This document shows, one piece after another, positions 1 to 64,000 of a stretch of DNA of 64,000 nucleotides. Position numbers and translations under genes: made by a program. The stretch's first letter is position 1. Each line of letters opens with the position of its first letter. The DNA lies in the NCBI GenBank assembly GCA_037190965.1, contig JBBCKI010000068.1:32001-96000 (forward strand), read 5' to 3'. Source of the stretch: Chthoniobacteraceae bacterium (GTDB lineage: Bacteria > Verrucomicrobiota > Verrucomicrobiia > Chthoniobacterales > Chthoniobacteraceae). The notes under the pieces are model-generated. The model was not told the DNA's origin. It saw only the letters and a program-made list of their open reading frames with translations, and did not search any database.

Positions 1-2
1 TG

Positions 3-428
3 CGCCACGCCAACCGGCATCTTCGCCGTCTGAGCGACCGCTATGAACTCCGCCGCGCGACCGCTACGGGAAGCGAACTCGGGTTGGAGATTGTCGATCT
101 TCATCAGGCGGGGAGTGTCCGCCCCACCTCCAGCCTTTCCGGCGGGGAAAGCTTTCTCGCCAGTTTGGCCATGGCTTTGGGGCTTTCGGATCTTGCGGGG
201 AGGAACGTCCGCATCGACTCCCTCTTCATCGACGAAGGGTTTGGCTCGCTCGACGCGGACACGCTCGACCTCGCCCTTGCCGCGTTGGATACGCTTCGCC
301 TCAATCACAAGACTGTAGGCGTCATCTCGCACGTGGAGCTTCTCAAAGAGCGCATTCCCGTGCAGATCCGGGTTGAAAAACAAGCGGGCGGCCTGAGCCG
401 CCTGCGAATGCCCTGGGATCGCGAGTAG
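3..428 (+). CDS. sbcC: SbcC/Rad50-family SMC-like exonuclease subunit, C-terminal part (begins before window)
   Basis: ABC signature LSGGESFLASLAMALGLS, Walker B LFIDEGFGSLD, VGVISHV; frame open from window start. Confidence 0.9.
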   Translation, partial: RHANRHLRRLSDRYELRRATATGSELGLEIVDLHQAGSVRPTSSLSGGESFLASLAMALGLSDLAGRNVRIDSLFIDEGFGSLDADTLDLALAALDTLRLNHKTVGVISHVELLKERIPVQIRVEKQAGGLSRLRMPWDRE

Positions 429-456
429 TCCGGCGGAATGGTTTATGGCCGTGAAA

Positions 457-539
457 GGCGTCGCGGAGCTCCGCCCTCCGTGAGAAGGAATACGCGGCAT
501 AGCAAACCCCAACAGCGGAGGGCGGAGCTCCGCGACGCC
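457..539. repeat. REP-like doublet family B, copy 1 (24-bp perfect inverted repeat, GGAG-type)
   Basis: GGCGTCGCGGAGCTCCGCCCTCCG (457-480) and its reverse complement (516-539), between convergent genes. Confidence 0.85.
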
Positions 540-554
540 GCTGCATGATTTAGT

Positions 555-1841
555 CTAGCGAAGCTGCAGGGTATCCGCCTGCCCGGCAGCACTGGTGCTC
601 CCGTCGTTCTTCGTCATCCGGAACCCGACCGGGCGGATCTCCGCCGCCGCTCGGTTCAAGCTTGCCTCCAGATAGCTGGCGGCGTCGCGGGCGGCCTTAC
701 TGAGGTCCGCCTCTTCGCTCAATTCCTGCTCCAGCGCCTTGAGAGCCGAGAGCGCTTCGGCCCGTTGCGTCTCCGCGAGCGCCTGAATGGCTGTGCGGCG
801 AAATACCGGGCTGGTGCGGCTCTCCCGCGCCCATCCCGGCAGCATCGGGATGGCGATCTCGGGATAATAGCGTGCGATCCCGTGCAATGCATAATGTCGG
901 GTGCTCGGCTCTCCCTCCAAGAGTTCGTGCTTCCAATAGGCCCATTCGGCATCGGGTTTGATGCCGTAATACTGCATCGCCAAGGCGCGCGCCAGCGGGT
1001 CGATCATCGCTTCGATCTTCGTCTGCGGATCGACGGTGATCGCCAGTTGCTCATCGGGAATTCCGATTTGCCGGAGGACGATCAGCGCTCTCACGAGATC
1101 GGCGACCTCCACTTTGAATGCGGCAGTGTTCCACGGGCTGGGCAGGTCGCTGCCGGCTTGCGTGAAGTTCGCGAAAGCGTTGGCGGGAAGGTTTTCCAGA
1201 ATCGCCAGGGCAGCGGTCTGCGCGGCGGGAAGGGAGACCTCGGGATGCTCCGCCAGATAGTCGAGCAGCCCCTGCAGCTTCGGCTCGGTATCGCTGGAGA
1301 GAGCCAAGGCGCGGTCATCGACCTGATTGGTGGACGCCGTGGGGATCGTCAGCAGGTCTTCGAGCCGGGTTTCACCGGGAGCGAAGTCGAAGAGTTGCGC
1401 TCTGGGGATGATCACGATGCCATGGGTCCCTTCGAACGCCTGCCCCGCCGGAATGGAAAGCCGAACCGGCTGGGGAGCCCGGTTGACCACCACCATGCGA
1501 AGGCGGTCGCGGCCATTGCCCCGGAATTCCGCCGTCATCGCGCCTTCCTCCAGCGCGAAGGCGAGATCCGTGGTCAACCGTTCTCCCGCCGGGACATTCG
1601 AGAGGTCGGTCGCCTGCCGTGCGGTTTCCGTGGGGCTGGCGGGCTTGGGATCGGCGGCGGGAGGAGGCGTGATCGTGACCGATGCGATTGCGGCGGGCTG
1701 GGCTGGAGGGGGAGGGACCGGCGCGGAGGCACTGAGAGTGGCCTTGCCCTGAACCTCATACGTTCCACGCAAAAACCACCCTGCCGCGCCACCCGCGCAA
1801 AGCGCGGTTGCGAGACTGAGGGAAAACAAAGTGCGGTTCAT
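555..1841 (-). CDS. Exported/membrane-anchored hypothetical protein with C-terminal HEAT-like repeats
   Basis: N-terminal hydrophobic segment, Pro-rich linker, helical repeats (TRHYALHGIA, FRRTAIQALA). Confidence 0.65.
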   Translation of the reverse strand: MNRTLFSLSLATALCAGGAAGWFLRGTYEVQGKATLSASAPVPPPPAQPAAIASVTITPPPAADPKPASPTETARQATDLSNVPAGERLTTDLAFALEEGAMTAEFRGNGRDRLRMVVVNRAPQPVRLSIPAGQAFEGTHGIVIIPRAQLFDFAPGETRLEDLLTIPTASTNQVDDRALALSSDTEPKLQGLLDYLAEHPEVSLPAAQTAALAILENLPANAFANFTQAGSDLPSPWNTAAFKVEVADLVRALIVLRQIGIPDEQLAITVDPQTKIEAMIDPLARALAMQYYGIKPDAEWAYWKHELLEGEPSTRHYALHGIARYYPEIAIPMLPGWARESRTSPVFRRTAIQALAETQRAEALSALKALEQELSEEADLSKAARDAASYLEASLNRAAAEIRPVGFRMTKNDGSTSAAGQADTLQLR

Positions 1842-1943
1842 GCAGGGTGCGGCAGGCAGGGAGGTGCGGAGAATAGTACAAAGTCCGATTCACTGCAATT
1901 TCCATGCCGCTTGTCCCGTCTCCGGGTGCAATACGGCGTGCGC

Positions 1944-2092
1944 GGTAGTCCGCTCTCGCCGAGAGCGCGGGATATGACGAGAATGCGCGTTTGGCGCCCA
2001 TCCCCCGGAAGGATTGTTGGTGCGGTTGGGATGCGGCTTCAAGAGAAGCACGGGAGCCGATACGCGCGCTCGGCGGCCGGTGCTGCCGCACC
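1944..2092 (+). repeat. GTAG-type REPIN-like element family A, copy 1 (right REP partly deleted)
   Basis: GGTAGTCCGCTCTCGCCGAGAGCGCGGG...CATCCC...GGGATG...GGGAGCCGATAC...GGTGCTGCCGCACC; homologous to five other copies. Confidence 0.85.
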
Positions 2093-2113
2093 GTTTGTCA
2101 GGGAAGTAGCGGC

Positions 2114-2389
2114 CTATTTCCGCCGCACCCGGTCTTTCTTTTCCTCGCTCTCTTCCTGAATGCGCCGCAGTTCCGCCGCGAGCTGCTTTTCGATGGAGGC
2201 CACTTCGTCAAACTGGCCGCGCGCCCGAGCTTTTGCGATCTGTTCGCCGAGGAAAAGCTCCTTTTCCGCGACTCGCGACTTGGCGATGCTTTCGATCTCG
2301 GCGATTTCCGCCTTCTGCGCTTCGGTGAGCTTTTGCGTCGGAGCCTGTTTTTCCAAACGTTCCATGGCGAGTTCGTAAGCGGATTTCAT
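2114..2389 (-). CDS. Small coiled-coil hypothetical protein (MKSAYELAMERL...)
   Basis: Charged helical 91-aa ORF; start moved to ATG 2389, preceded by TTGATT-17-GATAAT. Confidence 0.75.
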   Translation of the reverse strand: MKSAYELAMERLEKQAPTQKLTEAQKAEIAEIESIAKSRVAEKELFLGEQIAKARARGQFDEVASIEKQLAAELRRIQEESEEKKDRVRRK

Positions 2390-2468
2390 GGTTGCGATTA
2401 TCCGTCGTCCGCGTCCGGCAATCAATCGCTTTGCGCAGGCGCGCCATTGAAGGTACACTCTCGGCGAC

Positions 2469-3281
2469 ATGATTCGCCTTCTCAGCACCGATTTTGACGG
2501 AACGCTCGTTGACCACGACGCCTCGCCCGCTGTTTCGCCCGCTTTATATGAAACGCTGGCGCAATTGCGGCGTTGCGGCGTCTCCTGGGCGGTCAACACG
2601 GGGCGCGATCTCAACTTCATCCTTCAGGGCTTGAACGATTTCGAGTTCCCGATCGAGCCCGACTATATCCTGACCAACGAACGGGAGATTTTCCACCGGA
2701 ATAGCCAGGGCGAATGGCAGGATTACGGCGACTGGAACCGGCGTTGCGTCGAAGCCCATGACACGTTGTTCGAGTCAGAGAGCGGACTGCTCCGGGAAGT
2801 GCTCCGGTTTGCCGAGACGGAGATCAACGCGAAGACGATCTACGAAAAGAACCGGCCTGTGGGGTTGGTTGGCGATGGAGACGCCGATATCGACCGTTTT
2901 ATCGGTTTTCTCCATGAGCAACGCTCCCGGGATTCGCTCTTCCATTACCAGCGTAACACGATCTTCCTTCGGTTTTGTCATGCCCACTATTCCAAGGGAA
3001 GCGCGCTGGGGGAGCTATGCCGCCTGACCGGCATTTCGGAGCACGAGACTTTCTCGATGGGCGACCATCATAACGACCTCTCCATGCTCGATGGGCGTTT
3101 TGCCCGCTGGCCCGCCGCCCCGGGCAACGCCATTGACGAGGTCAAAGCCACCGTGAAAAACGCCGGGGGCTACATCGCCCAGGGCCGTTGCAGCGAGGGG
3201 GTCTTGGAGGCGTTGCAGCATTTCTTCGATACGCACTCGCTGGCTCCCGCGGGATTTCAGGGATTTACAAAATCCGCCTAA
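2469..3281 (+). CDS. HAD-superfamily subfamily IIB (Cof-like) phosphatase
   Basis: Motifs STDFDGTL, NTGR, SKG, GDHHNDLSM. Confidence 0.9.
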   Translation: MIRLLSTDFDGTLVDHDASPAVSPALYETLAQLRRCGVSWAVNTGRDLNFILQGLNDFEFPIEPDYILTNEREIFHRNSQGEWQDYGDWNRRCVEAHDTLFESESGLLREVLRFAETEINAKTIYEKNRPVGLVGDGDADIDRFIGFLHEQRSRDSLFHYQRNTIFLRFCHAHYSKGSALGELCRLTGISEHETFSMGDHHNDLSMLDGRFARWPAAPGNAIDEVKATVKNAGGYIAQGRCSEGVLEALQHFFDTHSLAPAGFQGFTKSA

Positions 3282-3319
3282 AAGCCTCTTCCATCGCCCG
3301 CTCCATCAGGAGCGTGGCG
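3265..3319 (-). repeat. Displaced duplicate of the Hsp70/hscA 3' end (att-like direct repeat)
   Basis: 3290-3319 is identical to 9289-9318; on the minus strand it reads ATLLMERAMEEAFRRIL* vs gene end ATLLMERAMEEALRRKGIL*. Confidence 0.9.
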
Positions 3320-3327
3320 CCCGCGAC

Positions 3328-4062
3328 CTAGAAACTCAAACCGCCGCTCCAAAAGGAATTTTGCGAGGTCATCTTCCGAATCTCCGAACGGGGAACCGCG
3401 CTGACGTGGCCGTCCATATAAACGACATTCAGATGATCGCCATGCGCGTAAAACGTATCCTGCTTGTTGGTGAAGGTGCTTGGAGCGATGGTGGAAGGAT
3501 ATGAGACCTCGTTTGGGGTGATGTTTGGCTTTACCCCATCCATAAACATGGCCATTTGAGCCGGTTGTGGAATGCCGGCGATCGGCGGGCTAAGGAAGAT
3601 GCTGGGCTCCGAAGGGGCGCCATCATCAAGAAACTCGCCCGTCCCTTTTGCATAGGTATTAAGGCAATAGCTCTGCCAGGTGCCGATTGCCTTGTTGTGT
3701 TTGCGCCGATCTGCCGGACACCAGGCAACCTCTGTTGGGGAGGTCGTCCTCTTCCATTCAGCAAGGTAATCAAGAAGGCTGCCTCTCACCGAGTAGGTGC
3801 CTTGTGTTCCCGACCGAAGCCGACCATTGGGTTGCTTCCAGTCGGCACTGGGCATTGATCCACGATGGTCGTAAGCGTAACGGAGGGCGGACTCGCCAAG
3901 TTTTTTGAGCTTGTTGATGCAGGATGCATTGTCCCCCATGTCAACGACACCCTGGTAAGCGGGGATCGCCAGAAGCGCCAACGAAGCGAGGATCACCATC
4001 GCAATCAAGACTTCCGCCAGCGAGAAGGCCAGGGATGATGAAGGGGGAGGCGTGCGGTTCAT
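3328..4062 (-). CDS. Prepilin-type N-terminal cleavage/methylation protein with C-terminal H-X9-DG motif
   Basis: A|FSLAEVLIAMVILASLALLAIP, CINKLKKLG, C-terminal HGDHLNVVYMDG. Confidence 0.9.
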   Translation of the reverse strand: MNRTPPPSSSLAFSLAEVLIAMVILASLALLAIPAYQGVVDMGDNASCINKLKKLGESALRYAYDHRGSMPSADWKQPNGRLRSGTQGTYSVRGSLLDYLAEWKRTTSPTEVAWCPADRRKHNKAIGTWQSYCLNTYAKGTGEFLDDGAPSEPSIFLSPPIAGIPQPAQMAMFMDGVKPNITPNEVSYPSTIAPSTFTNKQDTFYAHGDHLNVVYMDGHVSAVPRSEIRKMTSQNSFWSGGLSF

Positions 4063-4072
4063 ATCGGAGTAA

Positions 4073-7027
4073 TTATTTTTGAGGGAGGCTTATAGCATCG
4101 ACGAGGTACTTCCCGCTCAGCAGCTTAACATAGGCGGCTCCCTCCGGGAGGGTTTCCCAGATTGCCGGGCCATCCTGGGCGAGCTTTCGATCAAGGGGAG
4201 CCCCCTCGGCATTGCAGAGGACAACCGTTGTGGCGGAAGTTTCCGATGGGAAGAGGACTTTAACCCCATCACCAGCCGATTGCACAGCCAAGGCGCGGGG
4301 AAGACGGGCGACCACGGCAACCCGCTTTGGTGAGACCTTCAAGACGAGCCCTTTTTCAGCCACGGGTAGTTCCACACCGTTGAGCAGATCGAAGTAATGA
4401 TGTGATGCCGTTTCTTGCGCGGGCATGGCCGGGCCTTCGATTGGCTTTTCACGGTCATTCAGCAGCACGGTGATGGTTTTGCGACCGGTAGCAAATCGGT
4501 TTGCATAGAGGTAGTCCTGCAAGGTGGACACCAGGGGTTCCACCTGCGTTGAGCGAAAGGCGTCTGCGTTCTCGCGCAGGATACGGTGATAATTCTCGGG
4601 CCAAGGCCGCTGAAACAGCCCCACGCCATTCCAGAGCATGATCTCATGATAGGCCTTGCTCGGGAATGAGTGCGATGAGGTTACATTCTCGAAAAGCGTG
4701 ACTCCCGGGAAATAGAAACGGAAGATGTTGAGCGGCAATGGGCGGAAGCCGGGGATTGCCCAGCGCATTTCATGCAGAAGAGCGCCGTCAAGTTCTCCCG
4801 CGAGGAAGTCGCACCCTGCGTACTCGCCGGTGAGCAGAATGTCCGGCTTTTTGGCGCTGCAGGCGGCCCTGACCTTTAACATCAGGGCTTTCATGGACCT
4901 CATGACGGCATGCTCGCCAGGCTCGGCAAACTGGTGCGTGTGTTCTTTGCTATAGCAGACAAACCCTGTATAGCCAAACTGATCGAGCCGAATGCCATCC
5001 ACTTGGGTATCTCCCACAAGACGGGCCATATTATTCGCGTAGGCTTGTTGATAATCCTCATTATCCGTGCACATGCTCCATTTGGCATACGTAATGAGGT
5101 GATCGCCCTTCGGGGTTTCAGGAAGCGGGCCCGGCGTGTGCTGAACGTGAGGATTAACGACACTATGCTTTCGTCCGTAGTTTTTCCCCATTTCGGTCGT
5201 GCTATCCACAATGAACGGATCGGTGTAGAATTGCACCAGGGCACCGGCTTCGTGTGCGGTGGCGATGCCTTTCTTCAATCCCTCAAGGCCTTCCATGCTG
5301 GTATTATAAGCATAGTCTCCATCGTTGACGGCGTTGACGAGCTTTCCTCTCACCGGGTCATCCATGAAGAAGTAGTTCCACTTGTTGTGCATCTGGCGGA
5401 GGGTTTCCTCTCGGCCCTGATCCAGGGAAACTCCAAAGGGGCCCTTTTCGGACCACTCCCACCAGTGGCGGAATTCGCCCATGTCGATCCCGTCCTCACG
5501 ATAGCCGCCGTACCACTCCTTGGTTTCGAAATTGTAGAGCCGCTTCTGAACCTGCGGTTCCGAAGGCAGGCTGGCGGTGATGGTCTGGATCAACCAAACA
5601 TCCCTGATGGCCGTGTCGGGCGAGCGCCACTTCCATACCGAATGAGCCCACTTTGCATAGGTGCTCATGGCCGCCTTCCAGTCGCCGGGGTGGATCTCAA
5701 TCACCGCGTCGGGATACTTGAATCGGCCGCCGGTCTCCCGCGTGTGGCGCTGGTATTCGAATCCCATCGCGCTTCCTTTGCCCGGTGTCAGGCTCTGTTT
5801 CCAGAGCATTCCTTTTTCAAGGCGATTTCCAAGATCGGTGACGGCCCTTGCAAAAGCGGGATGCTTCACTCCTTTTCGGAAGGCGATCCCCTTCAGAAGC
5901 CCCCCTTCGTCGAGGGAGCGCATCGAGATCCCGCTTCCCTTTCCAGGAGAGTAGACATCGACCATCTGCCACATCGCCTCATTGGCCGCATAGAACAGGC
6001 GGAGATCGGTATTTACCTTTTGAACAATGCCGCCCCGGAATGGGTAGCAATAGTAATCGTCATCTGGGTTATCGGAAACGCTGATGCCGCCGATCTGCGG
6101 AAACACCGTCTTCCACGAATGCTCCTTTCCTGAGATATTCACCATCTCCAAGCCAAGACGCAAGTGCTCCGCAGTCACCGTCGCAGTAAAGCTGGCCTCC
6201 AGCCCGCCACCCTCCAGCAGCACTTCGGCGGAATCGCCCTTGATGCGCGTTTCCTTGACCACCCAGTCTCTGGCTGTCACCGTGCGCCCATCGCCCGTGT
6301 CGACAAGGAAGAGGCCGGTTTTTGAGGGATCGAGAAGAATATCCTTCCCTGCAAACTCATCAAAAAGCGAGACAAGGCGCAATCCTCCCTTCGTGGAAAA
6401 CACCGCCTTGAGCGCCGGATTGGAGAGGGTGAATCCGTTCTCTGTTTTCTCAATTTCCGGGGCGCGCCCGGCGGGCGAGTTGGCCGGTTTTGAGATTGCG
6501 GGGGCCATGTTTACCGGCGTTCCCGTATCGGCGAGTTCGAAGAACACCTGCGCCTCCGTGACCGGCTGAGATGGATCAAAGCGAATCAAAAAATGACGGA
6601 GCGCCTGGGCCTCGCTGCGTCCCGAGAGCTTCAGGGAGACACCCTCAAATTTATGAAACTCTATTTCTCCCGGCCGTTCTTCAACAAAGGCTCCCCCCTT
6701 TTGAAGCTCAACGACAATCTTCTTCCCCTGAACATCAAAAGCTTCAACCACGACGGCATCGGTGTTTTTGGTCAGCAGATGAAGACGCACGGGCTTCTGC
6801 GGATCGAATCGTCCACCGTCCAAGACGATCTTCAGTTCGGACTTTCCAAGAAGCCTCCCGTCTTCAACCACCCGTGTCGGGTTTTTGTTTACGCCGGTGA
6901 GTTCACCGGTGCGTCGCCATGTTGAGGATTGTTCTGCGAAGGAGGGAGTCGTCAGGGCGAGCAACGGAAAGGTTGCGCAGGCAATCAGGCGGGTGGAGAG
7001 TGAACGTTGGGAAGGCATGGGGAACAA
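4073..7027 (-). CDS. Large secreted putative glycoside hydrolase-like protein (DUF6259-like TIM barrel)
   Basis: Signal peptide; MC...DGIRLDQFG...CYSKEHTH and LTGE motifs; Trp/Tyr-rich; sits next to a LacI regulator. Confidence 0.6.
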   Translation of the reverse strand: MFPMPSQRSLSTRLIACATFPLLALTTPSFAEQSSTWRRTGELTGVNKNPTRVVEDGRLLGKSELKIVLDGGRFDPQKPVRLHLLTKNTDAVVVEAFDVQGKKIVVELQKGGAFVEERPGEIEFHKFEGVSLKLSGRSEAQALRHFLIRFDPSQPVTEAQVFFELADTGTPVNMAPAISKPANSPAGRAPEIEKTENGFTLSNPALKAVFSTKGGLRLVSLFDEFAGKDILLDPSKTGLFLVDTGDGRTVTARDWVVKETRIKGDSAEVLLEGGGLEASFTATVTAEHLRLGLEMVNISGKEHSWKTVFPQIGGISVSDNPDDDYYCYPFRGGIVQKVNTDLRLFYAANEAMWQMVDVYSPGKGSGISMRSLDEGGLLKGIAFRKGVKHPAFARAVTDLGNRLEKGMLWKQSLTPGKGSAMGFEYQRHTRETGGRFKYPDAVIEIHPGDWKAAMSTYAKWAHSVWKWRSPDTAIRDVWLIQTITASLPSEPQVQKRLYNFETKEWYGGYREDGIDMGEFRHWWEWSEKGPFGVSLDQGREETLRQMHNKWNYFFMDDPVRGKLVNAVNDGDYAYNTSMEGLEGLKKGIATAHEAGALVQFYTDPFIVDSTTEMGKNYGRKHSVVNPHVQHTPGPLPETPKGDHLITYAKWSMCTDNEDYQQAYANNMARLVGDTQVDGIRLDQFGYTGFVCYSKEHTHQFAEPGEHAVMRSMKALMLKVRAACSAKKPDILLTGEYAGCDFLAGELDGALLHEMRWAIPGFRPLPLNIFRFYFPGVTLFENVTSSHSFPSKAYHEIMLWNGVGLFQRPWPENYHRILRENADAFRSTQVEPLVSTLQDYLYANRFATGRKTITVLLNDREKPIEGPAMPAQETASHHYFDLLNGVELPVAEKGLVLKVSPKRVAVVARLPRALAVQSAGDGVKVLFPSETSATTVVLCNAEGAPLDRKLAQDGPAIWETLPEGAAYVKLLSGKYLVDAISLPQK

Positions 7028-7063
7028 TGAGCGATGAACAGGGAGAGGACTTTGTCAGGCGAT

Positions 7064-7873
7064 CTACTTAAGCTTTCGCCGCAAGAGGAGACCGGCAATG
7101 CCAGCGGGCAATAGAAGGGCCGCAGTGGCCGGCTCCGGGATGGCTTCGAGCTGGAAGCTATCATACCCCACGGTTCTATCAGCGGAACGGAAGTTGGTTC
7201 TCAAGCCCGTGACCCCGCTGGTATAGCTGCTGTCCGTCACATTGATGGAAGTGATCAGATTTCCATTGCTGGTGCTAAATAGTGATGCGGTCAACTGGTC
7301 CCCCACAAACTCGAACTCAAGGCGGTAATAGTTGGTGCTGCTGACACTGATCGTACTGGATGCGGCAATGATATAGCTTCCCACATCGGTAAACTGGATG
7401 TTCTTGGAGATAACAAGCCGAACGCCCGAGGCATCGCGCAAAATTCCCGCAAAATAGCCGTCAGGAGTCCCGCCGTCCGCCGAGGGGGTTTGAACGCGCG
7501 CCATGATCCCCATGGATTGATTGTTATTGGAGATGAATTGAACCACGGAGGTCACTTTTCCATCACTAACCTGGGAACCGCTTCCCTGATAGTATGCCAT
7601 GGTAAACTGGCTGCTTGTCGCCCCGACGGGGTTGGCCATTTGGAGCACTCCGTTTCCAGTGAGAGAAAGCGTCGTTGGCGTAGCGGTGCCTGATCGTTTG
7701 ATGGTCCAGTCCGCATAAGTGGAACCTGAGCCAGGGAAGGCGCCTGCCGTCCCATTAAAGTCGGTTTGGTAGACGACGGCAGCTTCCGCGGGCGCGACTG
7801 CGAAGAAGAGAATCGCTGCAATGGTGTTGACTATCGATAGAGCGCCGAGGGGAAGGAAGGGAGTGGTTCTCAT
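7064..7873 (-). CDS. PEP-CTERM sorting-domain surface protein with beta-sandwich (lectin-like) body
   Basis: Signal peptide, Ser/Thr/Gly-rich body, C-terminal IPEPATAALLLPAGIAGLLLRRKLK. Confidence 0.92.
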   Translation of the reverse strand: MRTTPFLPLGALSIVNTIAAILFFAVAPAEAAVVYQTDFNGTAGAFPGSGSTYADWTIKRSGTATPTTLSLTGNGVLQMANPVGATSSQFTMAYYQGSGSQVSDGKVTSVVQFISNNNQSMGIMARVQTPSADGGTPDGYFAGILRDASGVRLVISKNIQFTDVGSYIIAASSTISVSSTNYYRLEFEFVGDQLTASLFSTSNGNLITSINVTDSSYTSGVTGLRTNFRSADRTVGYDSFQLEAIPEPATAALLLPAGIAGLLLRRKLK

Positions 7874-7887
7874 GGGGGTGGGAGTAA

Positions 7888-9042
7888 TTAGGGGGTGATT
7901 TGCGGGGACGGATTGTTTTTTCGAGTGCGTTTTTCGGAAGGTGCGGGAAAGCCCGTGGGAGTTTTTCCGACGCTCTCCCGGCGGATCAACTGAGCGTTGA
8001 CGTAAATATCGCCAGATCTCTCATTCCGGTTAATCTGACGGAGCATGATGTCGAAAGCGCTCTGCGCGATTTCTTTGGAATCATATTCCACTGCTGTCAG
8101 CGGGAAGCCACCGGCATCTCCGGCGCCAAGAATCCCGATGCTTACGATGGAAATATCCTCCGGGTAGCGGAGTCCTCTTGCGCGGCCCATCGATAACAAA
8201 TGCCATGCGACGCGGTTATTGCTGGTAATGACGGCGCTGCCTCTCTCCGGCCAGTCGAGGTAAGAAGTGATGTAGCGCTCGAACAACCTCTTGTCCTCTG
8301 TCGGAGAGAGTCCGAATCGAGCCGCCAGATCCCGCGCGTCTGTCGTCTCGTGCCGAGGCGAAAATATCCGCACGTCCAGTTCCGCATTGCACGGCTCACT
8401 GCGGTCGAGCAGCGCTGCGTAGCGCCCGGCCGTTGCCGAATTGTCGAAGTGGGGGTGCAGAATGTCGATGCGGCGGTGGCCCATTCGCATCAACTCGTCG
8501 CGCGCCAGCATGCACTCCTGCTTGCGATCTTTGATGATTCTACCCGCAAGCGTGGACAGCCCGTTGCCGCCCAACTCGGAGAGAAGAACCAACGGCATCT
8601 TCATTCCTGCCAGCCACTGCTGCATTTCAGCTCCTTCGTAGCTGCTCCGGGCCGGGTAGAGCATGATCCCGTCAACCCGCGACTCCGCCAGCCATCTCAA
8701 GGCCTTGTCTTCTCCGTCCGGAGACCAGCGGTGGAACTGGAAGAGAAGCTGATAGCCCCGGTCGGACGCCACCTGGTTCAGTTCGTCCAGAATGGCTGCG
8801 TAATAAGGATCGATGGCGATCGGCATCACGACGCCCAGCACCCCGGTGCGCCCGAGCGAAAGTGACTTCGCCAACTGGTTGGGCACATAGCCAAGATTTC
8901 GGGCGATCTCCTTGATCCGGGTTCGCGTGCTTTCAGGCAAGCGGGAGCTGTCGTTGAGAGCCATGGATACTGTGGCTACCGTACAGTTCGCCTTGGCGGC
9001 AATTTCGCGAAACCGAACAGGTTTGGAGGAAGGGGAGGGCAT
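7888..9042 (-). CDS. LacI-family transcriptional regulator
   Basis: HTH FREIAAKANCTVATVSMALN, GYVPNQLAKSL, PEDISIV, LIRRES. Confidence 0.93.
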   Translation of the reverse strand: MPSPSSKPVRFREIAAKANCTVATVSMALNDSSRLPESTRTRIKEIARNLGYVPNQLAKSLSLGRTGVLGVVMPIAIDPYYAAILDELNQVASDRGYQLLFQFHRWSPDGEDKALRWLAESRVDGIMLYPARSSYEGAEMQQWLAGMKMPLVLLSELGGNGLSTLAGRIIKDRKQECMLARDELMRMGHRRIDILHPHFDNSATAGRYAALLDRSEPCNAELDVRIFSPRHETTDARDLAARFGLSPTEDKRLFERYITSYLDWPERGSAVITSNNRVAWHLLSMGRARGLRYPEDISIVSIGILGAGDAGGFPLTAVEYDSKEIAQSAFDIMLRQINRNERSGDIYVNAQLIRRESVGKTPTGFPAPSEKRTRKNNPSPQITP

Positions 9043-9054
9043 GGAATACGCTGC

Positions 9055-9087
9055 TTTACCGGTTAAATAGCTTAACCGGTTAAACTA
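9055..9087. promoter_or_regulatory. Tandem LacI-type operators (TTAACCGGTTAA) overlapping the cassette promoter
   Basis: TTTACCGGTTAA (9055-9066) and near-perfect palindrome TAGCTTAACCGGTTAAACTA (9068-9087); minus-strand TTGCTT-17-TATTTA spans the second box. Confidence 0.7.
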
Positions 9088-9147
9088 AGCAAGAATAAAT
9101 TGGACGGACATACAAGCTGAGGTTCAGGTGTGAGCCAAAAAGACTGG

Positions 9148-9183
9148 AATCAGCCCCTCCGATGATCGATTTGGGGGCTGATT
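9148..9183. terminator. Hairpin downstream of the hscA-like gene (possible terminator)
   Basis: AATCAGCCCC...GGGGCTGATT 10-bp stem, long loop, no immediate U-tract. Confidence 0.4.
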
Positions 9184-9257
9184 GAAAGGAGTCGCTCCGC
9201 GTTTGGCAGGCACCGGTCAGGCGCGCCAACGTGCTTTCTTTCCGCAATCCGTAATTC

Positions 9258-11069
9258 CTACAAAATCCCCTTACGCCTGAGCGCCTCCTCCATCGCCCGC
9301 TCCATCAGGAGCGTGGCGAGGTTCTGGGTCGCTTCATCGAGAGCGGCGGTCGCTTTTTTGAGGGCGTGCGGGTTTTCGCCAGTCAGCGCGGTTTCCACTT
9401 CCGCCATCAACACGGCGATGCGTTGCCGCTCTTCTCCGTCCACTTCGTCCCCCAGCAACGTGAGCGCGTTGCGGACCGCGGGGAGCATTTCGGCGGCTTT
9501 CAGGCGCGCCTCGGTAAAGACGCGCTCGGTCATGTCCTCAAAGGCGTGATCGAGCGATTCGGCGATCATCTGTTCCACCGCCTCGTCGGAGACATCCACG
9601 GCGCTTCGCATCTCGACCACCCGTTCCGCTCCCGTTTTTGTATCGCGAGCCAGCACGTGAAGAATCCCGTCGGCGTCGATTTCAAACTGCACCCCCACCC
9701 GCGCCTGCCCTTTCGCGGCGGGTTCGAAACCGAGTTCGAACTGACCGAGTTCCCAGTTGTCCCGGGCCATCTCGCGTTCCCCCTGCAACACGCGGATCAA
9801 CACGGAGCGTTGCCCCGCCACGGCGTTGGTGAACATTTCGCCCGCCTTGGTGGGGATGGTGGAGTTGCGCGGGATGATGACATTCATCAACCCGCCAAAG
9901 GTTTCGATGCCCAGCGAAAGGGGGGTAACATCCAGTAGCACCACGTTGCGCACCGCCCCGGAGAGAATGCCTGCCTGGATGGCCGCGCCGAGGGCCACCG
10001 CCTCGTCGGGGTTTTGCGAAAGGTTCGGCTCGCGCCCGAAAATCTCCGCCACGAACCGTCGCACCAGCGGCATGCGTGTCTGGCCGCCCACCAGAATCAC
10101 CTCATTGAGATCGCGCGCTTCCAGCTTCGCGTCGGCCAGCGCGCGGATGCAGTGGGCGCGGGTCCGTTCGATCACGGGCCGGGCAAGCCGCTCCAGTTCC
10201 TCGCGGGTGATGACGCAGGAGAAACTGCGGCCTTCGACGAGGAACGGCAGCTCGATGGTCGCTTCGGGTTCCGTCGAAAGACGGTGCTTGGCTTCCACCG
10301 CCGCTTCCCGCACGCGGGAGAGCGCCTCCACGGGGAGGGGAGCGTCGATTTTTTCCACCAGCCACGTTGTCAGAGCGTCGTCGATGTCGTCTCCGCCGAG
10401 GCGGGTATTGCCATGGGTGGAGAGCACCTGAAACACGCCGCCCGACAGTTCCAGAATCGAGAGGTCGAACGTGCCTCCGCCGAGATCGAAGACGGCCACC
10501 CTGGCATGCTCGCCGAGCTTGTCCGCGCCGTAGGCAAGAGCCGCCGCCGTCGGTTCGTTGAGGATCCGCTCCACCGTCAGCCCCGCCAGTTCGCCCGCCT
10601 TTTTGGTGGCATGGCGCTGGGCATCGTTGAAGTAGGCGGGGACGGTTACCACCGCCCGGGTGATCCCGCATTCGAGCGCGGCTTCCGCGTCGCGTTTCAG
10701 TTTGGCGAGGATCAGCGAGGAGATTTCCTCGGGAGAATAGTCATGGCCGTCGACCGCTACGCGAACCGGGGTGCCGGGCTGGCCCGTCAGGGCATAGGAA
10801 ACGCCGGTGGAATCCAGATCCTCGCCCACCCGCCGCCCCATGAAGCGTTTGATGGAATAGACCGTCTCAGTAGGGGCCAGAACCCGCATCCGGCTCGCCG
10901 CGCTTCCCACGAGCGGCTCTCCATGTTCACTGGGAAAGTGAACCACCGAAGGCGTCAGGCGCTTGCCATCGCGATCCGCTAGTAGAATAGGGAAACCGGC
11001 GTCCATCACGCCGATGAGCGAGTTGGTGGTGCCGAGATCGATGCCGACGATGGGATCCAGAGAGTCCAT
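9258..11069 (-). CDS. hscA: Hsp70-family chaperone, probably HscA-type
   Basis: GIDLGTTNS, TVPAYFND, EPTAAALAYG, DLGGGTFD, LLDVTPLSLGIET; adjacent to an HscB-like J protein (symbol inferred from context). Confidence 0.8.
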   Translation of the reverse strand: MDSLDPIVGIDLGTTNSLIGVMDAGFPILLADRDGKRLTPSVVHFPSEHGEPLVGSAASRMRVLAPTETVYSIKRFMGRRVGEDLDSTGVSYALTGQPGTPVRVAVDGHDYSPEEISSLILAKLKRDAEAALECGITRAVVTVPAYFNDAQRHATKKAGELAGLTVERILNEPTAAALAYGADKLGEHARVAVFDLGGGTFDLSILELSGGVFQVLSTHGNTRLGGDDIDDALTTWLVEKIDAPLPVEALSRVREAAVEAKHRLSTEPEATIELPFLVEGRSFSCVITREELERLARPVIERTRAHCIRALADAKLEARDLNEVILVGGQTRMPLVRRFVAEIFGREPNLSQNPDEAVALGAAIQAGILSGAVRNVVLLDVTPLSLGIETFGGLMNVIIPRNSTIPTKAGEMFTNAVAGQRSVLIRVLQGEREMARDNWELGQFELGFEPAAKGQARVGVQFEIDADGILHVLARDTKTGAERVVEMRSAVDVSDEAVEQMIAESLDHAFEDMTERVFTEARLKAAEMLPAVRNALTLLGDEVDGEERQRIAVLMAEVETALTGENPHALKKATAALDEATQNLATLLMERAMEEALRRKGIL

Positions 11070-11109
11070 GGCGGGAAGCTAATGCCAATGACCTCCCCGG
11101 GACAACGGC

Positions 11110-11279
11110 TAAAGCGTTTTTGAGTTAGATGTTTACAGAGGATTTGCGAGCACCGCAGTTCGATGGGAGGCTTTTCGAGCGCAGTGGCTGTATTTTCAAT
11201 ACTGCCCAAGCTCGAAATGCTTCATAGCGGACTGTGCTGCCGCAAAGCCTTTGTAAACAGGAACTCAAAACCACTTTTA
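11110..11279. mobile_element. MITE-like element family E (~170 bp, ~43-bp imperfect terminal inverted repeats, TA ends)
   Basis: TAAAGCGTTTTTGAGTTAGATGTTTACAGAGGATTTGCG vs CGCAAAGCCTTTGTAAACAGGAACTCAAAACCACTTTTA; right end overlaps the hscB stop. Confidence 0.6.
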
Positions 11280-11861
11280 ACTCTCGATTTGCAGCCGAAC
11301 CAGCCCTTCGCGGATCTGCGCGCTCCATTTATCGAGGTAGCCAAGCGCCTGCGCGGTCTCCGCGACTTGTGAAACGGGCCGCTCTGCTTCGCCGCTCGTC
11401 CAGGCTGCATCCAGCGCGGGAATGCGTTCCAGCCACCGCCCCCGTTCCGCCTCCAGCACTGCCAGCAGCGCCTCAAGGTCCTCCTGGAGCGTGTATTGTT
11501 CGGCTAACAACAACGCCTTCGCGAGCGCCGACCCGGCGGCGGTCCGCTTTTTCAGAAAACCGTCGAGTGCTTGTTTTTTGGCCCCCATTTCCAGAAAAAG
11601 CTCGCCCACCGAAGGCGGAGCCGCCACGCCCCGGAACGGCTCTTCGGGCGCTTCCAGTTCCAACAGGTGACGAAGCCGTGCGCGCGGATTGTTTAACACC
11701 CCGTAGGCCACGGTCAGCGCGGCGAAGGGGGGCGATCCGGCATCCGTTCCCGCCACGTCGGGGTGATGCTCCGCCGTCAAGGCGTGGAATCGGGCTTTCA
11801 GCGCCTCTTCTTCGAGCCATGGACGGCGCGGCTCCCCCAGCAAGGCAAAATGATCAGTCAT
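11277..11861 (-). CDS. hscB: HscB-like J-domain co-chaperone
   Basis: DHFALLG...FHALTAEHHPD J-domain, AYGVLNNPRARLRHLL, helical C-terminal domain. Confidence 0.8.
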   Translation of the reverse strand: MTDHFALLGEPRRPWLEEEALKARFHALTAEHHPDVAGTDAGSPPFAALTVAYGVLNNPRARLRHLLELEAPEEPFRGVAAPPSVGELFLEMGAKKQALDGFLKKRTAAGSALAKALLLAEQYTLQEDLEALLAVLEAERGRWLERIPALDAAWTSGEAERPVSQVAETAQALGYLDKWSAQIREGLVRLQIES

Positions 11862-11901
11862 TCCGGGAACCGTGCCGTGAAAGCCAAAAAGCGGCAACTT
11901 A

Positions 11902-12142
11902 AACCTGAATTCCGAGGTTGTTGCGGCGAGATCCCGTGCACGGCACGGGCTCCGCGTTGAGACTCCGCTGCGCTTCGTATTGAGAAAACCGTTTCGCGGT
12001 GGCGGTCTGACGCAATTTGTTGGCCGCGAGTGCCTTTCGTCAGAGACTCACCGTATCTAAAGATGCGCTTCGCTCTTCCTCAAGTCATCGCGACTCAACC
12101 CTCTCGCGCCAGCTCATCCGCTCCAACATCGGAGTTCAGGTT
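11902..12142. mobile_element. MITE-like element family F (~240 bp; terminal repeat AACCTGAAYTCCGA)
   Basis: AACCTGAATTCCGAGGTTG...CAACATCGGAGTTCAGGTT; possible TAA target duplication; same 13-mer at 57674. Confidence 0.55.
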
Positions 12143-12169
12143 AAATGACTTGACGGCATCCTAAGGGGT

Positions 12170-12207
12170 GATAGTTAGGTTTCTAAACTATCAGGGGGCT
12201 AACTAAC
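12170..12207. promoter_or_regulatory. Putative MarR operator palindrome(s) upstream of the marR-RND operon
   Basis: GATAGTTAGGTTTCTAAACTATC plus overlapping degenerate TATCAGGGGGCTAACTA; TTGACG at 12150-12155. Confidence 0.6.
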
Positions 12208-12272
12208 CGGGTTCGCGCGATTCTTCTCGAGCGTCGCCGGTTCACCACCAATCCAAAAAACATCCTCACGCC

Positions 12273-12824
12273 ATGCCCCTCCTGATGCTCAAAGACCTCC
12301 CCCGCTACGAATGCCTTCTCAAGGCGGCGGAGCGGTATCCCGACATGGAACTCAGCGCGAACGAGGCGTTCCTGAACCTCCTGAGGACGGCGGACATGAT
12401 GTTTGCGGAAAAGGGGCGCTACCTCGGCCAGCTTGGCCTGAGCCAGGGGCGTTTCACCGTTCTGATGCTTCTCAACGGGTGCTGCGAACATCCGGCGACG
12501 CCTGCGTCGCTCGCGGATGAAGCCGGAGTGACCCGCGCGACCATGACGGGGCTCATCGATAACCTGGAGCGGGACGGTTTTGTCGTCCGCGAAGCCGATC
12601 CCCTTGATCGCCGTACGGTTCTGGTGCGGCTGACGGAGGCGGGCCAAACGTTTGTGGAAGGGATGCTCCCCGGCTGGTTCCAGCGAGTTTCCTCCGTCAT
12701 CGACCCCTTGGACGAGGCGGAACGCAAAACACTCGTGGACCTCCTCCAGAAAATCCAGATCGGCCTGACTCCTTCCCCCGCAGAAGATCTTAAAACCGAA
12801 TCGTTCAAACCATCCGAAGCCTGA
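12273..12824 (+). CDS. MarR-family transcriptional regulator
   Basis: GLSQGRFTVL, ATMTGLIDNLERDGFV, DRRTVLVRLTEAG. Confidence 0.92.
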   Translation: MPLLMLKDLPRYECLLKAAERYPDMELSANEAFLNLLRTADMMFAEKGRYLGQLGLSQGRFTVLMLLNGCCEHPATPASLADEAGVTRATMTGLIDNLERDGFVVREADPLDRRTVLVRLTEAGQTFVEGMLPGWFQRVSSVIDPLDEAERKTLVDLLQKIQIGLTPSPAEDLKTESFKPSEA

Positions 12825-12829
12825 AATTT

Positions 12830-13951
12830 ATGTGGAAGAGAATGCTGACAATGCTGGTTCTGGTGGTCCTCGCCGTGGGGGCTATCGCCTTTGCTAAATA
12901 CCGCCAGATCCGCGCGGCGATGGCGCAGGGGATGAGCTTCAAGATGCCTCCCGCCGCCGTCACTACGCTGGTCGCCCGGGGGGAGCGGTGGCAGCCGGTA
13001 CTTCACGCGGTCGGCTCGCTACGGGCCGTGCACGGGGTGGAAGTCAGCACCGATCTCTCCGGGATCGTGCGGGAGATCGCCTTCGAATCCGGCACGCCGG
13101 TGAAAGAGGGTGACTTGCTCATCAAGCTCGATACCCGGCAGGAAGAGGCCCAACTGAAAGCGGCGGAGGCCGCCCGGGAACTGGCCCGCCTGAACCTGAG
13201 CCGCCAGCGCGACCTGCTTTCCAAGAAGGCCACCTCCCAATCGGAGTTTGACGCGGCGGCGGCAAGCGCCGACCAGAGCGACGCCTCGGTGGAGCAGATC
13301 AAGGCGCTTATCGCCCGCAAGACCATCCATGCTCCCTTCGATGGCGTGCTCGGAATCCGGAACGTGAACATCGGCCAGTTTCTCGATGTGGGGAAATCGA
13401 TCGTCCCGCTCCAATCGCAGGATCCGATCTATGTCGAGTTCGCGCTTCCGCAGCAGGAACTCGGCAACGTCGCCCTGGGGAAGAAAGTCCGGCTCAAGGT
13501 GACCGGGCTGGAAGGTAAAGAGTTTGACGGCGAGATCACCGCTATCAACTCCAAGGTGGACGAATCCACCCGCAACATCCAGGTGGAAGCCACCGTTTCC
13601 AACAAGGACGGCATCCTGCGTAGCGGCATGTTTGTGCGGGTGGAAGTCCTGATGCCCGAACAGGATGGCATCGTCGCCATTCCGGCCTCCTCGATCAACT
13701 ACGCTCCTTATGGTGATTCGGTCTTCATCGTCAAGGACGCGGAGGGGGGGCAGGGCGGCAAACAGGTGATCCAGCAGGTGGTGAAGGTGGGGCCCTCGCG
13801 CGGCGATCAGGTCTCCATTCTTTCCGGGGTAAAGGAAGGCGACGAAGTGGTGACTTCCGGCGGGTTCAAGCTCAACAGCGGCGCCGAGGTTCAGGTCAAC
13901 AACACCGTTCAGCCGAGCAACGAAGCCAACCCGAACCCGCCCGAAACCTGA
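12830..13951 (+). CDS. RND efflux periplasmic adaptor (membrane fusion protein)
   Basis: N-terminal TM, SGIVREIAFESG lipoyl-like motif, IHAPFDGVLG, LRSGMFVRV. Confidence 0.93.
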   Translation: MWKRMLTMLVLVVLAVGAIAFAKYRQIRAAMAQGMSFKMPPAAVTTLVARGERWQPVLHAVGSLRAVHGVEVSTDLSGIVREIAFESGTPVKEGDLLIKLDTRQEEAQLKAAEAARELARLNLSRQRDLLSKKATSQSEFDAAAASADQSDASVEQIKALIARKTIHAPFDGVLGIRNVNIGQFLDVGKSIVPLQSQDPIYVEFALPQQELGNVALGKKVRLKVTGLEGKEFDGEITAINSKVDESTRNIQVEATVSNKDGILRSGMFVRVEVLMPEQDGIVAIPASSINYAPYGDSVFIVKDAEGGQGGKQVIQQVVKVGPSRGDQVSILSGVKEGDEVVTSGGFKLNSGAEVQVNNTVQPSNEANPNPPET

Positions 13952-13976
13952 CGGTCTTTTGGATCTCTCTTAGGTT

Positions 13977-16900
13977 ATGAATTTTACCGATCTCTTCATC
14001 CGGCGGCCCGTCGTGGCAACCGTCGTCAGCTTGCTCATTCTGCTGGCGGGGTTCCAGTCGTACCGTTTGCTCAACGTGCGGCAATACCCGCGCAGCGACA
14101 TTGCCGTCATCACGGTCAAAACTGCCTATGTCGGCGCGAATGCCGACCTCGTGCGAGGCTTCATCACCACGCCGCTCGAACGCGTTATCTCCAGCGCGGA
14201 TGGGATTGACTTCGTGGAATCGACGAGCGCGCAGAGCCTCAGCACCATCTCGGTTCATCTCAAGCTCAACTACGATACCAACGCCGCGCTCACGCAGATC
14301 CAGGCGAAGGTCGCACAGGTTCGCAATCAGCTTCCTCCCGAGGCGGAGTCGCCGGTTATCGAGTTGGAAACGACGGATAACCAGTTCGCGTCGATGTACC
14401 TGAGCTTCTACTCCAAGGAGCTTGATCAGAACCAGATCACCGATTACCTCACCCGGGTCGTCCAGCCGAAGCTCTCCGCCGTCAGCGGGGTGCAGCGGGC
14501 CGATATTCTCGGGGCGCGCACGTTTGCCATGCGGATCTGGTTGAAGTCGGACCGCCTTGCCGCGTTGAACGTGTCACCTTCCGAAGTTCGCGCCGCGTTG
14601 GCGTCGAACAACTATCTCTCCGCCGTCGGCGCCACCAAGGGGTCGATGATCTCCGTCAACCTGATCGCCAATACTGACCTGAGATCGCCGGAAGAATTCC
14701 GGGAGCTTGTCGTGCGGGAGCGGGATGGCGTGATCGTCCGGCTCAAAGACGTGGCCGAAGTCAACCTCGGCGCGGAGAGCTACAACGACGACGTCCGCTT
14801 CTCCGGTCAGAAGGCGACCTTCATGGGCATCTGGGTGCTGCCGACCGCCAACTCCCTCGATGTCATCAAAGCCGTGCGGGCGGAGTTGCCCGCCATTGAG
14901 AAGCAGCTCCCCTCCGGCATGAACGTCGGGGTCGGTTACGACGCCACCGAGTACATCAACGATGCGCTCCATGAGGTCATCCGTACCTTGAGCGAGACGC
15001 TCATTATCGTCGTCATCGTCATCTTCTTCTTCCTTGGCTCGCTCCGGACGGTGTTGATTCCGGTTGTCGCCATCCCGATCTCGCTCGTCGGCGCGCTTTT
15101 CCTGATGCTGCTCTTCGGGTTCACGATCAATCTCCTCACGTTGCTGGCCATTGTGCTGGCGGTCGGGCTTGTGGTGGACGACGCCATCGTTGTGGTCGAA
15201 AACGTGGAGCGGTATCTGCAACTGGGCCATGCTCCATTCGAGGCGGCCCTCAAGGCTGCCCGCGAACTCTTCGGGCCGCTGGTCGCCATGACGATCACTC
15301 TCGCGGCGGTCTATGCGCCCATCGGGCTGCAAGGCGGGCTGACGGGCACGCTCTTCCGTGAGTTCGCCTTCACGCTGGCGGGCGCGGTGGCTGTGTCCGG
15401 GGTTGTGGCGCTCACGCTCTCTCCGATGATGTCTTCGGTGCTGCTGAGGTCGGGGGATTCGCACCGGGGTTATGCAGGATGGATCAACCATCGCTTTGAC
15501 GCGTTGCGCAGGCTTTATCGGCGCATTCTTGCCAATACGCTTAACTACCGTCCCGTCACCATCACCCTCGCGGTGATCATTATTCTTCTCTCGGCCCCGT
15601 TCTTCATGTTCTCGCAGAAGGAACTTGCGCCCAAGGAGGATCAAGGTTTCGTGATGGCGATTCTCCAGGCATCGCCGAATTCCACCATCGACCAGACGGT
15701 TCTTTATTCCGAACAGGTCTACGAAGTCTTCAAGACGATCCCTGAAATGGGGAACGCCTTTCAGCTCACCAGCCCCGGCGGCGGTTTCGGCGGTCTCGTC
15801 ACCAAGCCGTGGAGCCAGCGCACACGATCCACGGAAGAGATCAACGGCGAGCTTTTCGGCAAGGTCTCCGGCATCGGCGGCGTGCGCGTCATCACCACGA
15901 CGCCTTCTCCGCTGCCCGGCGGCAGCAACTTCCCGGTGGAAATAGCCATCGTCTCCACGGCGGAACCGGCGCAGTTGTTGGAGTTCGCCAACCAACTGGT
16001 GCAGACCGCCTACAAGACGGGGCTTTTCATGTATGCGGATACCGACCTGAAGTTTGACCAGCCGCAGACGGAAATCGTGTTCGACAGGGACAAGGTCGCT
16101 TCGCTCGGACTCAACCTGCAAAAGGTCGGCGCGGACCTCGGTACCTTGCTCGGCGGGAACTATGTCAACTGGTTCAACATCCAGGGCCGCAGTTACAAGG
16201 TCATCCCGCAGATTACGCGTACGGAGCGGCTCAACACCGATCAGTTGAACGACTATTACGTCAGTGGCCCGGATGGGAAGCTGGTCGCCCTTTCGACATT
16301 CGCCACGTTGAAAACCTCGGTGGAGCCCCGTTCGCTCAACCGTTTCCAGCAGCTCAACTCTGCGCGCATCCAGGGGGTTATCCCGCCCGGCGTGTCATTG
16401 GACATGGCGCTCTCGAAACTCGAGGAAGAGGCCGCAAAAATTCTCCCGAAAGGCTTCACGCTTGATTACGCAGGTGAGTCCCGCCAGCTCCGGCTGGAGG
16501 GCAACAGCTTTTACGGAACGATGGCGCTTTCGCTCATCCTCATCTTCCTGGTGCTGGCAGCCCAGTTTGAGAGTTTCCGCGATCCGTTCATCATTCTGGC
16601 CGGATCGGTGCCGCTCGCGCTCTCCGGCGCGCTGTTCTTCACCTTCTTCGGGTTCACCTCGCTCAACATTTACAGTCAGGTCGGGTTGATCACGCTCGTC
16701 GGGTTGATCGCCAAGAACGGCATTCTGATCGTCGAGTTCGCCAACCACTTGCAGGAGTCGGGCTTGAGCAAACTTCACGCCGTGATCGAAGCCGCCGCGA
16801 CCCGTCTGCGTCCGATCCTGATGACGACAGTGGCCACGGTCGTCGGACACTTCCCGCTGGTGCTGGCCAGCGGCCCCGGCGCGGGCTCCCGTAACAGCAT

Positions 16901-17069
16901 CGGCATTGTGCTGGTGACCGGCATGATCATCGGGACGATCTTCACGCTTTTCGTGGTGCCGACAATTTATGTCGTCATCGCACGGGACCGTGGCGGGAAG
17001 AAGACGCGGATGGAGGAAGAGAGAGTGGAGAGCAAGGAGACGCCGGTGTTGGAACCGGCCACGGCGTAG
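13977..17069 (+). CDS. RND efflux permease (AcrB/MexW/MexI-like)
   Basis: MNFTDLFIRRPV, GLVVDDAIVVVEN, KNGILIVEFA, RLRPILMT; 1030 aa. Confidence 0.95.
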   Translation: MNFTDLFIRRPVVATVVSLLILLAGFQSYRLLNVRQYPRSDIAVITVKTAYVGANADLVRGFITTPLERVISSADGIDFVESTSAQSLSTISVHLKLNYDTNAALTQIQAKVAQVRNQLPPEAESPVIELETTDNQFASMYLSFYSKELDQNQITDYLTRVVQPKLSAVSGVQRADILGARTFAMRIWLKSDRLAALNVSPSEVRAALASNNYLSAVGATKGSMISVNLIANTDLRSPEEFRELVVRERDGVIVRLKDVAEVNLGAESYNDDVRFSGQKATFMGIWVLPTANSLDVIKAVRAELPAIEKQLPSGMNVGVGYDATEYINDALHEVIRTLSETLIIVVIVIFFFLGSLRTVLIPVVAIPISLVGALFLMLLFGFTINLLTLLAIVLAVGLVVDDAIVVVENVERYLQLGHAPFEAALKAARELFGPLVAMTITLAAVYAPIGLQGGLTGTLFREFAFTLAGAVAVSGVVALTLSPMMSSVLLRSGDSHRGYAGWINHRFDALRRLYRRILANTLNYRPVTITLAVIIILLSAPFFMFSQKELAPKEDQGFVMAILQASPNSTIDQTVLYSEQVYEVFKTIPEMGNAFQLTSPGGGFGGLVTKPWSQRTRSTEEINGELFGKVSGIGGVRVITTTPSPLPGGSNFPVEIAIVSTAEPAQLLEFANQLVQTAYKTGLFMYADTDLKFDQPQTEIVFDRDKVASLGLNLQKVGADLGTLLGGNYVNWFNIQGRSYKVIPQITRTERLNTDQLNDYYVSGPDGKLVALSTFATLKTSVEPRSLNRFQQLNSARIQGVIPPGVSLDMALSKLEEEAAKILPKGFTLDYAGESRQLRLEGNSFYGTMALSLILIFLVLAAQFESFRDPFIILAGSVPLALSGALFFTFFGFTSLNIYSQVGLITLVGLIAKNGILIVEFANHLQESGLSKLHAVIEAAATRLRPILMTTVATVVGHFPLVLASGPGAGSRNSIGIVLVTGMIIGTIFTLFVVPTIYVVIARDRGGKKTRMEEERVESKETPVLEPATA

Positions 17070-17100
17070 AGCCCGAAAAGAGTGGGCCTGCGGCCGTGAC

Positions 17101-17216
17101 GGCGTCGTGGAACTCCGCCCTCCGACGATCGCGCGGCAAGCGCGCGCAGGACGAGGGTGGGGGAAACTGCGGCGCGAAATGCCCCCTCCTGACGGAGGGC
17201 GCAGCTCTGCGACGCC
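17101..17216. repeat. REP-like doublet family B, copy 2
   Basis: GGCGTCGTGGAACTCCGCCCTCCG ... CGGAGGGCGCAGCTCTGCGACGCC, between convergent genes. Confidence 0.8.
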
Positions 17217-17234
17217 GCAGATATACGACGCTGA

Positions 17235-18335
17235 TTAATCCCGCACCGCGCCCGCCGAGTTCCCCAATGCGGACTCTTCTTCGGGCAGGAATACCTTGAA
17301 GCGGTTCTTGTCGATCGCCTTCATGTATGCCTCGTGCGGGGAGACCATGCCCTGTTGCATGACGTGCCAGATGGCGTCGTCCATGAACTGCATCCCCTGG
17401 CCTTTGCCGCCGACGATCACGTCCTGAAGCTTCTGCGTCGCGCCTTCACGGATGATGGCGGAGACAGCGCTGTTGGCGACGAGGATTTCGTTGACCGCCA
17501 AGCGCCCCGGTTTGTCGCTGCGCTTGAGGAGAAGCTGGGCCACGACACCGCGCAACGAGGAGGAGATCATCGTGCGAACCTGCGCCTGCTGGTCGGATGG
17601 AAACACGTCAATGAGACGATCGATCGTCTTGCGGGCATTGTTGGTGTGCAGCGTGCCGAAAACGAGGAGGCCGGTTTCTGCGGCGGTCAGCGCGAGGGAG
17701 ATCGTCTCCAGGTCGCGCATTTCACCCACGAGCACGATGTCGGCGTCCTCACGCAGGGCGGCTTTGAGGCCAACCGGGAAGGAGGAGGCGTGCTCCGGCA
17801 CTTCGCGCTGGGTGATGATGCTTTTCTTGTTGTTGTGAACGAACTCGATCGGCTCCTCGATGGTGATGATGTGGCGGGCGTAGTTCGTGTTGATGTAATC
17901 CATCAACGCGGCCAGCGTGGTGCTCTTGCCCGAGCCGGTGGGGCCGGTGACGAGAACGAGCCCGCCGCGCAGCTTGCCGAATTCCTTGACCACCTCGGGA
18001 ATGCCGAGTTGCTCAAGCGTGAGGATCTTTGTGGGAATGAGACGGAAAACCGCTCCATAGCCGTTCGTCTGCTTCAGGAAGTTGCAGCGGAAGCGGGATT
18101 CCTCGTTCATCTCGTAGGCGAAGTCGAGGTCGCCGCGCTCCTCGTATTGCGCCCAGCGTTCCGGTCCCGCAATTTCGCTCAACATGTAAGCGGCCTCTTC
18201 GTGCGTGATGACTTCGTTCCGGATCGGAACGATATCGCCGTGACGCCGAATCTTGGGGGGCTGGCCTTCCCCGAGGTGAAGGTCGGAAGCTCCGGCCTGG
18301 ATGAGAACTTCAAAAAACTGATCGATGTAAGCCAT
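17235..18335 (-). CDS. pilT: Type IV pilus retraction ATPase (PilT/PilU family)
   Basis: ASDLHL, GPTGSGKSTT, ALREDADIVLVGEMRD, GTLHT. Confidence 0.9.
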   Translation of the reverse strand: MAYIDQFFEVLIQAGASDLHLGEGQPPKIRRHGDIVPIRNEVITHEEAAYMLSEIAGPERWAQYEERGDLDFAYEMNEESRFRCNFLKQTNGYGAVFRLIPTKILTLEQLGIPEVVKEFGKLRGGLVLVTGPTGSGKSTTLAALMDYINTNYARHIITIEEPIEFVHNNKKSIITQREVPEHASSFPVGLKAALREDADIVLVGEMRDLETISLALTAAETGLLVFGTLHTNNARKTIDRLIDVFPSDQQAQVRTMISSSLRGVVAQLLLKRSDKPGRLAVNEILVANSAVSAIIREGATQKLQDVIVGGKGQGMQFMDDAIWHVMQQGMVSPHEAYMKAIDKNRFKVFLPEEESALGNSAGAVRD

Positions 18336-18359
18336 GGATGCGAAAGGGAGAAGGAAGGG

Positions 18360-19478
18360 CTATTGGCGCAGGCAGTGTTGCCGCATGAGCTGCTTCTGCT
18401 CCGCGCGGGCAATGGCTTCTTCTGACGTGATAAGCTTCTGGTCGTAAAGCTCCATGAGGGAGTCGTCCATCAGTTTCATGCCGAGTTTGCGCCCGGTCTG
18501 GATGATGCCCGGGAGCATGAAGGTCTTGCCTTCGCGGATGACGTTCGCGACGGCGGGTGTGTTGACGAGAACCTCCATCGCCAGGCAACGGCCCGAGCCG
18601 TCGGCCTTCGGGACGAGCTGTTGGGAGACGACGCCCCGCAGCGATTCGCTCACCATGATGCGGATCTGTTCCCGTTGATCGGTGGGAAACACGTCCAGCA
18701 CGCGATCGAGCGTCCGGGAGGCGTTGCCCGTGTGGAGTGTGCCAAGCACAAGGTGACCCGTCTCCGCGGCGGTGATGGCCAGCTGGATCGTCTCAAGATC
18801 GCGCATTTCACCGACCATGATGACGTCGGGGTCTTCACGCAGCGCGCCGCGCAGCGCGGCGGCGAAGGAGCGGGTGTGCGTATGCACCTCACGCTGGGTG
18901 ACGTGGCAACCGTTGGAGTGAAAGACGTACTCGATCGGGTCTTCGAGCGTGATGATGTGGTCATGTCGCGTGCGGTTGACCTCGTCCACCAGCGCGGCCA
19001 ACGTGGTCGATTTACCGCTGCCGACGGAGCCGGTTACCAGCACCAGCCCGTTGTGATATTGGGTGAGGAGCTTGAGGGTATCAGGCAGGCAAAGCTCGTC
19101 CATCGACCGGATCTTGGTATTGATGATCCGGAACACCATGTCGAACCCGAGCCGGTGCCGGACGACGCTGGTCCGGAAACGCCCGAAGGAGTTCGCGTAC
19201 GCGAAATCGACGTCGCCTTGGTTGTGAAGTTGATGTTTCTGCTCTTCGGTAAGGAAGCCCATCGTCAGCCGCTCCGTGTCGGCGGCGGTGAGAAGGGGGG
19301 CCTGAAGCCAGATCGGTTCCAGCGTGCCGTTGCGCCTCCAGATGGGGAGAGAATTAACACCCAAGTGAATATCCGACGCATTCGATTCCTGGCCGACCCT
19401 TAGGTAATGGTCGACGTGTTCGAGTGTCTGCGTGACGGGTTCGCCCGGGGAGGGAGTCTTGGGGAGAATGTCTGACAT
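18360..19478 (-). CDS. pilT: Type IV pilus retraction ATPase (PilT family), second paralog
   Basis: ASDIHL, GSVGSGKSTT, TLEDPIE, ALREDPDVIMVGEMRD, GTLHT. Confidence 0.9.
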   Translation of the reverse strand: MSDILPKTPSPGEPVTQTLEHVDHYLRVGQESNASDIHLGVNSLPIWRRNGTLEPIWLQAPLLTAADTERLTMGFLTEEQKHQLHNQGDVDFAYANSFGRFRTSVVRHRLGFDMVFRIINTKIRSMDELCLPDTLKLLTQYHNGLVLVTGSVGSGKSTTLAALVDEVNRTRHDHIITLEDPIEYVFHSNGCHVTQREVHTHTRSFAAALRGALREDPDVIMVGEMRDLETIQLAITAAETGHLVLGTLHTGNASRTLDRVLDVFPTDQREQIRIMVSESLRGVVSQQLVPKADGSGRCLAMEVLVNTPAVANVIREGKTFMLPGIIQTGRKLGMKLMDDSLMELYDQKLITSEEAIARAEQKQLMRQHCLRQ

Positions 19479-19592
19479 TTTGCTGCCGAGAGAACCGACT
19501 ACAGCCCGGCAGCAAAATCAATCAAAATCAAGCGTACGAGCCCTGCGATTTTCAATAAATGAGGGATTGCGGTAATGTTGTGGGTCTTCCTG

Positions 19593-20018
19593 TCAGTACC
19601 TGGAAGCACGGCGTGGCGGCTCCGGCTGATGATCGCGGGTTGCGAACTCTGTCAGCTTGTGGGTCAGGAAGGAGGTCACCGCCGGTTTGAGGAGCGTTCC
19701 CGCCAGCCCGAGCAGTGCCAGCAGCCATCCGCTGCGCTTGGCTTCCTTCGGTTCGGGCATGAAGCGCGATAAAAGCGTCTGGGGCTTCTCCTTCGGCTCT
19801 TTTAACCGGCCGGGGATCCGCGACAGAAGCCAGCCCGTCACGGCGGCTCCGGTGAACCAGAGCGTTTTCTGCCTTAAAATGGCGTGTTTGACGTGCGAGC
19901 CTACGTCGAGCCCCTGCCGGACGCCGCGCATGTCCCGGGCGAGACCCGCCCGGGAGCGTTCCAGTTCGGCGATCAGTTGCGATTTCCGCTCTTCGTCTCT
20001 TTGGGACTGCTCAGCCAT
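19593..20018 (-). CDS. Hypothetical membrane-associated protein (YqjK-like position)
   Basis: RKSQLIAELERSR; two hydrophobic stretches; third gene of a YqjD/E-like cluster. Confidence 0.6.
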   Translation of the reverse strand: MAEQSQRDEERKSQLIAELERSRAGLARDMRGVRQGLDVGSHVKHAILRQKTLWFTGAAVTGWLLSRIPGRLKEPKEKPQTLLSRFMPEPKEAKRSGWLLALLGLAGTLLKPAVTSFLTHKLTEFATRDHQPEPPRRASRY

Positions 20019-20410
20019 TCCTGGTCCTTTTTGAATTCATTCAACGTTGCGGTGAATACCGGTTTGCCCCATTTCGCCTTCGCTCCCCAGAGGCATCCTG
20101 CGGTGCCGATGAGGTGCAGCACTCCGACGGCAAGGGTGATCCACCCCCAGTGCACCGCCGCGAAATGGGCGATGACCGCGATCAGCCCGATCCAGAGGAA
20201 AATGTAGCCGAAGAGCAGCAGCGCGATGGCTCCCGCCACAAAGGCGAAGACCTTGCCGTAGGCGACCACCGCCTCCTTGCCTTCGAGGCCGGCCAGTTCG
20301 AGCCGGGCGCGAAAGTACCCGGCGGCAGAAGCCAGCAACGAGAGCAGATGCTCCGGCAGGCCGGTGTCAGCCGCGGTCCGCTCTTCGGGCGGCTGCGTTT
20401 TCCAGATCAT
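19973..20410 (-). CDS. Phage holin family / YqjE-like membrane protein
   Basis: RARLELAGLEGKE, two TM helices, FTATLNEFKKD. Confidence 0.75.
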   Translation of the reverse strand: MIWKTQPPEERTAADTGLPEHLLSLLASAAGYFRARLELAGLEGKEAVVAYGKVFAFVAGAIALLLFGYIFLWIGLIAVIAHFAAVHWGWITLAVGVLHLIGTAGCLWGAKAKWGKPVFTATLNEFKKDQEWLSSPKETKSGNRN

Positions 20411-20482
20411 GTTCAAAGTTTGCCGCATTGGAGCCTTTCATCCCGGGGGATGAGTAGGTCAACGCGGAGCTGGGGGATCGCC

Positions 20483-20773
20483 TTAGCGGCGGATGAGAAG
20501 GCCGAGGACGAAACCGATACCCAGCGCCGTCAGCACGCCGCGAAGCGGGTTCTCGCGGACATAGTGTTCTCCTTCCTCCTGCCAGGAACGGGCGCGGGTG
20601 CGGGCCTGCTGGTAGGCCTGTTCGGCGCGGCCACGGAGCTCGTGCGCCTTTGCTTCGGCGGCAGAGCGGATGTCTTCGGCGGCCTGCTTGGCGTGTGTCT
20701 TACCGCTTTCGAACTTACTGGCGGCTTCCTGTTGCTCCTTGGATGTCGTGGGATCGCTGGTTGTCTCGTTCAT
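20483..20773 (-). CDS. ElaB/YqjD/DUF883-family membrane-anchored ribosome-binding protein
   Basis: C-terminal YVRENPLRGVLTALGIGFVLGLLIRR. Confidence 0.85.
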   Translation of the reverse strand: MNETTSDPTTSKEQQEAASKFESGKTHAKQAAEDIRSAAEAKAHELRGRAEQAYQQARTRARSWQEEGEHYVRENPLRGVLTALGIGFVLGLLIRR

Positions 20774-20935
20774 AAGTCTATTATCGGTTGGTTGAATTAA
20801 TAAACGGCATTCAAAGCCGGGTGGCAAGGGTCAAGGATTGCAGGGCTCATTGTCATTCCCCCGCGATTTCCTCTTAAAACGCGTCATCTGCCGTATTCGC
20901 GCGTTTCATGCGGCCTCAGAACCCTTGTTTTCCAG

Positions 20936-21154
20936 CTATTTTTCCCGAAAAACGATCCGGGCTTTACTCAAATCGTACGGAGAGAGCTCCAGCGTCACTT
21001 TGTCTCCGGGGACAATGCGGATAAAATTTTTTCGCATTTTGCCGGAGATATGCGCCAGCACATCATTGCCGTTGGGAAGCTGAACACGGAACATGGTTCC
21101 TGGCAGCACGTCCCTCACGGTGCCCTCCGTCTGAATCCCATCTTCTTTCGGCAT
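20936..21154 (-). CDS. infA: Translation initiation factor IF-1
   Basis: [38 protein letters not shown]. Confidence 0.97.
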
Positions 21155-21231
21155 GGTTCTGTATCATGCCGGGTTAAACCGGGGAGTTCAACCTGAAAAG
21201 GGGGGCGTTGCCGCACCGGTAGTCCGACCTT

Positions 21232-21876
21232 TTACCCCCGTGCCGTTTTCATCGCCGCGACATACGCTGCTGCGGCGGTCGTCAATGCCTCCCAATCCCG
21301 ACGCTCGAGGATCGCCTTGCTCACCAATCCGGAGCCCACCCCCAGCGCGACGCAGCCTGCCTTGATGAAACTCCCGACCGTCTCCGGCATGACGCCGCCC
21401 GTCGGGATGATCGGGAGCTGCGGCATGGGGGCCAGCAGGTTTTTGATGTATTGCGGTCCCAGCGCGTCGGCGGGGAAGATTTTGATGAAGTCCGCCCCAC
21501 ACTCATAGGCCGCGAGCGCTTCGGTTGGTGTGTACGCCCCACAGATTACCGGCTTGCCGTAGCGGTTTCCCATTCGGATCACCTCGGGGCGAAGCACCGG
21601 TGTGACGATAAACTCCGCCCCCGCCAGTAACGCCCCACGGCAGGTCTCGGCGTCGAGCACGCTTCCGACGCCGATCAGCACCCGCCCCGTGAATTCGCGG
21701 GCAATCCCGGAGATCGCCCCGAGCGCGTCGGGTGTTGTCATCGTCACCTCCATCGCGGTCACGCCGCCCTCAAGCAGCGCCTTGGCGGCGCAGACGAGGC
21801 AGTCCGGGCTATCGGCGCGCATGATCGCGACGATGCCGGGGTTTACAATACGGTTGAGGAGATCGAGCTTCATCAT
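21232..21876 (-). CDS. eda: KDPG/KHG aldolase
   Basis: MEVTMTTP, GVGSVLD, GAYTPTE, IKIFPA, PTGGV. Confidence 0.88.
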   Translation of the reverse strand: MMKLDLLNRIVNPGIVAIMRADSPDCLVCAAKALLEGGVTAMEVTMTTPDALGAISGIAREFTGRVLIGVGSVLDAETCRGALLAGAEFIVTPVLRPEVIRMGNRYGKPVICGAYTPTEALAAYECGADFIKIFPADALGPQYIKNLLAPMPQLPIIPTGGVMPETVGSFIKAGCVALGVGSGLVSKAILERRDWEALTTAAAAYVAAMKTARG

Positions 21877-21883
21877 GGTTGCA

Positions 21884-23170
21884 TCAAACATTCCAGACGC
21901 TCTTGCCGCCCACGATCGTCCGCACCGCGCGGCCTTTCAGTTCCCAGCCGTGGAAGGGCGTGTTGCGGGAGCGGGAGAGCGACGCGTTTTTGTCGACGGT
22001 CCACTCCAGCCCCGGGTCGATGATGGTTACGTCGGCGACGGCTCCAAGGGAAAGCGTGCCACGGTCGAGCTTGAGCAATTGCGCCGGGTTGATGGTGTAG
22101 AGTTCGATGAGCCGCGAGAGGGAAATCGCTTTGCGCTTGTGGACGAGGATGTCGAGGAAGAGCGCCAATTCCGTCTCCAACCCGAGAATCCCGAAGGGAG
22201 CCTGATCGAACTCGCGCTCCTTCTCGAAGTCGCAGTGCGGGGCGTGATCGCTGGCCAGAATCGTGATCGTGCCGTCGGCGATGCCTTCGATGAGTTCCTC
22301 CACGTCGCGCTCTGTCCGCAAGGGCGGATTCATTTTGAAATTGGTGTCGAACGAGCGGATCGACTCGTCGGTCAACGCGATGTGGTGAGGGCAGACTTCG
22401 CCCGTCAGCGGAATGCCTCGCGAGCGGGCCTCGCGCAGGATGCGGATGCTTCCGCCTGCGGAGAGGTGCTGGCAGTGGATCGGCGTGCCGCAGAGTTCGG
22501 CAAGCTGCGCGTTGCGCTGCACGATGATCTCTTCGCCCAGCGACGGCCAGCCGGGCAAGCCTAGCACGGTGCTCCAGTACCCTTCATGCATGACGCCTTT
22601 GCCGACGAGGTTGTAGTCCTGGCAGTGGTCCATCACCGGAAGGTCGAACATCTTCGCGTACTCCAGGGCGCGGCGCATCATCTCGTGGCTTTGAATGCAA
22701 TGACCGTCGTCGGTCAGCGCAACGATCCCCGCCTTCGCCATGGCGCCAATGGGTGCAAGTTCCTCGCCCGCGATCCCTTTGGTAATCGCGCCGGTTGCAT
22801 AGACATTGACGCACGACTCCGCCGTCGCCTTGTCTTTCACCCAGCCCACGACACTGGCGTTGTCGATGGATGGGTTGGTGTTAGGCATGCAGACAACGCT
22901 GGTGAATCCGCCCGCCGCCGCCGCGCGCGCACCCGTGGCAATGGTCTCCTTGGCCGATTGCCCCGGCTCGCGCAGATGGACATGGATATCGATCAACCCT
23001 GGCGCGACGACGAGTCCCGTGCAGTCGATTTCATCATAGGGTGCACCTTCGGCGTCGAGGGCGGAACGTTCGACAATGCGGCCATTGAGAATGGCGAGAT
23101 CGGCGATTTCGTCACGGCGATTGGCCGGGTCGATCACGCGGCCGTTGCGGAGGAGAGTGGGGTTGGTCAT
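21884..23170 (-). CDS. pyrC: Dihydroorotase
   Basis: PGLIDIHVHLREPG, CMPNT, KMNPPLR, ASDHAPH. Confidence 0.95.
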   Translation of the reverse strand: MTNPTLLRNGRVIDPANRRDEIADLAILNGRIVERSALDAEGAPYDEIDCTGLVVAPGLIDIHVHLREPGQSAKETIATGARAAAAGGFTSVVCMPNTNPSIDNASVVGWVKDKATAESCVNVYATGAITKGIAGEELAPIGAMAKAGIVALTDDGHCIQSHEMMRRALEYAKMFDLPVMDHCQDYNLVGKGVMHEGYWSTVLGLPGWPSLGEEIIVQRNAQLAELCGTPIHCQHLSAGGSIRILREARSRGIPLTGEVCPHHIALTDESIRSFDTNFKMNPPLRTERDVEELIEGIADGTITILASDHAPHCDFEKEREFDQAPFGILGLETELALFLDILVHKRKAISLSRLIELYTINPAQLLKLDRGTLSLGAVADVTIIDPGLEWTVDKNASLSRSRNTPFHGWELKGRAVRTIVGGKSVWNV

Positions 23171-24012
23171 GAGTCAGTAAGAGTTTTACGAAGGCGGAGG
23201 CGGATGACTAGCAATGTGAGGGCGGAAAAGAGGATGCCGGAGAGGAGTAGGAGGAAGGCTTCGAAGTTCAGGAGTTCGACCCGGGCAAAATGAATGAAAA
23301 AGGTCGGTTTGAGGATCGCGTAGAGTCGAACGATCGCGCCTGCAACTCCCACGAGGAGAGGGAATGGGGTCCACCAGGAATGATGGGAAGCGATCCATCG
23401 GAGGGGGAGCGCCGCGGTGCTCACCGTCAGGAACAGCATCGTCATGAAACATCCCCAGAAAAGCGGGTTGGCTTCAATCCAGAGGAGTTTGAGGAGGGTG
23501 TTATTGGGATCGAGAAAATATTTTTCGACAAGAAATTCGGGGGCAAAAAGCGCCCTGCCAGAAAGCCCGCCAGCTAAAACGGATGGGCAAGAGAAGCTCA
23601 AGTTCCATCCGAAAAGTAGAAGCCAAAAGCGGCGCAGAAGTGCTGCGCTCCGGGACGCTGGCGCAAGGAGTTTCCCCTCGTTCCCAATCTCCAGATTGGG
23701 AACGCACTTGTCTGCGAATCTCTGATTCGTACGCCTCCGGGCTAAGAAACGCGCGAGCTTATCGTTGAGCCTTTGCAAAGGCTGCTTGTGAGAGGTGCGG
23801 TTTCGAAACTGGGGTTTCGGGGACACTGGCATTCCCAATCTGGAGATTGGGAACGAGGAAAAGGCCCCCCTCAATAGGGCTGGCAGCGGGATCAATATTC
23901 CCAATCGGTTCACCAGAGTTTGGCGGGGAATGAACATACAGCCGATGGGTGCAAGGATCATCAGATAACCGACCCATGTCACGGGGGCGGGTTGGAGGAG
24001 AAGAGATGACAT
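23167..24012 (-). CDS. Hypothetical membrane protein carrying an in-frame palindromic element
   Basis: Multiple TM segments; stop overlaps pyrC start (ATGA); 61 codons derive from repeat 23676-23858. Confidence 0.55.
   Translation of the reverse strand: MSSLLLQPAPVTWVGYLMILAPIGCMFIPRQTLVNRLGILIPLPALLRGAFSSFPISRLGMPVSPKPQFRNRTSHKQPLQRLNDKLARFLARRRTNQRFADKCVPNLEIGNEGKLLAPASRSAALLRRFWLLLFGWNLSFSCPSVLAGGLSGRALFAPEFLVEKYFLDPNNTLLKLLWIEANPLFWGCFMTMLFLTVSTAALPLRWIASHHSWWTPFPLLVGVAGAIVRLYAILKPTFFIHFARVELLNFEAFLLLLSGILFSALTLLVIRLRLRKTLTDS
23676..23858. repeat. REP-like doublet family C (CTCGTTCCC type), 183 bp, inside an ORF
   Basis: CCTCGTTCCCAATCTCCAGATTGGGAA ... TTCCCAATCTGGAGATTGGGAACGAGG; each arm is itself a hairpin. 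Confidence 0.85.
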
Positions 24013-24022
24013 GCGAAAAGGG

Positions 24023-25033
24023 CTAGGGTGTTGGAAGTTCCTGTGCCGATGAAGATCGCTTTTTAAGTTTCTGGACACTGATCACGCTTTTCAGAGGGAT
24101 CACTTTGAGTTCGAAGCTGTGGGGGGAAATGAAGTGGGGAGTGGCTCGAAAACGCCCTCGGATTTCGTTGGAGTCCACGCCGGTGATCATGCCATGCACG
24201 ACTTGCCATTCCGCTTCGCGGGATGTGGAACCGTGTGTGATCCTTACTTCGGAACCGATAAGCGCATGAAAGGGAGCGAGGTTCGGAGATTTTGAATCGA
24301 TTTCCGCGAGGACGATTGCTCCGTCCGCGATCCATGAGGATGAATCCACACTTCGATCGGCGTTCACAAAGATTGTCGATTCGGGCGAGTCCCCCGATTT
24401 GCCTGAGTGAAATGTGATTGTGAATTGTGGACGTCCGAACCACGGGCTTTCCCGGGTTGCGATGCGGTCTGGAATGATCTGGGCCGCTGGGTGGTGGCTC
24501 AGGAGATAATCGGTGGCTATTTTTAAGGCTTCTTCTTTTAAGAGCGGAGGATTGGTGTCGGATTCCTCCGGAGTCATCTGGCAGATCGCGTAGCCCTCAT
24601 CGAGAAGACCATCTCGCGCGCCTATGTATATCCCATCCTGGGGCGCAGGGTTCAGATAGCAGCGATAGCGTTTCCCCTTTTCAAGGACCACTCGGCAGTC
24701 CATGCCGGAACCTTTTGAGACTCGAACTTTTATCTCGGTGGGTGCTTTTCCTTTGATCGTCGCTAGCACTTTCAGGGTGGCGACGAAGCCGTCCCTGTCG
24801 CGGAAGCTTTCCCCTTTTGTTTCCAACGCAATCGCGTTGCAGATCACCTCAGCCTTCTCCGAAAGCTCATCTGAAGAAAAGTTGCTGGGAGTGTATGCCT
24901 CGACTCGAAGTGCGAAACAGATGAGAAGAATCGTCGACGGAAGGTATGAAAAGCAGCGTAATAGCGCCGCACCCCAAGAGGCTTCGCGCTTAAGGAGCGC
25001 TTCATTTTCTTCACCTGCCATAAACGCCTTCAA
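24023..25033 (-). CDS. Hypothetical, probably exported protein (AT-richer, orphan-like; true start uncertain)
   Basis: 336-aa ORF co-oriented within the pyr cluster; signal-like LLICFALRVEA segment. Confidence 0.55.
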   Translation of the reverse strand: MKAFMAGEENEALLKREASWGAALLRCFSYLPSTILLICFALRVEAYTPSNFSSDELSEKAEVICNAIALETKGESFRDRDGFVATLKVLATIKGKAPTEIKVRVSKGSGMDCRVVLEKGKRYRCYLNPAPQDGIYIGARDGLLDEGYAICQMTPEESDTNPPLLKEEALKIATDYLLSHHPAAQIIPDRIATRESPWFGRPQFTITFHSGKSGDSPESTIFVNADRSVDSSSWIADGAIVLAEIDSKSPNLAPFHALIGSEVRITHGSTSREAEWQVVHGMITGVDSNEIRGRFRATPHFISPHSFELKVIPLKSVISVQKLKKRSSSAQELPTP

Positions 25034-25725
25034 CTAATCGCCCTCGCGATGACAAACGCCGCCGTGGCCGCAAGACCGCCGATCATCGTGGTCTGGAACG
25101 CGCTGCGCCACGGGTGTGTCCCGGTGAAACGCCCTTTGACGTAGCCGAAGACAAACAGCGCGACGAGGGTGATGGCGGCTGAATAGGTAAGTGCCGTATG
25201 CACATCCTCCATCAGGATATAGGGAACGAGCGGGATGATCCCGCCCACCATGTACGCCCCGGCGATGGCGGCGGCGCTTTTGAGCGCGCGGCGCGGGTCG
25301 GGTTCCTCAAGGCCGAGTTCGAAGCGCATCATGAAATCGACCCACTGCTGCGGCTTCGCCTCCAGTGCTTTGACGATCGGGGCGATCTCCTCTTCGCTTA
25401 AACCATAGCCGCGAAAGACGTCGGCGACTTCCTGCCTTTCGTCCTCGGTCTTGTCGATAATCTCCTGCTCTTCGCGTCGGCGCTCGCTGCGGTAATGCTC
25501 CGCATCGCTCCGCGCGGCGAGATACCCGCCCAAACCCATCGCGATGGAACCGGCGGCGATCTCCGCAAAGCCCGCCGTGACGATCAGGCGCGATGCGGCA
25601 ATCGCGCCGGTCAGCCCCGCCGCAAGCGCGAACGGGACGGTCAATCCATCGGACATGCCGATAACGATGTCGCGCACCAGCGCGCCCGCCGTGAAATGCT
25701 TTTCGATGTGAGGCGTCGCGGGCAT
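25030..25725 (-). CDS. VIT1/CCC1-family iron/manganese transporter
   Basis: RDIVIGMSDGLTVPFALAAG, AGSIAMGLGGYL, MMRFELGL, GGIIPLVPY. Confidence 0.92.
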   Translation of the reverse strand: MPATPHIEKHFTAGALVRDIVIGMSDGLTVPFALAAGLTGAIAASRLIVTAGFAEIAAGSIAMGLGGYLAARSDAEHYRSERRREEQEIIDKTEDERQEVADVFRGYGLSEEEIAPIVKALEAKPQQWVDFMMRFELGLEEPDPRRALKSAAAIAGAYMVGGIIPLVPYILMEDVHTALTYSAAITLVALFVFGYVKGRFTGTHPWRSAFQTTMIGGLAATAAFVIARAIS

Positions 25726-25730
25726 GACGG

Positions 25731-26702
25731 TTACTCGCCCGCCTGCCCCCTCGCTCCATCGCACAGATACAGCGCGGCCATGCGGACGGCGAGGCCGTTG
25801 GTGACCTGGTCGAGAATCACGCTCCTGCCGCTGTCGGCGACGTTGCTGTCGATCTCGACGCCCCGGTTGATCGGTCCGGGGTGCATGATAAGCGCGTCAG
25901 GCTTGAGCCGTTCGGCGCGTTCCTTCGTCAGGCCGAAGAAGGCGGTGTATTCGCCGAGGCTCGGGAAATATTCCTTCCTCTGCCGTTCCATCTGGATGCG
26001 CAGGAGGTTGATGACGTCCACATCCTCAAGAACATCGTCGATGCGGTGCGTCACGGTGACGCCCATCTTCTCGAAGCAACGCGGAACGAGCGTGCTCGGG
26101 CCGACCAGCGTGACCTTTGCGCCCAGCTTGAGGAGCGCGTGGATGTTCGAGCGCGCGACGCGGGAGAATAGAATGTCGCCGACGATGGCGACGTGCAGCC
26201 CTTCAACGCGCCCCTTCTTCTCGCGAATGGTAAAAGTATCGAGCAGCGCCTGGGTCGGATGCTCATGCGCGCCGTCGCCCGCGTTGATGACGCTAGCGCT
26301 GAGACGCTCCGCGAGGAACTTTGCCGCGCCCGCCGAGGAGTGGCGAAGCACGATGATGTCGGCGTGGAGCGCCTGCAGATTCAGCGCGGTGTCCTTGAGT
26401 GTCTCGCCCTTGGTAAGGCTGGAGGTGCTCGCGGAGATGTTCACCACGTCGGCGCTCAAGCGAAACGCCGCCAGCTCGAAGGAGATGCGGGTGCGGGTGC
26501 TGGGCTCGACGAAAAAGTTGACGAGGGTTTTCCCTCGCAGCGACGGAACTTTCTTGATGTCGCGCGCGCCGACCTGCTTGAACGCGGCGGCGGTGTCGAG
26601 TAGGAACCTGATTTCCTCGGCGGAGAGATCCTCTAGGCCGACGAGATCCTTGCGAGACCACGGCGCGGCGACGGGAGATGGGGAGGGGGTCATGGGAATC
26701 AC
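25731..26702 (-). CDS. pyrB: Aspartate carbamoyltransferase catalytic subunit
   Basis: [28 protein letters not shown]. Confidence 0.96.
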
Positions 26703-27298
26703 GATTTGCTGATCCAGACGGCATCGGCCACGTTGTCCACGGCTTGGAAGCGGACAAAGACGCGGTCGCCGGGGGCGGTGGGGATGTTCTTGCCGACGTA
26801 ATCGGCACGGATCGGGAGTTCGCGATGCCCCCGGTCAATCAGGACGGCATACTGGATGCGCGCCGGGCGGCCGAAGGAGGAGATGGAATCCATGGCGGCG
26901 CGGCAGGTGCGCCCCGAGTAGAGGACATCGTCGACCAGCACCAGCGTCAGATCGTCGAGGTTCTGCGGAAGATGAGAGGCGACGACTGGCGAGAGCCGTT
27001 GGCGGAGCCGGAGGTCGTCGCGATGCATGGAGACGTCGATCACGCCGGTTTGCACTTCGCGGCCTTCGAAGCCTTGAATCAATGCGGCCAGGCGGCGGGC
27101 GACTTCCACGCCGCGAGAGGGAATGCCGACGAGGACGACTCGGTCGAGGTCGGGGTTGCGCTCGATGATCTCGTGCGCGATGCGCCGCAGAATGCGGTCG
27201 ATGGCGGCGGCGTCCAGAAGGAGGACTGCCGAAGGTGCGGGAGGGGAAAGCGGGGTTTCCGGTTGGGTCGACTCGGTAGGCTTGCTGGGTTCGGTCAT
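26699..27298 (-). CDS. pyrR: Bifunctional pyr regulator / uracil phosphoribosyltransferase PyrR
   Basis: [39 protein letters not shown]. Confidence 0.95.
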
Positions 27299-27305
27299 TG
27301 AGGGT

Positions 27306-27340
27306 CTCCTTGGCAACCTCGCGGGATCGCCGTTAAAGGA
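27306..27340 (-). promoter_or_regulatory. PyrR-binding RNA hairpin overlapping the pyrR Shine-Dalgarno
   Basis: Minus strand UCCUUUAACGGCGAUCCCGCGAGGUUGCCAAGGAG closely matches consensus CUUUAA..ARUCCNGNGAGGYU. Confidence 0.8.
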
Positions 27341-27354
27341 TCAGAAAGGGCAGC

Positions 27355-27621
27355 TCAGGTGGATTTAACGGTTTCGGGGGCGACGGATGGGGTAGCGGTC
27401 TGCTGTTGCTGGCGTTTTTCGCGCCAGGCGGATCGGTATCTTACAATCCAGTCGAGCAAAGCTCGCTCAAAACCGATGTCGTAGCCCGCTTTCTCGCTCT
27501 CCAGCCATTTGTGGCAGAGAATCTCCTCGCGCTCAGCCAGAAACTCCTTGTAGAGCACCGAATTTCTGACGAGATCCGAATTTTCAGTGTTCGGATGATC
27601 CATGGTGGGGTCACTTTTCAT
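27355..27621 (-). CDS. Small conserved protein, DUF4032-like
   Basis: LYKEFLAEREEILCHKWLESEKAGYDIGFERALLDW. Confidence 0.75.
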   Translation of the reverse strand: MKSDPTMDHPNTENSDLVRNSVLYKEFLAEREEILCHKWLESEKAGYDIGFERALLDWIVRYRSAWREKRQQQQTATPSVAPETVKST

Positions 27622-27739
27622 AAGAAACACCAACCCGTCAATGCTGCTTTTCCCTCAAATAGGTTTCGGGCGCGGCCTGTTGCCCGGATGACTTTTGGAG
27701 CACTAAGGGGGAGGGGATGGGGGGTGGATAACATTGCGT

Positions 27740-28780
27740 TCAGGCAGAGAGAGTATCCTGCAAGTGTTTCGCAATGGCAAGAAATGCCTGGCTTACCGGG
27801 CTCTCCGGGTTGGCTGCCGTGACGGGAAGGCCGCGGTCGCCCGCCTCCCTGGTGGCGATATCGATGGGGATTTCTCCCAGGAGCGGTACGCCGAGGCGCT
27901 TCGCTTCCCGCTCGCCGCCGCCGCTGCCGAAGATGTCGTACCGCTTATCGTCGCTCGGGCAGACGAAATAGCTCATGTTCTCGATCAGCCCGAGAATCGG
28001 GACGTTGACCTTGCCGAACATTGAGGAAGCCTTGCGGGCGTCGATCAGCGCGACTTCCTGCGGGGTCGTCACGATCACCGCGCCCGCGAGAGCGACGGTC
28101 TGGACAATGGTGAGCTGGATGTCGCCCGTGCCGGGAGGAAGGTCGAGAATGAGAAAATCGAGTTCACCCCATTCCACCTGCCGCAAAAACTGCTGGGTGT
28201 AACGGGTCACCATCGGCCCACGGAGCACGGCCGGGGAGGTGTCTTCGAGCAGGAAGCCCATAGACATCAGTTTGAGCCCTGCCGTTTCGATGGGAATAAT
28301 GAAATTATCTTCCGTCGCCATTGGCCGCTCCCGGCTCCCGAACATCAGGGCGACGCTCGGGCCGTAAAGGTCGCAGTCGCAAAGCCCGACTTTCGCCCCA
28401 TTGCGCTGGAGCGCGACGGCGAGGTTCGCCGCCACGGTTGATTTGCCGACGCCCCCCTTGCCGCTGGCCACCGCGAGGATGTGTTTAACCCCGGGGATCG
28501 CCGTCGCGACGTTCGCCGAAGCCGCCTGAGGCGGGGCCTGCACGTCGATCCGCACCTGCACGTTGCCGATGCCGGAGATCGCCTTCAACGCCGCCTCGCT
28601 CCCGGTCTTGATCGCCTGTGGGATCGCGTTGTCAGCGGTGGCCAGGCTCATCTGGACGATCACATCCTCCCCGGAGATACGGATCTCTTTGACGAGCCCA
28701 AAAGAAACGATGTCCCGGCTAAATCCCGGGTAGCGGACTTGCGAGAGGGTGCTGCGGATCAGGTCTTCGGTAATGGCCAT
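27740..28780 (-). CDS. mrp: Mrp/NBP35 (ApbC) Fe-S cluster carrier ATPase
   Basis: N-terminal DUF59-like domain, ASGKGGVGKST, DLPPGTGD, TTPQ, ENMS. Confidence 0.93.
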   Translation of the reverse strand: MAITEDLIRSTLSQVRYPGFSRDIVSFGLVKEIRISGEDVIVQMSLATADNAIPQAIKTGSEAALKAISGIGNVQVRIDVQAPPQAASANVATAIPGVKHILAVASGKGGVGKSTVAANLAVALQRNGAKVGLCDCDLYGPSVALMFGSRERPMATEDNFIIPIETAGLKLMSMGFLLEDTSPAVLRGPMVTRYTQQFLRQVEWGELDFLILDLPPGTGDIQLTIVQTVALAGAVIVTTPQEVALIDARKASSMFGKVNVPILGLIENMSYFVCPSDDKRYDIFGSGGGEREAKRLGVPLLGEIPIDIATREAGDRGLPVTAANPESPVSQAFLAIAKHLQDTLSA

Positions 28781-28863
28781 GAGAGAGAATCGATAAACCG
28801 GGATTGAAACTCAAATCCGGGATTGGAGCGAGTGGAAATCTTTAAGGGTTGGAGGCAAGAATG

Positions 28864-29023
28864 GGTAGTCCGCTCGCGCCGCGAGCGCGGGAGACGACGA
28901 TGTAGCGCGTTTGACGTTCATCCCCGCAGGGCGGGTTGTGGGTGTTGGGATGCGGCTTGCAGGGCGGTATGGGAGCCGATACCCGCGCTCGCGGCGCGAG
29001 CGGACTACCGGTGCTTCCGCACC
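28864..29023 (+). repeat. REPIN-like family A, copy 2 (best preserved)
   Basis: Perfect 28-bp inverted repeat GGTAGTCCGCTCGCGCCGCGAGCGCGGG (28864-28891 / 28982-29009) plus GGTGCTTCCGCACC hairpin. Confidence 0.9.
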
Positions 29024-29042
29024 TTGAAAAACCGTAGTGCAC

Positions 29043-30455
<1,413 letters not shown>

Positions 30456-30461
30456 CGCGGT

Positions 30462-30627
30462 TTAGGTCATGTTAACAAATTTGCTGAAATCGGCTAAAAG
30501 CCGGTTTTTGGCCCAAAACGGCCTTCTTCGGGTATCCGACTCGCGATTCGGCTTCCCTCAGAAGCCTCGTTTTCGGCTCAAAAATCGATCTTTTATCCAT
30601 CTTTCTCAATTTGTTAACACGACCTAA
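30462..30627. mobile_element. MITE family D, copy 1 (IS5-like ends)
   Basis: TTAGGTCATGTTAACAAATT...AATTTGTTAACACGACCTAA; right end overlaps the glcD stop; homologous to 35937-36102 and 42311-42407. Confidence 0.8.
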
Positions 30628-31997
30628 TCGAAAATTTTGCCGGGGTTGAGGATCGCGTCCGGGTCGAGCGTCTTCTTGAGCTGCTTGATAAGGTTCAGGC
30701 TGGCGTTGCCGATGGCGCCCGGCAGGAAGCTCTTCTTTGCAAGCCCCACGCCGTGCTCTCCGGTGATCGTGCCGCCCAGTTCCACGGCGAAATCGAAAAT
30801 CTCCTTCATCGCTTTTTCCACCCGATGCATCTCCTCGGTGTTCCGCTCGTCCGTCAGGAAGGTCGGGTGAAGGTTACCATCGCCCATGTGGCCGAAAGTG
30901 CCAACCCGCAGGTTGTAACGCTCCGCGACACCCTGGATGAAGTTGACCATGCGGGCGAGTTCGCTGCGCGGCACCGTCGCGTCTTCGAGAATCGTCGTGG
31001 GAGCCACGCGGGCCAGCGCGGAGAACGCCGAGCGGCGTGCGGAGGCGAGCTTCGTCGCCTCGTCGGCCGTCTGCGCGATTTGCACGGTGGTGGCTCCGCA
31101 GCGGCGGGCGACCTCTTCCATTTTTGCGGCTTCGTCGGCCACCACGGCGGGATGCCCGTCGGTCTCCATCAGCAGGATCGCCTCGGCGTCCAGCGGTAAG
31201 CCGATGTGCGCGAAGTCTTCCACGCAACGGATCGTGATCTTGTCGAGAAACTCCATCGTGCATGGGATGATCTTCTCCGCGATGATGGCGGAGACCGTCT
31301 CCGCCGCGGCGTCCATCCGGGAGAAGGTGGCGAGCATCGTCTTCTTGGTCTGCGGCTTGGGCACGAGCTTGAGCAGGATCTTCGTGATGATCCCGAGCGT
31401 CCCTTCGCTGCCGACGAAGACATCTTTCATCGAATACCCGGCCACGTCCTTCACGCACTTGTTGCCGAGCCAGATCACTTCGCCGGTCGCCATGACGACT
31501 TCCAGCCCCATCACGTAGTCGCGGGTGATGCCATACTTGAGCCCGCGCAGGCCGCCGGAGTTCTCCGCGACGTTGCCGCCGATGGTCGAGATTTTCATCG
31601 AGCCCGGGTCCGGCGGATAGAGCAGGCCGGCTCCGTCGGCCAATTCGGCCACCGTGATCGTCGTCACTCCCGGTTCCACGAGGATCGTGAGATTCTTCTG
31701 ATCGAGCTCCAGCACCTGGTTCATCTTCGTGAGGCAGAGGACGATGCTGCCCGCCTGCGGGATGCTGCCACCGCTCAGGCCGGTGCCCGAGCCGCGTGTC
31801 ACCACCGGTGTCTTACGAGCGGCGGCGTATTTGATGATGCGGGCGACTTCCTCCGTCGTCTGGGGAAAGGCGACGCAGGAGGCCACGCCGGAGATCGCGG
31901 CGGTGCCGTCGAACCCGTAGACGGCCAGGTGCTCCGGCTCAAAAAGGACCCTCTCCCGGCCGAGGATTTCAATCAGATCGGTGACAAGCTTATCCAT
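30624..31997 (-). CDS. glcD: FAD-linked glycolate/D-lactate oxidase subunit (GlcD-like)
   Basis: RGSGTGLSGG, PPDPGS, GSEGTLGII, GHMGDGNLH, GEHGVG, LNPGKIF. Confidence 0.88.
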   Translation of the reverse strand: MDKLVTDLIEILGRERVLFEPEHLAVYGFDGTAAISGVASCVAFPQTTEEVARIIKYAAARKTPVVTRGSGTGLSGGSIPQAGSIVLCLTKMNQVLELDQKNLTILVEPGVTTITVAELADGAGLLYPPDPGSMKISTIGGNVAENSGGLRGLKYGITRDYVMGLEVVMATGEVIWLGNKCVKDVAGYSMKDVFVGSEGTLGIITKILLKLVPKPQTKKTMLATFSRMDAAAETVSAIIAEKIIPCTMEFLDKITIRCVEDFAHIGLPLDAEAILLMETDGHPAVVADEAAKMEEVARRCGATTVQIAQTADEATKLASARRSAFSALARVAPTTILEDATVPRSELARMVNFIQGVAERYNLRVGTFGHMGDGNLHPTFLTDERNTEEMHRVEKAMKEIFDFAVELGGTITGEHGVGLAKKSFLPGAIGNASLNLIKQLKKTLDPDAILNPGKIFD

Positions 31998-32152
31998 GAT
32001 AACGTGAGGAGGACGATGTGGGGGGTAGGAAGGAGAATGAAGGACTTTTTATGATCGTCTTCAATCGTAAAACTTTGAAGTTAACCGGTGTGGGCTGCAA
32101 TCGTGAAATTCACCATGGACTAGATTCTTATGGCAAGTAATCTCGAAAATGC

Positions 32153-32890
32153 ATGAGCACGCATCTTTCCCACATTTCCCAAAAATCGATCCCGACCCGT
32201 GAGCGTTTGATCTTTGCGCTCGATGTCGAAAACGCCGCCGACGCTAAAGCATTGGTCGAAAAGCTGGGGGATTCGGTGCTCTTCTACAAGGTCGGCCTTG
32301 AGCTTTTTATGGCGGGTGGCTACTACGAGTTGATCGATTGGCTGGCCGAGAAGGGGAAGAAAATTTTCGTCGACCTCAAGTTTTTCGACGTCCCTGAGAC
32401 CGTCAAACGTGCCGTCGCTGCCTTGAAGGGCCGTCCGGTGGAGTTCGCCACCGTGCACGGCAACCAGGGAATCATGGAAGCCGCCGTCGCGGCCGACAGC
32501 GGGGTGAAGATCCTCGCCGTCACCGTGCTCACCAGCCTCGACCGGGGCGATCTGGCCGACCTCGGCTTTGACTGCGACACCCCGGAATTGGTGCTCTCCC
32601 GTGCCCGCCGCGCGTTGGAAGCCGGTTGCGCCGGAGTGATTTCCTCCGGACTGGAAGCCGCTCGCTTGCGCGAGAACATCGACAACCGGCTCCTCATTAT
32701 CTCCCCCGGCATTCGCCCCGTGGACAACGCCACGACCGACGACCAGAAACGGATCGTCACGCCGCGCGCGGCCTTTGAGGCCGGGGCCGACTACATCGTC
32801 GTCGGGCGGCCGATCCGCAACGCCGCAGATCCCCGCGAGAAGGCGGAGGAGATCCAGGCGGAGATTGCGAGTGTTTTTGCGGTAGAGTAA
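32153..32890 (+). CDS. pyrF: Orotidine-5'-phosphate decarboxylase
   Basis: FALD, KVGLEL, DLKFFDVPETV, PGIR, VVGRPI. Confidence 0.96.
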   Translation: MSTHLSHISQKSIPTRERLIFALDVENAADAKALVEKLGDSVLFYKVGLELFMAGGYYELIDWLAEKGKKIFVDLKFFDVPETVKRAVAALKGRPVEFATVHGNQGIMEAAVAADSGVKILAVTVLTSLDRGDLADLGFDCDTPELVLSRARRALEAGCAGVISSGLEAARLRENIDNRLLIISPGIRPVDNATTDDQKRIVTPRAAFEAGADYIVVGRPIRNAADPREKAEEIQAEIASVFAVE

Positions 32891-32915
32891 GCCTAAAAAC
32901 GGCAATGGGAGGGGC

Positions 32916-33338
32916 CTAGTCCTCTCCCTCTTCCGCTTCTTTCGGGAAATCGTAAGGTTTTGTGTTCTTGGGACCGATCTTCACGGTCACGGCTTCCAGC
33001 TCGCCGGTATCGCGTTTGCGCGTGGAGCCGCGAATTTCGACGCCGGGCTTGAGATCGGTAACGTTGGCGGGAGAGCCGTCGCTTTTTAGAAAACGGGTCG
33101 TCTCCATGACATAGACGAGACGCACCTTTTTCTTGCCCATGCGGAAGTTCTTCCCCTCGGGATCGACGGAAAAGACAACGCTCTTGAAGGGCACCGCGCG
33201 CCCCAGCTTGGGCCGGGTGACGATGTCCTCGTTGGTCGTCTCGCTGGATGCCGCGGAAGACTCAGCGGCAGCGGGAAGGTGGCTCAAAGGCAGCAGCGCC
33301 AGGGCCAGAAGCACGGCAACGGTGGAGAAAGCCTTCAT
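32916..33338 (-). CDS. Small exported hypothetical protein (beta-rich, possibly DUF5666-like)
   Basis: Signal peptide; TTRF...DLKPGVEIRG motif. Confidence 0.6.
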   Translation of the reverse strand: MKAFSTVAVLLALALLPLSHLPAAAESSAASSETTNEDIVTRPKLGRAVPFKSVVFSVDPEGKNFRMGKKKVRLVYVMETTRFLKSDGSPANVTDLKPGVEIRGSTRKRDTGELEAVTVKIGPKNTKPYDFPKEAEEGED

Positions 33339-33413
33339 GGGTGGACTCTGTCCTACGCGGTAAGCGTCAATACGTCAATGCGTGAGGGTATTGTCCGGTT
33401 TGGAGGACGGCAA

Positions 33414-33584
33414 GGTAGACCGCTCGCGCCGCGAGCGCGGGATGGATTTACAAATCGGGTTTGGCATCCATCCCCGCAGGACGGACCAGGACGGTCTGTT
33501 GATGTTGGGATGTGGTCTTCATGATGACACGGGAGCCGATATCCGCGCTCGGCGGCGCGAGCGGGCTACCGGTGCTGCCGCACC
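33414..33584 (+). repeat. REPIN-like family A, copy 3
   Basis: GGTAGACCGCTCGCGCCGCGAGCGCGGG...GCGAGCGGGCTACCGGTGCTGCCGCACC. Confidence 0.9.
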
Positions 33585-33601
33585 TTTTTTATTGAGGGAC
33601 C

Positions 33602-35296
33602 TTACATCTTCTCCGGCGTGGAGATTCCTAGCAGACCCAATCCTTGCCTGAGTACCCGCGCGCTCAAATCGCAGAGCGCCAGCCGCGAATCGCGGACGGC
33701 TCCTTCGCTCTTGAGGACCGGGCACGCTTCGTAGAAGGCGTGGAAGGTGTTGGCAAGCTCGTAGAGGTAGTTGGCCAGCAGGTTGGGGCGGAAGTCTTCC
33801 AACGTCTGCGGGACGACCTCGCCGAACTGCATCAGTTTCTTGGAAAGCGTGAATTCCGCCGGATCGGTGAAAGTCAGCGATGCCGGGAGCGTGAATGCCG
33901 CGTCGAGCTTGCGGAAGATGGAGCGGATCCTGACGTAGGCGTTTTGCAGGTAAGGGGCGGTGTTCCCCTGGAAGGAGAGCATCTTGTCCCATGAGAAAAC
34001 GTAGTCGGTCATGCGGAATTGGGAGAGCTCCGCGTATTTCACCGCGCCGATGCCGATGGTGCGCGCGATGGCGGCCTTTTCCTCGGGCGGCAGGCCGGGG
34101 TTCTTCTCCTCCACGATGCGGAGGGCGCGTTGCTGCGCCTCTTCGAGCACGTCGCGAAGCTGCACGTTCTCGCCCGAGCGCGTTTTCATCAGTTTGCGGT
34201 CTTCGCCAAGAATGCTGCCGAAGGCGACATGCTTGAGTTCGCTGGTGATCCCCATTTTGTGGGCGACGGAGAAAACCTGCTCGAAGTGCAATGCCTGCGG
34301 AGCGCCGACGACATACCAGATCGCGTCGGGATGCCACCGTTCCACGCGGTATTCCAGCGTGGCGAGATCGGTGGTGGCGTAGAGAAAGCCGCCGTCGCTC
34401 TTGCGGATGAGGCATGGCTTGTCCGCGAGCGCCGGGTTGTCGCGGAAGAAGATGCAGACGGCTCCTTCGCTGACTTCCGCCGTGCCGCCGGCAAGAAGGT
34501 GGTCGACCAGCGGGGCAAGCCGGTCGTTGTAAAAACTTTCGCCCAGATGTTCGTCGAAGTGGATATCGAGCAGCCCGTACATCGCCTCGAACTCTTTCCA
34601 TGAGAGCGCCACCGTCTGTTTCCAGATCTCGAGATTTTCGGCGTCCCCTCCCTGAAGCTTCACCAGTTCTTCGCGGCAGGCGGTGAGGATGGCGGGGTCG
34701 CTGTCGGCCAGGGCGTTGGCCTCTTTGTAAAGGCGCACGAGTTCCTTGATCGGGCTCGCCGCCAGCGCCGCGTCGTCGCGGAAATGCTTCCAGCCGTAGA
34801 TGACCTTGCCGAACTGCGTCCCCCAGTCACCGACATGGTTGTCGGTGATGACGTTGTGGCCGAGGAACCGGGCGATGCGGGTCAACGTATCGCCGAGAAT
34901 GGTGCTGCGGATGTGGCCGACATGCATTGGCTTGGCGACGTTGGGCGAACTGAAATCGAGGATGATCGTCCGTTTCGGCTCCGCTTCCGGCACGCCGAGG
35001 CGCGTTCCTTCCATGAGCGAGCGGGTGTGCCGCTCCACAAAATCGGGCCGCAGGCGGAAATTGATGAACCCGGCTCCCGCGATCTCCGGCGTATCGCAAA
35101 GATCCTCCACGCGGAGCGCTTCGATGATCTGAGCGGCGATCTGGCGCGGGTTGGCCCGCTGCGCCTTTGCCAGCAGCATGGCAGCGTTGGTCTGGTAATC
35201 GCCAAAGCGGGCGTCGTTGGTGGAGGAAACCAGGGCGGTGGCTCCTGCTGGTACGGCGTCACGCAAGCGGGATTCGAGAAGAGTCTGGATCGTCAT
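33602..35296 (-). CDS. argS: Arginine--tRNA ligase
   Basis: DFSSPNVAKPMHVGHIRS, NHVGDWGTQFG, MKTRSG, GNTAPYLQNAYVR. Confidence 0.97.
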   Translation of the reverse strand: MTIQTLLESRLRDAVPAGATALVSSTNDARFGDYQTNAAMLLAKAQRANPRQIAAQIIEALRVEDLCDTPEIAGAGFINFRLRPDFVERHTRSLMEGTRLGVPEAEPKRTIILDFSSPNVAKPMHVGHIRSTILGDTLTRIARFLGHNVITDNHVGDWGTQFGKVIYGWKHFRDDAALAASPIKELVRLYKEANALADSDPAILTACREELVKLQGGDAENLEIWKQTVALSWKEFEAMYGLLDIHFDEHLGESFYNDRLAPLVDHLLAGGTAEVSEGAVCIFFRDNPALADKPCLIRKSDGGFLYATTDLATLEYRVERWHPDAIWYVVGAPQALHFEQVFSVAHKMGITSELKHVAFGSILGEDRKLMKTRSGENVQLRDVLEEAQQRALRIVEEKNPGLPPEEKAAIARTIGIGAVKYAELSQFRMTDYVFSWDKMLSFQGNTAPYLQNAYVRIRSIFRKLDAAFTLPASLTFTDPAEFTLSKKLMQFGEVVPQTLEDFRPNLLANYLYELANTFHAFYEACPVLKSEGAVRDSRLALCDLSARVLRQGLGLLGISTPEKM

Positions 35297-35385
35297 GGAA
35301 GAAAAGCGAACTGGAGAACCCCCCCGGGCGGGTCGCTCCTCTTCAACGTTCCAGAGGGGCGGCCTGGGGGTCGGAGGAAGGCGAC

Positions 35386-35856
35386 TTAAGCGCGGGCGGA
35401 GGGCGAGGCCTCAAAGATGCTCAGGATCTCCGGGGCATTTTGGGCGGTTGCCAGCCGTTCGCGGACCGTGCGGTCGTTGAGGAACTTGGCGATGGCGGCC
35501 AGCGTGCGGAGATGGGTCTGAAATTGGTCCTTGGGAACGATGAAAAGGACGATGAACTTGACCGGGAGATTGTCGAGCGAATCGAACTCGATCCCAGCCT
35601 CCGAGCGGCCAAAGGCGGCGACGACCTGGGAGACGCGGTCCGAGGAGGCGTGCGGGATGGCGATACCGAACCCGATGCCGGTGCTCATGGTTTCCTCGCG
35701 AGCGCGCAGGGCGGCAAGGACGACGTCGCGGTCACCGGGGTTGATCTTGCCGAGCCTGACAAGAAGGTCGACCAGTTCCACAATGGCGGACCACCGCTCG
35801 GTCGCCTTCATTTCCGGAATAATCTGATCAACTGATAGTAGATGCCCCAACGTCAT
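35386..35856 (-). CDS. PTS EIIA (PtsN/fructose-type) domain protein
   Basis: REETMSTGIGFGIAIPHA, GIEFDSLD, HLRTLA. Confidence 0.9.
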   Translation of the reverse strand: MTLGHLLSVDQIIPEMKATERWSAIVELVDLLVRLGKINPGDRDVVLAALRAREETMSTGIGFGIAIPHASSDRVSQVVAAFGRSEAGIEFDSLDNLPVKFIVLFIVPKDQFQTHLRTLAAIAKFLNDRTVRERLATAQNAPEILSIFEASPSARA

Positions 35857-35936
35857 GGTTCCTGTCGAAAGGACTGCGACTGTAGGCAGTGCATTGCCCC
35901 AACGCAAGAGACTTTTCCCCGGCGTTTCAAACCGGG

Positions 35937-36102
35937 TTAGGTTGTATTTACGAATTTGCTGAGGAGCGGCTAAAAGGCGCTTTTTGGCCAAAAATCCAGC
36001 TCCTCAGGGGTCCGAATCTCGATTCGGCCCTCTTCGATCGCCGCATTTTTGACTCAAAAATCGTTCTTTTATCCATCTCTCTCAATTCGCAAACACAACC
36101 TG
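35937..36102. mobile_element. MITE family D, copy 2
   Basis: TTAGGTTGTATTTACGAATTTGCTGA...CTTTTATCCATCTCTCTCAATTCGCAAACACAACCT. Confidence 0.8.
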
Positions 36103-36153
36103 GAGCGCGATTCCATTGTCGCCAAGCGATTTGCCGGTGCTATAACAACGCGC

Positions 36154-37614
36154 ATGAAGATTCTGATGGTGGGCACGGAGATGGCGCCGCTCGCGCGTAC
36201 CGGCGGGCTTGGCGACGTTCTGGAGGCGTTGCCTGCGGAACTGCAACGGCGCGGGCATGAAGTGAGCGTCGTTCTGCCGCTCTACCGGAGCATCCGCGAA
36301 GACCCTTCGGTCACTCTCCGTAGCACGGGAGTGGAGGTCACCGTGAATGTCGGTGCCAAGCGGATGGACGCGGCGATTTACGAGACGACCGCCCCGAACG
36401 GGGTGCAGGTATTTTTTGTCCGCCGGGATGAATATTTCGACCGTTCAGGCATTTACGGAGACGACAGCGGGCGCAGCTATGATGACAACGCGGAGCGGTT
36501 TATTTATTTCTCCCGGGCCTCGGTCGAACTGGCCTGTCATATCACCCCGGCTCCCGATGTCATCCACGCGCACGATTGGCAGGCCGCGCTTGCGCCGGTG
36601 TTCGTGAAGGAGCGCGGGCTCCCGTTCGGGACGGTGCTCACGATCCATAATCTCGCTTATCAGGGAAGTTTTTGGGGGATTGATTTCGGGCTCACGAACC
36701 TGCCCGGGCACTACTTCAGCGAGCATGGGCTGGAATTTCACGGGCAACTCAATTTTCTCAAGGGGGGCATCCTGGCTTCCGATGCCGTGACCACCGTGAG
36801 CGAGCGGTACGCGCGCGACATCCAGACGCCGGAGTTCGGGTGCGGGCTCGACGGGGTTCTGCGGGCGCACGCGTCCAAGATCGTCGGGATTCTCAACGGG
36901 GCCGATTACACGGTGTGGAACCCGGCGACCGACAAGTCGATCGCGGCGCATTACTCCCCGCAATCGCTCGCGGGAAAGCGCGCCTGCCGCGACGCGCTGC
37001 TTGGGGAAATGGGGCTTCAGCCCAACCCTCGCGGGCCTGTTTTTGCCATGGTGAGCCGGCTGGCGGATCAGAAGGGGATCGATCTGCTCGCCCCCGTGCT
37101 CGACCGCTTGCTCGCCGATGATGTGCGGCTGGTCATTCTCGGCGAAGGGGAGACCCGGTTTGAACGAGAGCTTCTCGTCGCCTCCCGTCGTTATCCCGGG
37201 AAGTTTGCCTTCCGGCAGGGATTCGACGATGCCCTGGCTCATCGCATTGACGCCGGGGCCGACGTGGTGCTCATCCCGTCGCATTTCGAACCGTGCGGCC
37301 TGACGGCGATGTACGCGCTCAAGTATGGCGCGATCCCGGTCGTGCGCGCTTCGGGCGGGCTTCACCAGATCGTGCGGGATGATGACCCCGTCTCGAATGG
37401 CGGCGGTAACGGCTTCGTTTTCTACGAGGAGAGCGCCGAGGCATTCTGGGACGCTATTGGAAGGGCCAAGAAGCTTTTCGCCAATCGCGAAGCGTGGGCG
37501 GCGCTGACTGCTCGCGCCATGGAGGCCAATTTTTCCTGGCCCGTCGCCGCCGGGCGTTACGAACAGGTTTACGAGAGTGTCACCCGTCACCTGCCGCTTC
37601 CTGTTCCGAAGTAA
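36154..37614 (+). CDS. glgA: Glycogen synthase (GT5)
   Basis: RTGGLGDV, HAHDWQ, TIHNLAYQG, SRLADQKG, EPCGL. Confidence 0.93.
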   Translation: MKILMVGTEMAPLARTGGLGDVLEALPAELQRRGHEVSVVLPLYRSIREDPSVTLRSTGVEVTVNVGAKRMDAAIYETTAPNGVQVFFVRRDEYFDRSGIYGDDSGRSYDDNAERFIYFSRASVELACHITPAPDVIHAHDWQAALAPVFVKERGLPFGTVLTIHNLAYQGSFWGIDFGLTNLPGHYFSEHGLEFHGQLNFLKGGILASDAVTTVSERYARDIQTPEFGCGLDGVLRAHASKIVGILNGADYTVWNPATDKSIAAHYSPQSLAGKRACRDALLGEMGLQPNPRGPVFAMVSRLADQKGIDLLAPVLDRLLADDVRLVILGEGETRFERELLVASRRYPGKFAFRQGFDDALAHRIDAGADVVLIPSHFEPCGLTAMYALKYGAIPVVRASGGLHQIVRDDDPVSNGGGNGFVFYEESAEAFWDAIGRAKKLFANREAWAALTARAMEANFSWPVAAGRYEQVYESVTRHLPLPVPK

Positions 37615-37626
37615 GACTGTCCGCCG

Positions 37627-38946
37627 ATGTTGCCCGAAATTCGTACCCCCATCCCCGGACCTCGTTCCCGCGAGGCGGCGGAGATTTTGCGCCGGTTCGA
37701 GTCGCGCAATGTGACGTATCTCGACGCGGACTTTCCCATCTTCTGGCAGCGCGCGGAGGGAACCAACGTCTGGGATGCCGACGGCAACCGCTTTCTCGAC
37801 TGGACCTCGGCGTTTGGAGTGGCGGGGCTCGGGCATACGAACCCGGGCGTTCGCAACGCGCTCATCGAGCAATCCGGGAATCTCTTCCACGCGATGGGCG
37901 ATGTGCATCCCGCACTGCGTAAGGCGGAATTGTGCGCCCGGTTGAGCGCGCTGACGTTCGAGCGCTGGGGAGCCGGCGAGGGGAAGGTAATTTTGGGCAA
38001 TTCCGGGTTCGAGGCGGTGGAGGCCGCGCTCAAGACGGCGTTGCTTCGCACGGGGAAATCGGGGGTGATCGCTTTTGAAGGCGGCTACCACGGGCTCGGC
38101 TACGGGGCGCTCGAGGTGGTGGGCCTCCCGTATTTCCAGGACCCGTTTCGGGCGCAATTGGCGCAATTCGGCGCGGTCCTTCCGTTTCCATCCAGCGAGG
38201 ATGATTTGCAGAGAATGGAGGAGGGGATTAAGGCAGCCCTTGCGGAGAGGGAAATCGGGGCCATTCTTGCGGAACCGATCCAGGGGAGGGGAGGTGAGAG
38301 AGTGCCTCCAACCAATTTTCTCCGGAAGCTGCGCGAACTCTGCGACCGCCACGGGCTGCTTCTTATTCTGGATGAGATTTATACCGGCTTTAACCGCACC
38401 GGGGAGCTCTTTGCCTGCGAACGTGTTGGGGTGGTTCCCGATGTGATTTGCCTCGGCAAGGCGTTGACCTCCGGGTTTCCGCTATCCGCCTGCGTCGGGC
38501 GGGCCGATATTATGGATGCCTGGCCGCTCTCGGGAGGGGAAGCGTTGCATACCAGCACTTTTCTTGGAAACCCGCTCGGGTGTGCGATGGCGCTTGCCTC
38601 CCTGCATGAGCACGAAAAGCCGGAGACGGCGGCCAGGGTGAGGGAGCGGGGAGCACGCCTCAAGCAGGTGTTGGAGGAGATCCGTTCGCCTCATATCGAG
38701 GAGGTCCGTGGCGAGGGACTGCTGGTCGGGATGGAATTGCGTCTCGACGGAGGAGCCGTCAACGACTTGGTCAAGCGCGCTCTTCGCGACGGCTTGATTC
38801 TTCTGCAGAGCGGACCCGCGGGGAACGTGCTTGCTTTCACGCCCCCGTTTGCCATCAGCGACGAGGAGATCGGGTTTACCGCCGGGCGGATTCAGGGATA
38901 CTTGGGAACCCCGGCCTCGGTGGGTCTCGCAGGGTCGGTTTCATAA
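37627..38946 (+). CDS. Class III PLP aminotransferase (GabT/ArgD-like)
   Basis: GFEAVEAALK, EPIQGRGG, DEIYTGFNRTG, GKALTSG, STFLGNP. Confidence 0.88.
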   Translation: MLPEIRTPIPGPRSREAAEILRRFESRNVTYLDADFPIFWQRAEGTNVWDADGNRFLDWTSAFGVAGLGHTNPGVRNALIEQSGNLFHAMGDVHPALRKAELCARLSALTFERWGAGEGKVILGNSGFEAVEAALKTALLRTGKSGVIAFEGGYHGLGYGALEVVGLPYFQDPFRAQLAQFGAVLPFPSSEDDLQRMEEGIKAALAEREIGAILAEPIQGRGGERVPPTNFLRKLRELCDRHGLLLILDEIYTGFNRTGELFACERVGVVPDVICLGKALTSGFPLSACVGRADIMDAWPLSGGEALHTSTFLGNPLGCAMALASLHEHEKPETAARVRERGARLKQVLEEIRSPHIEEVRGEGLLVGMELRLDGGAVNDLVKRALRDGLILLQSGPAGNVLAFTPPFAISDEEIGFTAGRIQGYLGTPASVGLAGSVS

Positions 38947-39224
38947 TTGAGAACGACCTGTTGCACCGTGTTCGGTTTGAGTACCTCTTCCATGTACTTG
39001 ATGTAGTGGGCGTCGTCCTTGTAAGCAGCGAGTTTAGCCATCGATTCGACGTCGACAGCGACAAAAAACCCCCACTGATCGCCAGAAGAGACATTTCTCC
39101 CGCATCTTACCGAGAGGGCCTTGTCGATTTTGAGGAGGCTGGTGCGGGTTCGGCGCATCATCTCCTCCAGTTTCTGAGGAGAGACTCCGGGCTTTAGCTT
39201 ACAGAGCACGATGTGATGAACCAT
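38892..39224 (-). CDS. Dabb / stress-responsive A/B barrel protein
   Basis: MVHHIVLCKLKP...LAAYKDDAHY. Confidence 0.8.
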   Translation of the reverse strand: MVHHIVLCKLKPGVSPQKLEEMMRRTRTSLLKIDKALSVRCGRNVSSGDQWGFFVAVDVESMAKLAAYKDDAHYIKYMEEVLKPNTVQQVVLNYETDPARPTEAGVPKYP

Positions 39225-39384
39225 GGTTGGCGAATACCGAAATACCGAATAGGGGAATCGGTACAAGAAACAATTCGCGTGCCAGGGCGAGCCCGGGCGG
39301 TAGATCCGGAGCGGTTTTGCTGAATTCCCAACTCCGGACGAGGCTGCTAAGTCAGCGCACCTGGACCGATCCTTCTTCCCAGCC

Positions 39385-39954
39385 TTACCAGAGGCTCTGG
39401 AGTACTTCGATCTGGTCCCCCGGTTGAACGGGGAAATCCTTCGAGGGATCTTCTGAGATCTTGCGGATATCGATGATGGTCAGCTTTCCATCCCTCGAAA
39501 GGCGAACCTTCTTGCCCGCAAATTCGCTGAGCCCCCCTGCGGCGTTGATGGCGGACATGAACGTCAGATCGGGCGTGTAAACCACGCGCATGGGGGTTTT
39601 GACCGCCCCCCTGACGTTGACGAACCGGGCATTGTTCGAGACGAGCACGGCAACCGTCGGGTGGGTATAGATTTTATCGGCCTTGAGCTTTTGCTCGATG
39701 GCGGTCTGTAACTGGTTGGCTAGCAACCCTTTGCCTTTGATCAGGCCGATGTAGGGGAGATTCAACATCCCCGCGTCGTCGATGGTATAGGGAGCCGAGA
39801 ATTGCCCAACTTCCTCCGGGGGAACTCCGGAAAGCCGGATGTCGACGGTATCTCCGACCCGCAGCGCGCTTTGAGCGAAGGCGGTCGTGCCGAAGCCAAG
39901 CCCCAGGAATCCCACCAGGGCCAAAGTCAAGAGTGATGCAGGTAAACGTTTCAT
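39385..39954 (-). CDS. Polysaccharide export protein (Wza-like, Poly_export + SLBB)
   Basis: LRVGDTVDI, LNLPYIG, VRGAVKTP, AINAAGGLSEFA, PGDQIEV. Confidence 0.88.
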   Translation of the reverse strand: MKRLPASLLTLALVGFLGLGFGTTAFAQSALRVGDTVDIRLSGVPPEEVGQFSAPYTIDDAGMLNLPYIGLIKGKGLLANQLQTAIEQKLKADKIYTHPTVAVLVSNNARFVNVRGAVKTPMRVVYTPDLTFMSAINAAGGLSEFAGKKVRLSRDGKLTIIDIRKISEDPSKDFPVQPGDQIEVLQSLW

Positions 39955-39964
39955 CTCAAATTCT

Positions 39965-42100
39965 CTAGTAATCTCCCGGAGTCTGAACCGAGGGGGCTTC
40001 AACGGCGGCGGCCTTCTTCGACTTCTTGTTCGCTCCCGGGCGGTAATAGTCGTAGTACTGAGTGTAGTACTGATAATTCGTATCCCGCTGGGTGTCCACA
40101 TTGTTGAGAACCGCGCCGAGCAGGTTGCCCTTGGAGTGGAGCACAGACTGTTTGACCCGTTTGAGCATCGAGCGAGGGAAGCGGCGGTACTGCACCACCA
40201 TCAGGGTAACGTCAACAAGGCTGGTAAGAACCGCCGCGTCGCTCAATCCGAGGATAGGCGGGGAATCAAAGAAAATCAGGTCATAGTGTGGCTTCACCTT
40301 GGTGATGAAGTCCGCCATCTGCTGCGAGTTCAGGATGCCCCTGGAATCGTCGGGGAGTTCTCCACTGGGGATGAACCAGAGATTTTCAACGGCCGTTTTC
40401 TGGACGGCGTCCTCAACTCTGATCTGTCCCATCAAAATATCGGAAAGCCCCGATGTCTTCTCGACTCCGAAGTAAAGATGCTGGGAAGAACGGCGCAAAT
40501 CCGCGTCCACGACGAGGACCTTGTGCCCCGCCCGGGCATAGGTGTAGGCAAGATTGTTGATCGTGGTCGACTTTCCTTCGCCCACGCCACCGGAAACCAG
40601 GGTGATGGTGTTCCCATTCGGGTCTTTCCGGTTCAAATCGAGATTCGTCTGCAGGATGCGATACGCTTCGGCGTCGGGCGAATCGCCCGCCGTCTTGATC
40701 AGGGCGCAGATGCCTTTGGGAATGACGCCCAGCACGGAGACGTTGAGCAGTTTTTCGACGTCTTCGATGGTTTTGACGCTGGTGTCGAGGTACTCGAGGA
40801 AGAAGGCGATGCCCAAGCCGATGAACAGACCGCTGCCCATCGCGAGCGCCATATACATGAGGACGTCAGGCTTGGCGGGGTAGAGCGAAGGTTCCGCGTG
40901 CGCCCAGATCTTGGCCGGGTAAACCGACATGCTCATCTGCATTCTCTGGGTTTCGAGACGACTTTCCGCCGCTTCCATGACTTGTTTGGACTTCAGCCAC
41001 TTGCTCTTGGCGTTGGCGTAGCCCACGCTTTGTTTGCGGTCCTGATTGAAGAGCTCTTTGCTCTGTTGCAGCTTTTCATTCAAAACCTCCAGGGTGCTTT
41101 CCGCCACCTTCAGTCGTATCGCCAGCGAAGCGCGAACTGCTTCGATTTGCTCGGTGAGTTGGTTGGCAAAAACGTCCTTTTGAGCGCGCAGCGCATGAAC
41201 CCGGGGATGGTTTTCACCCAAGCCGGAGTTGAGCATTCTCGCTTCTTCAACGATCGAGTCCTGATAGAGCGGAAGGATCTTCGAGACCGTGGCATCCTCA
41301 ATATTGAGGGTGCGGAGAGCGGTCATCAATTCTTCGGGCTTGAGCTTGTCGGTCTGTTCCAACTGGGAGCGGAGCTCGGCGATTCGGATTTTGTGCTCGT
41401 TGACCTGTCCCTCATACTGGGTAACGGCGGTGCGCGCACTGCTCTCGGAGGACTCCAGGTTTTCAGGGTTAAGGTCGACGATTCCTTCTTCGATGCGGAT
41501 GCGGTGGACCTCGGCCTGGTCGTCATCGACATCCTTGCGCTTCTTCACCACCTCTTCCTCCAACTGCGCCAAGCCTTGCTTGACCTGGTTCAACTGGTCG
41601 GCGCGCCGGCGATCCTGGTAAATCTTGGCGATGGTGTTGGCGATATCGGCCGCTTCGCGCGGATCGGTGGAAAACACCCCGATATTGATCATGTCGGTGT
41701 TGCGCACCTCCTGGGATTTGCCCAGCTTCTTGCGGAGAATAAAATAGGCCTGCTCCATCGGGATGCGCTGGCCCGCGGGCGCCCAGGTCTCGGTAAGGCG
41801 CAGATTCTCAATGACCGGATAGAGGACTTCCTTACTCTGGATGATCTGGAACTGGGTGGGAGCCAGGCTCCTTTCTCCGGTCATGCGCAGACCATTGTCG
41901 TTGGTGAAGATCTGCATCCCGGTATTGTCCGGTTTGACCTCCATGGTGACCGACGAAAAATATTCGCGCGGGAGGAAGTAGCAGGTGACGCCCGCAATGG
42001 CCGTCACGAAAAGGAAGGCGATAAGTACGAAAGGCCAGCGATATTTCAGGACTCGCCAATAATCGAGAAAGTGCAGATTTACTTCGCTGGAATCATTCAT
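39965..42100 (-). CDS. wzc: Polysaccharide co-polymerase / tyrosine autokinase (Wzc-like)
   Basis: Two TMs, GEGKST, DADLR, FDSPP, C-terminal Tyr cluster YQYYTQYYDYY. Confidence 0.9.
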   Translation of the reverse strand: MNDSSEVNLHFLDYWRVLKYRWPFVLIAFLFVTAIAGVTCYFLPREYFSSVTMEVKPDNTGMQIFTNDNGLRMTGERSLAPTQFQIIQSKEVLYPVIENLRLTETWAPAGQRIPMEQAYFILRKKLGKSQEVRNTDMINIGVFSTDPREAADIANTIAKIYQDRRRADQLNQVKQGLAQLEEEVVKKRKDVDDDQAEVHRIRIEEGIVDLNPENLESSESSARTAVTQYEGQVNEHKIRIAELRSQLEQTDKLKPEELMTALRTLNIEDATVSKILPLYQDSIVEEARMLNSGLGENHPRVHALRAQKDVFANQLTEQIEAVRASLAIRLKVAESTLEVLNEKLQQSKELFNQDRKQSVGYANAKSKWLKSKQVMEAAESRLETQRMQMSMSVYPAKIWAHAEPSLYPAKPDVLMYMALAMGSGLFIGLGIAFFLEYLDTSVKTIEDVEKLLNVSVLGVIPKGICALIKTAGDSPDAEAYRILQTNLDLNRKDPNGNTITLVSGGVGEGKSTTINNLAYTYARAGHKVLVVDADLRRSSQHLYFGVEKTSGLSDILMGQIRVEDAVQKTAVENLWFIPSGELPDDSRGILNSQQMADFITKVKPHYDLIFFDSPPILGLSDAAVLTSLVDVTLMVVQYRRFPRSMLKRVKQSVLHSKGNLLGAVLNNVDTQRDTNYQYYTQYYDYYRPGANKKSKKAAAVEAPSVQTPGDY

Positions 42101-42310
42101 TGGGGACAGAGGGTGATGAGCAGATTTCGCTGAACCTACGTGTTAGGGCGAACAGCGCAAGTCTAACTTCCTTTGCAATGTTTAGAATAGGTGATGGGAC
42201 CCCTGGTGAGCGAGCACTCGGAGAGAGCGACTGGTCCTGGAAGAGGAGGCCATTTCGGCATGGCAGGCGAAGGGTAAATGCCGCCCTCTTGCTTGGTTCT
42301 TCAGAGCGTC

Positions 42311-42407
42311 CTAGGGTGTGTTCACTAATTCGCTGAAGTCGGCTAAGAGCCATTTTTGGGCCAAAAATTGATCTTTTATCCTCATTTCTCAATTCGTGAA
42401 CACGCCG
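42311..42407. mobile_element. MITE family D, copy 3 (internally deleted)
   Basis: CTAGGGTGTGTTCACTAATTCGCTGAAGTCGGCTAA...CTTTTATCC...CAATTCGTGAACACGCC. Confidence 0.75.
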
Positions 42408-42488
42408 AGGATAGCGGACTCGTAGTAGGCGGCATCAGAAGACCAGCCTGGAAAGGAATTCGGTTCGAGGCAGCAAAACCGAAGGAGG

Positions 42489-43826
42489 CTAGAAATGATA
42501 CGTCGCGCCCACGGAAACTTCGTTCCGGATGTAGTCTGAATTCGAAAAATCCGAGATGTTCTGGGAGCGGTTGTAGTTCCCAAAGATGGTCAGGGAACGG
42601 GTCGCGATGAATTCCAGCCGCGCGTTTCCGCTGATGAGTTGCTGTGTATCGCGGGAGTCGGTCAGCAGCCCCTTGTAAGTTTCATGCGCGTAGCTGACTC
42701 CGAGCGATCCATTGAGACGGGGAGTCAAAATCTGGCTGATACTCAGGCCGGTACGGAAGGTTTGGTTGCGATTGAAGGGCTGGTTGGCTTCTTCGAATCC
42801 GAACCGGGTGGTCCACTGTAAGAGCGAGCCACGGCCATAGCGGTAGCCCAGAGCTGATTCGAAATAAGGCGAGGTGGCATCGTCCGCGTTGGACAATTCG
42901 AATTGACGGAATGAGACACCTCCACGGAAAGTGCTGGTCAGGCGGGGAGTCATCAGCCAGTCGAAACCGGCCATCACTGACTCCGTTTTGGAATTACGAA
43001 TCTCGCCGTCGTAATTAATCTGTGAGAATCGCACTTCCGCCACCCCGGTAAAGCGGGGGGCAAATAGATAGCGGAACGATTCACCCACGAACCACTCGAC
43101 GTAGTTTGAATCCTGTGATTCGCTGTCCCTGAAGATCTGGGTATTAACCCCGAAGGAGGTGTTGGTCGTGAACGTCGGGGTCCAGCGGTAGCTCAGGTCA
43201 AACAGACTGGCGAGGTTGAAGTAATCTCCCGAATTGACTCTGGGGGTGTTGGGAAGGCTTAGGTTTGGCTGGCTGTAGTACCCGGCGTTAACCCTGGCGT
43301 TCAACTGGACGCGAGGTGTGATGCTGTAAGCGAACGCAGAAGAAAGCGTGCCGACCGGGGAGATCTGGCTGTTTGGCTTATCCCAGTAGTAAAGCGCGCC
43401 TGCATTGGCGCCAAACGACAGGAATGCGCGCGGGGTGTTCAGCAGGAGATTGACGCCCGCGGTGGCCTGTGTGGTTGCGCTTCCTTTTTTCGGGGCGGCG
43501 CCATTCTTGCCGGAGCTGGAATAAATATTGTCGTTGTAGCCGGTCTGGATCGTGAGCGAGAAGTCGACTGGAGGGCGTGCGTAAATCCCTGTGCCTGGGG
43601 CGATTGTCTCAGGGAGGTATCCGTAGCCACCCGGGAAGAAAAAGCTGGGAACTTCCGGTTCGACGGAGGTCTCCGTGGTCGTCGTCTCGACGAAGGTCGA
43701 GGACTCCGTTACCGCGCTCCCTTCCGTTGAGGCGGCTGAAAAAGTGTCGGAGCCTTCCTGTGCGACAAGGGGACTGGCGGCAACAAAAAGCGCCAGGGAT
43801 GAGCGGGAGAGAAATTTGTGAATCAT
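42489..43826 (-). CDS. Outer-membrane beta-barrel protein (exopolysaccharide-associated)
   Basis: Signal peptide, amphipathic beta strands, GYNDNI, C-terminal ATYHF. Confidence 0.8.
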   Translation of the reverse strand: MIHKFLSRSSLALFVAASPLVAQEGSDTFSAASTEGSAVTESSTFVETTTTETSVEPEVPSFFFPGGYGYLPETIAPGTGIYARPPVDFSLTIQTGYNDNIYSSSGKNGAAPKKGSATTQATAGVNLLLNTPRAFLSFGANAGALYYWDKPNSQISPVGTLSSAFAYSITPRVQLNARVNAGYYSQPNLSLPNTPRVNSGDYFNLASLFDLSYRWTPTFTTNTSFGVNTQIFRDSESQDSNYVEWFVGESFRYLFAPRFTGVAEVRFSQINYDGEIRNSKTESVMAGFDWLMTPRLTSTFRGGVSFRQFELSNADDATSPYFESALGYRYGRGSLLQWTTRFGFEEANQPFNRNQTFRTGLSISQILTPRLNGSLGVSYAHETYKGLLTDSRDTQQLISGNARLEFIATRSLTIFGNYNRSQNISDFSNSDYIRNEVSVGATYHF

Positions 43827-44070
43827 GCGAACTGGAACTTTGGAAGGCGACTAACGACACCGGTGGCAGCCCTTTTTCTTAGCCAATTGGAGAGGGGTTT
43901 GCAAATGATTCTTTCTCTGTAGGTTCTGCGGATTAATGCGGAGGACTATGGCAGAACGGCAAGGAAGATACGAGGATGATCTGTCGGCCGCGGCCTCTCC
44001 CTGTGCGGTTGTTTGAGCAAACCACGTGCCTGGGCTTGCGGCGCATCCCGTTTTTCTGGTAGCAGCAGAT

Positions 44071-44598
44071 ATGACCGATCCGCTTGCAGCTTTGAGGGCC
44101 GCCGTTCGAGACGTTCCGGATTTTCCAAAACAAGGGATTCTCTTCAAGGATATCACACCGATCCTGGCCGATGGAGCACTGTTCCGGCGCGCGGTTGACT
44201 GTTTTATAGAGGTCAACGCCTCCCGCAAAATCGACAAGGTCGTAGGCATTGACGCCCGGGGTTTTCTATTTGGGGCTGCGGCGGCCTATGCATTGGGGGT
44301 TGGCTTCGTTCCGGTGCGGAAAAAGGGCAAGCTTCCCTATCGTGCGGAGTCGGTTTCCTATGCTCTGGAGTATGGCGAATCGAACGTGGAAATCCATGTT
44401 GACGCCATCGCCCCCGGGGAAAAGATCGTTTTGATTGACGATCTTCTGGCCACGGGAGGAACCGCCGCCGCTGCCGCGGAGTTGATCTCCAAGGTGGGCG
44501 GCGAACTGATCGAGGCCCAATTTTTGATCGAACTGGAATTTCTCAAGGGGAGATCGCTGTTGGGTGACTTTCCGGTGCGCTCCTTCATCAAGTTTTAG
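44071..44598 (+). CDS. apt: Adenine phosphoribosyltransferase
   Basis: PDFPKQGILFKDI, RKKGKLP, YALEYG, IDDLLATGGT. Confidence 0.96.
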   Translation: MTDPLAALRAAVRDVPDFPKQGILFKDITPILADGALFRRAVDCFIEVNASRKIDKVVGIDARGFLFGAAAAYALGVGFVPVRKKGKLPYRAESVSYALEYGESNVEIHVDAIAPGEKIVLIDDLLATGGTAAAAAELISKVGGELIEAQFLIELEFLKGRSLLGDFPVRSFIKF

Positions 44599-44660
44599 AA
44601 CCATCTGCAGGTTCGGCCCGCCCTCGCGAGAGGAGGCGGATCCATGCGGAGAAGGGTATC

Positions 44661-47381
44661 ATGACTTCCGGCAATTCCATATCGGCTCGATTCCTTCGAC
44701 TCCGTCTCTGGTTGCTCGATGCGCCCGGTTTTCGCGCCCGGTTGCTGGGGGTGTTCCTGCTCGGGGTCGTCTCCATTCTCGCGCTTGTCGTGATTTTCGT
44801 GATGGCGGCGGTCCAGTTTTATCACGCCAGTGCGGCCAGCGATCTCGGTTTCGACCGCATGGAACTCCTGAGGACGACGGCCTATTTGCTGGCCGGGTTG
44901 GTTGCCCTGGGCGGTTTGGGCTTCTCCGTGTGGCTCCTGTTCAAGCTGCACGAGGAACATGCCTCCCGCATGGAAAGGGACACGATCTTCGCACGGTCCA
45001 TCATCGAGGCCAGTCCCGACGCGATCCTGACTGTTGACGTCAACGGAGCCATCCAGTCGTGCAACCCCGCCACGGAGGTGATGTTCGGTTACGAACCGGG
45101 GCGGCTGATCGGGCAGAAGATCGCCAAGCTGATCCCCCAGCGCAATTTCCTGAATGACGTGGCGACGCTCGGGCGGGGAGCCTTCATGGCGTTCGGGCAG
45201 CGTCAGAACTTCATCACCTTTCCGGTGGAAGTGGCCGTCTCCGAGGCCGCCAACCTGGGGCAGCGGCTCTTCATCGTCCTGATCCATGACGCCTCAGAGC
45301 GCCGCCACTCCCAGGAGACGGTTCACCATATCTCACTGAGTGTTTCATCGATGACCGGCGAGGAGTTCGTTCGTACCCTTCTCCAGCAGCTTTCCCAGAT
45401 CCTTCAGAACGACTTCGCGTTTGTGCTGGAGACCGACAATCGCCCCGGCACCGGGATTTGCTCCCTGATGGTGGCCGAGCGCGGGCGCATTCGGAGCAAG
45501 AGCGACCATAACCTCGCCGGGACGGCCTTCGCGGAGGCGCTGGCCAATGGCTTTGCTGCCTATCCCCGCGCGGTCCGGGACTCCTTTCCGCACGACGGGA
45601 TTCTCCATTCGCTCGACGCCGAGAGCTTCATCGGCACGCCGCTTTGCGATTCGGGTGGTGGCACCGTCGGGTTGATCGGGGTCATCAGCCGCGCGCCGAT
45701 GGAGAGCGTGGGGGTCGCCAAGCAGACACTCCAGATCTTCGCGACCCGAGCCGCCGCCGAAATCGCCCGCAAGCAGGAGGCGGAAGTGCTCGCCTCGGAA
45801 AAGGAGCGCCTGCACGGGGATTACACCGTCATGCGCGATACGGCGGAGCGGGAGCGCAAGCGGTACGAGGAAGATATCGCGGCGGAGCAGGAGATGCTGG
45901 CGGTGACGCTCCGCTCCATCCGGGAGGGATGCATCACCACCGACAACGATGGCCTCATCATGATGCTTAACCCGATGGCCGAGGATCTTACCGGCTGGAC
46001 CCAGCCGGAAGCCGCCGATCGCCGCCTTGGGGAGGTTCTCAAGCTGCTGGCGCGACGAAACCGCAGGGCGCTGGACGCCGACGATCTGCCCGACCGCCCC
46101 GAGCAACTCGGCGCTCCGATGATCCTGGTCTCGCGCGAAGGCGTCGAGCGGGTCATCGAAATCAGCGCCGCCCCGATCCGGGACCGGCAGGAACGGAAGC
46201 TCGGAACCGTTCTCGTCTTTCGGGACGTCACGGAAAAAAGCCGCGTGGAAGAGGAACGGCAGAAGGCGGAAAAGCTCGAATCACTCGGGCTTGCGGCCGG
46301 GGGGATCGCGCACGACTTCAACAACCTGCTCACCGCCATCATCGGCAATCTCTCGCTGGCGCTCGCGCAAGCCACCGACAGCACGCGCGAGCGGGTGGAG
46401 GCTTCGAAGAAAGCGAGCCTGCGGGCTCAGGATCTTGCCCAGCAACTGCTGACCTTTGCCAAAGGGGGCGCGCCGATCAAGAAGACCGCCTCGATGCGCC
46501 AACTCGTGCTCGATACGGTCGGCTTCTCTCTCAGCGGCACCAATATCCGGTCGGATTTTTCCATCCCGGAGGATCTATGGCCGGTCGATATCGACGCCGG
46601 GCAGATCAGCCAGGTGATCAGCAACCTCGCCGTGAACGCCGTCCAGGCGATGGCGCGGGGCGGCACCTTCCATGTTTGCGGCGAGAATCTCGACGTGAAA
46701 GAGCAGGACGCGCCCCCCACGCTCAGACCGGGCCGCTATGTTCGCATTTGCGTGCGGGACGAAGGCCCCGGCATCCCCGACGAGATCCAGAAGAAGATCT
46801 TCGACCCGTATTTCACCACGAAGCCCAAGGGGAGCGGGTTGGGGCTGGCGACTTCCTATTCCATCGTCAAGAACCACGACGGGTTGATCCAACTGGAGTC
46901 GAACCCCGCGGTCGGCGGGGCCAAGTTCATCGTCTATCTGCCCGCCTCCGAGGCAGAGATCATCCCGGAGGAAGCGCCCGCCATCGCGAGCGTCGCCCGC
47001 GAAGGGAATATCCTCGTGCTCGACGACGAGGAGGTCATCTGCGAACTGGTCTCCTACGCGTTGACGCCCCTCGGCTATACCGTCGCGCAGGCTTACGATG
47101 CCGACACCGCGCTCCGGATGTACCAGGAAGCGCTCGCACAAGGGAAACCGTTCGACGTGGTCATCATGGACCTCACCATCCCCGGCGGCATGGGCGGCAA
47201 GGAGGCGATCGTCAAGCTCCGGGAGATCGACCCGAAGGCGAAAGCCATCGTCTCCAGCGGCTACGCCATGGACCCGATCATGAGCAAGTTCCGCGACTAC
47301 GGTTTCTCCGGGGTCATCGCAAAGCCCTACGACATCAATGAGCTGGAGCTGGTCGTCGGAGGGCTGATCGCGGAGGAATAA
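44661..47381 (+). CDS. Hybrid sensor histidine kinase (2TM-PAS-GAF-PAS-HisKA-HATPase-REC)
   Basis: AHDFNNLL, NAVQAM, DEGPGI, FTTKPKGSGLGL, receiver LDDE/MDLTIP/KP. Confidence 0.93.
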   Translation: MTSGNSISARFLRLRLWLLDAPGFRARLLGVFLLGVVSILALVVIFVMAAVQFYHASAASDLGFDRMELLRTTAYLLAGLVALGGLGFSVWLLFKLHEEHASRMERDTIFARSIIEASPDAILTVDVNGAIQSCNPATEVMFGYEPGRLIGQKIAKLIPQRNFLNDVATLGRGAFMAFGQRQNFITFPVEVAVSEAANLGQRLFIVLIHDASERRHSQETVHHISLSVSSMTGEEFVRTLLQQLSQILQNDFAFVLETDNRPGTGICSLMVAERGRIRSKSDHNLAGTAFAEALANGFAAYPRAVRDSFPHDGILHSLDAESFIGTPLCDSGGGTVGLIGVISRAPMESVGVAKQTLQIFATRAAAEIARKQEAEVLASEKERLHGDYTVMRDTAERERKRYEEDIAAEQEMLAVTLRSIREGCITTDNDGLIMMLNPMAEDLTGWTQPEAADRRLGEVLKLLARRNRRALDADDLPDRPEQLGAPMILVSREGVERVIEISAAPIRDRQERKLGTVLVFRDVTEKSRVEEERQKAEKLESLGLAAGGIAHDFNNLLTAIIGNLSLALAQATDSTRERVEASKKASLRAQDLAQQLLTFAKGGAPIKKTASMRQLVLDTVGFSLSGTNIRSDFSIPEDLWPVDIDAGQISQVISNLAVNAVQAMARGGTFHVCGENLDVKEQDAPPTLRPGRYVRICVRDEGPGIPDEIQKKIFDPYFTTKPKGSGLGLATSYSIVKNHDGLIQLESNPAVGGAKFIVYLPASEAEIIPEEAPAIASVAREGNILVLDDEEVICELVSYALTPLGYTVAQAYDADTALRMYQEALAQGKPFDVVIMDLTIPGGMGGKEAIVKLREIDPKAKAIVSSGYAMDPIMSKFRDYGFSGVIAKPYDINELELVVGGLIAEE

Positions 47382-47406
47382 GCGATCGATTTGGAAGGAC
47401 CCGCGA

Positions 47407-47552
47407 GGTAGTCCGCGGGATCGGTGAAGAGTCGCGTTGGGGGCTCCATCCCCGCAGGACGGGCTGCTGGTGCTGAGATGTGGCTCTCACGAAGCCAAGG
47501 AGTTCGATACCCGCGCTCGACGGCGCGAGCGTGCTACCGGTGCTGCCGCATC
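47407..47552 (+). repeat. REPIN-like family A, copy 4 (left REP palindrome deleted)
   Basis: GGTAGTCCGCGGGA...CATCCCCGCAGGACGG...GCGAGCGTGCTACCGGTGCTGCCGCATC. Confidence 0.85.
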
Positions 47553-47570
47553 ATCGCCTCCAGAGGACGA

Positions 47571-48743
47571 CTAGGGTTGCTCCGGTTTCTCCTCGGCTGC
47601 GGGAGTCTCCTTCGTTTCCAGAAGATCGGCGCGCGGTTTGAAGAGCGGTTCAAAGGCGGACTTCGAGACCAGATAGACGCGGGCTTCGAGCGTCTTTTCC
47701 TTCGCCAGCTTTTCCTCCTGCTCCTTGAGCTGCGCCGCAAACTCCGCGTCGAGCTTCTCTTTATCTTCCGGCTTTTCTTCCGGGCCGGGGGAGCGCTCCT
47801 TTTTCAGGTTCGCCGTGATGGCAATCTGAACCGGCAGGTTTTCGCCCTCGGCCTTGCCGAAAGCAAACCTATAGACAACTCCGTCGAAGGTTTCCACGGC
47901 AACAGTCTGGCTGCTTTCCACCTTGGTTTCCGGCGGAAGCACGTCGTGGAAGCCTGGTGCGCCGAGGATGGACGTGAAGTTTGGCACCTTGGCGTTGTCC
48001 AGCTTCTCTTCGGGTTTAGCTCCGTCGAGTTGCCACTCCGTCGCCATCTCGCTCTCGCGGGTTAGCTTCCAGCCGGCAGGGCTCCCTGCAATCACTGAAC
48101 GGACTTTGGCAATCCGGATGAAGTCCTTTTTAAGCCATTTCTCGGGCTTGGCCTCGGCTGACTCGAGCGTTTCCGAAACCAGCGACACCTTGCCGCCCTG
48201 TGCGGTGACCGGCATGACATAGCGTCCCGCCGGGTAGCCTTCCATGTCGGGGAGATGCGGCGATTTTTTGAGGAAACGCTTCCCGATCAACAGCGCGGCA
48301 AGAGGGTTTCCCTCTCCGTTTTTCAACTCCACGAGGGTACCGGCGCGCGAAGCTTCCGCTCCCTCGGTTTTCTTTTCCCCCGGCGCGACGAGATCGAGCC
48401 GCGCGAGTTGCGAGGGCCCTGCTTTCACCTCCTGCGTAGGCTTAAGTTCCCATAACCCCCGGATCAATTCCTTGATTCGGTTGAAGTCGGCGGGGTAATC
48501 GCCGCGATCTTCCACCACCCAGAGGTCGCCTTTTTTAACGAGGCCGAGCGTGCCGTTCTCTTCCTTGATCGTGACGCGGTTGACCGCGTTGAGATCGAAA
48601 GTACCCAGAACGGTATTGCCCGCGGAGCCCGAAAAGGACGTGCTGCCATTCCAACTGGCGGCGTTGCGGCGGTAGGCGGCAAGGCCCACTCCTCCGACCA
48701 CGAGGCCGAGAACAAGAAGAAGTCTGAACTGCTTACGATTCAT
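47571..48743 (-). CDS. DUF4340-like membrane-anchored protein
   Basis: N-terminal TM, YPADFNRI, LLIGK; typical last gene of GldA/F/G-like ABC clusters. Confidence 0.7.
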   Translation of the reverse strand: MNRKQFRLLLVLGLVVGGVGLAAYRRNAASWNGSTSFSGSAGNTVLGTFDLNAVNRVTIKEENGTLGLVKKGDLWVVEDRGDYPADFNRIKELIRGLWELKPTQEVKAGPSQLARLDLVAPGEKKTEGAEASRAGTLVELKNGEGNPLAALLIGKRFLKKSPHLPDMEGYPAGRYVMPVTAQGGKVSLVSETLESAEAKPEKWLKKDFIRIAKVRSVIAGSPAGWKLTRESEMATEWQLDGAKPEEKLDNAKVPNFTSILGAPGFHDVLPPETKVESSQTVAVETFDGVVYRFAFGKAEGENLPVQIAITANLKKERSPGPEEKPEDKEKLDAEFAAQLKEQEEKLAKEKTLEARVYLVSKSAFEPLFKPRADLLETKETPAAEEKPEQP

Positions 48744-48746
48744 CGT

Positions 48747-50624
48747 TTATTTTGCCGAGGTGCGTTTCCGTTGATAAAGGCCGAGCCCGATGCCGTAGAG
48801 AGTCACGGCCAAAGGCATCGCCGCGATATTGATCCACTTCACGCGGGTTTCCAGCGCGTCGGTGTCCGAGCGAAGGTTGCGCCGGACTTCCTTGAGTTGT
48901 TTTCTGACTTCAGCCTCCGTTTTGCGAAACTTGGCGATCTCCGCCTGCTGTTCCGCCGTGAGAATGAAACGCTGCCCGTTTCCTTCCTGGCTCTGCTGGA
49001 TCTCGCCAAGCTTGCGTTGCGTTTCCGATAGGCTCATTTCCAACTCACCGATCTTGCTCTGGTAGGCCGCTCCCGCTCGCGCTTCCATCTTCTGCACCGC
49101 CGTGAAGGGCCGTTCCCGCGAGGCGCGGCTGCGGACGGCGATGAGATCGTTGTCGCCGCTCAATTGTTCCACCGCCGCCTGGGCAAACGCGAGATTCCCG
49201 TTGGCGGGCAGCAGCATCCGGCTGCCGGTGAACGGGTTCTGCTGTTCGATGACCGCCACCGGGTCCTGAATCATATCCGAGTCGCCGATCAGAATGACGC
49301 TGCTTTCCTGGGTCGATTCCTTCAGCCCCGGCTCTGAGGCCGGTTGGTCCGGTTTCTCATCGGTCCTTTCTGCATTCGCGGGAGCCTTCGGCTTGCCATC
49401 GGGGAAGGCGGTCTTGAACTTTCCGGTCAGCCGGATGGCCAGCGGGAATTCTTTGTCGGCGGGCTGGAGGCTGCGGAGGACTTCCTCGGGCGACGTCTGC
49501 GCCAGCATCGGCTCGGCCAACTCCGCGTTCCTGGAGGAACGGAGTAATACCGTTTCTTTCAACCCTTCCACGGGCGTGCCGCTGAACGCACCCGCGTAGA
49601 CGAGGAAAAGGTTATTCGCCCCCGCCGTCAGGATGTCCTCGCGGGAAAGCGCCTCGCCGTTGAGCGACAGGATACCGGGGGCGCGGCCCCGGGCGGTGCG
49701 CGCAAGGTACTCGGCGTCGACCACCGTTTTGGAAGTTTCGAAGCTCTTGCCCCACGCCGGGAGCAGTTTCTCCAGATTGGAGCCGCCCCCGCCCCTCATC
49801 CCGGGGGATTGTTGGTCGAGCACCGCGCTCGGGTCGAGGAAGGCGATGAGCTTGCCGCCCCGCAGGACAAACTGATCGATGGCATATTGGGTCTCTTCGC
49901 CGATCCCGCGAGGGTGGATCAGCACCAGCACCTTGATTTCATCGGGAATCTTGTCCGCCGTCAGCGGGACCTCCTGAATCTCGAAGTCGCGCTTGAGCTC
50001 CCGGTAGATCGTCCATGGCTCCTGGCCGCTGCGCTGCCCCATTTGCATCAGCATCGGGTTCATCGGCGCGCCTGCCATCGGGAGCGGGGTCATCAAGCCG
50101 ACCACCGGCTTCTTTGCGTTGGCCACACGCGTGATCGCGCGGGAGAGGTCATACTCCAAAAGACGTTCGCGGCCGGGATCCAGGAAGGAGATCGCCTCTT
50201 TTTGGTCGAGGAGGCTGATGCTGAGCCCGAGATAAAGCCGGTCGCCGTTGGAAAGCGGTTCGCCCTCGATGCCGTCAAGTTTTGCGGAGTCTTCCGCATC
50301 CGAGTCCGGCTCCGGGTTGAGCTTCTGGATCTCCACGAGCCCTCGGGAAGCCTGCCGGTATTCATCGAGCAAATCCTCCACCTGCTGAGCATAGAGCTTG
50401 AGCTGGGGAGGCATGGTTTCATTGCGGGTGCAGTAGAACCGGATCTGCACCGGCGTATCGAGCCGGGATAGGATCGAGCGAGTCCCGTCGGAAAGCGTGT
50501 AGGCTTTCTCTTCGGTAAGATCGATGCGTTTGGGAACCCGCCCCGCCAGATAGTTGGCGGCGACGAGGGTAAGAAAGACGGCGGCAACCCCCACCGCCGA
50601 GGTGAAAATGGGTGATTTCTTCAT
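48747..50624 (-). CDS. GldG-like ABC-type uncharacterized transport auxiliary component
   Basis: RIDLTEEKAYTLSDGT, LEYDLSRAI, IDQFVLRGG, IGDSDM, C-terminal TM. Confidence 0.85.
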   Translation of the reverse strand: MKKSPIFTSAVGVAAVFLTLVAANYLAGRVPKRIDLTEEKAYTLSDGTRSILSRLDTPVQIRFYCTRNETMPPQLKLYAQQVEDLLDEYRQASRGLVEIQKLNPEPDSDAEDSAKLDGIEGEPLSNGDRLYLGLSISLLDQKEAISFLDPGRERLLEYDLSRAITRVANAKKPVVGLMTPLPMAGAPMNPMLMQMGQRSGQEPWTIYRELKRDFEIQEVPLTADKIPDEIKVLVLIHPRGIGEETQYAIDQFVLRGGKLIAFLDPSAVLDQQSPGMRGGGGSNLEKLLPAWGKSFETSKTVVDAEYLARTARGRAPGILSLNGEALSREDILTAGANNLFLVYAGAFSGTPVEGLKETVLLRSSRNAELAEPMLAQTSPEEVLRSLQPADKEFPLAIRLTGKFKTAFPDGKPKAPANAERTDEKPDQPASEPGLKESTQESSVILIGDSDMIQDPVAVIEQQNPFTGSRMLLPANGNLAFAQAAVEQLSGDNDLIAVRSRASRERPFTAVQKMEARAGAAYQSKIGELEMSLSETQRKLGEIQQSQEGNGQRFILTAEQQAEIAKFRKTEAEVRKQLKEVRRNLRSDTDALETRVKWINIAAMPLAVTLYGIGLGLYQRKRTSAK

Positions 50625-50642
50625 GGCGAAGGAAAAGAAACG

Positions 50643-51392
50643 TTAGCCTGCGCGATGGGCGCGAAGGATTACGCTGGTGGTGAAAAGGGAAAAACCGATG
50701 ACGGAGAAGAAGAAGAGGATGTCCCGGGAATCGAGCACCCCTTTCTGCAACCCGATGGAATGGGTCATCACGCTGAAGGATGCGATCGTCTCCACCAGCC
50801 ACGGGCTTGCCCAGCGAACTAGCATGTCGGTGACGGGGGGCCATCCCGCGAGAATGAGAAAGAGGCAGACAACCACGGAAACGATGAAACTGACCACCTG
50901 GTTGCGCGTCATTGCCGAGGTCATCGCCGTGATGGCCAAATAGGTCCCCGCCAGCAGGAAGCTCCCGAGGTAGCCCGCGAAGATGATGCCGTTATCGGGC
51001 TGGCCGAGCGAGTTCACCGTGATCACCATCGGAAACGTCAGGAGGAGGGCGATCCCAAGCACCGCCCACGCCGCCAGGAATTTGCCGACAATCGCCTGCC
51101 ACGGGGTGATCGGCATCGTCATCAGCAGCTCAATAGTGCCGAGTCGCCGTTCTTCCGACCACATCCGCATCCCGACTGCCGGGACAAGGAAGAGGTATAG
51201 CCACGGGTGCCAGGTAAAGAAGCGGTCGAGCCGTGCTTCTCCCGCGCTGAACCAACCCGCCGCCATGAAGGTGAAGAAGCCGGATAGCAGCAGGAAGATC
51301 ACGATGAAGACATACGCAACCGGCGAGGAAAAGAATCCCGCCACCTCGCGTTTGGTGATCGTCCAGATATTGCGAAGAGCCGTTGCGTTCAT
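50643..51392 (-). CDS. ABC-2 permease (GldF-like)
   Basis: FFSSPVAYV, MRMWSEERRLGTIELLMT, GKFLA, TRNQVV. Confidence 0.9.
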   Translation of the reverse strand: MNATALRNIWTITKREVAGFFSSPVAYVFIVIFLLLSGFFTFMAAGWFSAGEARLDRFFTWHPWLYLFLVPAVGMRMWSEERRLGTIELLMTMPITPWQAIVGKFLAAWAVLGIALLLTFPMVITVNSLGQPDNGIIFAGYLGSFLLAGTYLAITAMTSAMTRNQVVSFIVSVVVCLFLILAGWPPVTDMLVRWASPWLVETIASFSVMTHSIGLQKGVLDSRDILFFFSVIGFSLFTTSVILRAHRAG

Positions 51393-52363
51393 GCCGCCTC
51401 CTTCGTTTTCTCCGCGGAGCGGTCGCCCAGCGTGATGCTTCGGAAAACCTCGTCCAGTCGTCCCTCCTCGGTGTGGAGTTCCTCCACCGTCCAGCCTTCG
51501 CGGGCGGCCAGTTGGGAGATGGCGCGTGCCAATTCGCCGTCAGGAGAGCCGTCTCGGCATCCCTTGGCCCGGAGGGCAAGGGGGTCGAGAATCATCGCGC
51601 TCTCCACGCCCGGCAACGAGCGGATCTTCGCGGCGAGCGCCTCGGGCGACGGCGCGCCTTTTTCGGATAGCCGCAACGTAACTGCGCCTGCGTTTGCGGA
51701 ACGGCGTTTCAGATCGCGCGGCGTGCCATTGGCAACCACCTGCCCCCGGTCGATGATGATCGCGCGGGAGCAGACCGCCTCGACTTCCTCAAGAATATGC
51801 GTGGAGAAGATGATCGCCTTCTTCTCGCCCATCGTGCGGATGAGCGTGCGGACTTCGTGCTTCTGGTTCGGGTCGAGCCCGTCGGTCGGCTCATCGAGGA
51901 TGAGGACTTCGGGATCGTGGATGATCGACTGCGCGAAACAGGTCCGGTGCCGGTATCCCTTGGAAAGCGTCTCGATGCTCTGCTGGAGGACCGGCTCCAG
52001 GAAACACATCTCCACGGCTCGATGGATCGCTTTGTTGAGCGAACTGCCGGAGAGACCCCGGAGTTCCGCCGCGAAGCGGAGAAAACCGCCCACGGTCATA
52101 TCGCCGTAGGAGGGGGCGTTTTCCGGGAGATAGCCGATCAACCGCTTCGCGGCAAGCGGCTCCTCTTCCACATTGTATCCTCCCACCGTGACGTCGCCGT
52201 CGCTCGGAGGGATGAAGCCGGTGATCATGCGCATGGTCGTCGACTTTCCAGCGCCATTGGGGCCAAGAAAACCGAGCACCTCGCCTTTTTCGACCGAGAA
52301 GGAAACGCCGTCGACGGCGATCTTCGGTCCGAAATGCTTTCTAAGGTTTCGAACGTTTATCAT
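51389..52363 (-). CDS. ABC transporter ATP-binding protein (GldA-like)
   Basis: GPNGAGKST, LSKGYRHR, ILDEPT, STH. Confidence 0.93.
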   Translation of the reverse strand: MINVRNLRKHFGPKIAVDGVSFSVEKGEVLGFLGPNGAGKSTTMRMITGFIPPSDGDVTVGGYNVEEEPLAAKRLIGYLPENAPSYGDMTVGGFLRFAAELRGLSGSSLNKAIHRAVEMCFLEPVLQQSIETLSKGYRHRTCFAQSIIHDPEVLILDEPTDGLDPNQKHEVRTLIRTMGEKKAIIFSTHILEEVEAVCSRAIIIDRGQVVANGTPRDLKRRSANAGAVTLRLSEKGAPSPEALAAKIRSLPGVESAMILDPLALRAKGCRDGSPDGELARAISQLAAREGWTVEELHTEEGRLDEVFRSITLGDRSAEKTKEAA

Positions 52364-52498
52364 GCCTTTGGGAAAGGCGACCGTTCAAGGACCGGGGGTA
52401 GTGTTTCTCAAGGGGTCCCGGTCTTTGGGACGCCAGTGAGCGTTTTCGACACGGCTCTTTCGGGAACGTTCAAAAAATTCCGAGAAATTTTTGGGAGC

Positions 52499-52530
52499 AA
52501 AAAAAACGCCCCGCCTGGACGCGGGGCGTT
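52499..52530 (-). terminator. Rho-independent terminator after nuoA
   Basis: AACGCCCCGC-loop-GCGGGGCGTT stem followed by a U-tract on the minus strand. Confidence 0.8.
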
Positions 52531-52555
52531 CTAAAAAAGTGGGGTGCCGAAGCGC

Positions 52556-52933
52556 TTAGTTTTTCCAGTCCAAAACGCCTTTTTTGATGGCATAAGCGTA
52601 TCCGACGGTGAGGATGCCCACGAAGCTGAGCATGCTCCAGAGAATCACGAGCGATTTGCTTTCGGCGATGAAGTCGCGGAACACCAAGGCCCATGGATAC
52701 ATGAAGACCACTTCCAGATCGAAGAGGATGAAGAGCATTGCCACGAGGTAGAACTTCACCGCAAAGCGAGGCTGGCCGCTGATTTCGGGCAGCATGCCGC
52801 ACTCGTAGGGAGTATCTTTCGTGGCGTTGCGGCGACCGGCTTTGCCGAGAACCACGCTGAGAATCAGCGCGGATGCGGCAAAGCCGATCGCGACGACGAC
52901 CTGGAGCAGGATAGGGAGATAATCTTTTAACAT
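52556..52933 (-). CDS. nuoA: NADH-quinone oxidoreductase subunit A
   Basis: PYECG, FYLVAMLFILFDLEVVFMYPWA, KKGVLDW. Confidence 0.95.
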   Translation of the reverse strand: MLKDYLPILLQVVVAIGFAASALILSVVLGKAGRRNATKDTPYECGMLPEISGQPRFAVKFYLVAMLFILFDLEVVFMYPWALVFRDFIAESKSLVILWSMLSFVGILTVGYAYAIKKGVLDWKN

Positions 52934-52982
52934 GACCCGTGCTGGTTAAGCGGGTTGGGTTTGCCAGGTTGTATGCGGCTGT

Positions 52983-53318
52983 TTACGCAACTGCGGCGGC
53001 CGGGGCGGCTGGAGCAGCGGGATCGGCAGCGGGCGTTGCCGGCGTTTGCATGGAGGCCAGGGCAGCCAGGCCACGGTACTTTTTGCCGGTCTTTTTGACC
53101 ATGCCCCGAGCTACCAAATTTTGCAGCTTTTCATAGGCCCGCAGACGAAGCATCTCCTCGCCTCCGCTGGCGGCGTTTCTTGCGCGCAGGTTTTCATGCA
53201 CGATATCGAACAGCTGCTTGAATTCGAAAGAGCTTTTGCGCGAAAGCACGCTAACCAACTCTTCCGTCACAAGGTCGGGAAGGCGGCGCGAAAAAGCAGT
53301 TTTCTTCTGAATAGGCAT
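52983..53318 (-). CDS. Small basic hypothetical protein (possible winged helix)
   Basis: GGEEMLRLRAYEKLQNLVARGMVKKTGKKY; Pro/Ala tail. Confidence 0.7.
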   Translation of the reverse strand: MPIQKKTAFSRRLPDLVTEELVSVLSRKSSFEFKQLFDIVHENLRARNAASGGEEMLRLRAYEKLQNLVARGMVKKTGKKYRGLAALASMQTPATPAADPAAPAAPAAAVA

Positions 53319-53383
53319 AGAATTGCACTATAACAGCTTTTCTGCGAATCACGAATGGAAAATTCGGGCAATACAAATTTTCA

Positions 53384-55225
53384 TTAATCGGGCGAGCCGG
53401 GCTTGTCGGATGCAGGCTCTTGCGTCGAAGTCGAAATTGGAGGCTGAGGCGCCTTCGGTGTCTGAGGGCGCGATCTTGGCACGCCGGGGATATTGGGCTT
53501 CCCGAAGCCCGGCAACTGCATCTTGCCCTGCATGGCGGGCACGAGGGCCGCGCCGCCGAGGGCACCGATTCCGATCCCGCCCTGCGAGAATGTCACGGTG
53601 CCGGTGCTCTCCCCAAAAAAGCCGTCTTCGGTCTGCGAAGAGGAAAAGACGGTGGGGAGAAGGTGTTTGCTGATCGGTTCGGTCGTTGGCAGCTTCGCGA
53701 CATCCACATAGGTTGCCGCCTGGGGAACGAACGCCGCCCACATCATGGCAGCCGGGCGAAGCGATCCGTAAACACGTTCAAAAATGGCTTTCGAATCGAC
53801 ATAACCGAGGACGGAGCCTGGCTTGGCGACGGTGGCGAGGGCGCTTTCGTAGGTCGGCGTGGTCGCGAGGGTCTTTCCGGTGGCGCCGGCGGCGGTCTTT
53901 GCCACGGCGGCCTTGACGCCCGCGAGGTCGATCCCCAGGAGCACGTGCTTCTCCGTAAGGGCAACGGTTGGCGAAATGGCGAACATCCCCTCTTTCGAGG
54001 GCGCGGACCAATAGGTTGCGTCTCCCGCTTCCTGCTTGTTCCAGCCGGCGCAGCAGGTTTCCACAATCTTGCGCGCCAAGGCGGCATCGCGAACCTCCGT
54101 GGTAATAGCGACGGTTGGGGATAGAGCCGAGGCAGGCCAATCGGAGATGATGCTGAACTCCGGTCCCATCGCGGCTTTGAATTCCGCTCCGCCGATTCCC
54201 TGCTGGCTGAGTTGGCCGGAGATCGACTGAAGGGCGTTGAGGAATCCGCTGGGATCAGCCGCGGCATTGGGGGCTTCCCATTTCTCCGGCAGGACTGGAG
54301 CGAAAGCATAATAGAAGAGCGTTTCCGGAGAGGTCAGCGCGAGAGTGCCGCCGCTTAGGGTAGGGGTCCGGGCGGCATTAGGGCTTAGAATAAAGTAGCT
54401 ATCCCGAATGCGCTCTCCCTCAAACCGGGTGGTCGCGGCAAAGGCCTTCATTTTCCGGATCTCTTCAACCTGCGCGGCATCCACCGGCTTCCCTGAGACG
54501 GCCGCCAGCGCCACGATCCGGTCAACCAGAGCGTCGACTTTGGCGAAGACGCGGAATTCCGGATCCTGCGAAAGGCGGGCAAGGCTCTTGCGGTAGACTT
54601 CGCCGTCGGCGAGTGCTTTTTCCTGCGTCTCTCCGGAGAAGCGGTCCAGAGTGGCTTTCAGAAGATCGATGTTATTGGCGACCAGATACCAGTTCCCGGC
54701 AAAGGCTCCGGCAACGGTAATATCTCTATCGCTGAAGCTTTCGATCTCGAAGTTCTTGTACTTTACGAGATCGGCTTTTCCACCGGGCGAGGCGGCGTGG
54801 GCCTGCGTCTTGGCTTTGGCGACCAGCGCTTCGACTTCGCCTCGAGGGCCGCTGAAGGCGAGCCCACCCACGACTTTGGGCATGTTGTTTTCGATCCCGG
54901 CGAGCGAGATGAACGCGCTCCGGGCGTCCGCCTGGCGGAGATGGGTTTTCACCGATTCCCACGTTTCATTGGTGGGGATCTGGGTGCGCGGACGTTCCAG
55001 GAAGGCCTGTACCTCCGGTTCGTGGATGATTTTCCAGAGCGAAGTCTCCCGCCAGCGGGCTCCGCTCGCCTTGAAGTCGGGGAACTCGGCAAACGCCATG
55101 GTCTCCTCAGAGACGAGTTGCGCCGCCGAAAGGGCCGAGCCGCCGCGCTTTTTCCACGTCAACAAGCCGATGGCGGCACCACCTGCCACGCCAACCGCTA
55201 CGATTGTGAGAACTGCCTTTTTCAT
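53384..55225 (-). CDS. Membrane-anchored hypothetical protein (possibly DUF3352-like)
   Basis: Start moved to MKKAVLTIVAVG (upstream extension runs through a repeat); N-terminal TM; Pro-rich tail. Confidence 0.7.
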   Translation of the reverse strand: MKKAVLTIVAVGVAGGAAIGLLTWKKRGGSALSAAQLVSEETMAFAEFPDFKASGARWRETSLWKIIHEPEVQAFLERPRTQIPTNETWESVKTHLRQADARSAFISLAGIENNMPKVVGGLAFSGPRGEVEALVAKAKTQAHAASPGGKADLVKYKNFEIESFSDRDITVAGAFAGNWYLVANNIDLLKATLDRFSGETQEKALADGEVYRKSLARLSQDPEFRVFAKVDALVDRIVALAAVSGKPVDAAQVEEIRKMKAFAATTRFEGERIRDSYFILSPNAARTPTLSGGTLALTSPETLFYYAFAPVLPEKWEAPNAAADPSGFLNALQSISGQLSQQGIGGAEFKAAMGPEFSIISDWPASALSPTVAITTEVRDAALARKIVETCCAGWNKQEAGDATYWSAPSKEGMFAISPTVALTEKHVLLGIDLAGVKAAVAKTAAGATGKTLATTPTYESALATVAKPGSVLGYVDSKAIFERVYGSLRPAAMMWAAFVPQAATYVDVAKLPTTEPISKHLLPTVFSSSQTEDGFFGESTGTVTFSQGGIGIGALGGAALVPAMQGKMQLPGFGKPNIPGVPRSRPQTPKAPQPPISTSTQEPASDKPGSPD

Positions 55226-55442
55226 GAAAGAGTGGGGGAATCTATCGCGTTTTTGGAATTTATCCTCTTTTTCCGTGTCCGGCGCCAATGGTCCGGCAAA
55301 CCGCAGGTTGCCCCTGATCGCTGAAACTCCGGGGCGAGACAAGAAAAAACGGCGCTTGCTGCCGGGGGAAGAGTCTCGCGCCAAGCACGCAGAGTACGCA
55401 TAGAAGAATAAGGGCGGGCGCGACGGGGAAGTTATGAAAGAT

Positions 55443-55602
55443 GGTGCGGGAGCACCGGTAGCCGCTCGCGCCGCCGAGCGCGGGTATCGACTCCCGTGGC
55501 TCCATGAAAGCCGCATCCCGACATCTGCAGCCCGTCCTGCGGGGATGGACGTCAAACGTGACTCGTAGTCCCATCCCGCGCTCTCGGCGAGAGCGGGCTA
55601 CC
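55443..55602 (-). repeat. REPIN-like family A, copy 5 (reverse orientation, in divergent promoter region)
   Basis: GGTGCGGGAGCACCGGTAGCCGCTCGCGCCGCCGAGCGCGGG...CCCGCGCTCTCGGCGAGAGCGGGCTACC. Confidence 0.88.
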
Positions 55603-55740
55603 TTTCTTCAATCACGCAACCGGACGCTGACCTGGCGGACGGCGTTCTTGGCGCGAAACCTTTCACCGACGCCCTATTTCCCCGACCGGACGCTTTTTTG
55701 CACTTTGCACTTCGGGAGCAACGCTCCATTGTCCCCTCCT

Positions 55741-56343
55741 GTGATCACATTTCTGGAAGGTACGCTGGCGGAAGCGCTCCCCACGCAGATCGTCGTCAAC
55801 GTCCACGGCGTCGGCTATGAAGTGCTTATTCCGCTCTCCAGCTACGACAAGCTCCCGGTTGTCGGGAAACCGGTTAAAATTCTGACGCATCTCCAGGTGC
55901 GGGAAGACGCGCACCTTCTCTATGGGTTCATGACCCCTGCTGAGCGCGATCTCTTCCGGCTGCTAGTCAACCATGTTTCCGGCATCGGCCCGAAGCTCGC
56001 GATGGCGGTGCTCGCGGGAATGAGCGTGGTCAACTTCAAGGCGGCGGTGGTCAATTCGGACACCGGGCTGATCGCCAAGATTTCCGGCATCGGCAAAAAG
56101 ACTGCCGAACGGATCGTTCTGGAGCTTAAAGATAAAGTAGGCGTGGCGGCGGCCTGGGAGGCGGCCTCGGCCCAGCACACTCCAAATGCAGAGGAAGTGC
56201 GTATCAATGACGCGGTTCTGGCGCTGATCTCCCTGGGATACAAACAGGTGGATGCTCATAAAGCAGTCAAACAGGCATTCACGGCCGGTCCCGCAGCCGC
56301 CGTCGAAGACCTCGTGCGTCACGCTCTTAAACTTCTAATCTGA
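55741..56343 (+). CDS. ruvA: Holliday junction branch migration protein RuvA
   Basis: GTG start ITFLEGTL, VHGVGYEV, VREDAHLLYGF, SGIGPK, GIGKKTAERI, ALISLGY. Confidence 0.95.
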   Translation: MITFLEGTLAEALPTQIVVNVHGVGYEVLIPLSSYDKLPVVGKPVKILTHLQVREDAHLLYGFMTPAERDLFRLLVNHVSGIGPKLAMAVLAGMSVVNFKAAVVNSDTGLIAKISGIGKKTAERIVLELKDKVGVAAAWEAASAQHTPNAEEVRINDAVLALISLGYKQVDAHKAVKQAFTAGPAAAVEDLVRHALKLLI

Positions 56344-57674
56344 TGATAGTGGACAAAATTGAAAAGACTCGGGCGATCCGTGAAGCGGTCCCTCAGGAAG
56401 GGCTCTTTGCGGAGAAAGAGTGGCTGATTTCGCCCGAACCGTTCCCGGTTTCTTCCGCCTTTGCCGACGAGTTGGAGAAGCTTGGCCACCGGCTTCACCT
56501 TTTTCTCAAGGCCTGCAATCAACTTTACTTCGCCAGCGTTAAGGGAAAGCAGCCGCGCTGGATCGCCGAGCTGCTAGATCGGGGCAAACCGCCGGAACTG
56601 ATCGAGCTTTCACGGAAGCTGCGAGAAGAGTTGCCTGCCGTGATCCGCCCCGATCTCATCCTGACCCAGGAGGGGTTCACTATTGCCGAACTCGACAGCG
56701 TCCCCGGCGGGATCGGCCTCACGGCCTGGTTGAGCGAGCGTTACACCGGTCTCGGTTACGAGGTGCTCGGGGGCGGTGGGGGAATGCTGGAAGGCTTCCG
56801 CTCCATCACGCCGGACGGTGCGGAAATCATCGTCTCCGAAGAAGCGGCGACTTACGCCCCGGAGATGCGCTGGTTGGCAGGGGAACTCAATGCGCGCTTT
56901 GCTCCTGCCCGGCAGGCCCAGTGGTGCGTGCATGAGGTGACGGGAAACACCCCGCCGCAGTCGCTGCCGCTTCGGAACAAAAACGTCTATCGTTTTTTTG
57001 AACTCTTCGATCTCGCCAATGTCCCCGTCGCTCCGGGGTTGATGGCGGGGGCTGCGGGGGGGGATCTCCGTGTCACGCCACCATTCAAGCCATTCCTCGA
57101 GGAGAAACTCTGGTTTGCTCTCTTCTGGCTGCGGCCCTTGCGCGAGTTTTGGCGTCGGGAATTGACTGAGCGTCATTTCCTCAAATTGCAGGAAGCCATC
57201 CCCTATACTTGGCTGGTCGATCCCGAGCCGCTGCCGCCGCACGCCGTCCTGCCGGGACTGGAGGTCAATGATTGGGGCGAGGTGGCTTCGTTCTCCCAAA
57301 AACAGCGCGAGTTGATCCTGAAGATCAGCGGGTTCTCGGAGCTTGCCTGGGGGAGCCGCGGCGTTCATATGGCGTCGGATCTTTCGCAGCAGGATTGGCG
57401 GGAGGCATTGGAGACGGCGCTGGCGAGCTACGGAAAGCACCCGTACCTCTTGCAGCGGTTTCACAAGGGTCGGCTTGTCCGGCAACCTTTTGTCGATGGC
57501 GCGGAGCAATTGCAGACGATGGAGGGCCGGGTACGGTTTTGCCCCTACTATTTCCTCGAGGAGGGCAAAGCCCAGCTCCGTGGCGCGCTCGCCACGGTTT
57601 GCCCCGCCGACAAGAAGCTGCTCCACGGAATGCGGGACGCGATCCTGGTTCCGGCGGCGGTGGTGGAAGGGTGA
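56343..57674 (+). CDS. Hypothetical protein, putative circularly permuted ATP-grasp / GSP-synthase-like ligase
   Basis: IRPDLIL...IAELDSVPGGIG, LEEKL, LILKISG..AWGSRGV, LLQRF. Confidence 0.55.
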   Translation: MIVDKIEKTRAIREAVPQEGLFAEKEWLISPEPFPVSSAFADELEKLGHRLHLFLKACNQLYFASVKGKQPRWIAELLDRGKPPELIELSRKLREELPAVIRPDLILTQEGFTIAELDSVPGGIGLTAWLSERYTGLGYEVLGGGGGMLEGFRSITPDGAEIIVSEEAATYAPEMRWLAGELNARFAPARQAQWCVHEVTGNTPPQSLPLRNKNVYRFFELFDLANVPVAPGLMAGAAGGDLRVTPPFKPFLEEKLWFALFWLRPLREFWRRELTERHFLKLQEAIPYTWLVDPEPLPPHAVLPGLEVNDWGEVASFSQKQRELILKISGFSELAWGSRGVHMASDLSQQDWREALETALASYGKHPYLLQRFHKGRLVRQPFVDGAEQLQTMEGRVRFCPYYFLEEGKAQLRGALATVCPADKKLLHGMRDAILVPAAVVEG

Positions 57675-57713
57675 ACCTGAACTCCGGGTAATCGGTTCTT
57701 CGCTGTTTTCAGT

Positions 57714-57874
57714 GGTGCGGCAGCACCGGTAGCACGCTCGCGCCGTGGAGCGCGGGTATCGGCTTTCGTGGCCTCATGAAGTCCGCCATTCCAATACCAG
57801 CAGCTTATCCCGCGGGATGGGCACCAAACGCGACTTTTCATCGATCCCGCGCTCGACGGCGCGAGCGGTCCATC
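57714..57874 (-). repeat. REPIN-like family A, copy 6 (reverse orientation)
   Basis: GGTGCGGCAGCACCGGTAGCACGCTCGCGCCGTGGAGCGCGGG...CCCGCGCTCGACGGCGCGAGCGG. Confidence 0.85.
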
Positions 57875-57901
57875 TCGAGTTCGAGTTGAACGGAGCGGCT
57901 C

Positions 57902-58750
57902 TCAAAAATCGTCCAACGCATTCCGCAACGCGGCGATGCGGCGGTTTCGCTCCGCGCCGGAAATATAATCGGTGCGAATCGACCACCAGACGCGGCTGAT
58001 GCCCGAAGGGGGCTCAAGTCGGCGGCGGAGCTGCGAGAAAATCGGTCCTTCGCGGGAATCTCCGTTGCGGTAATGGCTTAAAAAGTGGGTGACGGCGGCA
58101 AGCCAGTGGGCAAGGCCGCCCGCGCCGGAGTAGCCCGAATATCCCATCATGCTCTGGAAAACCACCAGCAGATCGTCGGCGTGCCGGTCCGCCTCCGACA
58201 TGCCGGGTTGGTGGGCGAGCTCGAAATCGATGAGTCGCGCGCGGCAGGTTTCCTTGTCGAAGACAAAATTGCCGAGGTGCGGATCCCCATGCGACCAGCA
58301 CCCGCCGAGCGTCGCGCAGGGGAGCCCGTGAGCGCGTTTCAACTCCCGCGCCGCCGCTGCCAGCATCTCTTTGCTGAGTCGGCCTTCCCGGGCGGGGTCT
58401 TCCAGGACAATGCCCGGTAGCTGCTCCGCCCATACGGTATTGTCTCCAACCGCGAACGCGCGGAATCCTTCCTCCTCATGCAGCAACCGGAAGGAGTCGA
58501 TCTCCCACCGTTGCCATTCTCCGGGGTTGGCCCAGACGATTACCGGGTTCTCCGCTGCACGAAAAAAAGTGTTCGCAAAAAGAATGACGGCATGGCTCCA
58601 CCTCCGGCGATGCTTCACCCAGAAGATGCGGCCATCCCGGCTTTTGCGTCCCATATGATTGATCCGGATGGCATCGATAATGCCGCCTGTGGCCTGAACA
58701 AAGTTTGCCATGGAGGCCGCCATTGTGGCCGGTGGGTGGAAATCCTGCAA
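57902..58750 (-). CDS. Kinase-like (APH/Kdo-type phosphotransferase fold) hypothetical protein
   Basis: WVK, HGDPHLGN catalytic loop, LIDFE. Confidence 0.6.
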   Translation of the reverse strand: MQDFHPPATMAASMANFVQATGGIIDAIRINHMGRKSRDGRIFWVKHRRRWSHAVILFANTFFRAAENPVIVWANPGEWQRWEIDSFRLLHEEEGFRAFAVGDNTVWAEQLPGIVLEDPAREGRLSKEMLAAAARELKRAHGLPCATLGGCWSHGDPHLGNFVFDKETCRARLIDFELAHQPGMSEADRHADDLLVVFQSMMGYSGYSGAGGLAHWLAAVTHFLSHYRNGDSREGPIFSQLRRRLEPPSGISRVWWSIRTDYISGAERNRRIAALRNALDDF

Positions 58751-59057
58751 GGGGGTCCTTCAATTTACAGACATGGAAGCTGCGGCGGCGCGGTGGCTGT
58801 AAATAACGACGCAATCTCGAACGATGTCAGGGTATCCCCGATGGTTTGAACCGGTAGAAAACGGATTGAAACCCGATTCTCAAGACATTAAAAAAGATTT
58901 TAATGAACTTTGCGTAAATTGTTGGGTTTAAGGCTTTTCGGAAATTCTTTCGTTGAGCTTTGGCGGTGTCTTGGGATAGGTTTTCGCCCTTGGCCGGATT
59001 CAGCCTTTTGCGTTGATCTCCTGCTTCCCCTTCCGATACCGGGCTGAAAATGTTTCC

Positions 59058-60851
59058 ATGAACCTGCCGCATCGTTCGCCATCGACGAAGCCTTCACAGA
59101 TCATCATCCTGGGCATGCACCGTTCCGGGACCTCCCTCGCCGGACAGATGCTCCAGGCTTTGGGGTTTCATATTGGTCCTGAAGATCAAGTCGTGAGCCC
59201 TAAAAAGGACAATCCGCTTGGATATTGGGAGCGCAGGGATGTGACCCGGCTCAACGACAAAGTGTTTGCGGCCCAGGGGGTGACATGGGAACGGGTGGGC
59301 ACATGGGGGCAGGAGAAACTTTCCGCTTCTTTCCTTGGCGAATTCGACGCCCGCGCCCGGGAGATCATTGCGGCTTATCCGGCGGGCAGCCCCTGGTTCA
59401 TTAAAGATCCCCGCATGTGCATCACTCTGCCCTTGTGGGAGAAGCATCTGGAGAATCCCGTCTATCTCTTCGTTTATCGCGACCCGGTGGAGATCTCCCG
59501 CTCGCTCTGGAACCGTAACCAGCACCCTCCAAAACTGGTGATGGCTTTGTGGGAGCGATATCTATCGGACGCGCTCAATGCCACGAAAGGAAAGCGGCGG
59601 CTTCTGTTGCGGTATGCGGATTTGGTCGAGGATCCCAAGGCCGCGGTCTTCAATTTTGTCGCCGGGTTGCGACAGCTCGGCGTGGAGCCTCCCTGTACCC
59701 CCGAGAGCGCTCTTGAAAAGATTGAGGTGGATCGCACGCTTCGCCATCACCAGAGGGACTTTTTGAGGCTGGAAATTCCCTTCACAAAAAGTCAGGAGAC
59801 GCTTAACGCCCGGGTTCGGGACGGCTCGGCTTTTGAGTGGGCCGGGGTGTTCGATGTTTCCGAAGCGAACCGCCGGATCATGCTCAGCCAGGAAACAATC
59901 GAAGCCGGGATCACCCGGGGTTCCGGCGTGACCTCCGCGGGGACAGAAACGTTTGCCCGGCTTTCCGAAGAATCGACCGAGGCGGTTTCGGAGCGGGCGG
60001 GTCGGATGTTGAAGAGCGGGCGCGATGTGTTCACGGAACGGGGCTTGCAGGCGCTGGAAGCGCTGGAATCGATTCACCTGCTCAAAATCCACCTCAAGCG
60101 GGTTCATCCGGGGATCGATTTGGGAAGCGATTATGCGGTCGCCACCTTGTCGAACTGGTGCACTCAGGTTTTGCATTGGAATCCGCTTCAATCCAGTTTC
60201 CGCAAGACACGGCGAAGGCTGCTTGATTATTCGACCCGGCCCCCGGAGACGCTGCTTCAATCCATCCGGAGATCGGAGTTTGCGCACGGGGTGGAATGGG
60301 CAGAAAAATTCGTCGACGCGGGGAGCGCGACGGAATGCCTTCTGGGAGATCTCGTTCTTGGGCGTCTCCCGCTGTTGCCCAAGGTCACGGGCACCACGGG
60401 TGAAGGAGGCGAAGCCGAACTCGCGCTTGAGCTTGAGAGTTACCGAGCCTCCTTGCAGGAAAGCGCAAGACGAGTCAGAGAGGCATTGGGGCCTATCGCC
60501 GCCATGGCGCCTCATCTCGAGCCGTCACGCGGAGAGGCGCCGGAGCCTTTCAATGCCGATTCCGCCGTCATCTCAAAAAACAGGGATGCCGCGGCGCGGC
60601 TCCTCGATTGGGGGCTCCAGCTCTGCCAGCGGGTTCCGTTGAGCGCCACTCGCGGCAAGGCGGTGCGGGAGTTCACCGGTTACCAAAAGGCGGAAGGATC
60701 TCCTGAATTGTGGGATCGGGAACGGCTTCGCGGCATGGCTCCGGCCTTGAAAGCGGGCAAAGAGTGCCTGACGGCGCTTCTGGACGAGTTGGAGCAGGCG
60801 ATCCGGGCGGCGGAGAAGATCGGGGCCGCCTTGAGTATGGGCTGCGCTTGA
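59058..60851 (+). CDS. Sulfotransferase-family protein with unknown helical C-terminal extension
   Basis: PAPS-binding GMHRSGTS, KDPR, YRDPVEISRSL. Confidence 0.8.
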   Translation: MNLPHRSPSTKPSQIIILGMHRSGTSLAGQMLQALGFHIGPEDQVVSPKKDNPLGYWERRDVTRLNDKVFAAQGVTWERVGTWGQEKLSASFLGEFDARAREIIAAYPAGSPWFIKDPRMCITLPLWEKHLENPVYLFVYRDPVEISRSLWNRNQHPPKLVMALWERYLSDALNATKGKRRLLLRYADLVEDPKAAVFNFVAGLRQLGVEPPCTPESALEKIEVDRTLRHHQRDFLRLEIPFTKSQETLNARVRDGSAFEWAGVFDVSEANRRIMLSQETIEAGITRGSGVTSAGTETFARLSEESTEAVSERAGRMLKSGRDVFTERGLQALEALESIHLLKIHLKRVHPGIDLGSDYAVATLSNWCTQVLHWNPLQSSFRKTRRRLLDYSTRPPETLLQSIRRSEFAHGVEWAEKFVDAGSATECLLGDLVLGRLPLLPKVTGTTGEGGEAELALELESYRASLQESARRVREALGPIAAMAPHLEPSRGEAPEPFNADSAVISKNRDAAARLLDWGLQLCQRVPLSATRGKAVREFTGYQKAEGSPELWDRERLRGMAPALKAGKECLTALLDELEQAIRAAEKIGAALSMGCA

Positions 60852-60931
60852 AGTTGCTCGCGACGGTCTTGCGCAACCCGGCTGAAACCCCGGGCTTGCC
60901 AGTAAGCTCGAGGTATGGCACACATGGACTG

Positions 60932-61510
60932 ATGCGTTCCCCCGCAACGATCCTTCTCTCTTTGAGCGCGCTGCTGCTCGGCGCGATCGGGTTCGTTCGT
61001 CCCGCTTCCGCGCAGGAGCAGGATCGCAAGCTGATCGACCGGATCGACCGGCCCAACATGTCCCTGGATTTCGGCGCGCAGCAGAAATCTTTTTTTGGAG
61101 CCAAAAGCTTTCAGGGAGGCGGCAGCGCACGGGTGAAAGAGTTTTACTATGCCGAAAAGTTCAAGGCGAAGGACTTTTTGACGGGCGCGTATGCCGGGCA
61201 GAAAGGGGCCTGGATGGGCGATTTCAAATACAAAACCGGCGATGCCGATACCAAGGGGCGCGGCATGACGCAGAAGATCGTCAAAGAGCACGCCACCAAG
61301 GAGATGCCGGTGAAATCGAGCCGGGACGCCAGCAAGGATTATTCGACGACCGAGACTTACGTCACGCGCATGAGCGATTTCAGGGGGAAGTCCCAGGATA
61401 AAATCGACGCCCAGGGGCCGGAGGCGATGCTCACGATCCAGCCCGACGGCACGTTTACGGAGTTGAAGACGATGGACGACATCCGTAACCTTCTGAATAA
61501 GAACAAATAG
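60932..61510 (+). CDS. Exported hypothetical protein
   Basis: Signal peptide ending ASA-QEQD; C-terminal TMDDIRNLLNKNK. Confidence 0.7.
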   Translation: MRSPATILLSLSALLLGAIGFVRPASAQEQDRKLIDRIDRPNMSLDFGAQQKSFFGAKSFQGGGSARVKEFYYAEKFKAKDFLTGAYAGQKGAWMGDFKYKTGDADTKGRGMTQKIVKEHATKEMPVKSSRDASKDYSTTETYVTRMSDFRGKSQDKIDAQGPEAMLTIQPDGTFTELKTMDDIRNLLNKNK

Positions 61511-61689
61511 CTTGGGTTCAGGGGGGCCGGGTCGATCCGGTGGACTCTCGCTTGACTCCCAATGGGGCTCATTTCATTTTTGAGTGATTCCCTTGCGCAT
61601 TGTTTTTCTGGCCGCTAAAACGGCGATCCGCGTGAAACCGCTTTCCGGAAAACCGGGGGGCTTGGCGCGGTATTATTTTTTATTCCGGC

Positions 61690-62865
61690 ATGACTCCCGA
61701 ACAACAGCTTGAAATCCTGAAACGCGGCGCAGCGCAGATCACCTCCGAAGCCGAACTGCTCGACAAACTCAGACTGGGCCGCCCGCTCAACGTCAAGCTG
61801 GGGGTTGACCCGACCGCTCCCGACATTCACCTCGGCTTCACCGTCGCGCTTCAGAAGCTGCGGCAATTTCAGGACCTCGGTCATACCGCCATCCTCATCA
61901 TTGGCGACTTCACCGCGATGATTGGCGATCCGAGCGGCCGCTCCAAGACGCGCCCCCAGATCACGCACGATCAGGTGATGGAAAACGCCCGAAGCTTTCG
62001 CCAGCAGGCGTTCAAGATTCTCGACCCCGAGCGGACGAAGACCGTCTTCAACGGCGAGTGGCTTGAGATGATGACCTTCGAGGAAGTCATCAAGCTTAAC
62101 AGCCGCGTGACCGTGCAGCAGATGCTCCAGCGCGAAGACTTTCGCAAGCGGATCGAGCGCGAAGAATCGATCCGCCTGCACGAGATCCAGTACCCGATCA
62201 TCCAGGGGTGGGATTCCGTGAAGGTCAAGGCCGACGTCGAGATCGGCGGGACGGACCAGCTTTTCAACATCCTCGTGGGGCGCGATCTTCAGAAGGAAGA
62301 AGGGATGCCTCAGCAGGTCGTCTTCCTCATGCCGCTGCTGGAAGGGCTCGACGGGGTGCAGAAGATGAGCAAGAGCTTGGGCAACTATGTCGGCGTCAGC
62401 GAAGCGCCCGATTCGATGTTCGGCAAGCTGATGAGCATCTCCGACACGCTCATGGAGCGGTACTACCTCCTCCTGCTGGGTGAGGAGATGCCTCAGATCC
62501 ACCCGATGGATGCAAAGAAGCAACTCGCCTTCCGCATCGTCGAGCGTTACCACTCGCGCGAAGCCGCCCAGGCCGCGCTCGACGAGTTCAATACTCGTTT
62601 TTCCAAAAAAGATCTCGCGCAGGCCGATCTCCCCGAGGTGAAACTCGACGCCGAAGCCGCCGCGAACATCGTCTCCGCCGTTGTCGCCGCCTATGCCCAG
62701 GCGTTTAACCTCACCAAATCGCGCGGCGACGCGCGGCGTCTGGTGGAGCAGGGGAGCATCCAGTGGGAAGGCGAGAAGGTCACCGATCCCAAAGCCTCGC
62801 CAACTTTCGCGGCAGGCGGCGTGCTCAAGCTCGATAAAACGCGGGCGGTGCGGGTATTGGCGTAA
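61690..62865 (+). CDS. tyrS: Tyrosine--tRNA ligase
   Basis: KLGVDPTAPDIHLG, GGTDQLFN, KMSKS, S4-like C-terminus. Confidence 0.97.
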   Translation: MTPEQQLEILKRGAAQITSEAELLDKLRLGRPLNVKLGVDPTAPDIHLGFTVALQKLRQFQDLGHTAILIIGDFTAMIGDPSGRSKTRPQITHDQVMENARSFRQQAFKILDPERTKTVFNGEWLEMMTFEEVIKLNSRVTVQQMLQREDFRKRIEREESIRLHEIQYPIIQGWDSVKVKADVEIGGTDQLFNILVGRDLQKEEGMPQQVVFLMPLLEGLDGVQKMSKSLGNYVGVSEAPDSMFGKLMSISDTLMERYYLLLLGEEMPQIHPMDAKKQLAFRIVERYHSREAAQAALDEFNTRFSKKDLAQADLPEVKLDAEAAANIVSAVVAAYAQAFNLTKSRGDARRLVEQGSIQWEGEKVTDPKASPTFAAGGVLKLDKTRAVRVLA

Positions 62866-62883
62866 AGGCGCGAAGAAAATAAG

Positions 62884-62909
62884 GCCCGCCCCGGTTTCCC
62901 AGGGCGGGC
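62884..62909. terminator. Hairpin between convergent tyrS and DUF2961 gene
   Basis: GCCCGCCC...GGGCGGGC stem; U-rich run follows on the minus strand. Confidence 0.55.
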
Positions 62910-62926
62910 TGTCTCAATCTCGGTTT

Positions 62927-64000
62927 TTAAATAACCTCCAGGCTATCTTTGTCCGGGAGGAGCGGGAACGGGGCGTGCGGTTCGCTTTGATACCAATAGG
63001 CCACCGAGGCGATATCGTCTTGCAGCGGCAGGTAGCGACCTTTCCGCCACCCGAGCGCTTGGATCGTGAGGCGAAGATCTTCCTCAAAGCGTACCGGGTC
63101 CATGATGTGCCAGCGATACATGCCGAAACGTGTCTGCGATTGGTAGACGCCATCGGGCCGGATCACTTGAGGAAGACCGGCGTAGGGGGTGGTGAATTCC
63201 TGGTATTGCTTGGTTTCCCGGTTTTCGAAATTGTAGGAGCCGCAAAAATAGTCCTCTGTTCCCGTTCCGCAGATCGTCGGGAATGCCTTGTCTCCGTCCA
63301 TGTAGAATTTGATTTCGCCTTCTCCCCACCAGCCGTTGTTGTTGACGCCCCAAGCCATGTAGGTCCCTGCGTAATGTCCCCAGCCTTGCACCCCGTCAAG
63401 GATGGTATAGACCTCCTTGTAAGGAAGCGGGTTCACCCGTCGAAACTGCGCGTGGAAATAAGCCGCATCCTCCGGCACCTCATCAAGGGCGTAGTTGATT
63501 TGATAGTAGATTGTTGCAGGTTCTTCCGAGAGGTTCTCCAGGGTGATGCGGCATCGTTTCCGGAAGGGCATTGGCCAATAGCAGTTAAAGGCGCTGCCGG
63601 GGTTCACGCAGACTGGCAGTGAGACAATGGGTGCAAATTTTCCCCACCCACAGGCAAAAAAATCACCCACCGGGCATTCGACCGAGGGCGTCTTTTCGTC
63701 GTCCCAGAAAAACCGGAGGATGAGATGCCGCCAGTTGCCGGTGGGCGTTAACCAGATTTGCTGGATTACACCGGGGCCCTCGACATCCATGAGCGTTGTG
63801 GTGGTCCGGGGTTGCACCTTGATCAGTGGGCGAACCTTCCAGCCCTGGCCCAGGTCCCGCGCACAGTCGTAAGGACCGATCCATTCCTGCCCAATACGCG
63901 CGACCTCCTCTTGTGGCTCGACCGTCAGGTCCGCCATGCCGCCTTTGCCTTTTTCACCATAGACGTTTTCCGGCGAGACGGAGCGTGTTTTTGCCCGGCT
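62927..64000 (-). CDS. DUF2961 / GH172-family glycoside hydrolase (5' end beyond window)
   Basis: SPEN..GEKGKGG, GPGVIQQIW, WWGEGE, GTGTEDYF, YRWHIMDP, AYWYQ. Confidence 0.88.
   Translation of the reverse strand, partial: SRAKTRSVSPENVYGEKGKGGMADLTVEPQEEVARIGQEWIGPYDCARDLGQGWKVRPLIKVQPRTTTTLMDVEGPGVIQQIWLTPTGNWRHLILRFFWDDEKTPSVECPVGDFFACGWGKFAPIVSLPVCVNPGSAFNCYWPMPFRKRCRITLENLSEEPATIYYQINYALDEVPEDAAYFHAQFRRVNPLPYKEVYTILDGVQGWGHYAGTYMAWGVNNNGWWGEGEIKFYMDGDKAFPTICGTGTEDYFCGSYNFENRETKQYQEFTTPYAGLPQVIRPDGVYQSQTRFGMYRWHIMDPVRFEEDLRLTIQALGWRKGRYLPLQDDIASVAYWYQSEPHAPFPLLPDKDSLEVI

Follow-up and report, generated by a model that had tools for sequence, protein, structure and literature searches.

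A duplicated hscA tail around a four-gene glycan-use module suggests gene import by host recombination in a Chthoniobacteraceae bacterium

In the 64,000-nt stretch of DNA analysed here (the window; contig JBBCKI010000068.1 of assembly GCA_037190965.1, positions 32,001 to 96,000), a chaperone gene is followed directly by a sugar- or glycan-use module of four genes, which lies between two copies of the 3' end of the chaperone gene (Table 1); the host is a soil bacterium. The cassette looks like one of several scars left where genes were imported with no recombinase dedicated to the task, by a route that is known but little studied. Our preferred reading, to which we give a probability of about 60%, is that the module was imported from a relative by RecA-type host recombination that left a long target duplication, and that an element-encoded enzyme probably played no part. 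What is new is the glycan-module cargo behind a long target duplication; the cassette does not define a new class of element, and a role of hscA as an integration hot spot is unsupported.

Table 1 Features of the hscA locus, in window coordinates.
Feature	Position	Strand	Remarks
HAD-IIB hydrolase gene, left neighbour	2469..3281	+	Pfam Hydrolase_3 and TIGR01484 over cut-off
Orphan hscA 3' end	3265..3319	-	55 nt, 17 codons and stop
30-bp core	3290..3319		identical to 9289-9318
Prepilin-like protein, H-X9-DG-like C-terminus	3328..4062	-	244 aa; TIGR02532 and TIGR04294 matches, both sub-cut-off
DUF6259 protein	4073..7027	-	984 aa; Pfam PF19773 over cut-off
PEP-CTERM-like surface protein	7064..7873	-	269 aa; TIGR02595 15.3 bits, just below cut-off 16
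LacI-family regulator	7888..9042	-	384 aa; Pfam LacI and Peripla_BP_3
12-bp palindrome, two copies upstream of lacI	9055..9083		candidate operator
Working hscA 3' end, right-hand repeat	9258..9318	-	61 nt
HscA-like Hsp70, target gene	9258..11069	-	603 aa; Pfam HSP70
HscB-like J-domain gene	11277-11897		precedes hscA

Comparison within the window reproduced exactly the 30-bp identity of 3290-3319 with 9289-9318 and its extension to 35 of 36 positions (97.2%; 3284-3319 against 9283-9318) reported in a first-pass annotation of this DNA, and both C-terminal peptides quoted there are correct. That the likeness reaches the stop codon was borne out by a gapped alignment, in which the copies, separated by five substitutions and one in-frame 6-nt gap, form an imperfect direct repeat of 55/61 nt with a 30-bp identical core. 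The inner boundary is abrupt; 30 identical bases follow it, and the copies then diverge toward the stop. They enclose 5938 bp (3320-9257), an insert of less than 20 kb. The window holds two copies of the 30-mer, and a search of the 4.2-Mb assembly that allowed up to six mismatches returned these two sites and no third copy. Within the core, 3295-3319 form a 10-bp stem with one bulged base, the foot of which is the junction. The DNA fold of the core has a z score of -3.0 to -4.1 in both copies and on both strands, and the hairpin outranks 96% of matched coding windows. A terminator search called no site at this hairpin, and neither a tRNA nor an Rfam target was found.

The repeat is real as far as contigs show. 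An assembly artefact, which the first-pass annotation had considered, or a chance match is very improbable: although the genome assembly is in 73 contigs, separately assembled contigs from one sequencing run (possibly the source of the assembly) bridge both copies, one covering 1944-6042 and one 6020-9359, with no difference and a flat depth near 10. A piece from a second sample of the same study spans 3283-3505, again without difference, and holds the left junction. None of 100 shuffles matched the 30-mer even with three mismatches, and the copies themselves differ by five bases and a gap. Contigs from three runs were compared, the third of which yielded no piece at this locus; neither an empty-site nor a circle joint was among the 15 of 18 entries listed, although this says nothing on absence, as contigs drop rare variants.

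By sequence comparison the orphan is the derived copy, since at every difference the intact hscA tail matches relatives. All five substitutions run toward A/T in the orphan, which also carries the in-frame 6-nt deletion, and this fits the decay of a plain duplicate. Because the intact tail is the ancestral-looking one, the end of the HscA-like protein probably did not change, and the earlier proposal that the cassette swapped the C-terminus of the chaperone is unsupported. The last five codons and stop of the HAD gene are the antisense of the orphan tail. The earlier statement that the left copy overlaps the convergent HAD gene holds for the 17 nt at the diverged orphan end (3265-3281) but not for the identical 30-mer, which lies outside that gene. 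Read in antisense, both hscA tails place a HAD-frame stop at the same position, as expected from an old HAD/hscA overlap. The C-termini of HAD proteins in congeners are of similar length and different sequence. The HscA-like Hsp70 scores above the cut-off of one DnaK model and below those of the HscA models; a second Hsp70, 47% identical to it, is encoded on a separate contig.

Pfam turned up no recombinase among the four inner ORFs, in agreement with the first-pass annotation, nor does the insert carry an integrase, a transposase or any further mobile-element gene; the 10 tyrosine-recombinase and 3 resolvase matches in the genome all lie off this contig. Base composition across the borders, which it had proposed to examine, differs: GC is 0.563 in the cassette against 0.622 and 0.612 in the flanks, and GC3 of three of the four cassette genes falls in the lowest fifth of 2890 genes. 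These values support an insertion-like unit, which upholds that part of the earlier claim of an inserted cassette; no empty site was found among the relatives described below. The DUF6259 protein is probably a secreted glycoside-hydrolase-like enzyme; its Atlas neighbours, which are leads only, are DUF6259, GH123-like and melibiase-like proteins, and no PDB sequence match was obtained. The prepilin-like gene has 11 paralogues in the genome, and its stop, the last of the cassette, lies 8 bp from the repeat.

The hscA-HAD locus in relatives, where the first-pass annotation had expected an empty site to be looked for, showed HAD adjoining hscA in 0 of 29, 0 of 23 and 0 of 92 loci. These relatives were non-conspecific, the closest hscA being 83% identical, and metagenome and genome scans gave nothing closer than 76% among the matches listed. 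None of the genomes examined links the two genes, and their gene order is too shuffled to be informative. Gene order is poorly conserved within the genus as a whole. Homologues of the module (about 40%) lie at two other, unrelated sites in congeners G001 and G005, with no flanking repeat around either. Of 23 relatives, 3 have integrase-like matches downstream of hscA, and no hscA-tail copy accompanies any of them; no related complete element with the same core appeared in the genome, in the 23 relatives or, by an exact 28-mer search, in viral contigs. In G004 the central 15-mer of the core has two exact copies, one in hscA and the other about 5.9 kb downstream in the direct orientation, separated by different cargo; the core match there extends over 16-19 nt across runs of N, in a test in which chance matches of 14-15 nt also arise, and no integrase match lies beside this copy. 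G005 contains the same 15-mer a single time, at an unrelated position. In G004 the hscA core also forms interleaved repeats with a dehydrogenase fragment of 232 bp. A family-wide search for second hscA tails, insensitive in that the orphan of the window itself scored E = 0.086, matched 128 of 151 genomes. Six others had more than one match, always on different contigs, and the four of these that were fetched yielded two long second copies, one weak match and one orphan tail. This last orphan (G350, another genus, 5% contamination) starts at least 14 codons further upstream, so the break point in hscA is not fixed.

The hscA gene is not special, as the same genome holds orphan fragments of many unrelated genes. 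We counted single-copy repeats that pair a genic with an intergenic copy, using gene calls from a simple codon model that contain errors. Within 0.15-15 kb there were 18 direct and 0 inverted repeats at a score of at least 22, the direct count being inflated by decayed tandem paralogues, and 23 direct and 6 inverted at scores of 16-17; at 15-40 kb the counts were 0 and 0, and 7 and 8, respectively. By inspection, unrelated core genes (class II ribonucleotide reductase, sugar transferase, RuvX, CobW, PPDK, GLF and glucosamine-6-P isomerase among them) are the source of about half of the 18 direct scars. These fragments come from heads, middles and tails, with 27-89 nt aligned and no common sequence evident, and the hscA case is one of about nine such scars in the genome. 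The search for similar cassettes suggested in the first-pass annotation was productive: the GLF fragment closes a second LacI/PEP-CTERM-like/pilin-like module, 13 bp past its last stop. A simple regex motif, which missed the GLF case, gave 26 prepilin-like genes, one of them bracketed by a repeat of score at least 22. At a score of at least 18, G004 showed 7 direct scars and 1 inverted in 0.82 of 2.6 Mb, four from one locus, and G002 showed none in 0.4 of 4.4 Mb. For substitution and hairpin tests, 11 scars were hand-picked, leaving out paralogue, tRNA and repeat-element pairs. Silent differences between scars and genes numbered 30 of 55 against 15.7 expected under pure neutral decay; this excess is not significant against a null that lets the intact copy drift as well (p = 0.059), which leaves a two-allele origin unsupported. 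The hairpin was rejected as a general scar feature, with 2 of the 11 under 5%.

We propose that hscA and HAD were convergent with a 17-nt overlap, and that donor DNA carrying an hscA 3' end, a 215-bp spacer and the four genes would have entered the cell. This DNA may have been trimmed, circularised and integrated by a single RecA crossover in the shared tail; alternatively, homology in hscA may have served as the anchor while the far end was joined illegitimately to the resident tail. Either route would give the order hscA - module - orphan tail - HAD, which is the arrangement observed. The orphan would have drifted since, retained partly because it carries the HAD stop. A direct repeat that marks a gene end and encloses no recombinase, the direct-only local scars of unrelated genes, the like bias in G004, the shifted break point of the G350 orphan, and the module homologues at unrelated sites in G001 and G005 all count for import by host recombination. 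One ComEC and one DprA, both over cut-off, suggest a capacity for DNA uptake, although this is weak evidence for import as both occur in 10 of 14 control genomes too. Against it stand the single bracketed gene among the prepilin-like set, the G001 and G005 modules without a repeat, the lack of scars in the 0.4 of 4.4 Mb scanned in G002, and the fact that homology-facilitated illegitimate recombination (HFIR) mostly deletes resident DNA (PMC3240628) and does not duplicate it. Because neither an empty site nor a donor was found, the insertion itself is something that we infer. Of the three routes offered in the first-pass annotation (mobilisation in trans, a decayed island or short-homology recombination) the last fits best; an att-type island at a special site is unsupported because of the missing empty site and second element, the 8-bp gap and the orphan fragments of many unrelated genes.

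Local scars that are all direct and confined to 15 kb are also what tandem duplication predicts. A duplication ending in the hscA tail, with the module arriving separately between the copies and the spare copy trimmed by deletions to the part whose HAD stop and hairpin are useful between convergent genes, would further suit an orphan derived at every difference and always toward A/T, the interleaved repeats in G004 and the poorly kept gene order of the genus. It is nevertheless unlikely, as placing a four-gene module of lower GC precisely between the two copies, its last stop 8 bp from the repeat, calls for extra events, and the same coincidence would recur in the GLF case at 13 bp; the hairpin was not called as terminator-like, and this reading does not account for the freedom from differences of the 30 bases that lie outside the HAD gene.

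Distinctly unlikely, in our view, is site-specific integration in which the hscA tail served as attB for a tyrosine or serine recombinase that either acted in trans or has since been deleted, which would make the cassette a decayed, CIME-like island with the palindromic core as crossover site and the working tail as a replacement brought by the element. An abrupt boundary, 30 identical bases and divergence toward the stop are typical of att sites, and the bulged palindrome ending exactly at the junction, the paired 15-mers in G004 and the recombinase matches elsewhere in the genome would agree with this. However, arm sites find no non-coding room in the 8 bp that separate the core from the last stop, the core has no third copy in the genome and none in viral contigs, the cognate integrase is absent from this contig, and the integrase-like matches of relatives lack a tail copy. 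The G004 match is offset by its runs of N, the chance matches and the stray 15-mer in G005, the hairpin is not general among scars, the G350 orphan has a different boundary, and the unrelated targets go beyond what one recombinase explains. That the palindrome, as a hairpin or via a host recombinase, is a reused entry point for module swapping is a long shot, and it is just as speculative that Chthoniobacteraceae-like bacteria swap regulator/PEP-CTERM/hydrolase/prepilin modules and other cargo of about 6 kb there; the idea draws on the junction at the hairpin foot and on the closest congener, which keeps the core about 5.9 kb behind hscA. If true, it would provide a defined mobility mechanism for the scattered glycan modules of these bacteria.

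Genomic islands in protein-coding genes, such as the dusA islands, and integrase-less CIMEs exist. As in these, a regenerated gene and a displaced fragment mark the ends of the insert; unlike in these, no integrase, no room for arm sites and no second element with the core were found, nor any recurrence with an integrase in the relatives searched. Import by host recombination has closer counterparts. Insertions with long target duplication and restriction-modification cargo have been published (Furuta 2010, PMC2853133), the H. influenzae cases described there having a 46-bp repeat with 44 of 46 positions alike. The hscA insert resembles them in its length below 20 kb, the lack of a mobile-element gene, and a direct repeat, unique and slightly imperfect, that exceeds 30 bp, runs across the stop codon and leaves the target gene intact. 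It differs in cargo, a glycan-use module without nuclease instead of restriction-modification genes whose cutting was proposed as the cause; that screen selected restriction and modification genes, which the LacI/PEP-CTERM-like/DUF6259/prepilin-like cassette does not carry. Empty sites are shown there in sister strains, whereas none was found here among non-conspecific relatives. In E. coli, part of the homology was found duplicated in 56 of 60 clones, over 109-950 bp in the 14 that were sequenced, and the duplications were ascribed to circularisation followed by a single crossover (PMC3240628). This route, RecA-dependent there, resembles the hscA case in needing no recombinase and in duplicating a variable part of the homology, although the substrate was a laboratory plasmid and 109-950 bp were duplicated against 55-61 here. 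At T6SS effector-immunity and rhs loci (PMC5361080) the upstream anchor is likewise conserved, genes are inserted and the old 3' part is pushed downstream. The effector end is replaced there, in repeated events at one locus, whereas the target here is a housekeeping chaperone with an essentially unchanged end and recurrence is at most a hint.

A limited literature search gave, among the matches listed, no mention of hscA or of such glycan modules. Verrucomicrobial genomes hold many regulator/PEP-CTERM/hydrolase/prepilin modules without mobile-element genes, at sites that differ between congeners. Two modules with target duplication in one genome suggest that these travel by ordinary homology-assisted import, which would extend the restriction-modification pattern to metabolic cargo, and they supply exact junctions for testing it. 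With up to one mismatch, the 12-bp palindrome has three matches genome-wide, two of them upstream of lacI, and the cassette may regulate itself through this candidate operator.

The spare copy of the hscA 3' end (the orphan) and the end of the intact gene (the working tail) share an identical 30-bp core, which occurs only twice at up to six mismatches in the 4.2-Mb, 73-contig assembly and matched in 0/100 shuffles. On the minus strand the similarity extends to the stop codon, and the two tails differ by five substitutions plus one 6-nt gap that keeps the frame, every difference lying in the stop-proximal half. Both copies are bridged by contigs from sequencing run X1 (possibly the source run) with no difference and at flat depth; positions 3283-3505 are present unchanged in run X2 of the same study. 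These results confirm the tail duplication proposed in the first-pass annotation. The target is an Hsp70 gene adjoining an HscB-like gene, and since its profile scores fall below the HscA cut-offs, 'HscA-like' is the fair name.

Features of the cassette, its target and other loci (window coordinates unless a contig is named)
Feature	Position	Strand	Remarks
HscA-like gene	9258..11069	-	
Working tail	9258-9318	-	61 nt; core 9289-9318; antisense HAD-frame stop TGA 9278-9280
Spacer			215 bp; two 12-bp palindromes, 2/3 of the genome's matches
LacI regulator		-	
PEP-CTERM-like protein		-	profile match below cut-off
DUF6259 protein		-	984 aa
Prepilin-like protein		-	match below cut-off; stop 8 bp from orphan
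Orphan	3265-3319	-	55 nt; core 3290-3319; antisense HAD-frame stop TAA 3279-3281
HAD hydrolase gene	2469..3281	+	
Inverted repeat	457-539		perfect, 24 bp, 35-nt loop
Intergenic elements	near 1940, 11170, 12030-12105		multi-copy
Second module (L288)	G000:C17:18703-26754		LacI, PEP-CTERM-like, pilin-like, PcRGLX-like, M14 peptidase
Paired fragments (L291)	G000:C31:46422-46562		CobW 5' end (gene 5.1 kb off), RuvX middle (1.2 kb off)
Repeated stretch	G000:C18:40367-44196		77 bp, intergenic, hairpin-bearing
Phage block	G000:C62:3335-24461		head and tail genes
Orphan hscA tail (L281)	G350:C102:8430-8525		~95 nt, between two genes
Decayed copy pair (L061)	G004:C27:6914-11107		232 bp, 4 kb apart
CRISPR-like repeats (L066)	G005:C119:15146-15637		36 bp, ~66-bp spacing

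All parts between the repeats lie on the hscA strand. The GC content of the cassette is 0.563 versus 0.622 and 0.612 in the flanks, and GC3 of its genes is 0.64-0.71 versus 0.73 for HAD and 0.78 for hscA. In line with the earlier description of a cassette without an integrase, no recombinase match was found anywhere on the contig; equally, the window has no tRNA and its first 16,000 nt (1-16000) no Rfam match. We conclude that the scar is real and free of a recombinase, and that it probably stems from a recent insertion. The Atlas neighbours of the 984-aa protein are DUF6259, GH123-like and melibiase-like clusters, a lead towards putative glycoside hydrolysis.

The hscA C-termini of congeners are ALRRKG-like, which makes the working tail the ancestral type; wherever the two tails differ, the orphan has the derived state, and the change is always towards A/T. 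The HAD-frame stop falls at the same place in the antisense of either tail, which agrees with the proposed ancestral HAD/hscA overlap, and the orphan's carriage of this stop would help to explain its retention. The suggestion that the insertion swapped the chaperone's C-terminus was not borne out, the working tail being of ancestral type and the shared stop no proof of a swap. Among relatives of other species, HAD adjoins hscA in 0/29 loci (1.5-kb flanks), 0/23 (2.7-19 kb downstream) and 0/92 metagenome and genome loci, and the neighbours of both genes vary from species to species. Among the matches listed for the HAD protein, the top ones with a name come from Chthoniobacteraceae MAGs, which points to a Verrucomicrobium of that family.

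Close homologues of the DUF6259 protein (~40% identity) were found in 2/300 genomes of the order, both congeners, plus one weak match. Each has a PEP-CTERM-like gene beside it, and the G005 homologue additionally has a LacI-like and a prepilin-like gene; no flanking repeat was found at these modules. They lie between other core genes; with the one described here, this puts the module at three sites in three species. G005 also carries CRISPR-like repeats, beside an ORF which we take to be Cas1-like.

Candidate scars were counted genome-wide as single-copy repeats with one genic and one intergenic copy.

Genic-intergenic single-copy repeats by distance, score and orientation
Distance	Score	Direct	Inverted
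0.15-15 kb	>=22	18	0
0.15-15 kb	18-21	8	4
0.15-15 kb	16-17	23	6
15-40 kb	>=22	0	0
15-40 kb	18-21	1	2
15-40 kb	16-17	7	8

On inspection, roughly half of the 18 were judged to be decayed paralogues, transposase flanks or errors in gene calling. The others derive from genes with no relation to one another: tail fragments come from a class II ribonucleotide reductase, a sugar transferase, a glucosamine-6-phosphate isomerase and GLF, a head fragment from CobW, and middle fragments from RuvX and PPDK. The GLF fragment sits 13 bp past the final stop of another module of the LacI / PEP-CTERM-like / pilin-like type. This fragment, a 46-bp copy from the 3' region of GLF, closes that module; the entire GLF head lies between the repeats. 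At score >=18, congener G004 has 7 direct versus 1 inverted (0.82 of 2.6 Mb covered) and G002 has none (0.4 of 4.4 Mb covered). Across 11 hand-picked scars, 30/55 differences from the gene are silent (15.7 expected under pure decay), an excess not clearly above a null in which the working copy drifts too (p = 0.059). Elsewhere in the genome, two intergenic fragments lie adjacent to each other (L291), a hairpin-bearing stretch stands on either side of one 1184-aa gene, and a phage block holds a 32-bp match, perhaps by chance, to the end of its terminase-like gene 14 kb away.

Because the targets are unrelated, lengths and positions variable, orientation strictly direct and the range short, host recombination is indicated rather than one recombinase. 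We favour import by this means as the origin of the observed arrangement (probability roughly 0.6): most simply, donor DNA from a relative would have brought the target gene's end together with the cargo, and would have been either circularised and integrated by one crossover, or anchored by homology at one end and joined illegitimately at the other. PMC3240628 reports partial duplication in 56/60 E. coli clones, by the circularisation and one-crossover route, and describes homology-facilitated illegitimate recombination proper as mostly deletion. ComEC and DprA are encoded in the genome, though these are common genes.

Duplication followed by trimming of the spare copy is a rather unlikely origin. 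An attachment site in the hscA tail, used in trans, we consider improbable. In its favour, positions 3295-3319 are predicted to form a bulged stem of 10 bp whose end coincides with the junction, but the scars do not generally have hairpins, and no third copy of the core turned up in either the genome or viral contigs. Also in its favour, the central 15-mer recurs exactly in G004, within hscA and ~5.9 kb downstream, yet this match is short, spans runs of N and is near chance scores in the same test. The orphan tail in G350 (another genus) begins at least 14 codons earlier and lies on a different contig from its intact gene, and integrase-like hits downstream of hscA occur in 3/23 relatives, all without a tail copy. 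That hscA holds a reused hairpin entry site is very doubtful. At the G004 locus, part of a pyridine nucleotide-disulphide oxidoreductase gene also recurs in decayed form 4 kb downstream; this repeat pair encloses an MBOAT acyltransferase pair and is interleaved with the 16-bp hscA core.

Compared with the insertions with long target duplication in Furuta 2010 (PMC2853133), the hscA case is alike in size, repeat length, uniqueness, stop-codon position and absence of mobile genes; the cargo there is restriction-modification and here differs. A related published idea, in PMC5361080, is that 3' ends are displaced at T6SS and rhs loci. What is new against the known pattern is the glycan-module cargo, in a Verrucomicrobium. 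The window further contains a perfect inverted repeat between convergent genes and several multi-copy intergenic elements.
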